Positions 1 through 64,000 of a DNA stretch of 64,000 nt are shown one piece after another. The stretch lies in NCBI GenBank assembly GCA_000004985.1, contig GG738865.1. The stretch is one strand, 5' to 3'. Numbering within the stretch: the stretch's first letter is position 1; the number at the start of each line of letters is the position of its first letter. Both the position numbers and the translations under genes were made by a program. The notes beneath the pieces are model-generated. The model saw only the letters and a program-made list of their open reading frames with translations, searched no databases and had not been told where the DNA came from. The stretch is from Naegleria gruberi. Lineage: Eukaryota.

Positions 1-3000
1 NNNNNNNNNNNNNNNNNNNNNNNNNNNNNNNNNNNNNNNNNNNNNNNNNNNNNNNNNNNNNNNNNNNNNNNNNNNNNNNNNNNNNNNNNNNNNNNNNNNN
101 NNNNNNNNNNNNNNNNNNNNNNNNNNNNNNNNNNNNNNNNNNNNNNNNNNNNNNNNNNNNNNNNNNNNNNNNNNNNNNNNNNNNNNNNNNNNNNNNNNNN
201 NNNNNNNNNNNNNNNNNNNNNNNNNNNNNNNNNNNNNNNNNNNNNNNNNNNNNNNNNNNNNNNNNNNNNNNNNNNNNNNNNNNNNNNNNNNNNNNNNNNN
301 NNNNNNNNNNNNNNNNNNNNNNNNNNNNNNNNNNNNNNNNNNNNNNNNNNNNNNNNNNNNNNNNNNNNNNNNNNNNNNNNNNNNNNNNNNNNNNNNNNNN
401 NNNNNNNNNNNNNNNNNNNNNNNNNNNNNNNNNNNNNNNNNNNNNNNNNNNNNNNNNNNNNNNNNNNNNNNNNNNNNNNNNNNNNNNNNNNNNNNNNNNN
501 NNNNNNNNNNNNNNNNNNNNNNNNNNNNNNNNNNNNNNNNNNNNNNNNNNNNNNNNNNNNNNNNNNNNNNNNNNNNNNNNNNNNNNNNNNNNNNNNNNNN
601 NNNNNNNNNNNNNNNNNNNNNNNNNNNNNNNNNNNNNNNNNNNNNNNNNNNNNNNNNNNNNNNNNNNNNNNNNNNNNNNNNNNNNNNNNNNNNNNNNNNN
701 NNNNNNNNNNNNNNNNNNNNNNNNNNNNNNNNNNNNNNNNNNNNNNNNNNNNNNNNNNNNNNNNNNNNNNNNNNNNNNNNNNNNNNNNNNNNNNNNNNNN
801 NNNNNNNNNNNNNNNNNNNNNNNNNNNNNNNNNNNNNNNNNNNNNNNNNNNNNNNNNNNNNNNNNNNNNNNNNNNNNNNNNNNNNNNNNNNNNNNNNNNN
901 NNNNNNNNNNNNNNNNNNNNNNNNNNNNNNNNNNNNNNNNNNNNNNNNNNNNNNNNNNNNNNNNNNNNNNNNNNNNNNNNNNNNNNNNNNNNNNNNNNNN
1001 NNNNNNNNNNNNNNNNNNNNNNNNNNNNNNNNNNNNNNNNNNNNNNNNNNNNNNNNNNNNNNNNNNNNNNNNNNNNNNNNNNNNNNNNNNNNNNNNNNNN
1101 NNNNNNNNNNNNNNNNNNNNNNNNNNNNNNNNNNNNNNNNNNNNNNNNNNNNNNNNNNNNNNNNNNNNNNNNNNNNNNNNNNNNNNNNNNNNNNNNNNNN
1201 NNNNNNNNNNNNNNNNNNNNNNNNNNNNNNNNNNNNNNNNNNNNNNNNNNNNNNNNNNNNNNNNNNNNNNNNNNNNNNNNNNNNNNNNNNNNNNNNNNNN
1301 NNNNNNNNNNNNNNNNNNNNNNNNNNNNNNNNNNNNNNNNNNNNNNNNNNNNNNNNNNNNNNNNNNNNNNNNNNNNNNNNNNNNNNNNNNNNNNNNNNNN
1401 NNNNNNNNNNNNNNNNNNNNNNNNNNNNNNNNNNNNNNNNNNNNNNNNNNNNNNNNNNNNNNNNNNNNNNNNNNNNNNNNNNNNNNNNNNNNNNNNNNNN
1501 NNNNNNNNNNNNNNNNNNNNNNNNNNNNNNNNNNNNNNNNNNNNNNNNNNNNNNNNNNNNNNNNNNNNNNNNNNNNNNNNNNNNNNNNNNNNNNNNNNNN
1601 NNNNNNNNNNNNNNNNNNNNNNNNNNNNNNNNNNNNNNNNNNNNNNNNNNNNNNNNNNNNNNNNNNNNNNNNNNNNNNNNNNNNNNNNNNNNNNNNNNNN
1701 NNNNNNNNNNNNNNNNNNNNNNNNNNNNNNNNNNNNNNNNNNNNNNNNNNNNNNNNNNNNNNNNNNNNNNNNNNNNNNNNNNNNNNNNNNNNNNNNNNNN
1801 NNNNNNNNNNNNNNNNNNNNNNNNNNNNNNNNNNNNNNNNNNNNNNNNNNNNNNNNNNNNNNNNNNNNNNNNNNNNNNNNNNNNNNNNNNNNNNNNNNNN
1901 NNNNNNNNNNNNNNNNNNNNNNNNNNNNNNNNNNNNNNNNNNNNNNNNNNNNNNNNNNNNNNNNNNNNNNNNNNNNNNNNNNNNNNNNNNNNNNNNNNNN
2001 NNNNNNNNNNNNNNNNNNNNNNNNNNNNNNNNNNNNNNNNNNNNNNNNNNNNNNNNNNNNNNNNNNNNNNNNNNNNNNNNNNNNNNNNNNNNNNNNNNNN
2101 NNNNNNNNNNNNNNNNNNNNNNNNNNNNNNNNNNNNNNNNNNNNNNNNNNNNNNNNNNNNNNNNNNNNNNNNNNNNNNNNNNNNNNNNNNNNNNNNNNNN
2201 NNNNNNNNNNNNNNNNNNNNNNNNNNNNNNNNNNNNNNNNNNNNNNNNNNNNNNNNNNNNNNNNNNNNNNNNNNNNNNNNNNNNNNNNNNNNNNNNNNNN
2301 NNNNNNNNNNNNNNNNNNNNNNNNNNNNNNNNNNNNNNNNNNNNNNNNNNNNNNNNNNNNNNNNNNNNNNNNNNNNNNNNNNNNNNNNNNNNNNNNNNNN
2401 NNNNNNNNNNNNNNNNNNNNNNNNNNNNNNNNNNNNNNNNNNNNNNNNNNNNNNNNNNNNNNNNNNNNNNNNNNNNNNNNNNNNNNNNNNNNNNNNNNNN
2501 NNNNNNNNNNNNNNNNNNNNNNNNNNNNNNNNNNNNNNNNNNNNNNNNNNNNNNNNNNNNNNNNNNNNNNNNNNNNNNNNNNNNNNNNNNNNNNNNNNNN
2601 NNNNNNNNNNNNNNNNNNNNNNNNNNNNNNNNNNNNNNNNNNNNNNNNNNNNNNNNNNNNNNNNNNNNNNNNNNNNNNNNNNNNNNNNNNNNNNNNNNNN
2701 NNNNNNNNNNNNNNNNNNNNNNNNNNNNNNNNNNNNNNNNNNNNNNNNNNNNNNNNNNNNNNNNNNNNNNNNNNNNNNNNNNNNNNNNNNNNNNNNNNNN
2801 NNNNNNNNNNNNNNNNNNNNNNNNNNNNNNNNNNNNNNNNNNNNNNNNNNNNNNNNNNNNNNNNNNNNNNNNNNNNNNNNNNNNNNNNNNNNNNNNNNNN
2901 NNNNNNNNNNNNNNNNNNNNNNNNNNNNNNNNNNNNNNNNNNNNNNNNNNNNNNNNNNNNNNNNNNNNNNNNNNNNNNNNNNNNNNNNNNNNNNNNNNNN

Positions 3001-6000
3001 NNNNNNNNNNNNNNNNNNNNNNNNNNNNNNNNNNNNNNNNNNNNNNNNNNNNNNNNNNNNNNNNNNNNNNNNNNNNNNNNNNNNNNNNNNNNNNNNNNNN
3101 NNNNNNNNNNNNNNNNNNNNNNNNNNNNNNNNNNNNNNNNNNNNNNNNNNNNNNNNNNNNNNNNNNNNNNNNNNNNNNNNNNNNNNNNNNNNNNNNNNNN
3201 NNNNNNNNNNNNNNNNNNNNNNNNNNNNNNNNNNNNNNNNNNNNNNNNNNNNNNNNNNNNNNNNNNNNNNNNNNNNNNNNNNNNNNNNNNNNNNNNNNNN
3301 NNNNNNNNNNNNNNNNNNNNNNNNNNNNNNNNNNNNNNNNNNNNNNNNNNNNNNNNNNNNNNNNNNNNNNNNNNNNNNNNNNNNNNNNNNNNNNNNNNNN
3401 NNNNNNNNNNNNNNNNNNNNNNNNNNNNNNNNNNNNNNNNNNNNNNNNNNNNNNNNNNNNNNNNNNNNNNNNNNNNNNNNNNNNNNNNNNNNNNNNNNNN
3501 NNNNNNNNNNNNNNNNNNNNNNNNNNNNNNNNNNNNNNNNNNNNNNNNNNNNNNNNNNNNNNNNNNNNNNNNNNNNNNNNNNNNNNNNNNNNNNNNNNNN
3601 NNNNNNNNNNNNNNNNNNNNNNNNNNNNNNNNNNNNNNNNNNNNNNNNNNNNNNNNNNNNNNNNNNNNNNNNNNNNNNNNNNNNNNNNNNNNNNNNNNNN
3701 NNNNNNNNNNNNNNNNNNNNNNNNNNNNNNNNNNNNNNNNNNNNNNNNNNNNNNNNNNNNNNNNNNNNNNNNNNNNNNNNNNNNNNNNNNNNNNNNNNNN
3801 NNNNNNNNNNNNNNNNNNNNNNNNNNNNNNNNNNNNNNNNNNNNNNNNNNNNNNNNNNNNNNNNNNNNNNNNNNNNNNNNNNNNNNNNNNNNNNNNNNNN
3901 NNNNNNNNNNNNNNNNNNNNNNNNNNNNNNNNNNNNNNNNNNNNNNNNNNNNNNNNNNNNNNNNNNNNNNNNNNNNNNNNNNNNNNNNNNNNNNNNNNNN
4001 NNNNNNNNNNNNNNNNNNNNNNNNNNNNNNNNNNNNNNNNNNNNNNNNNNNNNNNNNNNNNNNNNNNNNNNNNNNNNNNNNNNNNNNNNNNNNNNNNNNN
4101 NNNNNNNNNNNNNNNNNNNNNNNNNNNNNNNNNNNNNNNNNNNNNNNNNNNNNNNNNNNNNNNNNNNNNNNNNNNNNNNNNNNNNNNNNNNNNNNNNNNN
4201 NNNNNNNNNNNNNNNNNNNNNNNNNNNNNNNNNNNNNNNNNNNNNNNNNNNNNNNNNNNNNNNNNNNNNNNNNNNNNNNNNNNNNNNNNNNNNNNNNNNN
4301 NNNNNNNNNNNNNNNNNNNNNNNNNNNNNNNNNNNNNNNNNNNNNNNNNNNNNNNNNNNNNNNNNNNNNNNNNNNNNNNNNNNNNNNNNNNNNNNNNNNN
4401 NNNNNNNNNNNNNNNNNNNNNNNNNNNNNNNNNNNNNNNNNNNNNNNNNNNNNNNNNNNNNNNNNNNNNNNNNNNNNNNNNNNNNNNNNNNNNNNNNNNN
4501 NNNNNNNNNNNNNNNNNNNNNNNNNNNNNNNNNNNNNNNNNNNNNNNNNNNNNNNNNNNNNNNNNNNNNNNNNNNNNNNNNNNNNNNNNNNNNNNNNNNN
4601 NNNNNNNNNNNNNNNNNNNNNNNNNNNNNNNNNNNNNNNNNNNNNNNNNNNNNNNNNNNNNNNNNNNNNNNNNNNNNNNNNNNNNNNNNNNNNNNNNNNN
4701 NNNNNNNNNNNNNNNNNNNNNNNNNNNNNNNNNNNNNNNNNNNNNNNNNNNNNNNNNNNNNNNNNNNNNNNNNNNNNNNNNNNNNNNNNNNNNNNNNNNN
4801 NNNNNNNNNNNNNNNNNNNNNNNNNNNNNNNNNNNNNNNNNNNNNNNNNNNNNNNNNNNNNNNNNNNNNNNNNNNNNNNNNNNNNNNNNNNNNNNNNNNN
4901 NNNNNNNNNNNNNNNNNNNNNNNNNNNNNNNNNNNNNNNNNNNNNNNNNNNNNNNNNNNNNNNNNNNNNNNNNNNNNNNNNNNNNNNNNNNNNNNNNNNN
5001 NNNNNNNNNNNNNNNNNNNNNNNNNNNNNNNNNNNNNNNNNNNNNNNNNNNNNNNNNNNNNNNNNNNNNNNNNNNNNNNNNNNNNNNNNNNNNNNNNNNN
5101 NNNNNNNNNNNNNNNNNNNNNNNNNNNNNNNNNNNNNNNNNNNNNNNNNNNNNNNNNNNNNNNNNNNNNNNNNNNNNNNNNNNNNNNNNNNNNNNNNNNN
5201 NNNNNNNNNNNNNNNNNNNNNNNNNNNNNNNNNNNNNNNNNNNNNNNNNNNNNNNNNNNNNNNNNNNNNNNNNNNNNNNNNNNNNNNNNNNNNNNNNNNN
5301 NNNNNNNNNNNNNNNNNNNNNNNNNNNNNNNNNNNNNNNNNNNNNNNNNNNNNNNNNNNNNNNNNNNNNNNNNNNNNNNNNNNNNNNNNNNNNNNNNNNN
5401 NNNNNNNNNNNNNNNNNNNNNNNNNNNNNNNNNNNNNNNNNNNNNNNNNNNNNNNNNNNNNNNNNNNNNNNNNNNNNNNNNNNNNNNNNNNNNNNNNNNN
5501 NNNNNNNNNNNNNNNNNNNNNNNNNNNNNNNNNNNNNNNNNNNNNNNNNNNNNNNNNNNNNNNNNNNNNNNNNNNNNNNNNNNNNNNNNNNNNNNNNNNN
5601 NNNNNNNNNNNNNNNNNNNNNNNNNNNNNNNNNNNNNNNNNNNNNNNNNNNNNNNNNNNNNNNNNNNNNNNNNNNNNNNNNNNNNNNNNNNNNNNNNNNN
5701 NNNNNNNNNNNNNNNNNNNNNNNNNNNNNNNNNNNNNNNNNNNNNNNNNNNNNNNNNNNNNNNNNNNNNNNNNNNNNNNNNNNNNNNNNNNNNNNNNNNN
5801 NNNNNNNNNNNNNNNNNNNNNNNNNNNNNNNNNNNNNNNNNNNNNNNNNNNNNNNNNNNNNNNNNNNNNNNNNNNNNNNNNNNNNNNNNNNNNNNNNNNN
5901 NNNNNNNNNNNNNNNNNNNNNNNNNNNNNNNNNNNNNNNNNNNNNNNNNNNNNNNNNNNNNNNNNNNNNNNNNNNNNNNNNNNNNNNNNNNNNNNNNNNN

Positions 6001-9000
6001 NNNNNNNNNNNNNNNNNNNNNNNNNNNNNNNNNNNNNNNNNNNNNNNNNNNNNNNNNNNNNNNNNNNNNNNNNNNNNNNNNNNNNNNNNNNNNNNNNNNN
6101 NNNNNNNNNNNNNNNNNNNNNNNNNNNNNNNNNNNNNNNNNNNNNNNNNNNNNNNNNNNNNNNNNNNNNNNNNNNNNNNNNNNNNNNNNNNNNNNNNNNN
6201 NNNNNNNNNNNNNNNNNNNNNNNNNNNNNNNNNNNNNNNNNNNNNNNNNNNNNNNNNNNNNNNNNNNNNNNNNNNNNNNNNNNNNNNNNNNNNNNNNNNN
6301 NNNNNNNNNNNNNNNNNNNNNNNNNNNNNNNNNNNNNNNNNNNNNNNNNNNNNNNNNNNNNNNNNNNNNNNNNNNNNNNNNNNNNNNNNNNNNNNNNNNN
6401 NNNNNNNNNNNNNNNNNNNNNNNNNNNNNNNNNNNNNNNNNNNNNNNNNNNNNNNNNNNNNNNNNNNNNNNNNNNNNNNNNNNNNNNNNNNNNNNNNNNN
6501 NNNNNNNNNNNNNNNNNNNNNNNNNNNNNNNNNNNNNNNNNNNNNNNNNNNNNNNNNNNNNNNNNNNNNNNNNNNNNNNNNNNNNNNNNNNNNNNNNNNN
6601 NNNNNNNNNNNNNNNNNNNNNNNNNNNNNNNNNNNNNNNNNNNNNNNNNNNNNNNNNNNNNNNNNNNNNNNNNNNNNNNNNNNNNNNNNNNNNNNNNNNN
6701 NNNNNNNNNNNNNNNNNNNNNNNNNNNNNNNNNNNNNNNNNNNNNNNNNNNNNNNNNNNNNNNNNNNNNNNNNNNNNNNNNNNNNNNNNNNNNNNNNNNN
6801 NNNNNNNNNNNNNNNNNNNNNNNNNNNNNNNNNNNNNNNNNNNNNNNNNNNNNNNNNNNNNNNNNNNNNNNNNNNNNNNNNNNNNNNNNNNNNNNNNNNN
6901 NNNNNNNNNNNNNNNNNNNNNNNNNNNNNNNNNNNNNNNNNNNNNNNNNNNNNNNNNNNNNNNNNNNNNNNNNNNNNNNNNNNNNNNNNNNNNNNNNNNN
7001 NNNNNNNNNNNNNNNNNNNNNNNNNNNNNNNNNNNNNNNNNNNNNNNNNNNNNNNNNNNNNNNNNNNNNNNNNNNNNNNNNNNNNNNNNNNNNNNNNNNN
7101 NNNNNNNNNNNNNNNNNNNNNNNNNNNNNNNNNNNNNNNNNNNNNNNNNNNNNNNNNNNNNNNNNNNNNNNNNNNNNNNNNNNNNNNNNNNNNNNNNNNN
7201 NNNNNNNNNNNNNNNNNNNNNNNNNNNNNNNNNNNNNNNNNNNNNNNNNNNNNNNNNNNNNNNNNNNNNNNNNNNNNNNNNNNNNNNNNNNNNNNNNNNN
7301 NNNNNNNNNNNNNNNNNNNNNNNNNNNNNNNNNNNNNNNNNNNNNNNNNNNNNNNNNNNNNNNNNNNNNNNNNNNNNNNNNNNNNNNNNNNNNNNNNNNN
7401 NNNNNNNNNNNNNNNNNNNNNNNNNNNNNNNNNNNNNNNNNNNNNNNNNNNNNNNNNNNNNNNNNNNNNNNNNNNNNNNNNNNNNNNNNNNNNNNNNNNN
7501 NNNNNNNNNNNNNNNNNNNNNNNNNNNNNNNNNNNNNNNNNNNNNNNNNNNNNNNNNNNNNNNNNNNNNNNNNNNNNNNNNNNNNNNNNNNNNNNNNNNN
7601 NNNNNNNNNNNNNNNNNNNNNNNNNNNNNNNNNNNNNNNNNNNNNNNNNNNNNNNNNNNNNNNNNNNNNNNNNNNNNNNNNNNNNNNNNNNNNNNNNNNN
7701 NNNNNNNNNNNNNNNNNNNNNNNNNNNNNNNNNNNNNNNNNNNNNNNNNNNNNNNNNNNNNNNNNNNNNNNNNNNNNNNNNNNNNNNNNNNNNNNNNNNN
7801 NNNNNNNNNNNNNNNNNNNNNNNNNNNNNNNNNNNNNNNNNNNNNNNNNNNNNNNNNNNNNNNNNNNNNNNNNNNNNNNNNNNNNNNNNNNNNNNNNNNN
7901 NNNNNNNNNNNNNNNNNNNNNNNNNNNNNNNNNNNNNNNNNNNNNNNNNNNNNNNNNNNNNNNNNNNNNNNNNNNNNNNNNNNNNNNNNNNNNNNNNNNN
8001 NNNNNNNNNNNNNNNNNNNNNNNNNNNNNNNNNNNNNNNNNNNNNNNNNNNNNNNNNNNNNNNNNNNNNNNNNNNNNNNNNNNNNNNNNNNNNNNNNNNN
8101 NNNNNNNNNNNNNNNNNNNNNNNNNNNNNNNNNNNNNNNNNNNNNNNNNNNNNNNNNNNNNNNNNNNNNNNNNNNNNNNNNNNNNNNNNNNNNNNNNNNN
8201 NNNNNNNNNNNNNNNNNNNNNNNNNNNNNNNNNNNNNNNNNNNNNNNNNNNNNNNNNNNNNNNNNNNNNNNNNNNNNNNNNNNNNNNNNNNNNNNNNNNN
8301 NNNNNNNNNNNNNNNNNNNNNNNNNNNNNNNNNNNNNNNNNNNNNNNNNNNNNNNNNNNNNNNNNNNNNNNNNNNNNNNNNNNNNNNNNNNNNNNNNNNN
8401 NNNNNNNNNNNNNNNNNNNNNNNNNNNNNNNNNNNNNNNNNNNNNNNNNNNNNNNNNNNNNNNNNNNNNNNNNNNNNNNNNNNNNNNNNNNNNNNNNNNN
8501 NNNNNNNNNNNNNNNNNNNNNNNNNNNNNNNNNNNNNNNNNNNNNNNNNNNNNNNNNNNNNNNNNNNNNNNNNNNNNNNNNNNNNNNNNNNNNNNNNNNN
8601 NNNNNNNNNNNNNNNNNNNNNNNNNNNNNNNNNNNNNNNNNNNNNNNNNNNNNNNNNNNNNNNNNNNNNNNNNNNNNNNNNNNNNNNNNNNNNNNNNNNN
8701 NNNNNNNNNNNNNNNNNNNNNNNNNNNNNNNNNNNNNNNNNNNNNNNNNNNNNNNNNNNNNNNNNNNNNNNNNNNNNNNNNNNNNNNNNNNNNNNNNNNN
8801 NNNNNNNNNNNNNNNNNNNNNNNNNNNNNNNNNNNNNNNNNNNNNNNNNNNNNNNNNNNNNNNNNNNNNNNNNNNNNNNNNNNNNNNNNNNNNNNNNNNN
8901 NNNNNNNNNNNNNNNNNNNNNNNNNNNNNNNNNNNNNNNNNNNNNNNNNNNNNNNNNNNNNNNNNNNNNNNNNNNNNNNNNNNNNNNNNNNNNNNNNNNN

Positions 9001-12000
9001 NNNNNNNNNNNNNNNNNNNNNNNNNNNNNNNNNNNNNNNNNNNNNNNNNNNNNNNNNNNNNNNNNNNNNNNNNNNNNNNNNNNNNNNNNNNNNNNNNNNN
9101 NNNNNNNNNNNNNNNNNNNNNNNNNNNNNNNNNNNNNNNNNNNNNNNNNNNNNNNNNNNNNNNNNNNNNNNNNNNNNNNNNNNNNNNNNNNNNNNNNNNN
9201 NNNNNNNNNNNNNNNNNNNNNNNNNNNNNNNNNNNNNNNNNNNNNNNNNNNNNNNNNNNNNNNNNNNNNNNNNNNNNNNNNNNNNNNNNNNNNNNNNNNN
9301 NNNNNNNNNNNNNNNNNNNNNNNNNNNNNNNNNNNNNNNNNNNNNNNNNNNNNNNNNNNNNNNNNNNNNNNNNNNNNNNNNNNNNNNNNNNNNNNNNNNN
9401 NNNNNNNNNNNNNNNNNNNNNNNNNNNNNNNNNNNNNNNNNNNNNNNNNNNNNNNNNNNNNNNNNNNNNNNNNNNNNNNNNNNNNNNNNNNNNNNNNNNN
9501 NNNNNNNNNNNNNNNNNNNNNNNNNNNNNNNNNNNNNNNNNNNNNNNNNNNNNNNNNNNNNNNNNNNNNNNNNNNNNNNNNNNNNNNNNNNNNNNNNNNN
9601 NNNNNNNNNNNNNNNNNNNNNNNNNNNNNNNNNNNNNNNNNNNNNNNNNNNNNNNNNNNNNNNNNNNNNNNNNNNNNNNNNNNNNNNNNNNNNNNNNNNN
9701 NNNNNNNNNNNNNNNNNNNNNNNNNNNNNNNNNNNNNNNNNNNNNNNNNNNNNNNNNNNNNNNNNNNNNNNNNNNNNNNNNNNNNNNNNNNNNNNNNNNN
9801 NNNNNNNNNNNNNNNNNNNNNNNNNNNNNNNNNNNNNNNNNNNNNNNNNNNNNNNNNNNNNNNNNNNNNNNNNNNNNNNNNNNNNNNNNNNNNNNNNNNN
9901 NNNNNNNNNNNNNNNNNNNNNNNNNNNNNNNNNNNNNNNNNNNNNNNNNNNNNNNNNNNNNNNNNNNNNNNNNNNNNNNNNNNNNNNNNNNNNNNNNNNN
10001 NNNNNNNNNNNNNNNNNNNNNNNNNNNNNNNNNNNNNNNNNNNNNNNNNNNNNNNNNNNNNNNNNNNNNNNNNNNNNNNNNNNNNNNNNNNNNNNNNNNN
10101 NNNNNNNNNNNNNNNNNNNNNNNNNNNNNNNNNNNNNNNNNNNNNNNNNNNNNNNNNNNNNNNNNNNNNNNNNNNNNNNNNNNNNNNNNNNNNNNNNNNN
10201 NNNNNNNNNNNNNNNNNNNNNNNNNNNNNNNNNNNNNNNNNNNNNNNNNNNNNNNNNNNNNNNNNNNNNNNNNNNNNNNNNNNNNNNNNNNNNNNNNNNN
10301 NNNNNNNNNNNNNNNNNNNNNNNNNNNNNNNNNNNNNNNNNNNNNNNNNNNNNNNNNNNNNNNNNNNNNNNNNNNNNNNNNNNNNNNNNNNNNNNNNNNN
10401 NNNNNNNNNNNNNNNNNNNNNNNNNNNNNNNNNNNNNNNNNNNNNNNNNNNNNNNNNNNNNNNNNNNNNNNNNNNNNNNNNNNNNNNNNNNNNNNNNNNN
10501 NNNNNNNNNNNNNNNNNNNNNNNNNNNNNNNNNNNNNNNNNNNNNNNNNNNNNNNNNNNNNNNNNNNNNNNNNNNNNNNNNNNNNNNNNNNNNNNNNNNN
10601 NNNNNNNNNNNNNNNNNNNNNNNNNNNNNNNNNNNNNNNNNNNNNNNNNNNNNNNNNNNNNNNNNNNNNNNNNNNNNNNNNNNNNNNNNNNNNNNNNNNN
10701 NNNNNNNNNNNNNNNNNNNNNNNNNNNNNNNNNNNNNNNNNNNNNNNNNNNNNNNNNNNNNNNNNNNNNNNNNNNNNNNNNNNNNNNNNNNNNNNNNNNN
10801 NNNNNNNNNNNNNNNNNNNNNNNNNNNNNNNNNNNNNNNNNNNNNNNNNNNNNNNNNNNNNNNNNNNNNNNNNNNNNNNNNNNNNNNNNNNNNNNNNNNN
10901 NNNNNNNNNNNNNNNNNNNNNNNNNNNNNNNNNNNNNNNNNNNNNNNNNNNNNNNNNNNNNNNNNNNNNNNNNNNNNNNNNNNNNNNNNNNNNNNNNNNN
11001 NNNNNNNNNNNNNNNNNNNNNNNNNNNNNNNNNNNNNNNNNNNNNNNNNNNNNNNNNNNNNNNNNNNNNNNNNNNNNNNNNNNNNNNNNNNNNNNNNNNN
11101 NNNNNNNNNNNNNNNNNNNNNNNNNNNNNNNNNNNNNNNNNNNNNNNNNNNNNNNNNNNNNNNNNNNNNNNNNNNNNNNNNNNNNNNNNNNNNNNNNNNN
11201 NNNNNNNNNNNNNNNNNNNNNNNNNNNNNNNNNNNNNNNNNNNNNNNNNNNNNNNNNNNNNNNNNNNNNNNNNNNNNNNNNNNNNNNNNNNNNNNNNNNN
11301 NNNNNNNNNNNNNNNNNNNNNNNNNNNNNNNNNNNNNNNNNNNNNNNNNNNNNNNNNNNNNNNNNNNNNNNNNNNNNNNNNNNNNNNNNNNNNNNNNNNN
11401 NNNNNNNNNNNNNNNNNNNNNNNNNNNNNNNNNNNNNNNNNNNNNNNNNNNNNNNNNNNNNNNNNNNNNNNNNNNNNNNNNNNNNNNNNNNNNNNNNNNN
11501 NNNNNNNNNNNNNNNNNNNNNNNNNNNNNNNNNNNNNNNNNNNNNNNNNNNNNNNNNNNNNNNNNNNNNNNNNNNNNNNNNNNNNNNNNNNNNNNNNNNN
11601 NNNNNNNNNNNNNNNNNNNNNNNNNNNNNNNNNNNNNNNNNNNNNNNNNNNNNNNNNNNNNNNNNNNNNNNNNNNNNNNNNNNNNNNNNNNNNNNNNNNN
11701 NNNNNNNNNNNNNNNNNNNNNNNNNNNNNNNNNNNNNNNNNNNNNNNNNNNNNNNNNNNNNNNNNNNNNNNNNNNNNNNNNNNNNNNNNNNNNNNNNNNN
11801 NNNNNNNNNNNNNNNNNNNNNNNNNNNNNNNNNNNNNNNNNNNNNNNNNNNNNNNNNNNNNNNNNNNNNNNNNNNNNNNNNNNNNNNNNNNNNNNNNNNN
11901 NNNNNNNNNNNNNNNNNNNNNNNNNNNNNNNNNNNNNNNNNNNNNNNNNNNNNNNNNNNNNNNNNNNNNNNNNNNNNNNNNNNNNNNNNNNNNNNNNNNN

Positions 12001-15000
12001 NNNNNNNNNNNNNNNNNNNNNNNNNNNNNNNNNNNNNNNNNNNNNNNNNNNNNNNNNNNNNNNNNNNNNNNNNNNNNNNNNNNNNNNNNNNNNNNNNNNN
12101 NNNNNNNNNNNNNNNNNNNNNNNNNNNNNNNNNNNNNNNNNNNNNNNNNNNNNNNNNNNNNNNNNNNNNNNNNNNNNNNNNNNNNNNNNNNNNNNNNNNN
12201 NNNNNNNNNNNNNNNNNNNNNNNNNNNNNNNNNNNNNNNNNNNNNNNNNNNNNNNNNNNNNNNNNNNNNNNNNNNNNNNNNNNNNNNNNNNNNNNNNNNN
12301 NNNNNNNNNNNNNNNNNNNNNNNNNNNNNNNNNNNNNNNNNNNNNNNNNNNNNNNNNNNNNNNNNNNNNNNNNNNNNNNNNNNNNNNNNNNNNNNNNNNN
12401 NNNNNNNNNNNNNNNNNNNNNNNNNNNNNNNNNNNNNNNNNNNNNNNNNNNNNNNNNNNNNNNNNNNNNNNNNNNNNNNNNNNNNNNNNNNNNNNNNNNN
12501 NNNNNNNNNNNNNNNNNNNNNNNNNNNNNNNNNNNNNNNNNNNNNNNNNNNNNNNNNNNNNNNNNNNNNNNNNNNNNNNNNNNNNNNNNNNNNNNNNNNN
12601 NNNNNNNNNNNNNNNNNNNNNNNNNNNNNNNNNNNNNNNNNNNNNNNNNNNNNNNNNNNNNNNNNNNNNNNNNNNNNNNNNNNNNNNNNNNNNNNNNNNN
12701 NNNNNNNNNNNNNNNNNNNNNNNNNNNNNNNNNNNNNNNNNNNNNNNNNNNNNNNNNNNNNNNNNNNNNNNNNNNNNNNNNNNNNNNNNNNNNNNNNNNN
12801 NNNNNNNNNNNNNNNNNNNNNNNNNNNNNNNNNNNNNNNNNNNNNNNNNNNNNNNNNNNNNNNNNNNNNNNNNNNNNNNNNNNNNNNNNNNNNNNNNNNN
12901 NNNNNNNNNNNNNNNNNNNNNNNNNNNNNNNNNNNNNNNNNNNNNNNNNNNNNNNNNNNNNNNNNNNNNNNNNNNNNNNNNNNNNNNNNNNNNNNNNNNN
13001 NNNNNNNNNNNNNNNNNNNNNNNNNNNNNNNNNNNNNNNNNNNNNNNNNNNNNNNNNNNNNNNNNNNNNNNNNNNNNNNNNNNNNNNNNNNNNNNNNNNN
13101 NNNNNNNNNNNNNNNNNNNNNNNNNNNNNNNNNNNNNNNNNNNNNNNNNNNNNNNNNNNNNNNNNNNNNNNNNNNNNNNNNNNNNNNNNNNNNNNNNNNN
13201 NNNNNNNNNNNNNNNNNNNNNNNNNNNNNNNNNNNNNNNNNNNNNNNNNNNNNNNNNNNNNNNNNNNNNNNNNNNNNNNNNNNNNNNNNNNNNNNNNNNN
13301 NNNNNNNNNNNNNNNNNNNNNNNNNNNNNNNNNNNNNNNNNNNNNNNNNNNNNNNNNNNNNNNNNNNNNNNNNNNNNNNNNNNNNNNNNNNNNNNNNNNN
13401 NNNNNNNNNNNNNNNNNNNNNNNNNNNNNNNNNNNNNNNNNNNNNNNNNNNNNNNNNNNNNNNNNNNNNNNNNNNNNNNNNNNNNNNNNNNNNNNNNNNN
13501 NNNNNNNNNNNNNNNNNNNNNNNNNNNNNNNNNNNNNNNNNNNNNNNNNNNNNNNNNNNNNNNNNNNNNNNNNNNNNNNNNNNNNNNNNNNNNNNNNNNN
13601 NNNNNNNNNNNNNNNNNNNNNNNNNNNNNNNNNNNNNNNNNNNNNNNNNNNNNNNNNNNNNNNNNNNNNNNNNNNNNNNNNNNNNNNNNNNNNNNNNNNN
13701 NNNNNNNNNNNNNNNNNNNNNNNNNNNNNNNNNNNNNNNNNNNNNNNNNNNNNNNNNNNNNNNNNNNNNNNNNNNNNNNNNNNNNNNNNNNNNNNNNNNN
13801 NNNNNNNNNNNNNNNNNNNNNNNNNNNNNNNNNNNNNNNNNNNNNNNNNNNNNNNNNNNNNNNNNNNNNNNNNNNNNNNNNNNNNNNNNNNNNNNNNNNN
13901 NNNNNNNNNNNNNNNNNNNNNNNNNNNNNNNNNNNNNNNNNNNNNNNNNNNNNNNNNNNNNNNNNNNNNNNNNNNNNNNNNNNNNNNNNNNNNNNNNNNN
14001 NNNNNNNNNNNNNNNNNNNNNNNNNNNNNNNNNNNNNNNNNNNNNNNNNNNNNNNNNNNNNNNNNNNNNNNNNNNNNNNNNNNNNNNNNNNNNNNNNNNN
14101 NNNNNNNNNNNNNNNNNNNNNNNNNNNNNNNNNNNNNNNNNNNNNNNNNNNNNNNNNNNNNNNNNNNNNNNNNNNNNNNNNNNNNNNNNNNNNNNNNNNN
14201 NNNNNNNNNNNNNNNNNNNNNNNNNNNNNNNNNNNNNNNNNNNNNNNNNNNNNNNNNNNNNNNNNNNNNNNNNNNNNNNNNNNNNNNNNNNNNNNNNNNN
14301 NNNNNNNNNNNNNNNNNNNNNNNNNNNNNNNNNNNNNNNNNNNNNNNNNNNNNNNNNNNNNNNNNNNNNNNNNNNNNNNNNNNNNNNNNNNNNNNNNNNN
14401 NNNNNNNNNNNNNNNNNNNNNNNNNNNNNNNNNNNNNNNNNNNNNNNNNNNNNNNNNNNNNNNNNNNNNNNNNNNNNNNNNNNNNNNNNNNNNNNNNNNN
14501 NNNNNNNNNNNNNNNNNNNNNNNNNNNNNNNNNNNNNNNNNNNNNNNNNNNNNNNNNNNNNNNNNNNNNNNNNNNNNNNNNNNNNNNNNNNNNNNNNNNN
14601 NNNNNNNNNNNNNNNNNNNNNNNNNNNNNNNNNNNNNNNNNNNNNNNNNNNNNNNNNNNNNNNNNNNNNNNNNNNNNNNNNNNNNNNNNNNNNNNNNNNN
14701 NNNNNNNNNNNNNNNNNNNNNNNNNNNNNNNNNNNNNNNNNNNNNNNNNNNNNNNNNNNNNNNNNNNNNNNNNNNNNNNNNNNNNNNNNNNNNNNNNNNN
14801 NNNNNNNNNNNNNNNNNNNNNNNNNNNNNNNNNNNNNNNNNNNNNNNNNNNNNNNNNNNNNNNNNNNNNNNNNNNNNNNNNNNNNNNNNNNNNNNNNNNN
14901 NNNNNNNNNNNNNNNNNNNNNNNNNNNNNNNNNNNNNNNNNNNNNNNNNNNNNNNNNNNNNNNNNNNNNNNNNNNNNNNNNNNNNNNNNNNNNNNNNNNN

Positions 15001-18000
15001 NNNNNNNNNNNNNNNNNNNNNNNNNNNNNNNNNNNNNNNNNNNNNNNNNNNNNNNNNNNNNNNNNNNNNNNNNNNNNNNNNNNNNNNNNNNNNNNNNNNN
15101 NNNNNNNNNNNNNNNNNNNNNNNNNNNNNNNNNNNNNNNNNNNNNNNNNNNNNNNNNNNNNNNNNNNNNNNNNNNNNNNNNNNNNNNNNNNNNNNNNNNN
15201 NNNNNNNNNNNNNNNNNNNNNNNNNNNNNNNNNNNNNNNNNNNNNNNNNNNNNNNNNNNNNNNNNNNNNNNNNNNNNNNNNNNNNNNNNNNNNNNNNNNN
15301 NNNNNNNNNNNNNNNNNNNNNNNNNNNNNNNNNNNNNNNNNNNNNNNNNNNNNNNNNNNNNNNNNNNNNNNNNNNNNNNNNNNNNNNNNNNNNNNNNNNN
15401 NNNNNNNNNNNNNNNNNNNNNNNNNNNNNNNNNNNNNNNNNNNNNNNNNNNNNNNNNNNNNNNNNNNNNNNNNNNNNNNNNNNNNNNNNNNNNNNNNNNN
15501 NNNNNNNNNNNNNNNNNNNNNNNNNNNNNNNNNNNNNNNNNNNNNNNNNNNNNNNNNNNNNNNNNNNNNNNNNNNNNNNNNNNNNNNNNNNNNNNNNNNN
15601 NNNNNNNNNNNNNNNNNNNNNNNNNNNNNNNNNNNNNNNNNNNNNNNNNNNNNNNNNNNNNNNNNNNNNNNNNNNNNNNNNNNNNNNNNNNNNNNNNNNN
15701 NNNNNNNNNNNNNNNNNNNNNNNNNNNNNNNNNNNNNNNNNNNNNNNNNNNNNNNNNNNNNNNNNNNNNNNNNNNNNNNNNNNNNNNNNNNNNNNNNNNN
15801 NNNNNNNNNNNNNNNNNNNNNNNNNNNNNNNNNNNNNNNNNNNNNNNNNNNNNNNNNNNNNNNNNNNNNNNNNNNNNNNNNNNNNNNNNNNNNNNNNNNN
15901 NNNNNNNNNNNNNNNNNNNNNNNNNNNNNNNNNNNNNNNNNNNNNNNNNNNNNNNNNNNNNNNNNNNNNNNNNNNNNNNNNNNNNNNNNNNNNNNNNNNN
16001 NNNNNNNNNNNNNNNNNNNNNNNNNNNNNNNNNNNNNNNNNNNNNNNNNNNNNNNNNNNNNNNNNNNNNNNNNNNNNNNNNNNNNNNNNNNNNNNNNNNN
16101 NNNNNNNNNNNNNNNNNNNNNNNNNNNNNNNNNNNNNNNNNNNNNNNNNNNNNNNNNNNNNNNNNNNNNNNNNNNNNNNNNNNNNNNNNNNNNNNNNNNN
16201 NNNNNNNNNNNNNNNNNNNNNNNNNNNNNNNNNNNNNNNNNNNNNNNNNNNNNNNNNNNNNNNNNNNNNNNNNNNNNNNNNNNNNNNNNNNNNNNNNNNN
16301 NNNNNNNNNNNNNNNNNNNNNNNNNNNNNNNNNNNNNNNNNNNNNNNNNNNNNNNNNNNNNNNNNNNNNNNNNNNNNNNNNNNNNNNNNNNNNNNNNNNN
16401 NNNNNNNNNNNNNNNNNNNNNNNNNNNNNNNNNNNNNNNNNNNNNNNNNNNNNNNNNNNNNNNNNNNNNNNNNNNNNNNNNNNNNNNNNNNNNNNNNNNN
16501 NNNNNNNNNNNNNNNNNNNNNNNNNNNNNNNNNNNNNNNNNNNNNNNNNNNNNNNNNNNNNNNNNNNNNNNNNNNNNNNNNNNNNNNNNNNNNNNNNNNN
16601 NNNNNNNNNNNNNNNNNNNNNNNNNNNNNNNNNNNNNNNNNNNNNNNNNNNNNNNNNNNNNNNNNNNNNNNNNNNNNNNNNNNNNNNNNNNNNNNNNNNN
16701 NNNNNNNNNNNNNNNNNNNNNNNNNNNNNNNNNNNNNNNNNNNNNNNNNNNNNNNNNNNNNNNNNNNNNNNNNNNNNNNNNNNNNNNNNNNNNNNNNNNN
16801 NNNNNNNNNNNNNNNNNNNNNNNNNNNNNNNNNNNNNNNNNNNNNNNNNNNNNNNNNNNNNNNNNNNNNNNNNNNNNNNNNNNNNNNNNNNNNNNNNNNN
16901 NNNNNNNNNNNNNNNNNNNNNNNNNNNNNNNNNNNNNNNNNNNNNNNNNNNNNNNNNNNNNNNNNNNNNNNNNNNNNNNNNNNNNNNNNNNNNNNNNNNN
17001 NNNNNNNNNNNNNNNNNNNNNNNNNNNNNNNNNNNNNNNNNNNNNNNNNNNNNNNNNNNNNNNNNNNNNNNNNNNNNNNNNNNNNNNNNNNNNNNNNNNN
17101 NNNNNNNNNNNNNNNNNNNNNNNNNNNNNNNNNNNNNNNNNNNNNNNNNNNNNNNNNNNNNNNNNNNNNNNNNNNNNNNNNNNNNNNNNNNNNNNNNNNN
17201 NNNNNNNNNNNNNNNNNNNNNNNNNNNNNNNNNNNNNNNNNNNNNNNNNNNNNNNNNNNNNNNNNNNNNNNNNNNNNNNNNNNNNNNNNNNNNNNNNNNN
17301 NNNNNNNNNNNNNNNNNNNNNNNNNNNNNNNNNNNNNNNNNNNNNNNNNNNNNNNNNNNNNNNNNNNNNNNNNNNNNNNNNNNNNNNNNNNNNNNNNNNN
17401 NNNNNNNNNNNNNNNNNNNNNNNNNNNNNNNNNNNNNNNNNNNNNNNNNNNNNNNNNNNNNNNNNNNNNNNNNNNNNNNNNNNNNNNNNNNNNNNNNNNN
17501 NNNNNNNNNNNNNNNNNNNNNNNNNNNNNNNNNNNNNNNNNNNNNNNNNNNNNNNNNNNNNNNNNNNNNNNNNNNNNNNNNNNNNNNNNNNNNNNNNNNN
17601 NNNNNNNNNNNNNNNNNNNNNNNNNNNNNNNNNNNNNNNNNNNNNNNNNNNNNNNNNNNNNNNNNNNNNNNNNNNNNNNNNNNNNNNNNNNNNNNNNNNN
17701 NNNNNNNNNNNNNNNNNNNNNNNNNNNNNNNNNNNNNNNNNNNNNNNNNNNNNNNNNNNNNNNNNNNNNNNNNNNNNNNNNNNNNNNNNNNNNNNNNNNN
17801 NNNNNNNNNNNNNNNNNNNNNNNNNNNNNNNNNNNNNNNNNNNNNNNNNNNNNNNNNNNNNNNNNNNNNNNNNNNNNNNNNNNNNNNNNNNNNNNNNNNN
17901 NNNNNNNNNNNNNNNNNNNNNNNNNNNNNNNNNNNNNNNNNNNNNNNNNNNNNNNNNNNNNNNNNNNNNNNNNNNNNNNNNNNNNNNNNNNNNNNNNNNN

Positions 18001-21000
18001 NNNNNNNNNNNNNNNNNNNNNNNNNNNNNNNNNNNNNNNNNNNNNNNNNNNNNNNNNNNNNNNNNNNNNNNNNNNNNNNNNNNNNNNNNNNNNNNNNNNN
18101 NNNNNNNNNNNNNNNNNNNNNNNNNNNNNNNNNNNNNNNNNNNNNNNNNNNNNNNNNNNNNNNNNNNNNNNNNNNNNNNNNNNNNNNNNNNNNNNNNNNN
18201 NNNNNNNNNNNNNNNNNNNNNNNNNNNNNNNNNNNNNNNNNNNNNNNNNNNNNNNNNNNNNNNNNNNNNNNNNNNNNNNNNNNNNNNNNNNNNNNNNNNN
18301 NNNNNNNNNNNNNNNNNNNNNNNNNNNNNNNNNNNNNNNNNNNNNNNNNNNNNNNNNNNNNNNNNNNNNNNNNNNNNNNNNNNNNNNNNNNNNNNNNNNN
18401 NNNNNNNNNNNNNNNNNNNNNNNNNNNNNNNNNNNNNNNNNNNNNNNNNNNNNNNNNNNNNNNNNNNNNNNNNNNNNNNNNNNNNNNNNNNNNNNNNNNN
18501 NNNNNNNNNNNNNNNNNNNNNNNNNNNNNNNNNNNNNNNNNNNNNNNNNNNNNNNNNNNNNNNNNNNNNNNNNNNNNNNNNNNNNNNNNNNNNNNNNNNN
18601 NNNNNNNNNNNNNNNNNNNNNNNNNNNNNNNNNNNNNNNNNNNNNNNNNNNNNNNNNNNNNNNNNNNNNNNNNNNNNNNNNNNNNNNNNNNNNNNNNNNN
18701 NNNNNNNNNNNNNNNNNNNNNNNNNNNNNNNNNNNNNNNNNNNNNNNNNNNNNNNNNNNNNNNNNNNNNNNNNNNNNNNNNNNNNNNNNNNNNNNNNNNN
18801 NNNNNNNNNNNNNNNNNNNNNNNNNNNNNNNNNNNNNNNNNNNNNNNNNNNNNNNNNNNNNNNNNNNNNNNNNNNNNNNNNNNNNNNNNNNNNNNNNNNN
18901 NNNNNNNNNNNNNNNNNNNNNNNNNNNNNNNNNNNNNNNNNNNNNNNNNNNNNNNNNNNNNNNNNNNNNNNNNNNNNNNNNNNNNNNNNNNNNNNNNNNN
19001 NNNNNNNNNNNNNNNNNNNNNNNNNNNNNNNNNNNNNNNNNNNNNNNNNNNNNNNNNNNNNNNNNNNNNNNNNNNNNNNNNNNNNNNNNNNNNNNNNNNN
19101 NNNNNNNNNNNNNNNNNNNNNNNNNNNNNNNNNNNNNNNNNNNNNNNNNNNNNNNNNNNNNNNNNNNNNNNNNNNNNNNNNNNNNNNNNNNNNNNNNNNN
19201 NNNNNNNNNNNNNNNNNNNNNNNNNNNNNNNNNNNNNNNNNNNNNNNNNNNNNNNNNNNNNNNNNNNNNNNNNNNNNNNNNNNNNNNNNNNNNNNNNNNN
19301 NNNNNNNNNNNNNNNNNNNNNNNNNNNNNNNNNNNNNNNNNNNNNNNNNNNNNNNNNNNNNNNNNNNNNNNNNNNNNNNNNNNNNNNNNNNNNNNNNNNN
19401 NNNNNNNNNNNNNNNNNNNNNNNNNNNNNNNNNNNNNNNNNNNNNNNNNNNNNNNNNNNNNNNNNNNNNNNNNNNNNNNNNNNNNNNNNNNNNNNNNNNN
19501 NNNNNNNNNNNNNNNNNNNNNNNNNNNNNNNNNNNNNNNNNNNNNNNNNNNNNNNNNNNNNNNNNNNNNNNNNNNNNNNNNNNNNNNNNNNNNNNNNNNN
19601 NNNNNNNNNNNNNNNNNNNNNNNNNNNNNNNNNNNNNNNNNNNNNNNNNNNNNNNNNNNNNNNNNNNNNNNNNNNNNNNNNNNNNNNNNNNNNNNNNNNN
19701 NNNNNNNNNNNNNNNNNNNNNNNNNNNNNNNNNNNNNNNNNNNNNNNNNNNNNNNNNNNNNNNNNNNNNNNNNNNNNNNNNNNNNNNNNNNNNNNNNNNN
19801 NNNNNNNNNNNNNNNNNNNNNNNNNNNNNNNNNNNNNNNNNNNNNNNNNNNNNNNNNNNNNNNNNNNNNNNNNNNNNNNNNNNNNNNNNNNNNNNNNNNN
19901 NNNNNNNNNNNNNNNNNNNNNNNNNNNNNNNNNNNNNNNNNNNNNNNNNNNNNNNNNNNNNNNNNNNNNNNNNNNNNNNNNNNNNNNNNNNNNNNNNNNN
20001 NNNNNNNNNNNNNNNNNNNNNNNNNNNNNNNNNNNNNNNNNNNNNNNNNNNNNNNNNNNNNNNNNNNNNNNNNNNNNNNNNNNNNNNNNNNNNNNNNNNN
20101 NNNNNNNNNNNNNNNNNNNNNNNNNNNNNNNNNNNNNNNNNNNNNNNNNNNNNNNNNNNNNNNNNNNNNNNNNNNNNNNNNNNNNNNNNNNNNNNNNNNN
20201 NNNNNNNNNNNNNNNNNNNNNNNNNNNNNNNNNNNNNNNNNNNNNNNNNNNNNNNNNNNNNNNNNNNNNNNNNNNNNNNNNNNNNNNNNNNNNNNNNNNN
20301 NNNNNNNNNNNNNNNNNNNNNNNNNNNNNNNNNNNNNNNNNNNNNNNNNNNNNNNNNNNNNNNNNNNNNNNNNNNNNNNNNNNNNNNNNNNNNNNNNNNN
20401 NNNNNNNNNNNNNNNNNNNNNNNNNNNNNNNNNNNNNNNNNNNNNNNNNNNNNNNNNNNNNNNNNNNNNNNNNNNNNNNNNNNNNNNNNNNNNNNNNNNN
20501 NNNNNNNNNNNNNNNNNNNNNNNNNNNNNNNNNNNNNNNNNNNNNNNNNNNNNNNNNNNNNNNNNNNNNNNNNNNNNNNNNNNNNNNNNNNNNNNNNNNN
20601 NNNNNNNNNNNNNNNNNNNNNNNNNNNNNNNNNNNNNNNNNNNNNNNNNNNNNNNNNNNNNNNNNNNNNNNNNNNNNNNNNNNNNNNNNNNNNNNNNNNN
20701 NNNNNNNNNNNNNNNNNNNNNNNNNNNNNNNNNNNNNNNNNNNNNNNNNNNNNNNNNNNNNNNNNNNNNNNNNNNNNNNNNNNNNNNNNNNNNNNNNNNN
20801 NNNNNNNNNNNNNNNNNNNNNNNNNNNNNNNNNNNNNNNNNNNNNNNNNNNNNNNNNNNNNNNNNNNNNNNNNNNNNNNNNNNNNNNNNNNNNNNNNNNN
20901 NNNNNNNNNNNNNNNNNNNNNNNNNNNNNNNNNNNNNNNNNNNNNNNNNNNNNNNNNNNNNNNNNNNNNNNNNNNNNNNNNNNNNNNNNNNNNNNNNNNN

Positions 21001-24000
21001 NNNNNNNNNNNNNNNNNNNNNNNNNNNNNNNNNNNNNNNNNNNNNNNNNNNNNNNNNNNNNNNNNNNNNNNNNNNNNNNNNNNNNNNNNNNNNNNNNNNN
21101 NNNNNNNNNNNNNNNNNNNNNNNNNNNNNNNNNNNNNNNNNNNNNNNNNNNNNNNNNNNNNNNNNNNNNNNNNNNNNNNNNNNNNNNNNNNNNNNNNNNN
21201 NNNNNNNNNNNNNNNNNNNNNNNNNNNNNNNNNNNNNNNNNNNNNNNNNNNNNNNNNNNNNNNNNNNNNNNNNNNNNNNNNNNNNNNNNNNNNNNNNNNN
21301 NNNNNNNNNNNNNNNNNNNNNNNNNNNNNNNNNNNNNNNNNNNNNNNNNNNNNNNNNNNNNNNNNNNNNNNNNNNNNNNNNNNNNNNNNNNNNNNNNNNN
21401 NNNNNNNNNNNNNNNNNNNNNNNNNNNNNNNNNNNNNNNNNNNNNNNNNNNNNNNNNNNNNNNNNNNNNNNNNNNNNNNNNNNNNNNNNNNNNNNNNNNN
21501 NNNNNNNNNNNNNNNNNNNNNNNNNNNNNNNNNNNNNNNNNNNNNNNNNNNNNNNNNNNNNNNNNNNNNNNNNNNNNNNNNNNNNNNNNNNNNNNNNNNN
21601 NNNNNNNNNNNNNNNNNNNNNNNNNNNNNNNNNNNNNNNNNNNNNNNNNNNNNNNNNNNNNNNNNNNNNNNNNNNNNNNNNNNNNNNNNNNNNNNNNNNN
21701 NNNNNNNNNNNNNNNNNNNNNNNNNNNNNNNNNNNNNNNNNNNNNNNNNNNNNNNNNNNNNNNNNNNNNNNNNNNNNNNNNNNNNNNNNNNNNNNNNNNN
21801 NNNNNNNNNNNNNNNNNNNNNNNNNNNNNNNNNNNNNNNNNNNNNNNNNNNNNNNNNNNNNNNNNNNNNNNNNNNNNNNNNNNNNNNNNNNNNNNNNNNN
21901 NNNNNNNNNNNNNNNNNNNNNNNNNNNNNNNNNNNNNNNNNNNNNNNNNNNNNNNNNNNNNNNNNNNNNNNNNNNNNNNNNNNNNNNNNNNNNNNNNNNN
22001 NNNNNNNNNNNNNNNNNNNNNNNNNNNNNNNNNNNNNNNNNNNNNNNNNNNNNNNNNNNNNNNNNNNNNNNNNNNNNNNNNNNNNNNNNNNNNNNNNNNN
22101 NNNNNNNNNNNNNNNNNNNNNNNNNNNNNNNNNNNNNNNNNNNNNNNNNNNNNNNNNNNNNNNNNNNNNNNNNNNNNNNNNNNNNNNNNNNNNNNNNNNN
22201 NNNNNNNNNNNNNNNNNNNNNNNNNNNNNNNNNNNNNNNNNNNNNNNNNNNNNNNNNNNNNNNNNNNNNNNNNNNNNNNNNNNNNNNNNNNNNNNNNNNN
22301 NNNNNNNNNNNNNNNNNNNNNNNNNNNNNNNNNNNNNNNNNNNNNNNNNNNNNNNNNNNNNNNNNNNNNNNNNNNNNNNNNNNNNNNNNNNNNNNNNNNN
22401 NNNNNNNNNNNNNNNNNNNNNNNNNNNNNNNNNNNNNNNNNNNNNNNNNNNNNNNNNNNNNNNNNNNNNNNNNNNNNNNNNNNNNNNNNNNNNNNNNNNN
22501 NNNNNNNNNNNNNNNNNNNNNNNNNNNNNNNNNNNNNNNNNNNNNNNNNNNNNNNNNNNNNNNNNNNNNNNNNNNNNNNNNNNNNNNNNNNNNNNNNNNN
22601 NNNNNNNNNNNNNNNNNNNNNNNNNNNNNNNNNNNNNNNNNNNNNNNNNNNNNNNNNNNNNNNNNNNNNNNNNNNNNNNNNNNNNNNNNNNNNNNNNNNN
22701 NNNNNNNNNNNNNNNNNNNNNNNNNNNNNNNNNNNNNNNNNNNNNNNNNNNNNNNNNNNNNNNNNNNNNNNNNNNNNNNNNNNNNNNNNNNNNNNNNNNN
22801 NNNNNNNNNNNNNNNNNNNNNNNNNNNNNNNNNNNNNNNNNNNNNNNNNNNNNNNNNNNNNNNNNNNNNNNNNNNNNNNNNNNNNNNNNNNNNNNNNNNN
22901 NNNNNNNNNNNNNNNNNNNNNNNNNNNNNNNNNNNNNNNNNNNNNNNNNNNNNNNNNNNNNNNNNNNNNNNNNNNNNNNNNNNNNNNNNNNNNNNNNNNN
23001 NNNNNNNNNNNNNNNNNNNNNNNNNNNNNNNNNNNNNNNNNNNNNNNNNNNNNNNNNNNNNNNNNNNNNNNNNNNNNNNNNNNNNNNNNNNNNNNNNNNN
23101 NNNNNNNNNNNNNNNNNNNNNNNNNNNNNNNNNNNNNNNNNNNNNNNNNNNNNNNNNNNNNNNNNNNNNNNNNNNNNNNNNNNNNNNNNNNNNNNNNNNN
23201 NNNNNNNNNNNNNNNNNNNNNNNNNNNNNNNNNNNNNNNNNNNNNNNNNNNNNNNNNNNNNNNNNNNNNNNNNNNNNNNNNNNNNNNNNNNNNNNNNNNN
23301 NNNNNNNNNNNNNNNNNNNNNNNNNNNNNNNNNNNNNNNNNNNNNNNNNNNNNNNNNNNNNNNNNNNNNNNNNNNNNNNNNNNNNNNNNNNNNNNNNNNN
23401 NNNNNNNNNNNNNNNNNNNNNNNNNNNNNNNNNNNNNNNNNNNNNNNNNNNNNNNNNNNNNNNNNNNNNNNNNNNNNNNNNNNNNNNNNNNNNNNNNNNN
23501 NNNNNNNNNNNNNNNNNNNNNNNNNNNNNNNNNNNNNNNNNNNNNNNNNNNNNNNNNNNNNNNNNNNNNNNNNNNNNNNNNNNNNNNNNNNNNNNNNNNN
23601 NNNNNNNNNNNNNNNNNNNNNNNNNNNNNNNNNNNNNNNNNNNNNNNNNNNNNNNNNNNNNNNNNNNNNNNNNNNNNNNNNNNNNNNNNNNNNNNNNNNN
23701 NNNNNNNNNNNNNNNNNNNNNNNNNNNNNNNNNNNNNNNNNNNNNNNNNNNNNNNNNNNNNNNNNNNNNNNNNNNNNNNNNNNNNNNNNNNNNNNNNNNN
23801 NNNNNNNNNNNNNNNNNNNNNNNNNNNNNNNNNNNNNNNNNNNNNNNNNNNNNNNNNNNNNNNNNNNNNNNNNNNNNNNNNNNNNNNNNNNNNNNNNNNN
23901 NNNNNNNNNNNNNNNNNNNNNNNNNNNNNNNNNNNNNNNNNNNNNNNNNNNNNNNNNNNNNNNNNNNNNNNNNNNNNNNNNNNNNNNNNNNNNNNNNNNN

Positions 24001-27000
24001 NNNNNNNNNNNNNNNNNNNNNNNNNNNNNNNNNNNNNNNNNNNNNNNNNNNNNNNNNNNNNNNNNNNNNNNNNNNNNNNNNNNNNNNNNNNNNNNNNNNN
24101 NNNNNNNNNNNNNNNNNNNNNNNNNNNNNNNNNNNNNNNNNNNNNNNNNNNNNNNNNNNNNNNNNNNNNNNNNNNNNNNNNNNNNNNNNNNNNNNNNNNN
24201 NNNNNNNNNNNNNNNNNNNNNNNNNNNNNNNNNNNNNNNNNNNNNNNNNNNNNNNNNNNNNNNNNNNNNNNNNNNNNNNNNNNNNNNNNNNNNNNNNNNN
24301 NNNNNNNNNNNNNNNNNNNNNNNNNNNNNNNNNNNNNNNNNNNNNNNNNNNNNNNNNNNNNNNNNNNNNNNNNNNNNNNNNNNNNNNNNNNNNNNNNNNN
24401 NNNNNNNNNNNNNNNNNNNNNNNNNNNNNNNNNNNNNNNNNNNNNNNNNNNNNNNNNNNNNNNNNNNNNNNNNNNNNNNNNNNNNNNNNNNNNNNNNNNN
24501 NNNNNNNNNNNNNNNNNNNNNNNNNNNNNNNNNNNNNNNNNNNNNNNNNNNNNNNNNNNNNNNNNNNNNNNNNNNNNNNNNNNNNNNNNNNNNNNNNNNN
24601 NNNNNNNNNNNNNNNNNNNNNNNNNNNNNNNNNNNNNNNNNNNNNNNNNNNNNNNNNNNNNNNNNNNNNNNNNNNNNNNNNNNNNNNNNNNNNNNNNNNN
24701 NNNNNNNNNNNNNNNNNNNNNNNNNNNNNNNNNNNNNNNNNNNNNNNNNNNNNNNNNNNNNNNNNNNNNNNNNNNNNNNNNNNNNNNNNNNNNNNNNNNN
24801 NNNNNNNNNNNNNNNNNNNNNNNNNNNNNNNNNNNNNNNNNNNNNNNNNNNNNNNNNNNNNNNNNNNNNNNNNNNNNNNNNNNNNNNNNNNNNNNNNNNN
24901 NNNNNNNNNNNNNNNNNNNNNNNNNNNNNNNNNNNNNNNNNNNNNNNNNNNNNNNNNNNNNNNNNNNNNNNNNNNNNNNNNNNNNNNNNNNNNNNNNNNN
25001 NNNNNNNNNNNNNNNNNNNNNNNNNNNNNNNNNNNNNNNNNNNNNNNNNNNNNNNNNNNNNNNNNNNNNNNNNNNNNNNNNNNNNNNNNNNNNNNNNNNN
25101 NNNNNNNNNNNNNNNNNNNNNNNNNNNNNNNNNNNNNNNNNNNNNNNNNNNNNNNNNNNNNNNNNNNNNNNNNNNNNNNNNNNNNNNNNNNNNNNNNNNN
25201 NNNNNNNNNNNNNNNNNNNNNNNNNNNNNNNNNNNNNNNNNNNNNNNNNNNNNNNNNNNNNNNNNNNNNNNNNNNNNNNNNNNNNNNNNNNNNNNNNNNN
25301 NNNNNNNNNNNNNNNNNNNNNNNNNNNNNNNNNNNNNNNNNNNNNNNNNNNNNNNNNNNNNNNNNNNNNNNNNNNNNNNNNNNNNNNNNNNNNNNNNNNN
25401 NNNNNNNNNNNNNNNNNNNNNNNNNNNNNNNNNNNNNNNNNNNNNNNNNNNNNNNNNNNNNNNNNNNNNNNNNNNNNNNNNNNNNNNNNNNNNNNNNNNN
25501 NNNNNNNNNNNNNNNNNNNNNNNNNNNNNNNNNNNNNNNNNNNNNNNNNNNNNNNNNNNNNNNNNNNNNNNNNNNNNNNNNNNNNNNNNNNNNNNNNNNN
25601 NNNNNNNNNNNNNNNNNNNNNNNNNNNNNNNNNNNNNNNNNNNNNNNNNNNNNNNNNNNNNNNNNNNNNNNNNNNNNNNNNNNNNNNNNNNNNNNNNNNN
25701 NNNNNNNNNNNNNNNNNNNNNNNNNNNNNNNNNNNNNNNNNNNNNNNNNNNNNNNNNNNNNNNNNNNNNNNNNNNNNNNNNNNNNNNNNNNNNNNNNNNN
25801 NNNNNNNNNNNNNNNNNNNNNNNNNNNNNNNNNNNNNNNNNNNNNNNNNNNNNNNNNNNNNNNNNNNNNNNNNNNNNNNNNNNNNNNNNNNNNNNNNNNN
25901 NNNNNNNNNNNNNNNNNNNNNNNNNNNNNNNNNNNNNNNNNNNNNNNNNNNNNNNNNNNNNNNNNNNNNNNNNNNNNNNNNNNNNNNNNNNNNNNNNNNN
26001 NNNNNNNNNNNNNNNNNNNNNNNNNNNNNNNNNNNNNNNNNNNNNNNNNNNNNNNNNNNNNNNNNNNNNNNNNNNNNNNNNNNNNNNNNNNNNNNNNNNN
26101 NNNNNNNNNNNNNNNNNNNNNNNNNNNNNNNNNNNNNNNNNNNNNNNNNNNNNNNNNNNNNNNNNNNNNNNNNNNNNNNNNNNNNNNNNNNNNNNNNNNN
26201 NNNNNNNNNNNNNNNNNNNNNNNNNNNNNNNNNNNNNNNNNNNNNNNNNNNNNNNNNNNNNNNNNNNNNNNNNNNNNNNNNNNNNNNNNNNNNNNNNNNN
26301 NNNNNNNNNNNNNNNNNNNNNNNNNNNNNNNNNNNNNNNNNNNNNNNNNNNNNNNNNNNNNNNNNNNNNNNNNNNNNNNNNNNNNNNNNNNNNNNNNNNN
26401 NNNNNNNNNNNNNNNNNNNNNNNNNNNNNNNNNNNNNNNNNNNNNNNNNNNNNNNNNNNNNNNNNNNNNNNNNNNNNNNNNNNNNNNNNNNNNNNNNNNN
26501 NNNNNNNNNNNNNNNNNNNNNNNNNNNNNNNNNNNNNNNNNNNNNNNNNNNNNNNNNNNNNNNNNNNNNNNNNNNNNNNNNNNNNNNNNNNNNNNNNNNN
26601 NNNNNNNNNNNNNNNNNNNNNNNNNNNNNNNNNNNNNNNNNNNNNNNNNNNNNNNNNNNNNNNNNNNNNNNNNNNNNNNNNNNNNNNNNNNNNNNNNNNN
26701 NNNNNNNNNNNNNNNNNNNNNNNNNNNNNNNNNNNNNNNNNNNNNNNNNNNNNNNNNNNNNNNNNNNNNNNNNNNNNNNNNNNNNNNNNNNNNNNNNNNN
26801 NNNNNNNNNNNNNNNNNNNNNNNNNNNNNNNNNNNNNNNNNNNNNNNNNNNNNNNNNNNNNNNNNNNNNNNNNNNNNNNNNNNNNNNNNNNNNNNNNNNN
26901 NNNNNNNNNNNNNNNNNNNNNNNNNNNNNNNNNNNNNNNNNNNNNNNNNNNNNNNNNNNNNNNNNNNNNNNNNNNNNNNNNNNNNNNNNNNNNNNNNNNN

Positions 27001-30000
27001 NNNNNNNNNNNNNNNNNNNNNNNNNNNNNNNNNNNNNNNNNNNNNNNNNNNNNNNNNNNNNNNNNNNNNNNNNNNNNNNNNNNNNNNNNNNNNNNNNNNN
27101 NNNNNNNNNNNNNNNNNNNNNNNNNNNNNNNNNNNNNNNNNNNNNNNNNNNNNNNNNNNNNNNNNNNNNNNNNNNNNNNNNNNNNNNNNNNNNNNNNNNN
27201 NNNNNNNNNNNNNNNNNNNNNNNNNNNNNNNNNNNNNNNNNNNNNNNNNNNNNNNNNNNNNNNNNNNNNNNNNNNNNNNNNNNNNNNNNNNNNNNNNNNN
27301 NNNNNNNNNNNNNNNNNNNNNNNNNNNNNNNNNNNNNNNNNNNNNNNNNNNNNNNNNNNNNNNNNNNNNNNNNNNNNNNNNNNNNNNNNNNNNNNNNNNN
27401 NNNNNNNNNNNNNNNNNNNNNNNNNNNNNNNNNNNNNNNNNNNNNNNNNNNNNNNNNNNNNNNNNNNNNNNNNNNNNNNNNNNNNNNNNNNNNNNNNNNN
27501 NNNNNNNNNNNNNNNNNNNNNNNNNNNNNNNNNNNNNNNNNNNNNNNNNNNNNNNNNNNNNNNNNNNNNNNNNNNNNNNNNNNNNNNNNNNNNNNNNNNN
27601 NNNNNNNNNNNNNNNNNNNNNNNNNNNNNNNNNNNNNNNNNNNNNNNNNNNNNNNNNNNNNNNNNNNNNNNNNNNNNNNNNNNNNNNNNNNNNNNNNNNN
27701 NNNNNNNNNNNNNNNNNNNNNNNNNNNNNNNNNNNNNNNNNNNNNNNNNNNNNNNNNNNNNNNNNNNNNNNNNNNNNNNNNNNNNNNNNNNNNNNNNNNN
27801 NNNNNNNNNNNNNNNNNNNNNNNNNNNNNNNNNNNNNNNNNNNNNNNNNNNNNNNNNNNNNNNNNNNNNNNNNNNNNNNNNNNNNNNNNNNNNNNNNNNN
27901 NNNNNNNNNNNNNNNNNNNNNNNNNNNNNNNNNNNNNNNNNNNNNNNNNNNNNNNNNNNNNNNNNNNNNNNNNNNNNNNNNNNNNNNNNNNNNNNNNNNN
28001 NNNNNNNNNNNNNNNNNNNNNNNNNNNNNNNNNNNNNNNNNNNNNNNNNNNNNNNNNNNNNNNNNNNNNNNNNNNNNNNNNNNNNNNNNNNNNNNNNNNN
28101 NNNNNNNNNNNNNNNNNNNNNNNNNNNNNNNNNNNNNNNNNNNNNNNNNNNNNNNNNNNNNNNNNNNNNNNNNNNNNNNNNNNNNNNNNNNNNNNNNNNN
28201 NNNNNNNNNNNNNNNNNNNNNNNNNNNNNNNNNNNNNNNNNNNNNNNNNNNNNNNNNNNNNNNNNNNNNNNNNNNNNNNNNNNNNNNNNNNNNNNNNNNN
28301 NNNNNNNNNNNNNNNNNNNNNNNNNNNNNNNNNNNNNNNNNNNNNNNNNNNNNNNNNNNNNNNNNNNNNNNNNNNNNNNNNNNNNNNNNNNNNNNNNNNN
28401 NNNNNNNNNNNNNNNNNNNNNNNNNNNNNNNNNNNNNNNNNNNNNNNNNNNNNNNNNNNNNNNNNNNNNNNNNNNNNNNNNNNNNNNNNNNNNNNNNNNN
28501 NNNNNNNNNNNNNNNNNNNNNNNNNNNNNNNNNNNNNNNNNNNNNNNNNNNNNNNNNNNNNNNNNNNNNNNNNNNNNNNNNNNNNNNNNNNNNNNNNNNN
28601 NNNNNNNNNNNNNNNNNNNNNNNNNNNNNNNNNNNNNNNNNNNNNNNNNNNNNNNNNNNNNNNNNNNNNNNNNNNNNNNNNNNNNNNNNNNNNNNNNNNN
28701 NNNNNNNNNNNNNNNNNNNNNNNNNNNNNNNNNNNNNNNNNNNNNNNNNNNNNNNNNNNNNNNNNNNNNNNNNNNNNNNNNNNNNNNNNNNNNNNNNNNN
28801 NNNNNNNNNNNNNNNNNNNNNNNNNNNNNNNNNNNNNNNNNNNNNNNNNNNNNNNNNNNNNNNNNNNNNNNNNNNNNNNNNNNNNNNNNNNNNNNNNNNN
28901 NNNNNNNNNNNNNNNNNNNNNNNNNNNNNNNNNNNNNNNNNNNNNNNNNNNNNNNNNNNNNNNNNNNNNNNNNNNNNNNNNNNNNNNNNNNNNNNNNNNN
29001 NNNNNNNNNNNNNNNNNNNNNNNNNNNNNNNNNNNNNNNNNNNNNNNNNNNNNNNNNNNNNNNNNNNNNNNNNNNNNNNNNNNNNNNNNNNNNNNNNNNN
29101 NNNNNNNNNNNNNNNNNNNNNNNNNNNNNNNNNNNNNNNNNNNNNNNNNNNNNNNNNNNNNNNNNNNNNNNNNNNNNNNNNNNNNNNNNNNNNNNNNNNN
29201 NNNNNNNNNNNNNNNNNNNNNNNNNNNNNNNNNNNNNNNNNNNNNNNNNNNNNNNNNNNNNNNNNNNNNNNNNNNNNNNNNNNNNNNNNNNNNNNNNNNN
29301 NNNNNNNNNNNNNNNNNNNNNNNNNNNNNNNNNNNNNNNNNNNNNNNNNNNNNNNNNNNNNNNNNNNNNNNNNNNNNNNNNNNNNNNNNNNNNNNNNNNN
29401 NNNNNNNNNNNNNNNNNNNNNNNNNNNNNNNNNNNNNNNNNNNNNNNNNNNNNNNNNNNNNNNNNNNNNNNNNNNNNNNNNNNNNNNNNNNNNNNNNNNN
29501 NNNNNNNNNNNNNNNNNNNNNNNNNNNNNNNNNNNNNNNNNNNNNNNNNNNNNNNNNNNNNNNNNNNNNNNNNNNNNNNNNNNNNNNNNNNNNNNNNNNN
29601 NNNNNNNNNNNNNNNNNNNNNNNNNNNNNNNNNNNNNNNNNNNNNNNNNNNNNNNNNNNNNNNNNNNNNNNNNNNNNNNNNNNNNNNNNNNNNNNNNNNN
29701 NNNNNNNNNNNNNNNNNNNNNNNNNNNNNNNNNNNNNNNNNNNNNNNNNNNNNNNNNNNNNNNNNNNNNNNNNNNNNNNNNNNNNNNNNNNNNNNNNNNN
29801 NNNNNNNNNNNNNNNNNNNNNNNNNNNNNNNNNNNNNNNNNNNNNNNNNNNNNNNNNNNNNNNNNNNNNNNNNNNNNNNNNNNNNNNNNNNNNNNNNNNN
29901 NNNNNNNNNNNNNNNNNNNNNNNNNNNNNNNNNNNNNNNNNNNNNNNNNNNNNNNNNNNNNNNNNNNNNNNNNNNNNNNNNNNNNNNNNNNNNNNNNNNN

Positions 30001-33000
30001 NNNNNNNNNNNNNNNNNNNNNNNNNNNNNNNNNNNNNNNNNNNNNNNNNNNNNNNNNNNNNNNNNNNNNNNNNNNNNNNNNNNNNNNNNNNNNNNNNNNN
30101 NNNNNNNNNNNNNNNNNNNNNNNNNNNNNNNNNNNNNNNNNNNNNNNNNNNNNNNNNNNNNNNNNNNNNNNNNNNNNNNNNNNNNNNNNNNNNNNNNNNN
30201 NNNNNNNNNNNNNNNNNNNNNNNNNNNNNNNNNNNNNNNNNNNNNNNNNNNNNNNNNNNNNNNNNNNNNNNNNNNNNNNNNNNNNNNNNNNNNNNNNNNN
30301 NNNNNNNNNNNNNNNNNNNNNNNNNNNNNNNNNNNNNNNNNNNNNNNNNNNNNNNNNNNNNNNNNNNNNNNNNNNNNNNNNNNNNNNNNNNNNNNNNNNN
30401 NNNNNNNNNNNNNNNNNNNNNNNNNNNNNNNNNNNNNNNNNNNNNNNNNNNNNNNNNNNNNNNNNNNNNNNNNNNNNNNNNNNNNNNNNNNNNNNNNNNN
30501 NNNNNNNNNNNNNNNNNNNNNNNNNNNNNNNNNNNNNNNNNNNNNNNNNNNNNNNNNNNNNNNNNNNNNNNNNNNNNNNNNNNNNNNNNNNNNNNNNNNN
30601 NNNNNNNNNNNNNNNNNNNNNNNNNNNNNNNNNNNNNNNNNNNNNNNNNNNNNNNNNNNNNNNNNNNNNNNNNNNNNNNNNNNNNNNNNNNNNNNNNNNN
30701 NNNNNNNNNNNNNNNNNNNNNNNNNNNNNNNNNNNNNNNNNNNNNNNNNNNNNNNNNNNNNNNNNNNNNNNNNNNNNNNNNNNNNNNNNNNNNNNNNNNN
30801 NNNNNNNNNNNNNNNNNNNNNNNNNNNNNNNNNNNNNNNNNNNNNNNNNNNNNNNNNNNNNNNNNNNNNNNNNNNNNNNNNNNNNNNNNNNNNNNNNNNN
30901 NNNNNNNNNNNNNNNNNNNNNNNNNNNNNNNNNNNNNNNNNNNNNNNNNNNNNNNNNNNNNNNNNNNNNNNNNNNNNNNNNNNNNNNNNNNNNNNNNNNN
31001 NNNNNNNNNNNNNNNNNNNNNNNNNNNNNNNNNNNNNNNNNNNNNNNNNNNNNNNNNNNNNNNNNNNNNNNNNNNNNNNNNNNNNNNNNNNNNNNNNNNN
31101 NNNNNNNNNNNNNNNNNNNNNNNNNNNNNNNNNNNNNNNNNNNNNNNNNNNNNNNNNNNNNNNNNNNNNNNNNNNNNNNNNNNNNNNNNNNNNNNNNNNN
31201 NNNNNNNNNNNNNNNNNNNNNNNNNNNNNNNNNNNNNNNNNNNNNNNNNNNNNNNNNNNNNNNNNNNNNNNNNNNNNNNNNNNNNNNNNNNNNNNNNNNN
31301 NNNNNNNNNNNNNNNNNNNNNNNNNNNNNNNNNNNNNNNNNNNNNNNNNNNNNNNNNNNNNNNNNNNNNNNNNNNNNNNNNNNNNNNNNNNNNNNNNNNN
31401 NNNNNNNNNNNNNNNNNNNNNNNNNNNNNNNNNNNNNNNNNNNNNNNNNNNNNNNNNNNNNNNNNNNNNNNNNNNNNNNNNNNNNNNNNNNNNNNNNNNN
31501 NNNNNNNNNNNNNNNNNNNNNNNNNNNNNNNNNNNNNNNNNNNNNNNNNNNNNNNNNNNNNNNNNNNNNNNNNNNNNNNNNNNNNNNNNNNNNNNNNNNN
31601 NNNNNNNNNNNNNNNNNNNNNNNNNNNNNNNNNNNNNNNNNNNNNNNNNNNNNNNNNNNNNNNNNNNNNNNNNNNNNNNNNNNNNNNNNNNNNNNNNNNN
31701 NNNNNNNNNNNNNNNNNNNNNNNNNNNNNNNNNNNNNNNNNNNNNNNNNNNNNNNNNNNNNNNNNNNNNNNNNNNNNNNNNNNNNNNNNNNNNNNNNNNN
31801 NNNNNNNNNNNNNNNNNNNNNNNNNNNNNNNNNNNNNNNNNNNNNNNNNNNNNNNNNNNNNNNNNNNNNNNNNNNNNNNNNNNNNNNNNNNNNNNNNNNN
31901 NNNNNNNNNNNNNNNNNNNNNNNNNNNNNNNNNNNNNNNNNNNNNNNNNNNNNNNNNNNNNNNNNNNNNNNNNNNNNNNNNNNNNNNNNNNNNNNNNNNN
32001 NNNNNNNNNNNNNNNNNNNNNNNNNNNNNNNNNNNNNNNNNNNNNNNNNNNNNNNNNNNNNNNNNNNNNNNNNNNNNNNNNNNNNNNNNNNNNNNNNNNN
32101 NNNNNNNNNNNNNNNNNNNNNNNNNNNNNNNNNNNNNNNNNNNNNNNNNNNNNNNNNNNNNNNNNNNNNNNNNNNNNNNNNNNNNNNNNNNNNNNNNNNN
32201 NNNNNNNNNNNNNNNNNNNNNNNNNNNNNNNNNNNNNNNNNNNNNNNNNNNNNNNNNNNNNNNNNNNNNNNNNNNNNNNNNNNNNNNNNNNNNNNNNNNN
32301 NNNNNNNNNNNNNNNNNNNNNNNNNNNNNNNNNNNNNNNNNNNNNNNNNNNNNNNNNNNNNNNNNNNNNNNNNNNNNNNNNNNNNNNNNNNNNNNNNNNN
32401 NNNNNNNNNNNNNNNNNNNNNNNNNNNNNNNNNNNNNNNNNNNNNNNNNNNNNNNNNNNNNNNNNNNNNNNNNNNNNNNNNNNNNNNNNNNNNNNNNNNN
32501 NNNNNNNNNNNNNNNNNNNNNNNNNNNNNNNNNNNNNNNNNNNNNNNNNNNNNNNNNNNNNNNNNNNNNNNNNNNNNNNNNNNNNNNNNNNNNNNNNNNN
32601 NNNNNNNNNNNNNNNNNNNNNNNNNNNNNNNNNNNNNNNNNNNNNNNNNNNNNNNNNNNNNNNNNNNNNNNNNNNNNNNNNNNNNNNNNNNNNNNNNNNN
32701 NNNNNNNNNNNNNNNNNNNNNNNNNNNNNNNNNNNNNNNNNNNNNNNNNNNNNNNNNNNNNNNNNNNNNNNNNNNNNNNNNNNNNNNNNNNNNNNNNNNN
32801 NNNNNNNNNNNNNNNNNNNNNNNNNNNNNNNNNNNNNNNNNNNNNNNNNNNNNNNNNNNNNNNNNNNNNNNNNNNNNNNNNNNNNNNNNNNNNNNNNNNN
32901 NNNNNNNNNNNNNNNNNNNNNNNNNNNNNNNNNNNNNNNNNNNNNNNNNNNNNNNNNNNNNNNNNNNNNNNNNNNNNNNNNNNNNNNNNNNNNNNNNNNN

Positions 33001-36000
33001 NNNNNNNNNNNNNNNNNNNNNNNNNNNNNNNNNNNNNNNNNNNNNNNNNNNNNNNNNNNNNNNNNNNNNNNNNNNNNNNNNNNNNNNNNNNNNNNNNNNN
33101 NNNNNNNNNNNNNNNNNNNNNNNNNNNNNNNNNNNNNNNNNNNNNNNNNNNNNNNNNNNNNNNNNNNNNNNNNNNNNNNNNNNNNNNNNNNNNNNNNNNN
33201 NNNNNNNNNNNNNNNNNNNNNNNNNNNNNNNNNNNNNNNNNNNNNNNNNNNNNNNNNNNNNNNNNNNNNNNNNNNNNNNNNNNNNNNNNNNNNNNNNNNN
33301 NNNNNNNNNNNNNNNNNNNNNNNNNNNNNNNNNNNNNNNNNNNNNNNNNNNNNNNNNNNNNNNNNNNNNNNNNNNNNNNNNNNNNNNNNNNNNNNNNNNN
33401 NNNNNNNNNNNNNNNNNNNNNNNNNNNNNNNNNNNNNNNNNNNNNNNNNNNNNNNNNNNNNNNNNNNNNNNNNNNNNNNNNNNNNNNNNNNNNNNNNNNN
33501 NNNNNNNNNNNNNNNNNNNNNNNNNNNNNNNNNNNNNNNNNNNNNNNNNNNNNNNNNNNNNNNNNNNNNNNNNNNNNNNNNNNNNNNNNNNNNNNNNNNN
33601 NNNNNNNNNNNNNNNNNNNNNNNNNNNNNNNNNNNNNNNNNNNNNNNNNNNNNNNNNNNNNNNNNNNNNNNNNNNNNNNNNNNNNNNNNNNNNNNNNNNN
33701 NNNNNNNNNNNNNNNNNNNNNNNNNNNNNNNNNNNNNNNNNNNNNNNNNNNNNNNNNNNNNNNNNNNNNNNNNNNNNNNNNNNNNNNNNNNNNNNNNNNN
33801 NNNNNNNNNNNNNNNNNNNNNNNNNNNNNNNNNNNNNNNNNNNNNNNNNNNNNNNNNNNNNNNNNNNNNNNNNNNNNNNNNNNNNNNNNNNNNNNNNNNN
33901 NNNNNNNNNNNNNNNNNNNNNNNNNNNNNNNNNNNNNNNNNNNNNNNNNNNNNNNNNNNNNNNNNNNNNNNNNNNNNNNNNNNNNNNNNNNNNNNNNNNN
34001 NNNNNNNNNNNNNNNNNNNNNNNNNNNNNNNNNNNNNNNNNNNNNNNNNNNNNNNNNNNNNNNNNNNNNNNNNNNNNNNNNNNNNNNNNNNNNNNNNNNN
34101 NNNNNNNNNNNNNNNNNNNNNNNNNNNNNNNNNNNNNNNNNNNNNNNNNNNNNNNNNNNNNNNNNNNNNNNNNNNNNNNNNNNNNNNNNNNNNNNNNNNN
34201 NNNNNNNNNNNNNNNNNNNNNNNNNNNNNNNNNNNNNNNNNNNNNNNNNNNNNNNNNNNNNNNNNNNNNNNNNNNNNNNNNNNNNNNNNNNNNNNNNNNN
34301 NNNNNNNNNNNNNNNNNNNNNNNNNNNNNNNNNNNNNNNNNNNNNNNNNNNNNNNNNNNNNNNNNNNNNNNNNNNNNNNNNNNNNNNNNNNNNNNNNNNN
34401 NNNNNNNNNNNNNNNNNNNNNNNNNNNNNNNNNNNNNNNNNNNNNNNNNNNNNNNNNNNNNNNNNNNNNNNNNNNNNNNNNNNNNNNNNNNNNNNNNNNN
34501 NNNNNNNNNNNNNNNNNNNNNNNNNNNNNNNNNNNNNNNNNNNNNNNNNNNNNNNNNNNNNNNNNNNNNNNNNNNNNNNNNNNNNNNNNNNNNNNNNNNN
34601 NNNNNNNNNNNNNNNNNNNNNNNNNNNNNNNNNNNNNNNNNNNNNNNNNNNNNNNNNNNNNNNNNNNNNNNNNNNNNNNNNNNNNNNNNNNNNNNNNNNN
34701 NNNNNNNNNNNNNNNNNNNNNNNNNNNNNNNNNNNNNNNNNNNNNNNNNNNNNNNNNNNNNNNNNNNNNNNNNNNNNNNNNNNNNNNNNNNNNNNNNNNN
34801 NNNNNNNNNNNNNNNNNNNNNNNNNNNNNNNNNNNNNNNNNNNNNNNNNNNNNNNNNNNNNNNNNNNNNNNNNNNNNNNNNNNNNNNNNNNNNNNNNNNN
34901 NNNNNNNNNNNNNNNNNNNNNNNNNNNNNNNNNNNNNNNNNNNNNNNNNNNNNNNNNNNNNNNNNNNNNNNNNNNNNNNNNNNNNNNNNNNNNNNNNNNN
35001 NNNNNNNNNNNNNNNNNNNNNNNNNNNNNNNNNNNNNNNNNNNNNNNNNNNNNNNNNNNNNNNNNNNNNNNNNNNNNNNNNNNNNNNNNNNNNNNNNNNN
35101 NNNNNNNNNNNNNNNNNNNNNNNNNNNNNNNNNNNNNNNNNNNNNNNNNNNNNNNNNNNNNNNNNNNNNNNNNNNNNNNNNNNNNNNNNNNNNNNNNNNN
35201 NNNNNNNNNNNNNNNNNNNNNNNNNNNNNNNNNNNNNNNNNNNNNNNNNNNNNNNNNNNNNNNNNNNNNNNNNNNNNNNNNNNNNNNNNNNNNNNNNNNN
35301 NNNNNNNNNNNNNNNNNNNNNNNNNNNNNNNNNNNNNNNNNNNNNNNNNNNNNNNNNNNNNNNNNNNNNNNNNNNNNNNNNNNNNNNNNNNNNNNNNNNN
35401 NNNNNNNNNNNNNNNNNNNNNNNNNNNNNNNNNNNNNNNNNNNNNNNNNNNNNNNNNNNNNNNNNNNNNNNNNNNNNNNNNNNNNNNNNNNNNNNNNNNN
35501 NNNNNNNNNNNNNNNNNNNNNNNNNNNNNNNNNNNNNNNNNNNNNNNNNNNNNNNNNNNNNNNNNNNNNNNNNNNNNNNNNNNNNNNNNNNNNNNNNNNN
35601 NNNNNNNNNNNNNNNNNNNNNNNNNNNNNNNNNNNNNNNNNNNNNNNNNNNNNNNNNNNNNNNNNNNNNNNNNNNNNNNNNNNNNNNNNNNNNNNNNNNN
35701 NNNNNNNNNNNNNNNNNNNNNNNNNNNNNNNNNNNNNNNNNNNNNNNNNNNNNNNNNNNNNNNNNNNNNNNNNNNNNNNNNNNNNNNNNNNNNNNNNNNN
35801 NNNNNNNNNNNNNNNNNNNNNNNNNNNNNNNNNNNNNNNNNNNNNNNNNNNNNNNNNNNNNNNNNNNNNNNNNNNNNNNNNNNNNNNNNNNNNNNNNNNN
35901 NNNNNNNNNNNNNNNNNNNNNNNNNNNNNNNNNNNNNNNNNNNNNNNNNNNNNNNNNNNNNNNNNNNNNNNNNNNNNNNNNNNNNNNNNNNNNNNNNNNN

Positions 36001-39000
36001 NNNNNNNNNNNNNNNNNNNNNNNNNNNNNNNNNNNNNNNNNNNNNNNNNNNNNNNNNNNNNNNNNNNNNNNNNNNNNNNNNNNNNNNNNNNNNNNNNNNN
36101 NNNNNNNNNNNNNNNNNNNNNNNNNNNNNNNNNNNNNNNNNNNNNNNNNNNNNNNNNNNNNNNNNNNNNNNNNNNNNNNNNNNNNNNNNNNNNNNNNNNN
36201 NNNNNNNNNNNNNNNNNNNNNNNNNNNNNNNNNNNNNNNNNNNNNNNNNNNNNNNNNNNNNNNNNNNNNNNNNNNNNNNNNNNNNNNNNNNNNNNNNNNN
36301 NNNNNNNNNNNNNNNNNNNNNNNNNNNNNNNNNNNNNNNNNNNNNNNNNNNNNNNNNNNNNNNNNNNNNNNNNNNNNNNNNNNNNNNNNNNNNNNNNNNN
36401 NNNNNNNNNNNNNNNNNNNNNNNNNNNNNNNNNNNNNNNNNNNNNNNNNNNNNNNNNNNNNNNNNNNNNNNNNNNNNNNNNNNNNNNNNNNNNNNNNNNN
36501 NNNNNNNNNNNNNNNNNNNNNNNNNNNNNNNNNNNNNNNNNNNNNNNNNNNNNNNNNNNNNNNNNNNNNNNNNNNNNNNNNNNNNNNNNNNNNNNNNNNN
36601 NNNNNNNNNNNNNNNNNNNNNNNNNNNNNNNNNNNNNNNNNNNNNNNNNNNNNNNNNNNNNNNNNNNNNNNNNNNNNNNNNNNNNNNNNNNNNNNNNNNN
36701 NNNNNNNNNNNNNNNNNNNNNNNNNNNNNNNNNNNNNNNNNNNNNNNNNNNNNNNNNNNNNNNNNNNNNNNNNNNNNNNNNNNNNNNNNNNNNNNNNNNN
36801 NNNNNNNNNNNNNNNNNNNNNNNNNNNNNNNNNNNNNNNNNNNNNNNNNNNNNNNNNNNNNNNNNNNNNNNNNNNNNNNNNNNNNNNNNNNNNNNNNNNN
36901 NNNNNNNNNNNNNNNNNNNNNNNNNNNNNNNNNNNNNNNNNNNNNNNNNNNNNNNNNNNNNNNNNNNNNNNNNNNNNNNNNNNNNNNNNNNNNNNNNNNN
37001 NNNNNNNNNNNNNNNNNNNNNNNNNNNNNNNNNNNNNNNNNNNNNNNNNNNNNNNNNNNNNNNNNNNNNNNNNNNNNNNNNNNNNNNNNNNNNNNNNNNN
37101 NNNNNNNNNNNNNNNNNNNNNNNNNNNNNNNNNNNNNNNNNNNNNNNNNNNNNNNNNNNNNNNNNNNNNNNNNNNNNNNNNNNNNNNNNNNNNNNNNNNN
37201 NNNNNNNNNNNNNNNNNNNNNNNNNNNNNNNNNNNNNNNNNNNNNNNNNNNNNNNNNNNNNNNNNNNNNNNNNNNNNNNNNNNNNNNNNNNNNNNNNNNN
37301 NNNNNNNNNNNNNNNNNNNNNNNNNNNNNNNNNNNNNNNNNNNNNNNNNNNNNNNNNNNNNNNNNNNNNNNNNNNNNNNNNNNNNNNNNNNNNNNNNNNN
37401 NNNNNNNNNNNNNNNNNNNNNNNNNNNNNNNNNNNNNNNNNNNNNNNNNNNNNNNNNNNNNNNNNNNNNNNNNNNNNNNNNNNNNNNNNNNNNNNNNNNN
37501 NNNNNNNNNNNNNNNNNNNNNNNNNNNNNNNNNNNNNNNNNNNNNNNNNNNNNNNNNNNNNNNNNNNNNNNNNNNNNNNNNNNNNNNNNNNNNNNNNNNN
37601 NNNNNNNNNNNNNNNNNNNNNNNNNNNNNNNNNNNNNNNNNNNNNNNNNNNNNNNNNNNNNNNNNNNNNNNNNNNNNNNNNNNNNNNNNNNNNNNNNNNN
37701 NNNNNNNNNNNNNNNNNNNNNNNNNNNNNNNNNNNNNNNNNNNNNNNNNNNNNNNNNNNNNNNNNNNNNNNNNNNNNNNNNNNNNNNNNNNNNNNNNNNN
37801 NNNNNNNNNNNNNNNNNNNNNNNNNNNNNNNNNNNNNNNNNNNNNNNNNNNNNNNNNNNNNNNNNNNNNNNNNNNNNNNNNNNNNNNNNNNNNNNNNNNN
37901 NNNNNNNNNNNNNNNNNNNNNNNNNNNNNNNNNNNNNNNNNNNNNNNNNNNNNNNNNNNNNNNNNNNNNNNNNNNNNNNNNNNNNNNNNNNNNNNNNNNN
38001 NNNNNNNNNNNNNNNNNNNNNNNNNNNNNNNNNNNNNNNNNNNNNNNNNNNNNNNNNNNNNNNNNNNNNNNNNNNNNNNNNNNNNNNNNNNNNNNNNNNN
38101 NNNNNNNNNNNNNNNNNNNNNNNNNNNNNNNNNNNNNNNNNNNNNNNNNNNNNNNNNNNNNNNNNNNNNNNNNNNNNNNNNNNNNNNNNNNNNNNNNNNN
38201 NNNNNNNNNNNNNNNNNNNNNNNNNNNNNNNNNNNNNNNNNNNNNNNNNNNNNNNNNNNNNNNNNNNNNNNNNNNNNNNNNNNNNNNNNNNNNNNNNNNN
38301 NNNNNNNNNNNNNNNNNNNNNNNNNNNNNNNNNNNNNNNNNNNNNNNNNNNNNNNNNNNNNNNNNNNNNNNNNNNNNNNNNNNNNNNNNNNNNNNNNNNN
38401 NNNNNNNNNNNNNNNNNNNNNNNNNNNNNNNNNNNNNNNNNNNNNNNNNNNNNNNNNNNNNNNNNNNNNNNNNNNNNNNNNNNNNNNNNNNNNNNNNNNN
38501 NNNNNNNNNNNNNNNNNNNNNNNNNNNNNNNNNNNNNNNNNNNNNNNNNNNNNNNNNNNNNNNNNNNNNNNNNNNNNNNNNNNNNNNNNNNNNNNNNNNN
38601 NNNNNNNNNNNNNNNNNNNNNNNNNNNNNNNNNNNNNNNNNNNNNNNNNNNNNNNNNNNNNNNNNNNNNNNNNNNNNNNNNNNNNNNNNNNNNNNNNNNN
38701 NNNNNNNNNNNNNNNNNNNNNNNNNNNNNNNNNNNNNNNNNNNNNNNNNNNNNNNNNNNNNNNNNNNNNNNNNNNNNNNNNNNNNNNNNNNNNNNNNNNN
38801 NNNNNNNNNNNNNNNNNNNNNNNNNNNNNNNNNNNNNNNNNNNNNNNNNNNNNNNNNNNNNNNNNNNNNNNNNNNNNNNNNNNNNNNNNNNNNNNNNNNN
38901 NNNNNNNNNNNNNNNNNNNNNNNNNNNNNNNNNNNNNNNNNNNNNNNNNNNNNNNNNNNNNNNNNNNNNNNNNNNNNNNNNNNNNNNNNNNNNNNNNNNN

Positions 39001-39925
39001 NNNNNNNNNNNNNNNNNNNNNNNNNNNNNNNNNNNNNNNNNNNNNNNNNNNNNNNNNNNNNNNNNNNNNNNNNNNNNNNNNNNNNNNNNNNNNNNNNNNN
39101 NNNNNNNNNNNNNNNNNNNNNNNNNNNNNNNNNNNNNNNNNNNNNNNNNNNNNNNNNNNNNNNNNNNNNNNNNNNNNNNNNNNNNNNNNNNNNNNNNNNN
39201 NNNNNNNNNNNNNNNNNNNNNNNNNNNNNNNNNNNNNNNNNNNNNNNNNNNNNNNNNNNNNNNNNNNNNNNNNNNNNNNNNNNNNNNNNNNNNNNNNNNN
39301 NNNNNNNNNNNNNNNNNNNNNNNNNNNNNNNNNNNNNNNNNNNNNNNNNNNNNNNNNNNNNNNNNNNNNNNNNNNNNNNNNNNNNNNNNNNNNNNNNNNN
39401 NNNNNNNNNNNNNNNNNNNNNNNNNNNNNNNNNNNNNNNNNNNNNNNNNNNNNNNNNNNNNNNNNNNNNNNNNNNNNNNNNNNNNNNNNNNNNNNNNNNN
39501 NNNNNNNNNNNNNNNNNNNNNNNNNNNNNNNNNNNNNNNNNNNNNNNNNNNNNNNNNNNNNNNNNNNNNNNNNNNNNNNNNNNNNNNNNNNNNNNNNNNN
39601 NNNNNNNNNNNNNNNNNNNNNNNNNNNNNNNNNNNNNNNNNNNNNNNNNNNNNNNNNNNNNNNNNNNNNNNNNNNNNNNNNNNNNNNNNNNNNNNNNNNN
39701 NNNNNNNNNNNNNNNNNNNNNNNNNNNNNNNNNNNNNNNNNNNNNNNNNNNNNNNNNNNNNNNNNNNNNNNNNNNNNNNNNNNNNNNNNNNNNNNNNNNN
39801 NNNNNNNNNNNNNNNNNNNNNNNNNNNNNNNNNNNNNNNNNNNNNNNNNNNNNNNNNNNNNNNNNNNNNNNNNNNNNNNNNNNNNNNNNNNNNNNNNNNN
39901 NNNNNNNNNNNNNNNNNNNNNNNNN
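1..39925. other. Assembly gap: an uninterrupted run of N
   Basis: Directly seen. Bases 1..39925 are all n, and the first real base is 39926. The PIG-T reading frame is already open at 39927, so the gap truncates that gene. Confidence 0.99.
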
Positions 39926-39926
39926 A

Positions 39927-41505
39927 TCAATTATACTATTTATTATCGCAATGATCATTAGTAATCACCATCATCAGTATGTAAATTGTGAATCATCATC
40001 ATCATCTGTAACATCTACATCTTCATCAAATGATTCACAACAACAACAACAATATTTAGAAGAATTTAATATATTAAAAACATTAGATTCTAAAAATACA
40101 ATTTTTCATTATAAATTTACAATGAATAACATGACAAGTATGAATAATATTCAATATTTAACAAATAAATATAATTTAAATGAATTAAAATTAACATTTA
40201 CAAGAGGAAGATATAATTATAAAGATTGGGGAATTTATGATAAAATTTCACCAAATGGTTTAACTTTACAAGTTAATTTTAAAAATATTCAAAATTTCCA
40301 AATATGGGATAATTTAGTAAATGAATTAAGTGGAATATTTTGTGCAAGTATTAATTTTTTAACTCAATATGAACAACGTAGAGTTTATAATAGTGGTATT
40401 GTAAATTATTTAAATAATAATACTATATATGGTACTTTAAGTGAAGAAACAATTTGTACTGAAAATTTAACTCCTTTTAAATCAATTTTACCTTTTAGAG
40501 GTAATATGGGATTAAGTTATTTATTAAATCCTAAATTTTTATTTAATAGTTTATATTTTAGTATGGATATTACTATTAATAGTAATAATAATATTATTTT
40601 AAATTTTTATAAAATTTCTAAAATTAATCAAGAAGATTTTAAATTTATTTTAAATAAGAAATTTAAATTAATTATTCCATATGGTAAAATAATTATAAAT
40701 GATTATATTAATCAATTAAATAATTTAAATGAATTAAAATCTAATTTTACTATTTATAATAATTATATTGAAAATAAAAAAATTAAAAAATCAACTATTT
40801 TAATTAAAAGATATCAATTAAATAATAAATTAATTACAGATTTAGAAATATTAAATAATAATATAAATGAAATTTGTTATTATGATGTAATACCATGGTA
40901 TTTTAAATCATTTATTCATACCTTAAAAGTAAATGATATTTCAATTCAAAATTTAAATTATTTAAATTTTATTAAAATTTTACCTCAAAAAGATAGAACA
41001 AATCCTTTAATTTTAAATTTATGTTTTAATTATTTAAAATTTATTAAAAATAATAATTTAAATAATACTATTACTAATAAATAATAATAATAATATTAAA
41101 ATTAGTATTGAATTTGAAAAGACATATTTAAAATATACAGAACATGCACCTGATGCCAATAGAGGTTTTGATTTAAGTAGTGCAATTATTACCACTAGAA
41201 TTAATTCTAATATTAATTCTAATAATGAAATAATAGATTACAATGATTACAATGATTACAATGATAATAATGAACAAATATTATATAGTGATAGTTTATT
41301 AATTAGTTTACCTACACCTGATTTTAGTATGCCATATAATGTTATTACATTAACATGTACAATTATTGTTTTATTCTTTGGATCAATGTTTAATTTATTA
41401 ATTAGAAGATTTAATTCACGTTATGAATCCGATCAATCAAAATCTTTATTAGAACGTTTAATTTCTTTTATTAGTAAGATTTTTAAAAAGAATAAACAAG
41501 ATTAA
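39927..41505 (+). CDS. PIGT: GPI transamidase component PIG-T / Gpi16 homolog. It is 5'-partial (runs into the gap) and has an apparent frame change near 41062..41084.
   Basis: The translation contains motifs I recognise from human PIG-T in the correct order. These include GIFCASINF (human GIFCASLNF), ICTENLTPFKSILP (human VVCTENLTPWKKLLP) and YDVIPWYFKSFIHTL (human DTVPWYLRLYVHTL). After the frame change come ISIEFEKTYLKYTEHAPDANRGF (human [23 protein letters not shown]) and [35 protein letters not shown] (human [35 protein letters not shown]). The frame-0 ORF covers 39927..41084 and the open frame extends upstream as SIILFIIA-M, so the first Met is probably not the true start. The frame-1 continuation is open from 41062 to the stop at 41503..41505. 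No GT..AG intron fits between the two frames, which meet inside a poly-Asn-coding A/T run. Confidence 0.8.
41236..41265 (+). repeat. Perfect 9-bp tandem repeat, three copies of gattacaat, coding DYNDYNDYN inside PIG-T
   Basis: Seen directly: gattacaat occurs three times in a row followed by gat. It is an in-frame microsatellite within the lineage-specific insertion of PIG-T. Confidence 0.9.
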
Positions 41506-41682
41506 ATTTTATAAAATTTCAATGTATATATTTATAGTATTTAAAAATAATACAAGAATACAAGAATAACATATACCTAGTAGTAATGGTAATGGTAGTA
41601 AGAAATATAAAGCCTTTACCACAAAATGTGCGAGAAGCCAATGTTGGTTTGTGTTGGTTGGAGGGAAAATGATATTGTACTT

Positions 41683-41694
41683 TTTGGCGCCAAA
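41683..41694 (+). promoter_or_regulatory. 12-bp GC-core palindrome TTTGGCGCCAAA, 26 bp upstream of the IFT140 ATG. It matches the E2F-type consensus TTTSSCGC on both strands.
   Basis: Seen directly. This is the only GC-rich palindrome in the 214-bp spacer between the PIG-T stop and the IFT140 ATG. Any regulatory role is inference. Confidence 0.25.
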
Positions 41695-41719
41695 TTTAAA
41701 TTCAACCACTACAAAAAAA

Positions 41720-44700
41720 ATGTCTTCTACACTTCCACCTTCTGCCAGTTCTTCATCTTTATACAATATTGGATTAGTCACTGGAACATTTGGAAATAGT
41801 GTAATATATGAAAATTTTACATTACAAGGAACAACCAATAACAAGTTCCATTCTCCTGTTTGTAGTCAGTGGCATCGTAAATATCCACTATTGGCTATTT
41901 CTAAGGCTAATGGTGTAGTTTCAGTGTATGACGATCACGGAGAAAAAAACGAAAGAGTTAATTTATCTAGATCATCTAATTGTACAGCTATCGGGTGGCA
42001 TCCTACAAAATTTATTCTTTGTACAGGTTGGAAAGATGGTGCCATTCTTTTATACAATGATAAAGACCCTCATAATCAAAAGGAAATTGAATTGGAAGAA
42101 CATGGTAAAATTTGTGCTATTAAATGGTCTCCTGATGGTGAGAGATTAATAACTGCTCATCAAGTAAGTTGTTTCTTCTTCCTCAATAATAATAATTCTA
42201 ATCGTTTCTTTAATACAAAAATATGAACAATTATTCTTAATAATAATAGGATGGTAATATTGGTATTTGGAAATTTGAAGGAGGAAAACTCAAACACATT
42301 TTGAACTATGAAAATCCTGGAAATGTTGTGGAAACACCAGAACAAATTGTATTTAAAACTAATAGAGATCCATCAACAGAATTGTCTTGGATTTTCTTTG
42401 TTGGTGTTTCTACAGGACAAGGTTCTAAAATTGTTGTAGGTGTTGCCGATGATTTGGCAGAAAATTTACAAAAATCACAAAATGGTACTGTTAGATATGA
42501 ATCACTTAATGATACTGGTATTCAATTTAATGGATCTCAAATTATGAGTGTATTATTCCATAGAGAAAAATCTCAATTAGTTTTATTGACAGATACAGCT
42601 TTATTAGTTGTTTATAAAATCAATGCTTCGATTAGTAAGCCTAATGAAATTGGAATGAAACAAGTAATGAGAACTAAAATTAGTATTTCTAATAGTACAG
42701 GTGCAACAATTAAAACATTATGGGTTGGATCAGGTGTTATTGCAACCATTACAAGTAATGAGAGTATGGTAAGAGTTTGGAATTTAGAAACAGATGAAAA
42801 TACAACACTCATGTTGAACTCTCCTCTAGAACATGAAGTTGTCATTTCATTTTCATTCAATCCTCAAAAGAGAGCCATTGTTGCTGGTACAAGTACAGGT
42901 AGATTAGTATTTTGGGTTTTTACTGGTAATCAAAAGACAAGAGATCAATGGGAAAAGTATGGAGAATATTCTTTACCAAGTAGAGCTTCTGTTAATATGG
43001 TTAGTTGGGGATGTGGTGAAAAGGTTTTATGTTATGGTAGTGGAGAGAATAATGATATTGAAATTTTACAAGAAACAAGTTTCAAGAAGAGAATGAAGAA
43101 TAATACCATTGCCATTCAAAATTCTTTAAACACAGTAGTAATTGGAAAACCAAACTTTGCACCAGGAGAAGATAAAATTCCACCAAGAACAATCAAAACA
43201 GGTATTAATATTAGAGATTTTGATCATACAGATACTCATATCATTGTTTCAAATAATAGCGTTTTAGAATTATTTGAAACTAGAGGTACAGAATTAATTA
43301 GAAAAGCAGAAGCATTTGAAATTCCATCAATTTGTGTTGGTTTACACTCTGAAAGTATCTTTGTTCCAACTAATGGATCAGTTAATTCTAATCCAAGAAT
43401 TGAAGTATACAGTTTCAAAGGTATTAAGAAACAAACTTTACAATTAAGTGAAGAAGAAGGAGTTCCAATTTGTATTGATGTCCAAAGTGATTTTATTACA
43501 ATTGCAACAAATACTAATCATGTTAGAATGTGGCATGTTTTGGGAAGAGAAGCAAAACCAGTTTCAGTTTCAAAGAGAGTTTTTGATAATAATGAATCAG
43601 ATTCATCTGAAAAGACTTATATTTCAAGTGTAAAATGTAATTGTAATGGTACAATGTTAGCTTTACTTGGTAAATTGAAGAATGAAGGTGAAATGGATTT
43701 ACTTACACCAAGTACAAAATTATACGTTTATGATTTTGAACATGACAAGTTACAAAAGTTTGATTTTGAAACAAAATTCAAAGGAGGAACACCAACATCT
43801 GTTTATTGGGATTTAACTGAACCAAATCTTTTATCAGTTGAATTGAAGAATTCAGAAAGTGAATCCTATGTTTGTACAATGTTTGCAACACAAGAACATG
43901 GAACCTTATTCCAAGATTATTTCAAAATTGATAAGACTTCACAATCACTTGTTGGACAATGTGTTCCAAATTTATTCTTTGTAAAGAATAATTTTAATAG
44001 TGATGATATTTTTGAAAAGAGACCAATGAAAGATTTTGAAGGAATTGAAGAAGAACAATTATCTTCAAAAACAAAGAAGGCTCTTTTAAATTTTAGTTTT
44101 TATTTAAATATTGGTTCAATGGAAGAAGCATACAAATCAGTTAAACAAATTGAATCAAAATCATCAATTTGGTATAACATGGCCAAGATGTGTGTCAAGA
44201 CTAGAAAGATGGAAATTTCTGAAATTTGTCTTGGTAATATGAAGAATGCACTTGCAGCTAGAGCTTTAAGAAAAATTAAAGAAAGTGAACCCAATGAACC
44301 TCTTTCTTGGATTGCAACACTTGCAATTCAATTAGGAATGGTTGATGAAGCTGAAAAATTATATAATGAATGTGAAAGATTTGATTTATTGAATGAAATG
44401 TATCAATCAATTGGTAATTGGGAAAAGGCATTAGAAATTGCCAAAACCAAAGATCGTATTCATTTGAAAACAACCTATTACAAATATGCAAGATTTTTAG
44501 AACAAGAAATTGGAGATTTGAAAGGAGCAGAAAGACAATATGAATTATCAAATACTCACAAATATGAAGTACCTAGAATGTATTATAGTGCAGGAGATTT
44601 ACAAAGTTTACAAAATTATATTTTATCAAGACCTGATGATAAAGATTTAAACAAATGGTGGGCACAATATTGTGAAGGTAATACAGATTATGAAGAAGCA

Positions 44701-46221
44701 TTGAAATTTTATGTTCAAGCCAATGATTTCCTTTCTCAAGTTAGAATGTATTGTTTTATTGGTAATTTAAAGATGGCAGCAGATATTGTAAAGAAATCAC
44801 AAGAAAAATCAGCAGCTTATTATTTTGCTAAACAACTTGAAAATGAGAAGGATAATAAGAAACTATTAGAACATGCAATCAAATATTACAAATTTGCTGG
44901 ATGTTTTAATGAAGCAGTTAGAGTTTCAAAAGTATTAGGAAATGATAATGAAGCATTGAATTTAGCTTTACAATCTGCTAATGAAAAATTAATGATTGAA
45001 GTTGCACAATATTTTGAATCATCAGGTCAAACAGACAAATCAGTTTTATTATATCAAAAAGGTGGTAATTTATCAAGAGCAATTGATTTATGTTTTAAAT
45101 ATCAATTATTTGAAACATTATCAACAATTGCAGATAATATATTTAATGATAAATCTGAAAGTAAGGTAGATGATGATCCAGAAGTATTTATGAAATGTGG
45201 TCAATTCTTTATTGAACATCAACAATATGAAAGAGCTGTTCAAATGTATATAAGAGCTAAAGAATATGAATTGGCACTTGAATTATGTGTTACTAGAAAT
45301 GTTAAATTAACAGAAGAAATGGCAGATCAAATGTCTCCACCTTCAACAGATGAAAATTTAACTGAGGAAAAGATTGTTCTATTAAGAAAAATTGCCAAAG
45401 TTGCATCAATGCAAAATAATTATTCAGTTGCAACAAAGAAATATGTTCAAGCAGGTGATAAATCTAAAGCTATGAAAATACTTATCAAATCAGGTGATAC
45501 TGAAAAGATTATGTTATTTGCAGTTTTATCAAGACAAAAACAATTATATATTCAAGCTGCTAACTATTTACAAAGTTTAGATTGGCATAATGAACCTGAA
45601 ATTATCAAATCAATTATTTCATTCTATACAAAAGCTAAAGCATGGAAACATTTATCAGTTTTCTTTGAATTATGTTCACAAGTTGAAATTGATGAATATA
45701 GAGATTATGAAAAAGCATTGGATGCATTACGTGAATCTTCTAAATATTTATCTAAGGAAATTAAATTAAAAACAAGTGAAAGTAATGAATTAAGATTGAA
45801 ACAATTGAATCAAAAGATTTTATATATTGAAAAATTCATTTTAGGTAAATCCTTAATGAATTCAAAGAATAATGAAACACAATTTGTATCAATATGTAGA
45901 GAATTAATTAATGGTGTTAATAATTTAGATCCAAATGATGATCCTGTTATTGAAGTTGATGATGCTTTAAGAGTTGGAGATGTTTTTGCTATTTTAATTG
46001 AATATTATTTACAAACATTACAAGATACTTCAGAAGCTTACAAATTAATATTAGAAATGAAACAAAAAGAAATTACATTGAATTACTTTTTGGATGATGA
46101 AATGATTAAGAGTATTTGTAAATCTGTTGGTGTTGATTATAATGAAGTTATGCCACCTGAAGATAATCATTCAACTAGAACAGGTGATGATGATATTCAA
46201 GAAGAAATTGATGAAGATTAA
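41720..46221 (+). CDS. IFT140: Intraflagellar transport protein 140 (IFT-A complex subunit), join(41720..42163,42250..46221), about 1471 aa
   Basis: Exon 1 starts at aaaaaaaATG (41720) and ends at caa|gtaagt. The 86-bp AT-rich intron ends in aataatag|gat. Exon 2 is in frame and continues the WD repeat (..ITAHQ|DGNIGIWKFEGG..). The N-terminal WD40 repeats plus the C-terminal TPR-like solenoid show strong similarity to human IFT140. Matched segments include MAKMCVKTRKMEISEICLGNMKNALAARALRK (human [32 protein letters not shown]). Another is THKYEVPRM (human THRFEVPRM). The last is [51 protein letters not shown] (human [51 protein letters not shown]). The stop is at 46219..46221. Confidence 0.9.
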
Positions 46222-46258
46222 AAAATTAAAATTTTATTTATATTAAATTTTACTTGAT

Positions 46259-46828
46259 TTAAAGACCCTCTCCAAATACATAGGCTTTGGCAACATAGAC
46301 ACCACTTCCTCCATAATTTTCAGTCTATTAATGTATAAAGATTATTAATTTAAAAAAAACTAAACTTACAAATTCAAACTTTACAAATTGAGCATTTACA
46401 GATTGTGTATTTTCCTTATCAAAAATGTTTACTCTTTCAATAACATGATCTAATCCATTCAAATCATATAAAAAATCTCCAGAACGTTGTTCAATTTCAG
46501 CATCAACTAATTTTGTAAATTTAGTTCCATCTGTTGAAACATGAATTTGAATATGTTTAGGATTCTGATTGTTTTCTCCGTGAATATAAATTCCAACTCT
46601 TTTTACTTGTGACAATTTTTCTAATTTAATAATAAAATGTTGAGGTACTAGTAATTCCGATAATTAAATTCCAAAATTCTAAAAACACATACATGGTGCT
46701 AAATTATGTGAGAACCACACAAGACATGGATCTCTATTCATTAAATTCAAACAACGTGATTCGTGATGGTATTGACTGGAGAAGGAGTCAATACATCCTC
46801 CATTGTCAGGCATGGCAAGATTCTTCAT
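46259..46828 (-). CDS. Small (about 159 aa) galactose-binding-domain-like protein. Best guess is IFT25/HSPB11-like; alternatives are APC10/DOC-domain or NR2C2AP-like. complement(join(46259..46324,46370..46647,46693..46828)).
   Basis: The ATG at 46828..46826 follows an A-run. There are two 45-bp introns: gtatgt..ctag at 46648..46692 and gtaagt..aatag at 46325..46369. Frame continuity was checked across both junctions. The protein reads MKNLAMPDNGGCIDSFSSQYHHESRCLNLMNRDPCLVWFSHNLAPLPQHFIIKLEKLSQVKRVGIYIHG...AQFVKFEFTENYGGSGVYVAKAYVFGEGL. The pattern W-x-S ... PQxFII ... VxxLxIY and the 39-residue spacing before the single Trp resemble human IFT25 (FWTTTGMFPQEFIICFHKHVRIERLVIQS). The same fold signature also occurs in APC10, so the family call is tentative. 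It lies tail-to-tail with IFT140, with the two stop codons 37 bp apart. Confidence 0.4.
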
Positions 46829-47039
46829 TTTTTTAAAACACAATTTTAATTTTATTATTAGTTTCCTTGCATTGATGAATTTATAATTTCAAAGGTAATT
46901 CTATCCAGAGGAATTCTCTACAAGCTGAATGAAAATCATCCATCTTCAAGAGTAATTTAATTATGGAGAAATATTAAGATATTACAAATTTACAATTAAT
47001 AATAATTTTTTTAAGTGATTTATTTTCTGGGTAAACAAT

Positions 47040-47615
47040 TTATCTGTTAGCCTTGGAGACTCTTTCAACTTCATCCTTCTTCTTAATAGCATAAGAGTTT
47101 GGTGACATCTTAGCACAGTTGATGATTTCATCAGCCAAACATTCAGCCAAAGACTTGATGGTTCTGAAAGAAGCTTCACGAGAACCTTGAGTAATCAAGT
47201 AGATAGCAACGTTAACTCTTCTCAATGGGGAAACGTCGACAGCTTGTCTTCTGACAACACCAGCAGTACCAATTCTGGTGGAGTCTTCTCTTGGACCACC
47301 GTTTTGGACAGCATCAACCAAAATTTGGAGTGGGTTTTCCTTGGTCATGATGTGGATCAATTCGAAAGCGTGCTTGATAATTCTGACAGCCAACAACTTC
47401 TTACCGTTGTTTCTACCGTGCATCATCATTGAGTTGACGAGTCTTTCAACGATTGGGCAGTGTTGCTTTCTGAATCTCTTGACGTTGTATCTACCAGCAG
47501 AGTGTGGCAAATATTGAGCGTGTTCAGGAGAAGAAGCAATGTAATCCTTCAAGGAGAGATCCTTGACTTCAATGTTTTGGTATGACCACTTGCCGAACAA
47601 TTTGACGGAGGACAT
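47040..47615 (-). CDS. RPS5: 40S ribosomal protein S5 (uS7), 191 aa, apparently a single exon
   Basis: The translation is near-collinear with human RPS5. Shared motifs include KLFGKWS and YLPHSAGRY. Another is [29 protein letters not shown]. The C-terminal half carries [31 protein letters not shown] followed by [19 protein letters not shown]. The locus is visibly GC-richer than its surroundings. Codons are C/G-ending and yeast-like optimal (TTG, AAG, AGA, GGT, GCT, CCA, TCC, ACC), as expected for a highly expressed gene. Confidence 0.95.
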
Positions 47616-48245
47616 CTTTTGACGATTTTTTTTTCAACAAAGTTTTAAAATTTTAGTGGTTGAGTAATATTTTTACTTGTTACAACGAATTTTTTTCTCG
47701 CCACAACCAAACACCGATGAAAGAAACAAGCAAAAAGCCTTGCCACATAAACATTTACCAACTGGCGACTCTCGTGGTGAAAAACTAGTTGTTGTTTACT
47801 GAATGTACAATTGTGAGAAAATGGTTTACGACAAATATTCGGAGCAACATCTTTGATTATTAAAACAACAAGTAAGAGTGTATAAAGAGGCCTAACTTTA
47901 AAACTAGTCAGGCTACAGTTAAGAATAATTTCGGATCCGAGTATTATTGAATAATTACTAATAAGATAGATAGTTTGTTAGGAACATGCTCAAACATCAA
48001 CTTTTTATTGGAGTAATATCAAATAATTGATGATTGAATTTAATATTGTATGAACGACTTGTTAAATTAATTGATGAATATTAGATACTTTTCAAGTACT
48101 TGAGCCTTGTTATTATAATTTACAATGCAAGTCATCATTATTTGATTGGATCATCAAAGTTTTAAAAAATACAACAAGTAGCCATTGGTACCAATAACCA
48201 TTTCAAACTCACACCTTTCAAACTACCCCACTTATAACAATTATA

Positions 48246-48914
48246 ATGGGTCGTCATAAAAAAGAAAAACCAAACGGAATACCAAATTGTAAAGAATTTA
48301 CACCTGCAATGTCTGAAGTGAGCACAAATAATTTCATTTTCTATAATGGCCCAAATAATTCCAATAATAATAATACAAACCACTCTTCCAAAACTAAAAA
48401 ACAAACAAATTTAATTAATAATCATTCTAATAGTAGTAGTAGTAATAGTAGTGGTAGTAGTAATCAAGATCAAATTTATAATTATCAAGCCTATCATATC
48501 AATAATAATATTACTACTGGTAATGTAGGTGGTTCAAGATCAAACCAAACTAGTCATCAAGTTAGTGAAGTAGTTAATAACTCTCTCAATAATAGTAATA
48601 CCAACACTACTAATGGTGTATCAATGTATTTACAAAATCCATATCTATTATATAGTATTATGAATTTAGGAAATAATCAATTAAATTTATCTAATCAATT
48701 AAAAAGTGATCAACCAAATCATAATTATTCATATATGAATAACTTTGGATTAAATACAACAACAACAACTAATACTGCTAGTAGTAACATTACTATGAAT
48801 AATAATAATAGTCAAATAACTAATAATACATCAACTCATCAAAAAAGTGAGAGTAGCGTATTTCCTTTGAAACTTGATATTGAGGAATTACTAAATTCAA
48901 TATATTTTGAATAA
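48246..48914 (+). CDS. Hypothetical low-complexity Asn/Ser/Thr-rich protein (222 aa) with a basic N-terminus (MGRHKKEKPNG)
   Basis: The ORF is from the track, with the ATG in an A-rich context. It shows host-like codon usage and homopolymer-rich composition. I recognise no conserved domain. It is transcribed divergently from RPS5 across a 630-bp spacer. Confidence 0.5.
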   Translation: MGRHKKEKPNGIPNCKEFTPAMSEVSTNNFIFYNGPNNSNNNNTNHSSKTKKQTNLINNHSNSSSSNSSGSSNQDQIYNYQAYHINNNITTGNVGGSRSNQTSHQVSEVVNNSLNNSNTNTTNGVSMYLQNPYLLYSIMNLGNNQLNLSNQLKSDQPNHNYSYMNNFGLNTTTTTNTASSNITMNNNNSQITNNTSTHQKSESSVFPLKLDIEELLNSIYFE

Positions 48915-49264
48915 TAGTATTTCAAAATATTATGAATATTACAAATAAGTTGATTATTGGGACTTATCATTCATTAATGTTCAAAACTCTAAGAAGCAAG
49001 ATAAAAATCGTGAATAACACGATCAATTATCAGACGAGGTTCATCACAGTTAAATAATTACATGCAAGACCAAAAATCATGCATGTCAAATTATTCACTG
49101 ACGGTGATGAAATTGATCAATTAAATAATGATCCCAAGATGAAGCAATAAATTGTAATACATTGTAATAACAATTTTCTTTCTGTCAATTTCTAAAGTTC
49201 ATTATTGGATAAACGTAATGAAGTGGTGGAAATAGGATAACAGTTTCAATATTTTATTCGAGCA

Positions 49265-49337
49265 GCCCCGCTAGCTCAGTCGGTAGAGCGTTGGACTTTT
49301 AATCCAACGGTCGTGGGTTCGAGCCCCACGTGGGGCG
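49265..49337 (+). tRNA. tRNA-Lys (anticodon UUU), 73 nt, no intron
   Basis: Cloverleaf checked by hand. The acceptor stem GCCCCGC pairs with GTGGGGC (one G-U). The D-arm is TAGCTCAGTCGGTAGAGC. The anticodon arm TTGGA-CTTTTAA-TCCAA has TTT at positions 34-36. The T-arm is GTGGG-TTCGAGC-CCCAC with discriminator G. There is no encoded CCA, and a T-run follows. Confidence 0.92.
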
Positions 49338-49348
49338 TTTGTAATTTT
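49338..49348 (+). terminator. Probable Pol III terminator T-tract immediately 3' of tRNA-Lys (tttgtaatttt)
   Basis: Seen directly: TTT then TTTT within 11 nt after the discriminator base. It fits the usual oligo-T Pol III termination signal. Confidence 0.4.
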
Positions 49349-49870
49349 ATACCAGAAAGTTGCTTTTGTTATTGGTCTAAAGTTTATTACAAATAGTTGG
49401 ATATCGATTCCCGTCCTTCATATAAACCAATTCCAATTTGTCTTCACCTTCACTTGGAAGCAATTCCTAGATCGAGATGCATCCACTTTAACTGTAATAT
49501 TGGGTTCTTTCAATTTGTAATAAAAAAATCTTTTTTGTTGGAAAATACTTAGTTGGGAATTTTTGAATTGTTAACGAGGTTTCTTAAGAGTTTCGATTTA
49601 CAAATAAAAAGTATTGTTGTGAATCTTTGAAATAAATGATTTCGATCTCTATCATTGAACTTTCTCTCCCCAAGTTGTTTTCTTTTTTATCTGATAATGA
49701 TTATCATTTTACAACAACCCATTCAATTGAGGGAGGATTTAACTTGTTAAAACATATAATTTAGAAAGAGTTAATTTATTATCACACACATATATTATTA
49801 ATTAAAAATATATAATTTGAATATATCACGAAAAGAATAAAAATATATATTAAAATTAAAATAATAATAA

Positions 49871-50799
49871 TTATAAATCATATAAATTAATATGACCAAA
49901 TGTATCAGTTGTAATAAATTGATTAATTTCAGTTAAATAATTTCCATTTGTAACACATGGTTGTTGTTGATGATTATAGGCAGAATGAATTAATTCAAAA
50001 TTATTTGAATTAACTTGATAAACTGAAAATTTGTTCATTCCCAATGAAATTAATAATTTCTTTTGTGGTTCATAAATAAAATCACCAATCATATTCACTG
50101 CTTTATCTATAAATGATATTAATGTTTTACCTGTTCTAATATCATGTACTTGAATAGATCCATCTCCATATCCTTTTTTTTTTATAATATAATATTAAAT
50201 TAATATTATATTATAAAAATAAAAATTAAAATAAATTAAATAAATATTAATAATAAAATTAAATATTAAATAATTAAAAATTAAATAAAAAAAAACATAC
50301 CTAAACAAACAGTAAAATCATCTAAATAAACATGAGTAAATAAATCATATTTACTTGTATCATAAACAAAAGCAGGTTTACTTGTATTACCTGTTCTAAC
50401 ATCAAAAACATGTAAAACACCTTGATCAGTAGTAGCAGATGCAACATTTGAATCTGAAGGATGAAATCTAACACATGAAACAACATCTTGACATAAATAA
50501 ACTGAATTTTCAGATTTAACTTGATTAGTTTGTATATCATCTACTAATTTACTAATATCAGTGACAAATACTTTTTCATCAAATCCACCTGATATTACTA
50601 ATGATTGATTAACTGGATTTATAGCAAATTGTCTAATTGTATCATGATGAAATTTAGGAAATATATCAATTACATTAATATCATTCAATTCTTCATTTAA
50701 TATAACAATACCTAATTCTCCATTAGCTGCTATTATTATTCTTCTAGGATCTTTAGGTAACCATTCTAAATAACGTAAATGTTCTTCAATTGGTTGCAT
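49871..50799 (-). CDS. WD40-repeat protein, about 271 aa, complement(join(49871..50172,50301..50799)), family not identified
   Basis: Exon 1 begins MQPIEEHLRYLEWLPK... and ends ..FTVCLG at the donor g|gtatg. The 128-bp intron is about 100% A/T and ends in (a)n ag. Exon 2 reads GYGDGSIQVHDIRTGKTLISF...INLYDL in frame. Typical WD signatures are present: GG-x-D-x-V, HP-x-S, G-x-L-HVFDVRTG and DGSIQVHDIRTG. Without using the intron, the frame would terminate as ..CLGMFFFI. Confidence 0.7.
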
Positions 50800-50859
50800 T
50801 TTTAATATATTTAAATTTAAATTTATTTATATTTGAATTTATATTATTTGAATTTATAT

Positions 50860-51465
50860 TTAATTATTATTTGAATTAAATGAATTATTTTCAATTCTAG
50901 ATAAAATTAAAGCATTTTTAGATAAAGTATTTTGATTTTCTGTACCCATCAAACATAAATAACCATTTGATGAATTATTAAAATTTAAATAGGGTGATAT
51001 AGCTGGTTTAGATAATCCTTCTAAATAATAATTTGAAGATGACATTGATGTTGAATTATTAAATATGGTATTATAAAATGGATGATTTTTAATGTCCATT
51101 TGAAAGTTTGGATTCATAATTGGTAATTTAGGTGTATCATATCCAATACAACCATATTGTTGTTGTTGTTGTAAAAGTGAAGATGATGTTGATGGTGATA
51201 GTGATTGTGGTGGTGGTGGTGGAGGTGATATCATACCACCACTTGGAGTCATTAATGAAGGTGATCCCATTGTTGTTGTTGTTGGATGAATATTATTACC
51301 ATTAGTACCAACAATATGTGTTGATGGTGGTGGTGGACTAAAATGTTGTAAATGTTGTGATTGTGTAGTAGCCATATTAGGATCAATGATTAAATTACCA
51401 TAGGCATCTGTCATTGGTTGTGTATTCATTTTTTTTATTTTTTTTAATGTGTTTGGTGACGTCAA
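50860..51465 (-). CDS. Hypothetical Pro/Gln/Ser-rich low-complexity protein (201 aa from the first ATG; an alternative A-run-preceded ATG lies at 51429)
   Basis: ORF from the track. It contains PPPPS, PPPPPPQ and QQQQQ runs and ends ..NSFNSNNN*. It lies 60 bp upstream of, and in the same orientation as, the WD40 gene. The spacer has no G at all, so no AG acceptor can link them by splicing as the sequence stands. Confidence 0.45.
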   Translation of the reverse strand: MTSPNTLKKIKKMNTQPMTDAYGNLIIDPNMATTQSQHLQHFSPPPPSTHIVGTNGNNIHPTTTTMGSPSLMTPSGGMISPPPPPPQSLSPSTSSSLLQQQQQYGCIGYDTPKLPIMNPNFQMDIKNHPFYNTIFNNSTSMSSSNYYLEGLSKPAISPYLNFNNSSNGYLCLMGTENQNTLSKNALILSRIENNSFNSNNN

Positions 51466-53941
51466 ATGTCAACAATTGGATAACATATTGGAAGTTTGTT
51501 ACAATGATGAGCAACATTTTGAATGAACTGTTCATAATATATTACCCATAGAAATGGAACAACAGTTGATCTAGAACCACTTTATCAAAATACAGTTGTA
51601 TTCAAGGTATTAAGCTCAGGAACTGTTTAACACCTTTAAATGATTCAACCTCAAAAGACAAACTAAATTCATAAATTGGATTACAAACAATTAAGTAATA
51701 ACAATAAAATTCAAATATATTGATGACTTGGGATTTTATTTATACATGATGATAAATGATTATTAGCAGAGTAAGGTTATGGGGATTCAATTTACTCTCT
51801 TTGGTAAATAGTTTGATGTTTTTATGAAAAAGGTTTAAAAGCTCTGGCAGCATATGCTGTCAATTTTTGTAATGAAAGTCATATGTTGACGACACGGTTG
51901 TGTTAAACATGATTCTTGAACCTTTCCTTTGAGAATTGGAAAATCATGACTCACTAAATAGCTTGACAAATTAAATCAGGAATATTTGAAGAGAAATTGT
52001 GATGGTTGTTTCCTTGTTGTTTGTAGTAAACATAGTGTTGGAGAATGCTAATAGCAGAGTACCAGGTTGGTAAGGATTATTATTAAGGATGGAATCTCTC
52101 GAAAAAATCAAAACAGAGTCTGTATGATGGATATTTTGGGGTAAGAAACTTAAGAGTCTTTTTAAAATCCAATTAAGCTTATTAAGATTTTATTTGCAAG
52201 GATTGATTCAAAAGAATGTAACGCATCACTAATATATATTGGATATTTCTGGCATATAATTACTCTCAATTACTATATCATTCTTAAAAATCTCATTACA
52301 AATTATGAGAACTCAATTTTTCATTTTATCATTACAAAAATCCAAACCTCAAAACAGTTATTATGAGGACACAACAGATTTTCCAATAGAGTGAAGTTGG
52401 AGGTTTTCATTGCACAATCATTCCAAGCATTAAAAATTCCTCAAACATCAACTGTTGTTGAAAATATTCCAGGATACAAATCTTATTGCTGAACCAACTG
52501 TTTCTGAAGAATCTAGTGCTCAACCAAATTTACCAATGGTTTTCCAAACGAATGATCAACAAGTCACCAGGTAAAATAAATTGTAATACTGTCAAATGCA
52601 ATTTTATAATCGTTAAATGGTTTGCAGAATGTATATCCGGAACATACCGTAAGCATTTTTTAACTATAACATATAATCACATATACTTAAAAGAGCGGTC
52701 CAGAATTGCTGAAGAAAACTTTAAGTGTAGAAGAACATAGCCAAATCATTATAACTGTAAAAATATCGATTTGTAAATAATCGTTCAAAAATATACAGTA
52801 TATGAATAGAACAGCTCTTGGAGTGTTAGATAGGAACTTAGATAAGTCTCGGATTGTTAAAAGGGAGCATGTAAATCGTACTCAACGGCGTATATACGGA
52901 GTACATACACTAACAATCAAATTTTACCACATATATGGGTTAATGTTATCGTATGTATTATCCCCTGATCATATTTCCCATCATTCTAAACTAAAATCCG
53001 CTTGTTTATTGATGATTCCTTCCTATGAATAATGCTTACAATGTTTCGTTATGAATTGTTACGTTGAATAGAACCAATCAGATAGCAGTTAATGTAAGTA
53101 TTTGGTGAAGTATTGTTGGAACGTGCATGAGTGTTTTGAAAGTGTACACCTTTATTTTAGATGAAAAACAACAAAAATGTTAAATTTAAAAGCTAAAATA
53201 AGAATATGGTTTTATTTTCAAAATATAATCTTGTTTTTGTAAACTTTTCATTATTCTTTCCTCTTCTTTTCTTTCTGTTCTTGCTATTTTTCAATCAAGA
53301 AGTATCAATTCTTCATATACTGTTTAGTTTGTTTTAATTTCATAAGCAATCCTTCTATACAGTGAATTTCTCTTGCAACGAAAATTTTTCAAGATGAAGA
53401 GATATCAATTTTTTTTGAAAATTCTCTTCTTTCCAAATCTCTTCCATCCTAATGCAACATCATGTCAACATTATGCTCTGGCACTTTCTGTACACTATCA
53501 AGAGCACCAACAACATGAATGAGAAAAAGCAAAGACTACTTCAACAACTATTAGAAAATTTCAAATGTTGTTTCCAGCAGTCGTTAACAGAGTTAATTTT
53601 ATCGAAATGGATTTTCTGATTTTATCCCTTCATATTTGAAAATTCATTTGAAGAATAATCAAATACGGAGCTTTTTGTAAGAAAATTACATAACAGTATA
53701 TTTGAGTCATCATTCGATTGAAGAGCAATTAAACATTTTAAACATCCAATTTACTCGTCTAAATCTTGGGAATTATTGTGAAATATTTGATGGAGATTTG
53801 AAGATGGTAGAGTATCTTTGAATTTGTGAATTATTCTTTATTTTACTAATAATGGTGGTGGTGGTGTATTATTATATCATTTTATATCATTGTGAATATA
53901 TTTCCATCTTCAACCATTTTGAATATTAATTAAAACAATCA

Positions 53942-54016
53942 ATTTAATAATAATTTAAAACAATATTTAAATTGTTGAATATTCAATAAAATTATTGTTT
54001 TAAATTATTATTAAAT
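53942..54016. repeat. Long near-perfect inverted repeat (hairpin). The 24-nt arms at 53942..53965 and 53993..54016 flank a 27-nt loop that itself contains the palindrome ttgaatattcaa.
   Basis: Verified by hand. The left arm ...tttaataataatttaaaacaata is the reverse complement of the right arm tattgttttaaattattattaaa. The central segment is partially self-complementary. Confidence 0.75.
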
Positions 54017-54060
54017 AACAAGTAGATTGATCCTTTAAGTTATTATTAAATAACAAGTAG
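54006..54060 (+). repeat. Direct repeat of a roughly 21-bp unit ttattattaaataacaagtag, two copies separated by 16 bp. A third, looser copy is near 54345 (ttaattaacaagtag).
   Basis: Seen directly. The first copy overlaps the right arm of the hairpin. Confidence 0.6.
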
Positions 54061-55564
54061 TGATGAGAACATGTTCTAAAATCAACAACAATATAATTCC
54101 AATTTATTAAACATAATTCATCCATGACTTTCAATTATTAAAATATTATTTTTCTATTAAATATTTATAGAATGATTCGAGTACAAATTAATAATTTTCC
54201 TCTAAACGTTAAATTCTTTGGTGGTGTGTATTTTAAATTATTTCATCAACACACACATTTTTTATTGCAATATCTTTCAAGTGTTGAGAATATTATTTCT
54301 TGTTTGTCGGTTAGTGGTGAATAAACACTCCAATGTTCAATTCTTGTTAATTAACAAGTAGTACGCATTGCATGACCTCACTCAGTCAACAACAATTTAA
54401 TGTCATCTCCTACCAATTATGAAAGAATATTGTGAAATATCAACTAGTTAACATACATAGTAAGTAGTGTGTGAATATTTAATTGTCATCAATCGATTGT
54501 TTAACCAACAAGTAATTTCAATACTTATTCAGAACATTATCATGATTACATTATTTCTTCAACTCAAGTGCAGCAGAACAACAACAGTCACATTTTACAA
54601 TAAATGTATCTACAGTAAAATACGAATCGTTACATTAATTGAAGGGATGACCATCAGGTTGAATACAACAACAATAATACTGTAGTAGAGAGAGTGAAAA
54701 GTTATTTAATTTCACACATTAACATTTAAGAAGAATACGAACCTGAAATGACATTTAAATTTGAACAACTTTCCACAATAAAAGTCAATATGATTTTCAT
54801 CTTGTTGAATCACCATCATCATCATGACAATGCACGAATCGTATTCTACACAACACATTCGCAAATGATGAATTTTGTCTTCATCAACTTGTCTCTCACA
54901 ATCTATCTGAACCATTCAAGAGGTTTCATATTTATACAAATGTCAACAATACGCCCAAATCGAATCTTTTTGCCATTTCCAAATAAAATCCATTGAACAG
55001 ATAAATACAATACTAACAATACATGGATTAAATGAAAATCATTTATTCTCTCTATCATGAATTCTTCATCATTCTTTACATTTGTAATTTATAGAGATAA
55101 TACAATTCAACAAATTATTGAGATTGTTTTTTTATAAGCCAATAATCAACACCATTAAATAAGGTTTCTTATTAAAGGAGTAAAAGAATATAGAAACTAT
55201 TATTCGATAGTAGTTAATAGAAACAACGACACTCATCCAAATGTCAACCATGGTGGAAGTAAGTGTGTACCTTAAAATTTGGAGCACTTGATAATTGGTC
55301 CTTTCTGTTATTTTAATGACCCGACATTTGATATTAAAAAATGCGATGTTTTTATTTTGGCAACTGCTTATCAAAATTCAAACGTTTCGAAAAAGAGCGC
55401 TTTTAATATTCGGTTGATGATACTCTGCCAACACAGCATGATTGGATAATAAAATTTAATATTCAAAAGAAAAAAACCAACCTAAACTAAAATTGTTGTT
55501 GATACTCAATCAGCATCATTTCTAAGATTGTTATCCATTCAAAACAAACTCTCCACAACACAAC

Positions 55565-57028
55565 ATGATGAATAATAATACTACTGCTGCTACTACAAGT
55601 GGTAGTAATGACATGTTCAGTTTTATTGAACCACCAACATTGGTGATTGGTAAAAAACCATCCACCAGTAATTCCAATTCAACACTGACACCAACTGGTT
55701 TATTGTTATCTTCACCACATTTATTCTTGATGGAAAATGATTTTCAATCACTTATTCAATCTACTTCAACTCCTACAAGTATTAATAATAATAATTTAAT
55801 GAATCATTTGAATAATAACATGATTCATACCAATAATAATGCTAATGCTACTACTATTTCATCGTCAGCATCTGATTTGGTGAATCATCACTTGTTCTTA
55901 TTACAAACACCAACTTCACCAACAACAATAACACCTATTATTAATACTTCAACTACTTCAACTTCAACTGCATTAACACCTACAAGTGCAAATAATTTAT
56001 TGATGAATAATTTTCTTTCATCATCAGGTGGTTTACTTTCACCTGATTTTGATCAAAATCCAATGCTTTCTAATAATCAATCAAGTACTAATACACCTAC
56101 CTCTTCAATGGGTAATCCTATTTGGTTACAACAACAATTATGTGATATCATTGATGATGTATTTCCAGAAGCTGATCAATTATTAGCTAATAATAATCAT
56201 GTTGTAATGGAACAACAACAACATAATAATAATAATGTTATTAATCAATGTAATGTTGCTGCTACAACAACATCTATTCTATCAGTATTATTAAATAATA
56301 ATACAAATACAAATAATAATAATAATAATAATACTATTATTTGTCATCCTAATCAACAACAAAATGTGTCACCAGTCAATAATTTATCACCAAATAATCA
56401 TGGTAAAACATCACCTTCTATTATTAATCATCAAACAATAACACCTATTATTATTAATAATACTCCACAATGTAATAATACTATGCAACAACAACAACAA
56501 GTATTTTCAAATAATAATATAAATACAAGTACTACTATTAAACAAGTTGGAGGAGGAAGTAAAAAGAAAAAGTCAACAACTAAATCCATTTCACCTACTA
56601 CTAGTACCATAACAAGTACAACTAATATGAGTACTAAATCATTCTTTAATACAAATATTGATCCATCTGCATTCTATTATGGTACTTCTGGTTTTTTGAA
56701 ATTCCACGACTATTCAGGTAGATTAAATACAAAGAAGAAGAATCATACATTTGCTGCTTCATGTGAAAAGATTCAAAAACAAAACAAAATGTTAAATCAT
56801 CATCATCACCAACCAATTATTAATAATATGAGTAATAGATCATCATCTATGATTTCTTCTAATAACAATAATAATAATATGATGATGATGACATCAGTAG
56901 CAGGTAATAATACTCATACTAATACTAATACTACAGGTACATCATTTCAAGAACAACAACAACATAATATTTATGATGAAATGAAATTTAAATCTGCTTG
57001 TCCAAATCAAGTATTTTACAAAATGTAA
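55565..57028 (+). CDS. Hypothetical Asn/Thr/Ser-rich low-complexity protein (487 aa) with poly-N, poly-Q and His runs
   Basis: ORF from the track, with the ATG in the context acaacATGATG. It shows host-like codon usage and I recognise no conserved domain. It lies head-to-tail upstream of RPC2 with a 228-bp spacer. Confidence 0.5.
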   Translation: MMNNNTTAATTSGSNDMFSFIEPPTLVIGKKPSTSNSNSTLTPTGLLLSSPHLFLMENDFQSLIQSTSTPTSINNNNLMNHLNNNMIHTNNNANATTISSSASDLVNHHLFLLQTPTSPTTITPIINTSTTSTSTALTPTSANNLLMNNFLSSSGGLLSPDFDQNPMLSNNQSSTNTPTSSMGNPIWLQQQLCDIIDDVFPEADQLLANNNHVVMEQQQHNNNNVINQCNVAATTTSILSVLLNNNTNTNNNNNNNTIICHPNQQQNVSPVNNLSPNNHGKTSPSIINHQTITPIIINNTPQCNNTMQQQQQVFSNNNINTSTTIKQVGGGSKKKKSTTKSISPTTSTITSTTNMSTKSFFNTNIDPSAFYYGTSGFLKFHDYSGRLNTKKKNHTFAASCEKIQKQNKMLNHHHHQPIINNMSNRSSSMISSNNNNNNMMMMTSVAGNNTHTNTNTTGTSFQEQQQHNIYDEMKFKSACPNQVFYKM

Positions 57029-57256
57029 ATTACAATAATTCAATAATTCAATGCAACTAAAAACAATGTACATAATAAATAGTTTATTCAATTTACAATT
57101 TACACTCATCAGCTACTTTATTCTCTTCATGTTATGACAAGTCTAATCTTTCACCAAGAATATTTTGCAGTTCTCTCATTCTCAAATAACAAACAACCAA
57201 GCCTTCAAAGAAGTGCAATTTTAAAATTCTAAAAAAAATTTGAAATTAAAAAAAAA

Positions 57257-60200
57257 ATGTTCTTGAATCCCTCTAACAAGAACAAGAATAATACAACCAA
57301 TAATTCTTCTTCCTCCTCTAATAATAATAATTTAAAAAATTCTCTCGGAGGAGGAGTAGGTGATGATGATGAAGGAGGAGGTGTGGATAATCTTCATGAT
57401 TTATTATATGGTAATCCTAATAAAATAACGGAGCCTATTAAAACAGTTGAAGAAAAATGGCGTTTATTACCAGCCTTTATGAAAGTTAAAGGATTATTTA
57501 GACAACATATAGATTCATTTAATTATTTTATTAATGTTGATATTAAAAAGATAGTACAAGCTAATAGTATGATTACACCTGATACGGATGATAAATTTTA
57601 TATTAAATATAATGATATTTATATTGCCAAGCCTAGATTAGATGAAGGAACTGATACAATAGAATTAACACCACAATTATGTAGATTGAGAGATTTAACA
57701 TATTCAGCAGATATAATTGTTAGTGTTGAATATCCACAAATAGTTGGAAATGAAACATTGATAAAACATGAAGATTTAAGTATAGGTAGAATGCCAATCA
57801 TGTTACAATGTGATAGATGTGTATTATGTGGTAAAGATGATAAAGAATTAGCAAAATTAGGAGAATGTCCATTAGATCCAGGTGGTTATTTTATTGTAAA
57901 GGGAGTTGAAAAAGTTTGTTTAATTCAAGAACAGTTATCTAAAAATAGAGTAATTATAGATTTAGATAAAGAAAAACAAATAACAGCATCAGTAACAGGT
58001 TCAACACATTATAGAAAATCTAAAACTAATATTATAATCAAACATGAAAGATTTTATTTAGATCATAATAGTTTTACAAAAGATATACCAATTATAATGT
58101 TATTTAAAGCTATGGGTATTGAATCAGATCAAGAAATTGTTCAATTAATTGGAAGTGATAGAAAATATATTGATGCATTAGGTCCTTCTTTTGAAGAATG
58201 TATTCGTGAAGGTGTTTATACATCTGAACAAGCTATTGAATACATGTCTAGATATTTAAAATTAGCTGATTTTAGAAAAAACAAACCTAAAATGGAAGAA
58301 ACTAGAGAAATTTTATCAAATATTATATTATGTCATATTCCTGTTTATAAATTTAATTACAAGATGAAAATTGTTTATTTAGCAATCATGGTAAAAAGAA
58401 TGATTGATGCTTTACATGATTCTGCAAATATAGATGATAAAGATTATTATGGTAATAAGAGATTAGAAATGGCAGGTCAATTACTTTCTTTATTATTTGA
58501 AGATTTATTTAAAAAATTTAATGATGAAATTAAAAAAACATTAGAAAAGAAAACAGGTAGAAGAAGTAGAAGAGCCACTTCAACACCCACTGAAGATATT
58601 TCATCTATTTTTAATGCAAATAGTTCTAAAATTACAGAAGGTTTAAAAAATTCAATCTCCTCTGGTAATTGGAATGTACAAAGATTTAAAATGGAACGTG
58701 CAGGTGTAACACATGTTTTAAGTAGATTATCATTTATTGCTGCATTGGGTATGATGACTAGAATTTCATCACAATTTGAAAAGACAAGAAAAGTATCAGG
58801 TCCACGTGCATTACAACCTTCACAATGGGGATTATTATGTCCATCTGATACACCTGAAGGTGAAGGATGTGGTCTAGTTAAAAATCTTGCACTTCTCACA
58901 CACGTTACAACAGATGATGAAGAAGAACCAATTATTAGATTAGCTTATAATATTGGTGTTGAAGATATTAATTTAATTTCAGGTGAAGAATTGAATCATC
59001 CATCTTCATATGTTGTATTTTTGAATGGTTTAATTTTAGGTATACATAGATTTCCATCACAATTTACAAAATTATTTAGAATGATGAGAAGAGCAGGTAA
59101 AATACATGAATTTGTATCAATTTTTAAAAATGATTTACATAAGGCTATTTATATTGCAAGTGATGGTGGACGTGTTTGTAGACCATTAATAATTGTTGAA
59201 AATCAAAAGTTAAAAGTAACACAAAAACATTTAAGTGAATTAGCTGAAGGTATTAGAACATGGGATGATTTTTTAAAAGAAGGTTTGATTGAATATTTAG
59301 ATGTTAATGAAGAAAATAATTCAAATATTGTTTTCAGAGAGGAAGATATCAAATTAGAAACTACTCATTTTGAAATTGAACCATTTACTATATTAGGTGT
59401 ATGTGCAGGTTTAGTTCCTTATCCACATCATAATCAATCACCACGTAATACTTATCAATGTGCTATGGGTAAACAAGCAATGGGTGCTATTGCTTATAAT
59501 CAATTTAATCGTTTAGATACTTTATTATTATTAATGGTTTATCCACAAAAACCAATGGTTAAAACTAAAACTATAGAATTAATTCAATTTGAAAAATTAT
59601 CAGGTGGTCAAAATGCATCCATTGCAGTTATGAGTTATTCTGGTTATGATATTGAAGATGCTGTTGTTGTTAATAAGGCTAGTATTGATCGTGGATATGG
59701 ACGTTGTATTTATTTAAAGAAATACGTCACTGAATTGAAGAGATATCATAATGGTGTTGAAGATGTTTTACAACCACCACCAAATGCACAACAAGCAAAA
59801 GATATGGATCAAAAGAGATTAAAATCATATCAACGTTTAGATTTTGATGGTATGTGTGCTGTAGGTGAGAGAATTTATCCAAATGATATGTACATTAATA
59901 GATTTGTTGCACAAAATACTCAAGATAATTTACTTGGTATGAATACACCTACTCCATCATCATCAAATGGAGGTGCTGGTGCTTCTAGTGCTAGCTGCTG
60001 CTAATACCTACAAACCATCACCAATATTTTACAAAGGACCATGTAGTGTCTATGTAGATCAAGTATTAATTACACCAAATTATGATAGAGGTGGATATGC
60101 ATTAAAATATTTATTAAGACAAACAAGAAGACCTGAATTGGGTGATAAATTTTCATCACGTCACGGTCAAAAAGGAGTATGTGGATTAATTGTAGATCAA

Positions 60201-60863
60201 CAAGATATGCCATTTAATGAACAAGGTATATGTCCAGATATGATTATGAATCCTCATGGTTTTCCATCACGTATGACAGTTGGTAAAATGATTGAATTAA
60301 TATGTGGTAAATCAGGAGTATTAAATGGTAAACAAGGATATGGTACAGCATTTGGAGGAGATAAAGTAGAAGATATTGGAAAGGGATTAATTAGACATGG
60401 ATTTTCATATAGTGGTAAAGATTTATTAACGAGTGGTATAACAGGTGAAACCATGTCATGTTATATTTATTTTGGACCTGTTTTTTATCAACGTTTAAAA
60501 CATATGGTTTTAGATAAAATGCATGCTAGATCTAAGGGACCTGTTAGAATTTTAACAAGACAACCACTTGAAGGTCGTTCAAAAGAAGGTGGTTTAAGAT
60601 TAGGTGAAATGGAACGTGATTGTTTAATTGGATATGGTGCAAGTGCATTATTATTAGAAAGATTAATGTTATCTTCAGATGAATATAAGGTACATGTTTG
60701 TGAAGATTGTGGAATGATTGGATATATGGGTTATTGTAATTTTTGTAAATCAAAACAAAATATTTCACTTTTACCAATGCCATATGCTTTTAAATTATTA
60801 ATTCAAGAATTACAAGCAATGAATATTTCACCAAAACTTAAATTATCACCTTTTGAAAAGTAA
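57257..60863 (+). CDS. POLR3B: DNA-directed RNA polymerase III second-largest subunit (RPC2/POLR3B/Ret1 homolog). It has an apparent frame break within 59941..60004.
   Basis: The N-terminal segment matches human RPC2. It carries [37 protein letters not shown] and, further on, [41 protein letters not shown]. The C-terminal part is in a different frame. It starts with [47 protein letters not shown] and [41 protein letters not shown]. It ends with the zinc-ribbon segment CEDCG..CNFCKS. The two frames overlap only within a Ser/Gly/Ala-coding, unusually GC-rich insert (..ggaggtgctggtgcttctagtgctagctgctgct..). No intron is possible there. Confidence 0.9.
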
Positions 60864-60989
60864 ATAAATTATAATTTAAAATATTTAAATTGTTTTTATT
60901 TGAATGATGATGGAGGGGAAATTAACTTTTGATTTTCTTTCTGCCTTTTCAATGAATGGGTGGTGAATCAAATTCAATCAAAAAAAAAA

Positions 60990-61461
60990 ATGTCTACCTC
61001 ATCATCAACACAACAACAAACACTCGGTACAAAACCAGATTCAATGTTATCGGAATTGGAAATTAGAAAAGAGATTGAAAGTTTAACAGTACCAAGTTAT
61101 TTTCCAACCTATGTTAAAGAGGTATGAATGATTAATAATATAGAATTTGGAATATTTATAATTATTTAATGGATGATTAAATATATGATGAATTAAATAT
61201 GGATGATTAAATATATGGATGATGAATTAAATGGATGATAATTAAATATTGAATAATTAATGAATTACTTGATAATAATACTTGGATAATATTCGATATT
61301 AAATAATATTTTAGTGTAAACAAGTAGCTGAAACATTTTTTACATGTTTTTCAAGTAGATCCATTAAAGTTCAAAAAGGAGATAGATTAGTTGGTGTTAG
61401 AGGTTTACAACAATGTTCAAATGAATTATTAGCCTATAAAGAATGCATGGAAAGACAATAA
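60990..61461 (+). CDS. Twin Cx9C (CHCH-fold) mini-protein, 92 aa, join(60990..61121,61315..61461), resembling the COX19 / CMC / TRIAP1 class of intermembrane-space proteins
   Basis: The A10 run precedes the ATG. Exon 1 ends at gag|gtatga. The 193-bp intron ends in tattttag. Exon 2 encodes CKQVAETFFTC (a C-x9-C) followed 22 residues later by CSNELLAYKEC (a second C-x9-C). Its C-terminal YKECMERQ resembles the COX19 motif YLECRMER. Phases were checked (44 + 48 codons). Confidence 0.6.
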
Positions 61462-61512
61462 TTTAAAAATAATTTTATTAAAATAATTAAATATTTAAGG
61501 TTTATTTACAAT

Positions 61513-63996
61513 TTAAATATCTTCTAAAATAATACCACCTGTTGAATCTCTCAATTCCTTTTCAATGACGACATTTTGTACTCTTCTAACAATATTCTTA
61601 TTTTGATGTGATGTATGGGAGTGATGTGAATGATGTGTTGGACCAACTACATGATGATGATGAATTCTATGTTCATTTCCTAATATAACACTTCTATCTG
61701 CACTTGATAATATATTTGATTTTACAACAATTTTAGTATCATACCAGAAATATCTAAATACAACATAAATGGTAATATACACTGCAATATTAATTAAAAT
61801 TAAAAATGTAAGTAATGCAAATAAAAACCAAAATGTTGAAATGAAATAAGAACCATCTTGACATACTAAATTCTTAATATTACCATATTTAGTATTTAAA
61901 GTTTTACAAGTGACTAGAGATGCAACTTGCATTAAACTAGTATATAAATTATTCATTAAAGAATAAATAGTATCTTGTATAGATTTAACAAGAGCAGGTC
62001 TAATTTTAACATTTGTACCTAATGAAGAAATTAAACTAGAAACTAAATTAGGAGAATCATCAACAATAAATTTAATAGAAGATAATAAATCTGAAATTTG
62101 ATCATTTTTACAATCAAGTAAATAAGTTTGTGATAAACCATGTAAATCAGTATTAAATGAAATATTATATTTATAAAAAGAAGCTTCAAATTTTAAAGTA
62201 GCATTAATACCATATGAATCAACACTTTCAATTATATAATTTTCTAAATTATTACATGTATCACTTAATAAAATATTAATAGGTAACATGAAACATAAAA
62301 CAATACATCCTAATAATCCTAATAACATTAAACATATAATTTCAATATATAATAAAGATGGACATTTATAACAACATGATGGTAATATTGCTATTAATGG
62401 TAATAATACTATAAAACTTATAAATATAATTACTCCTAATAATCTATATCCATCCCATTTTAATATATCAATCATATATATATTATTTAATTGATAATTT
62501 ACTTCATCTTTCCACCATATATAGGTTTGTACTTTAACATTACCCAATGTAGTTATAATATTTGTAAATATACTTCCTAAATTTAAATATGAACTAAATG
62601 TTACAATATCAAATTGAGTTATAATTGCTGATATATCCATATTAGATGCTACTTGTAATATTGGTTGACATGATTCTATTTGTCTTGTAAATTCATTAAA
62701 TGGTAAAGTTGAAAATGATGAATTACCATTTTTAATACCATCACTTACTTGTTGTAATGGTAAATTTAATCCTACTTGTTTAATACCATTACCATATAAA
62801 GTTAATAATGTCAAGGCTTGATTAAAATTAAAATTATTATTAATAGTTTTTAATGGTGTTATTTGATTTTTTAATATAGTTTTTGAAATTAATTCTTTAT
62901 AATTATTCAATTCAGTTTTAATATATTGTAATGATGTTAAATTATTTAATGCAATTCTTAAATTTACTACTTTTGGATATAATTCTAATGATTTAGTATT
63001 TAAAACATTACATTGTGATGATACATCATTATAACATGTTGTTTTACCTTGATTATATGCTGCATTTACTAAATATTTATAATTTTCTAATTTTAAATCA
63101 TCAAAATCATTCAATGTTGTATTTAATTCTTGAAATGTATTACTTGCATTTAATAAATTCATATAATTATTAATATTATTATAATAATTTAAATAAGTTA
63201 TATTCATATTAGTTAAATTAATTAAAGAATATTGATTTTTAAATTCTATAATAGGTAATACTTGTTTTAAATTATTTAAATTTATATTTGATAAATCTAA
63301 TGTATTATTAAATAAAATAGAAATGGATGAAATAACTTGTTGATTAATATTTGAAATACTATTAATAGAATTATAATATTTTGTAATATCACCATTTACA
63401 AAAGTATTTAAAAGAGATTTAGATGAAGAATAATAATCAAATAAATTAACATTTGGTAATTCAACAAAAGTATCATTAATATATTTAATATCTTTAATTA
63501 AATTATCAATACAATTAGTTTGTTGTAAAATTGAATTAAAAAATAAAACTTGTGAATAAATATCTTGAATAAATTGTAAAGATGGAATTGAATTAATGGC
63601 AAATGTTAAACTTCTCAAATCATCTTTTAATAATTTATACTTGTTTGGTAATGTTTGATTAACATCTTGATTAAATAAATTTAAATTATTAAATGTTAAA
63701 TTTAAATTTGAAATTTGATTAAAAGATAATTGTAATTCATTTAATTTTAATTTTAATTCAAATTCTGATGGTAATTGTGATAAAGTATTATTCATATAAA
63801 TTAAATTATTAATTAATGTTATAATTGGTAATTTAAATAAATTTATATTATTTTGTAATATAATAGTTTCATAATATAAATTTGATAATTGTACAATATT
63901 ACTTGTTTTAAAATGTGATAATTCATATTCAAATTGATTAAAATATTTAAAATTTAATGTTGTATTCGTTTGATCTTGTAATGTTTGTATTGTATT
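61513..63996 (-). CDS. Large multipass membrane protein with an N-glycosylation-site-rich ectodomain; the 5' end is unresolved. The first in-frame ATG is at 63795, but the frame stays open to 63996 near the window edge.
   Basis: A single open frame on the minus strand, 760 aa from the ATG. About 440 residues carry a very high density of N-x-S/T sequons and Leu/Asn heptad-like repeats. Then comes a first TM (LLGVIIFISFIVLLPLIAIL), a cytosolic-side Cys cluster (PSCCYKCPS) and a second TM. A loop of about 160 aa with paired Cys follows, then a long hydrophobic segment that could be 1-2 TMs, and a His-rich tail (HRIHHHHVVGPTHHSHHSHTSH). The upstream extension has no Met and the same composition as the body. 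So the real start probably lies in an upstream exon or beyond the window. Confidence 0.55.
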   Translation of the reverse strand, partial: NTIQTLQDQTNTTLNFKYFNQFEYELSHFKTSNIVQLSNLYYETIILQNNINLFKLPIITLINNLIYMNNTLSQLPSEFELKLKLNELQLSFNQISNLNLTFNNLNLFNQDVNQTLPNKYKLLKDDLRSLTFAINSIPSLQFIQDIYSQVLFFNSILQQTNCIDNLIKDIKYINDTFVELPNVNLFDYYSSSKSLLNTFVNGDITKYYNSINSISNINQQVISSISILFNNTLDLSNINLNNLKQVLPIIEFKNQYSLINLTNMNITYLNYYNNINNYMNLLNASNTFQELNTTLNDFDDLKLENYKYLVNAAYNQGKTTCYNDVSSQCNVLNTKSLELYPKVVNLRIALNNLTSLQYIKTELNNYKELISKTILKNQITPLKTINNNFNFNQALTLLTLYGNGIKQVGLNLPLQQVSDGIKNGNSSFSTLPFNEFTRQIESCQPILQVASNMDISAIITQFDIVTFSSYLNLGSIFTNIITTLGNVKVQTYIWWKDEVNYQLNNIYMIDILKWDGYRLLGVIIFISFIVLLPLIAILPSCCYKCPSLLYIEIICLMLLGLLGCIVLCFMLPINILLSDTCNNLENYIIESVDSYGINATLKFEASFYKYNISFNTDLHGLSQTYLLDCKNDQISDLLSSIKFIVDDSPNLVSSLISSLGTNVKIRPALVKSIQDTIYSLMNNLYTSLMQVASLVTCKTLNTKYGNIKNLVCQDGSYFISTFWFLFALLTFLILINIAVYITIYVVFRYFWYDTKIVVKSNILSSADRSVILGNEHRIHHHHVVGPTHHSHHSHTSHQNKNIVRRVQNVVIEKELRDSTGGIILEDI

Positions 63997-64000
63997 TATA

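Follow-up and report, generated by a model that had tools for sequence, protein, structure and literature searches.

An intact single-intron IFT140 gene of Naegleria gruberi strain NEG-M, very probably encoding an IFT-A subunit

Four subunits of the IFT-A complex have a WD40-WD40-TPR layout, and IFT140, a core part of the flagellum-building machinery, is among them; IFT-A is required both for the return transport driven by dynein-2 and for the entry of membrane cargo. A catalogue of Naegleria IFT genes has reportedly existed since the 2010 genome publication, and a full IFT-A/IFT-B, kinesin-2, and dynein-2 complement is said to be described for N. gruberi there by Fritz-Laylin et al. and, in 2013, by van Dam et al. 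In the anterograde trains of Chlamydomonas, IFT-A lies between IFT-B and the membrane, with its WD domains turned toward the membrane (PMC10191852). The amoeboflagellate Naegleria serves as a model for how basal bodies and flagella are assembled (PMC6125883, PMC12183034), and its differentiation transcriptionally induces many cilia genes (PMC12183034; bioRxiv 10.1101/2024.01.08.573270). A full-text literature search for Naegleria together with IFT140 or IFT-A/IFT-B returned incidental mentions only. The gene described here is already known and carries the name IFT140 in GenBank, RefSeq, and UniProt.

The window, a 64,000-nt stretch of DNA analyzed as a whole, consists of N throughout positions 1-39925, and its real sequence covers 39926-64000 (24,075 nt). 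The IFT140 gene within it was resolved into the following parts.

41720-42163, plus strand: IFT140 exon 1, codons 1-148, ending in ...ITAHQ (sequence read and translated)
42164-42249, plus strand: the sole IFT140 intron, phase 0, 86 nt, GTAAGT...AATAG, 20% GC
42250-46221, plus strand: IFT140 exon 2, codons 149-1471 (1323 codons before the stop) and the TAA stop

Exon 1 closes on ACT GCT CAT CAA, followed directly by GTAAGT from 42164; the frame resumes in phase at 42250, and the stop codon ends at 46221. Spliced together, 41720-42163 and 42250-46221 gave 4416 nt, corresponding to 1471 codons plus the stop, with 0 internal stops. Translation of both exons returned exactly the coordinates and the 1471-aa length of the first-pass annotation, whose description of the gene as full-length was borne out by the intact 1471-aa frame and the near full-length IFT140 Pfam domains. 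By exact look-up, the conceptual protein of 1471 aa was residue-for-residue XP_002677753.1 / EFC45009.1 / UniProt D2VE31, "IFT140 [Naegleria gruberi]"; this N. gruberi NEG-M entry is the same gene in the same assembly (1471/1471 residues identical, no differences). The same look-up identified the RPS5 ORF (47040-47615, minus strand) as XP_002677843.1, "ribosomal protein S7 [Naegleria gruberi strain NEG-M]", and an Asn-rich ORF (48246-48914) as XP_002677754.1 (NAEGRDRAFT_67134), with all three accessions located on one 820,293-nt contig. For the 760-aa and 487-aa ORFs of the window, the exact protein look-up yielded no identical entry, presumably because their annotated models differ from the raw ORFs.

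Domains were searched with hmmscan against Pfam-A, and homologues of known structure were searched with phmmer against all PDB chains. Four IFT140-specific Pfam models scored far over the Pfam cut-offs, each matching near end to end.

41843-43071 (aa 42-422, across the intron), plus strand: first IFT140 beta-propeller, PF23383 Beta-prop_IFT140_1st (E=3.5e-51, profile 13-404 of 406)
43108-43986 (aa 435-727), plus strand: second IFT140 beta-propeller, PF23385 Beta-prop_IFT140_2nd (E=9.6e-47, profile 4-318 of 319)
44113-45624 (aa 770-1273), plus strand: TPR solenoid, PF24762 TPR_IF140-IFT172 (E=4.1e-173, profile 1-486 of 486)
45649-46062 (aa 1282-1419), plus strand: IFT140 C-terminal TPR domain, PF24760 TPR_IF140_C (E=9.9e-30, profile 2-124 of 124)

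The protein thus follows the IFT140 plan of two tandem N-terminal WD40 beta-propellers and a long TPR solenoid, and its 1471 aa lie within the expected ~1400-1500 aa. The WD40 plus TPR architecture read in the first pass was recovered in all its parts, as two propellers, an IF140/IFT172 TPR, and a C-terminal TPR. Among the PDB chains, Chlamydomonas IFT140 (8bda_G) matched query residues 47-1446 on chain residues 15-1378 (phmmer E=8.8e-230), followed by human IFT140 (8fgw_E and 8bbf_B; E about 1e-216), the Tetrahymena "intraflagellar transporter" (8hme_D; E=5e-201), and a kinetoplastid IFT-A chain (8f5o_E; E=1.2e-142). Chlamydomonas reinhardtii IFT140 (PDB 8BDA/8RUY chain G) and human IFT140 (8BBF, 8FGW) share the two-propeller and TPR plan and are collinear with the window protein over nearly its full length, whereas the Naegleria protein departs from these distant orthologues in a poorly conserved 41-residue N-terminus and in small propeller indels.

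Closer orthologues were found within the vahlkampfiids. In a large BLASTP search, the N. lovaniensis protein showed 80% identity at 99% coverage and that of Willaertia magna 67%; further matches were a transcriptome protein (35%) and then lepidopteran IFT140s (25-26%). In a MAFFT alignment, identity to the window protein was 83% for N. lovaniensis, 83% for N. fowleri, 68% for Willaertia, and 38% for the next relative. The TPR solenoid was the best-conserved region, with identities of 88/88/79/48% for N. lovaniensis, N. fowleri, Willaertia, and the next non-vahlkampfiid match, respectively, and the first 41 residues were the least conserved, with 59/59/37/7% for the same two Naegleria species, Willaertia, and the next relative. 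Because these N-terminal residues are so poorly conserved, the exact start codon is probably the least secure element of the gene model. The orthologues of N. lovaniensis (C9374_009153) and N. fowleri (FDP41_010529), both 83% identical to N. gruberi IFT140 over 99% coverage, differ from it in being 33 residues longer (1504 aa), in a GC3 of 37% versus 14%, and in their labels, which read 'hypothetical protein' or 'APC4 WD40 domain-containing' rather than IFT140. A single intron likewise interrupts the N. lovaniensis gene (locus L001, 10001-14583); it measures 68 nt (GTAAGT...TTTAG) and lies in phase 0 at the same alignment column as in N. gruberi (HQ|DG). Compared with N. lovaniensis, identity at codon positions 1/2/3 was 83/92/54%, and only 56% of the identical residues were encoded by the same codon. 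With position 2 the most conserved and position 3 the least, this pattern identifies IFT140 as a protein-coding gene under purifying selection.

The surroundings of the gene are partly shared between the two species as well. The gene order in the window is Gpi16 (PIG-T), IFT140, F5/8C, RPS5, an Asn-rich ORF with a tRNA-Lys, and a WD40 gene; in N. lovaniensis, it is Gpi16, UCH, IFT140, F5/8C, RPS5, and WD40, so that local synteny from Gpi16 through IFT140-F5/8C-RPS5-WD40 is common to both. The UCH gene situated between Gpi16 and IFT140 in N. lovaniensis is missing from that place in the window. N. lovaniensis has its RPS5 and WD40 genes on the other strand; in the window, PIG-T, RPS5, and the WD40 gene are on the strand opposite to IFT140.

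The non-N part of the window has 26.4% GC, while the N. gruberi genome has been reported at 33% (PMC8296547) or 35% (PMC6125883), which makes this a locally AT-rich stretch, with AT-richness that is in part local. The "extremely AT-rich genome" of the first-pass annotation was therefore right about the direction (GC3 of IFT140, 13.6%) and overstated for the genome as a whole. Its remark on Asn-rich proteins was accurate, with 23% and 18% Asn in ORFs 48246-48914 and 55565-57028, respectively. GC3 was 10-14% for IFT140 and RPC2 and 47% for RPS5, which prefers C- or G-ending codons (AAG, AAC, TTC). This distinct bias, taken at first for "fungal-type optimal codons", is real; it reflects ordinary translational selection on a highly expressed gene and carries no fungal signal.

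Three other readings of the locus were weighed against an intact IFT140 gene of N. gruberi. A non-IFT WD40/TPR coat protein (COPI alpha/beta', HOPS/CORVET Vps, or clathrin heavy-chain-like) or another IFT subunit (IFT144/WDR19, IFT122, IFT121/WDR35, IFT172, or IFT80) would have the beta-propeller plus alpha-solenoid plan in common with the window protein, and weak cross-matches of this kind were present in Pfam (Beta-prop_WDR19_1st, 2.3e-14; TPR_IFT80_172, 7.2e-08; Clathrin/VPS repeat, 3.8e-05 and 23.9 bits, under its 29.6-bit cut-off) and among PDB chains (IFT122, WDR19, IFT172, and WDR35; phmmer E 1e-4 to 1e-8). However, generic WD40 and paralogue models (WDR19, WDR35, IFT80/172) scored much lower in hmmscan than the IFT140 models, IFT140 models and chains from four eukaryotic supergroups outscored the cross-matches by over 130 orders of magnitude along the whole length, and the source database record carries the name IFT140. 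The IFT-A paralogues IFT144/WDR19, IFT122, and IFT121/WDR35 have the same domain plan and belong to the same complex as IFT140, but their similarity to the window protein is marginal (E ~1e-8 to 1e-4) and they form separate orthologous groups. The protein thus resembles IFT140 orthologues more closely than it does any coat protein or any of the paralogues (IFT144, IFT122, IFT121, IFT172, IFT80), and the first-pass IFT140 call stands, the best matches being IFT140 by far and not the coatomer or HOPS subunits that it had named as the result that would overturn it. These Pfam and PDB-chain scores rule out a coatomer, HOPS, or other IFT identity, which we regard as extremely improbable. Equally improbable is the view that the gene has become a pseudogene or decaying relic, no longer functional in flagellar assembly, even though Naegleria is mostly a flagellum-less amoeba in which selection acts only via a transient flagellate stage. 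The intact frame, the full-length domains, and the codon-position pattern rule this out, since a gene with the signature of purifying selection is no relic: the intron is conserved, protein identity across species reaches 83% despite third codon positions that are only 54% identical and shared residues that so often differ in codon, and the intact gene is kept in both sister species, N. lovaniensis and N. fowleri.

The third reading concerns the host, which the first-pass annotation had placed in an AT-rich zoosporic lineage resembling anaerobic gut fungi. A zoosporic fungus of this kind (Neocallimastigomycota-like) or another AT-rich ciliated lineage would be compatible with the low GC content (26%), the ORFs rich in Asn, the short AT-rich introns opening with GTAAGT, and the preference of RPS5 for C-ending codons, features that fit several AT-rich eukaryotes. 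Yet three window proteins match N. gruberi NEG-M accessions exactly and on one scaffold, the next-best matches are vahlkampfiids at 83% and 68%, none elsewhere exceeds 38%, and no fungus appears among the matches listed. The source taxonomy (Eukaryota; Discoba; Heterolobosea; Naegleriidae) likewise speaks against it. Exact protein identity to N. gruberi thus rules out a fungal host, the least probable of the three readings and one with a vanishingly small chance. The broader expectation of a flagellum-building host proved correct, as N. gruberi is a heterolobosean that grows flagella on differentiation; that it assembles flagella is established by exact protein identity together with the literature (PMC6125883, PMC12183034).

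The preferred reading, an intact single-intron IFT140 gene of N. gruberi strain NEG-M whose product would be an IFT-A subunit, is to our estimate about 97% probable, and no sequence feature speaks against it. Upstream of the gene, the following short spacer was delimited from the translated last exon of PIG-T, whose stop codon lies at 41503-41505.

41506-41719, plus strand: intergenic spacer of 214 nt separating the IFT140 ATG from the stop codon of PIG-T (Gpi16)

This spacer presumably comprises the IFT140 promoter and 5' UTR, the promoter role being suggested by position. When the sequences upstream of IFT140 in N. gruberi and N. lovaniensis were aligned, no block outside the ATG context proved conserved. 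Naegleria is without RFX, FOXJ1, and XAP5, known cilia-gene transcription factors (PMC12183034). Given the shortness of the spacer and the absence of these factors, it may hold a compact differentiation-responsive element common to Naegleria flagellar genes, although we consider this speculation unlikely to be correct.

As every domain is kept full length in the Naegleria protein, the best-supported inference is that it would play the same structural role as Chlamydomonas IFT140. By homology, its TPR arm would pair with IFT144/WDR19 and extend into the adjacent IFT-A repeat, polymerizing the train, and both beta-propellers would face the flagellar membrane, while IFT-A would ride on IFT-B trains into the flagellum. 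IFT140 probably belongs to the differentiation-induced set of cilia genes, and the protein would serve only during the differentiation of amoebae into flagellates, when basal bodies and flagella are formed de novo. The identification also bears on related genomes, in that the name IFT140 could be given to the orthologues from N. fowleri and N. lovaniensis, and with N. gruberi NEG-M as the source, other findings in the window are to be read against a published, annotated genome. Since IFT140 marks a flagellum-building host, that host is neither Dictyostelium nor Plasmodium, as the first pass had argued, and the apparent paradox of finding IFT alongside a composition like that of Dictyostelium or Plasmodium is resolved by Naegleria, an AT-rich amoeba that forms flagella when it needs them.

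The neighbourhood of the Naegleria gruberi IFT140 gene (41720-46221, +) was compared with that of its orthologue in N. lovaniensis, and the gene contents overlapped while several orientations differed. The features identified around IFT140 are as follows.

Features of the window around IFT140
39951-41505, +, PIG-T/Gpi16 GPI-transamidase gene, by exon matches to N. lovaniensis Gpi16
46271-46835, -, small gene with an F5/8 type C (discoidin) domain, directly 3' of IFT140
47040-47615, -, RPS5/uS7
48246-48914, +, low-complexity Asn/Ser/Thr-rich ORF, 23% Asn
49265-49337, +, tRNA-Lys(UUU) gene (ARAGORN; Rfam tRNA, 70.9 bits)
49877-50802, -, WD40 gene downstream of RPS5
55565-57028, +, low-complexity Asn/Ser/Thr-rich ORF, 18% Asn
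57257-60863, +, gene for the second-largest RNA polymerase subunit (Rpb2 domains 1-7), called RPC2 in the first-pass annotation
61513-63795, -, Asn-rich ORF, 760 aa

On the 5' side, every position from 1 to 39925 of the 64-kb window is N, a run that may reflect either a gap in the assembly or padding where a scaffold ends; the PIG-T ATG lies 25 nt past the first real base (39926). This gene contains at least two short introns, with N. lovaniensis Gpi16 exons matching at 40128-40976, 41104-41190 and 41284-41460, and its composition is extreme (first ORF: GC 15.5%, GC3 4%, Asn 17%). The orientation of PIG-T with respect to IFT140 is the reverse of that in N. lovaniensis. A UCH gene separates the two genes in that species, and none stands between them in the window. 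On the 3' side, the F5/8 type C gene comprises several exons and is arranged tail to tail with IFT140, about 50 nt from its stop codon; a gene of the same type (product, 158 aa) occupies the same position in N. lovaniensis. The order of RPS5/uS7 followed by the WD40 gene is also common to both species, but the orientation of both genes with respect to IFT140 differs between them. One inversion of a whole block cannot account for this pattern, and at least two small rearrangements must therefore have occurred. The codon bias of RPS5 is markedly unlike that of its neighbours, with a GC3 of 47% versus 10-14%. The tRNA-Lys(UUU) gene, the sole Rfam or tRNA match within the window, is situated between the ORF at 48246-48914 and the WD40 gene.

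The RNA polymerase subunit gene is read as two overlapping ORFs in different frames, with a junction near 59937-59988. Removal of this 52-nt interval (GTATGA...TTCTAG) would bring the ORFs into one frame, as a very short phase-1 intron; the alternative is an assembly frameshift. None of the three Asn-rich ORFs had a Pfam match. The one at 48246-48914 corresponds to the annotated N. gruberi 'predicted protein' NAEGRDRAFT_67134, and no exact database entry was found for the raw ORFs at 55565-57028 and 61513-63795. Hydrophobic stretches occur in the C-terminal half of the 760-aa ORF, which is possibly a membrane protein. The other genes identified in the window are closely spaced, unlike in the interval 51466-55564 (~4 kb), where a search for ORFs of at least 90 aa on both strands found none (longest, 84 aa). 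The GC content of this interval (23-31%) resembles that of the coding regions. Searches of the interval against Rfam, for tandem repeats and by tblastx against the N. lovaniensis locus were all negative. A gene with multiple introns, a locus for a non-coding RNA and a decayed element are possible readings.

In public databases, the N. lovaniensis orthologue of IFT140 (10001-14583 in L001, the locus holding the gene) and that of the pathogen N. fowleri (protein P0076) carry the names 'hypothetical protein' or 'Anaphase-promoting complex subunit 4 WD40 domain-containing protein'. Both share 83% identity with N. gruberi IFT140, are clearly IFT140 themselves and could be re-annotated as such.

Follow-up and report, generated by a model that had tools for sequence, protein, structure and literature searches.

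The 4,135-bp stretch at positions 51430..55564 of a window from Naegleria gruberi NEG-M is probably a divergent-promoter spacer of excessive length, which remained at the junction of a rearrangement in the nuclear genome. The window, by which is meant the whole 64,000-nucleotide piece of DNA that was analyzed, opens with 39,925 N and continues with 24 kb of real DNA. Within the latter, the stretch, to which no strand is assigned, is a spacer without ORFs that separates two genes transcribed divergently, and it is bounded by their ATGs: that of a minus-strand WD40 gene at 51429 and that of a plus-strand ORF at 55565. In base and dinucleotide make-up it does not differ from the other spacers of the locus. 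The two flanking genes are neighbors in N. gruberi alone when compared with N. fowleri, N. lovaniensis and Willaertia magna, so that the stretch marks a gene-order (synteny) breakpoint, as inferred from three outgroup loci only. By its position between gene ends and its spacer-type base and dinucleotide composition, the stretch belongs with ordinary spacers; "ordinary" here describes the kind of stretch, not its size.

Flanking genes and spacer length

The initial annotation placed an ORF-free stretch at 51466-55564. The absence of a credible ORF stands, while the left edge does not, as position 51466 is the end of a mechanically called ORF that starts with TTG, and the real ATG of the WD40 gene occupies 51427-51429. 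This left-hand gene (49871..51429, minus strand, transcribed away from the spacer) encodes a WD40-repeat protein, with matches to Pfam WD40 families, a low-complexity N-terminal exon, and an exon chain recovered by a splice-aware gene search. Its product shares ~86% amino-acid identity with its orthologues in N. fowleri and N. lovaniensis. On the right, a gene for a low-complexity protein of 487 aa (55565..57028, plus strand) is likewise transcribed away from the spacer and sits just upstream of RPC2, an RNA polymerase III subunit gene. It carries a positive codon signal, and tblastx relates it to N. fowleri at E = 5e-11 and to Willaertia at 7e-6; its position and C-terminal motif are conserved in N. 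fowleri and W. magna. The gene is fast-evolving. Hidden N-terminal exons within the spacer were considered for it and rejected, since the N. gruberi and N. fowleri N-termini are collinear from the first residues.

Two proteins encoded in the window match N. gruberi proteins exactly, which disposed of a Dictyostelium origin that the A/T-rich, Asn/Gln-rich sequence had at first suggested. The 487-aa protein was absent from the protein collection when looked for there, and a HMMER search with it returned a spurious repeat match alone. The public protein set of N. gruberi apparently lacks this gene, which makes the annotated gap even larger, ~6 kb. The one tRNA gene reported by ARAGORN, a tRNA-Lys at 49265, lies outside the stretch, and none was detected inside it.

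What sets the stretch apart is its length, as the initial annotation had recognized. For the other spacers of the window the lengths are ~180-650 bp, rising to 947 bp where the tRNA gene is located, so the stretch is at least 4 times as long as any of them and 6.5 times longer than the window's other divergent spacer (47616-48245, 630 bp). In the N. fowleri and N. lovaniensis loci examined, 31 gaps are annotated, and the largest of them spans 1,129 bp, which the stretch exceeds 3.6-fold. With 57.8% of its 40.9 Mb coding and 16,620 genes (PMC9928731), N. gruberi holds ~1 kb of noncoding DNA per gene, about a fourth of the length of the stretch. At such an average a multi-kilobase tail is expected, and a 4-kb spacer would fall in this tail without being extraordinary. 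For the same genome, published EM-seq methylation data, used together with H3K9me3/H3K27me3 tracks, define 447 regions that are hypermethylated and heterochromatic (PMC12344493).

Composition and internal layout

Gene spacers elsewhere in the window had been described as nearly pure A/T, and the stretch as GC-richer and more complex than they are. Neither description survives direct comparison. The GC content of the window's other spacers is 0.22-0.295, a range that includes the 0.284 of the stretch, and trinucleotide entropy is 5.52 in the stretch versus 5.50 in the 630-bp divergent spacer, whose GC is 0.295. The sole A/T-pure class in the window is its introns, with a GC of 0.008-0.03. The apparent compositional anomaly arose because these introns, and not true intergenic spacers, had served as the reference for the stretch. 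Two further measures place the stretch with spacers and apart from genes: the CpG observed/expected ratio is 0.59, versus 0.61 for pooled spacers and 0.21 for coding sequence, and the trinucleotide Markov score is +0.008, where spacers score about +0.016 and coding sequence about -0.024.

Internally, the stretch divides into two blocks of complex DNA around an A/T-rich core. The left block (51430..53915), ~2.5 kb of noncoding DNA beside the 5′ end of the WD40 gene, is delimited by this core and is devoid of homology, repeats and coding potential. The core itself (53916..54177) has a GC of about 0.17 and is the only A/T-pure segment of the stretch. The right block (54178..55564), ~1.4 kb long, lies directly upstream of the low-complexity gene. 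Its length is near that of the orthologues' upstream spacers, 1.13 kb in N. fowleri and 1.33 kb in W. magna; sequence similarity between the block and these two spacers is absent.

The hairpin and direct-repeat structures mentioned in the initial annotation are both present. An imperfect A/T-rich palindrome of 75 nt (53942..54016) lies inside the core, with 33-nt arms (53942-53974 and 53984-54016) that are 91% complementary and enclose a 9-nt loop. Folded as DNA, it reaches -25.7 kcal/mol (z = -5.05), and none of 200 shuffles folds equally well. The direct repeat, TTAA(A/G)TTATTATTAAATAACAAGTAG, is 26 nt long and occurs three times on the plus strand within 54000..54361, starting at 54000, 54035 and 54336, with copies 96% and 85% identical to the reference copy. 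Beyond these elements, repetition is at background level: in 24-nt windows, 10 other internal repeats were counted versus 5-15 in shuffled controls, and no tandem arrays were found in the stretch. A degenerate tandem array with a period of ~301 bp, suggested by three repeat pairs spaced 301-304 bp apart, was rejected because six consecutive 301-bp units align at 41% column identity, the random level; the ungapped repeat count, at shuffle level, also speaks against it.

Several short motifs were examined in the stretch; we know of no promoter motif for Naegleria with which it could be compared. A perfect, CRE-like TGACGTCA palindrome at 51457..51464, 28 bp upstream of the WD40 ATG, may be a promoter element. 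It is present in a single copy in the window, and at least one copy appears in 7 of 100 shuffles. A second motif, CAAATGTCAAC(A/C)AT, has three plus-strand copies (51463..51476, 54937-54950 and 55238-55251) and was absent from the related loci in which it was looked for. The stretch also contains ATGTCAAC four times on the plus strand, where 0.16 is expected, and not once on the minus strand; the significance of this strand excess after multiple testing is doubtful. A conserved promoter motif AAATGTCAAC was dismissed, being absent from all eight related loci. Sigma-70 promoters and terminators occur at shuffle level in a scan that is not applicable to a eukaryote.

Alternative readings of the stretch

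Could the stretch conceal a protein-coding gene made of small exons? Short blocks flanked by AG and GTAAG do exist, for instance at 52070-52141 and 52572-52628, and it was such exon-like blocks, around 52070..52140, that had led to the suggestion of a cryptic multi-exon gene. No coding chain assembles from them. The best chains found by the splice-aware search score 9.3 bits on the plus strand and 7.9 bits on the minus strand, the level of shuffled sequence (7.8 ± 2.1 bits, maximum 12.9). The same program assigns the window's real genes 145-233 bits: it found the WD40 gene with a score of 233 bits and, with 145 bits, the 5′ portion of IFT140 including the true intron. Codon usage agrees with the earlier observation that no ORF has a coding-like composition: log-odds are negative in all six frames over the entire stretch, as opposed to +0.3 to +0.8 in the flanking genes, and the longest stop-free run, 92 codons, is matched by first-order Markov (dinucleotide-frequency) shuffles at 89.6 ± 16.4. 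Finally, no stop-free segment of at least 25 aa has a match at E ≤ 10 among 5.8 billion known and predicted proteins, the N. gruberi proteome included. A cryptic gene is thus highly improbable, and this reading is already close to refuted.

An eroded gene or transposable element, decayed beyond recognition, is unlikely. Gene loss or movement took place at the synteny breakpoint in which the stretch lies, runs of 60 or more codons without a stop are in mild excess (12 vs. 6.0 expected, P = 0.014), and a patch at 52367-52571 retains a codon signal that is weak, at 20 bits (P about 0.01), all of which would suit such a remnant. Against it, a Pfam search of the six-frame translations returned no family at E ≤ 1, transposon domains included, and the protein search was empty as stated above; between them, these searches detected no remnants of reverse transcriptase, integrase or transposase. 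LTRs or terminal inverted repeats were not found, nor was a long direct or inverted pair spanning the stretch, nor a second copy of it within the window's 24 kb. Of the neighbors that the orthologues have in N. fowleri, N. lovaniensis and Willaertia (a cation-efflux transporter, peptidase S10, a 340-aa gene and CorA), tblastx detected no trace: a search for them in the stretch produced seven matches, all at E ≥ 0.077, and a shuffled query produced two, so a pseudogene of any of them was rejected. Moreover, the CpG ratio is spacer-like rather than coding-like, such that a coding origin, if there ever was one, must date far back. The initial suggestion of a decayed mobile element, which would call for terminal repeats, transposon domains or protein relatives, accordingly goes unsupported. 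Even less of a case can be made for an assembly artifact or for foreign DNA, be it a contaminant, a vector or a viral insert. The 39,925 N at the start of the window do place the locus close to the end of a scaffold or to a large gap, but the composition and dinucleotide signature match those of local spacers, and both junctions continue directly into bona fide Naegleria genes. Blastn against 72,556 plasmid and 50,697 phage records gave no match, and a contaminant or vector origin was discarded; this reading as a whole is very improbable.

The remaining alternative is that the stretch holds one or more genes for a Naegleria-specific long noncoding RNA (lncRNA), possibly spliced and transcribed from the plus strand. 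Like long intergenic noncoding RNA genes, it is multi-kilobase, ORF-free and non-repetitive, with strand-biased donor-like motifs. GTAAG, the donor consensus of the window's real introns (for example GTAAGT at 42165), is enriched on the plus strand only, where it occurs eight times (51771, 52070, 52141, 52649, 53094, 53677, 54460 and 55259; 2.5 expected, P = 0.004) as opposed to once on the minus strand, a bias that would fit a spliced plus-strand transcript. The four ATGTCAAC motifs share this strand, and GC is held at 0.28 across 4 kb, free of A/T-pure tracts beyond the core. Against this reading, GTAAG, one of 1,024 pentamers, was counted after the initial annotation had drawn attention to it, and the GC level matches that of every other spacer here, thereby giving no evidence of constraint; the composition of the stretch is that of untranscribed spacers. 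Mean folding z-scores are near zero (-0.24 and -0.39), indicating no general excess of structure. Rfam 15 covariance models scored at best 18-27 bits, below gathering thresholds of 45-67 (E ≥ 0.15). Comparison with N. fowleri, N. lovaniensis and Willaertia likewise detected no similarity, at distances at which many functional noncoding sequences would not align either. The protein collections derive in part from transcriptome assemblies, and nothing in them comes from the stretch, which is weak negative evidence on transcription. A literature search for an lncRNA characterized in a heterolobosean found none, and we likewise know of none in Heterolobosea. Weighed as an explanation of the stretch, this reading is unlikely; taken as a claim about the sequence itself, that it encodes one or more lineage-specific, possibly spliced plus-strand lncRNAs, it is more doubtful still.

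Synteny and a proposed origin

An oversized divergent-promoter spacer at a rearrangement junction is, in our judgment, the reading best suited to these observations. Among the four candidates of the initial annotation (a long noncoding RNA, a decayed mobile element, an extended regulatory region and a cryptic multi-exon gene), it is closest to the extended regulatory region, which fits best even though its premise, a distinct composition, was mistaken. Like divergent promoter spacers in compact protist genomes, the stretch lies between diverging genes, lacks coding potential and shares the composition of its peers, differing from them in its length. Counting against this reading are that length, the mild excess of medium-length stop-free runs, and the plus-strand bias of GTAAG and ATGTCAAC.

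Gene order supplies the second half of the argument. The WD40 gene of N. fowleri and N. lovaniensis has uS7 as its upstream neighbor, ~165-200 bp away, and the low-complexity gene and RPC2 lie ~30 kb from it. The divergent neighbor of the low-complexity gene also differs in these two species, at a distance of 1.13 kb, and in W. magna it is CorA, at 1.33 kb. Furthermore, Gpi16, uS7 and the WD40 gene lie, each on its own, in the opposite orientation to that seen in N. fowleri and N. lovaniensis. The stretch thereby resembles evolutionary breakpoint regions, the gene-poor junctions of inversions and translocations, in that its flanking genes are adjacent in N. gruberi only. It departs from them in that neither relics of former neighbors nor any repeat capable of mediating the rearrangement was detected in it. 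Comparison with the orthologous loci of N. fowleri, N. lovaniensis and W. magna revealed no similarity, at a distance where neutral and many functional noncoding sequences alike are unalignable, and scans of metagenomes for close relatives, anchored on the WD40 and low-complexity genes, found none.

From these elements a mechanism can be sketched. The spacer may consist of two promoter and 5′-UTR regions that were joined by a rearrangement. On the right, 1.4 kb of it agrees in length with the region natively found upstream of the low-complexity gene in related species and might represent that region, and the remaining ~2 kb would be junction DNA that is barely constrained, if at all. The junction itself may be marked by the palindromic, A/T-rich core. 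Palindromic A/T-rich repeats are prone to cruciform formation and associated with breakage. The 75-nt element shares with the human examples (PATRRs) an A/T-rich, imperfectly palindromic sequence and a significant predicted hairpin, and is much shorter than they are, the human repeats extending over hundreds of base pairs. A role for the palindrome in the rearrangement is speculation by analogy. The function of the spacer, if any, would be to house promoters and regulatory sites for both flanking genes.

The main value of this result is that a false lead has been removed, and as it stands it matters little. The apparent absence of the 487-aa gene from the annotation is an issue worth fixing. 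Should a discrete transcript from the stretch prove real, it would be a candidate lncRNA in a lineage that, to our knowledge, has no characterized one. Beyond this, the locus documents a breakpoint together with several single-gene inversions that distinguish N. gruberi from the N. fowleri/N. lovaniensis lineage.

Coding content of the stretch and its surroundings

The stretch, a 4,135-bp spacer at 51430-55564, has no strand of its own and lies between two divergent genes, a minus-strand WD40-repeat gene to its left and a plus-strand 487-aa low-complexity ORF (55565-57028) to its right. An ORF-free stretch had initially been placed at 51466-55564; the absence of an ORF is real and the right edge stands, but the left limit is 51430, because the WD40 start codon occupies 51427-51429 and position 51466 is merely the end of a mechanical TTG-ORF. 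The longest six-frame stop-free run spans 92 codons, versus a maximum of 89.6 ± 16.4 in first-order Markov (dinucleotide-frequency) shuffles, and those of 60 codons or more are slightly enriched (12 vs. 6.0 expected, P = 0.014). Codon-usage log-odds trained on the verified genes of the window are negative in all 300-nt windows of the stretch (-0.04 to -0.68 in the best of six frames) and lie at +0.3 to +0.8 in each gene.

A cryptic gene of micro-exons had been proposed here. A splice-aware dynamic programme, which links stop-free, ATG-started exons across GT..AG introns 40-400 nt long and scores each chain as codon log-odds minus a per-intron penalty, finds best chains of 9.3 bits (+) and 7.9 bits (-); 60 shuffles average 7.8 ± 2.1 and peak at 12.9. 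As controls, the same programme regains all three exons of the WD40 gene (233 bits) and the 5′ part of IFT140 (145 bits), the latter with the true GTAAGT..AG intron. The top single coding-like patch, 52434-52571, reaches 20 bits, whereas an equally long segment of a real gene scores 683. The stop-masked six-frame translations match no Pfam family at E ≤ 1, and all 96 stop-free segments of at least 25 aa, concatenated, have no protein match at E ≤ 10 among 5.8 billion; this collection returned at least three N. gruberi proteins, so the N. gruberi protein set appears to be included. Since the chains score at shuffle level and the Pfam and protein searches are empty, the micro-exon gene is rejected, and a cryptic coding gene of any kind is highly improbable. 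The stretch is non-coding.

An N run fills 1-39925, and real sequence (39926-64000) begins ~25 bp ahead of the Gpi16 ORF; the locus thus borders either a large gap in the assembly or the end of a scaffold. Pfam and homology place Gpi16 (from 39951, +), IFT140 (41720-46221, +), an F5/8-type-C gene (about 46418-46834, -), the uS7/S5 ribosomal protein gene uS7 (47043-47615, -), a 222-aa orphan (48246-48911, +), tRNA-Lys(UUU) (49265-49337, +) and the WD40 gene (exons 49871-50172, 50301-50783 and 50946-51429, -) to the left; beyond the low-complexity ORF lie the RNA polymerase III subunit RPC2 (57257/57479-60863, +) and a 760-aa ORF (61513-63795, -). The uS7 and orphan products are identical to N. 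gruberi NEG-M XP_002677843 and XP_002677754, respectively, both from one 820,293-bp scaffold. The RPC2 frame is broken at 59980-59994: its two overlapping ORFs, 57257-60004 and 59967-60863, are not in frame with each other. In the annotation, the protein has 1,120 aa, is read from 57479 rather than from the first ATG at 57257, and skips from 59980 to 59994. The break is either a 13-nt "intron" patching an assembly frameshift or a sequencing error. In the WD40 gene, a low-complexity N-terminal ORF (51429 down to 50863) is in frame with the WD40 part (ATG at 50799), the stops between them falling within an A/T-pure, G-free 60-nt segment. Exon chaining links both ORFs via a minus-strand intron, 50784-50945; locus 49871-51429 is either one gene or two closely spaced ones. 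The sole copy in the window of a perfect CRE/ATF-like palindrome, TGACGTCA, lies at 51457-51464, 28 bp upstream of the WD40 ATG.

Composition and length

The composition of the stretch is of the spacer type. The initial annotation had described it as GC-richer and more complex than the other intergenic regions, themselves taken to be nearly pure A/T. Neither description holds: its GC content is 0.284, that of the other spacers 0.22-0.295, and the near-pure A/T segments are introns (GC 0.008-0.03). The anomaly is largely due to introns having served as the yardstick for spacers. In the WD40 gene, the intronic segments 50174-50298 and 50800-50859 are almost pure A/T (GC 0.008-0.03), while spacers have GC 0.22-0.30, a contrast opposite to the one first assumed and a handy rule for reading this locus. 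The divergent spacer 47616-48245 (630 bp) has GC 0.295 and a trinucleotide entropy of 5.50; the entropy of the stretch is 5.52. The most discriminating frame-independent statistic found, the CpG observed/expected ratio, is 0.21 in coding sequence (13 kb), 0.61 in pooled spacers (3.2 kb) and 0.59 in the stretch. Such strong depletion in coding sequence, and far less in spacers, is a contrast in an unusual direction, and the ratio could act as a frame-independent coding indicator in the N. gruberi genome. By a trinucleotide Markov classifier, too, the stretch falls closer to the spacers, with weak separation. GC, entropy, CpG and trinucleotide score all being spacer-like, length alone is unusual. 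That part of the earlier description survives: the next longest spacers of the window measure 630-650 bp, or 947 bp including a tRNA. Among 31 annotated gaps in the N. fowleri and N. lovaniensis loci examined, the widest has 1,129 bp, and the largest at the Willaertia magna locus is 2,376 bp.

Repeats, motifs and competing readings

An A/T-rich core at 53916-54177, the sole A/T-pure part of the stretch, divides a left block of ~2.5 kb from a right block of ~1.4 kb (54178-55564), and all small repeat elements lie in or near it. The hairpin and direct-repeat structures originally noticed are borne out, as an imperfect palindrome (53942-54016; 33-nt arms 91% complementary; DNA fold z = -5.05) and a 26-nt direct repeat in three copies. 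The stretch contains no LTR-like pairs, terminal inverted pairs or tandem array, and its 10 repeated 24-nt windows compare with 5-15 in shuffles. A candidate 301-bp periodicity was discarded, its alignment giving only 41% column identity. The spacer-like CpG ratio argues against recently decayed coding sequence. An ancient gene or transposon relic is unlikely. Plasmid and phage searches gave no matches to the stretch, and an artefact or foreign DNA is scarcely credible.

An unannotated lncRNA is likewise doubtful, if marginally less so than a relic. On the plus strand, GTAAG occurs 8 times (2.5 expected, P = 0.004) and ATGTCAAC 4 times (0.16 expected), with 1 and 0 occurrences on the minus strand; the 14-mer CAAATGTCAACAAT has exact copies at 51463 and 54937 plus a near one at 55238, and none of the related loci carries the motif. 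These motifs, the sole hint of a plus-strand transcript, were spotted after inspection of the sequence and among many possible words, and are therefore not compelling. The stretch holds no tRNA and no Rfam family at threshold (best 18-27 bits vs. thresholds of 45-67). Mean folding z-scores in 120-nt windows are -0.24 (+) and -0.39 (-), and the palindrome region alone stands out.

Gene order and origin of the spacer

Gene order in N. fowleri and N. lovaniensis runs Gpi16, UCH, IFT140, F5/8C, uS7, WD40, cation-efflux gene and peptidase S10, with WD40 165-200 bp downstream of uS7. Relative to these species, Gpi16, uS7 and WD40 are each singly inverted in the window, and region 39926-51429 is a hotspot of small rearrangements. 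The UCH gene is absent from the window, and the 222-aa orphan and tRNA-Lys(UUU) are inserted between uS7 and WD40. The low-complexity gene adjoins RPC2 in N. fowleri (about 30 kb off, same contig) and in W. magna; its upstream spacer measures 1.13 kb in the former and 1.33 kb in the latter, with a different divergent neighbour in both. Judged by gene order, the WD40/low-complexity-gene adjacency is specific to N. gruberi among the loci compared, which places the stretch at a gene-order breakpoint. The stretch itself lacks similarity to the related loci (seven tblastx matches, all E ≥ 0.077, against two for a shuffled query; no dc-megablast match), a result that says little on non-coding constraint since N. 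fowleri, N. lovaniensis and Willaertia are too distant; metagenomes yielded no closer relatives.

The 487-aa ORF has a positive codon signal and is apparently a real gene. Orthology is indicated by the C-terminal motif FFNT..P..FYYGT.GFLKFHDYS (tblastx E = 5e-11 in N. fowleri, 7e-6 in Willaertia), a collinear N-terminus and the retained position upstream of RPC2; the orthologues have 654 aa in N. fowleri and 532 aa in W. magna. An exact look-up and a homology search of the protein collection were empty and another search gave a spurious match only, so the public annotation of N. gruberi probably lacks this gene.

The best-supported reading, and a probable one, is that the stretch is an oversized divergent-promoter spacer, made when a rearrangement brought together the upstream regions of the WD40 and low-complexity genes. 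The 1.4-kb right block, which matches in size only, may be the low-complexity gene's native upstream region; the A/T-rich palindromic core could mark the junction, and the remainder would be weakly constrained DNA. Published resources for N. gruberi include a methylome and histone-mark data (PMC12344493). The stretch is a long intergenic region, compositionally ordinary. The published genome (40.9 Mb, 16,620 genes, 57.8% coding, 5.1% repeats; PMC9928731) implies that each gene has on average ~1 kb of non-coding DNA, and multi-kilobase spacers are thus expected in the tail.
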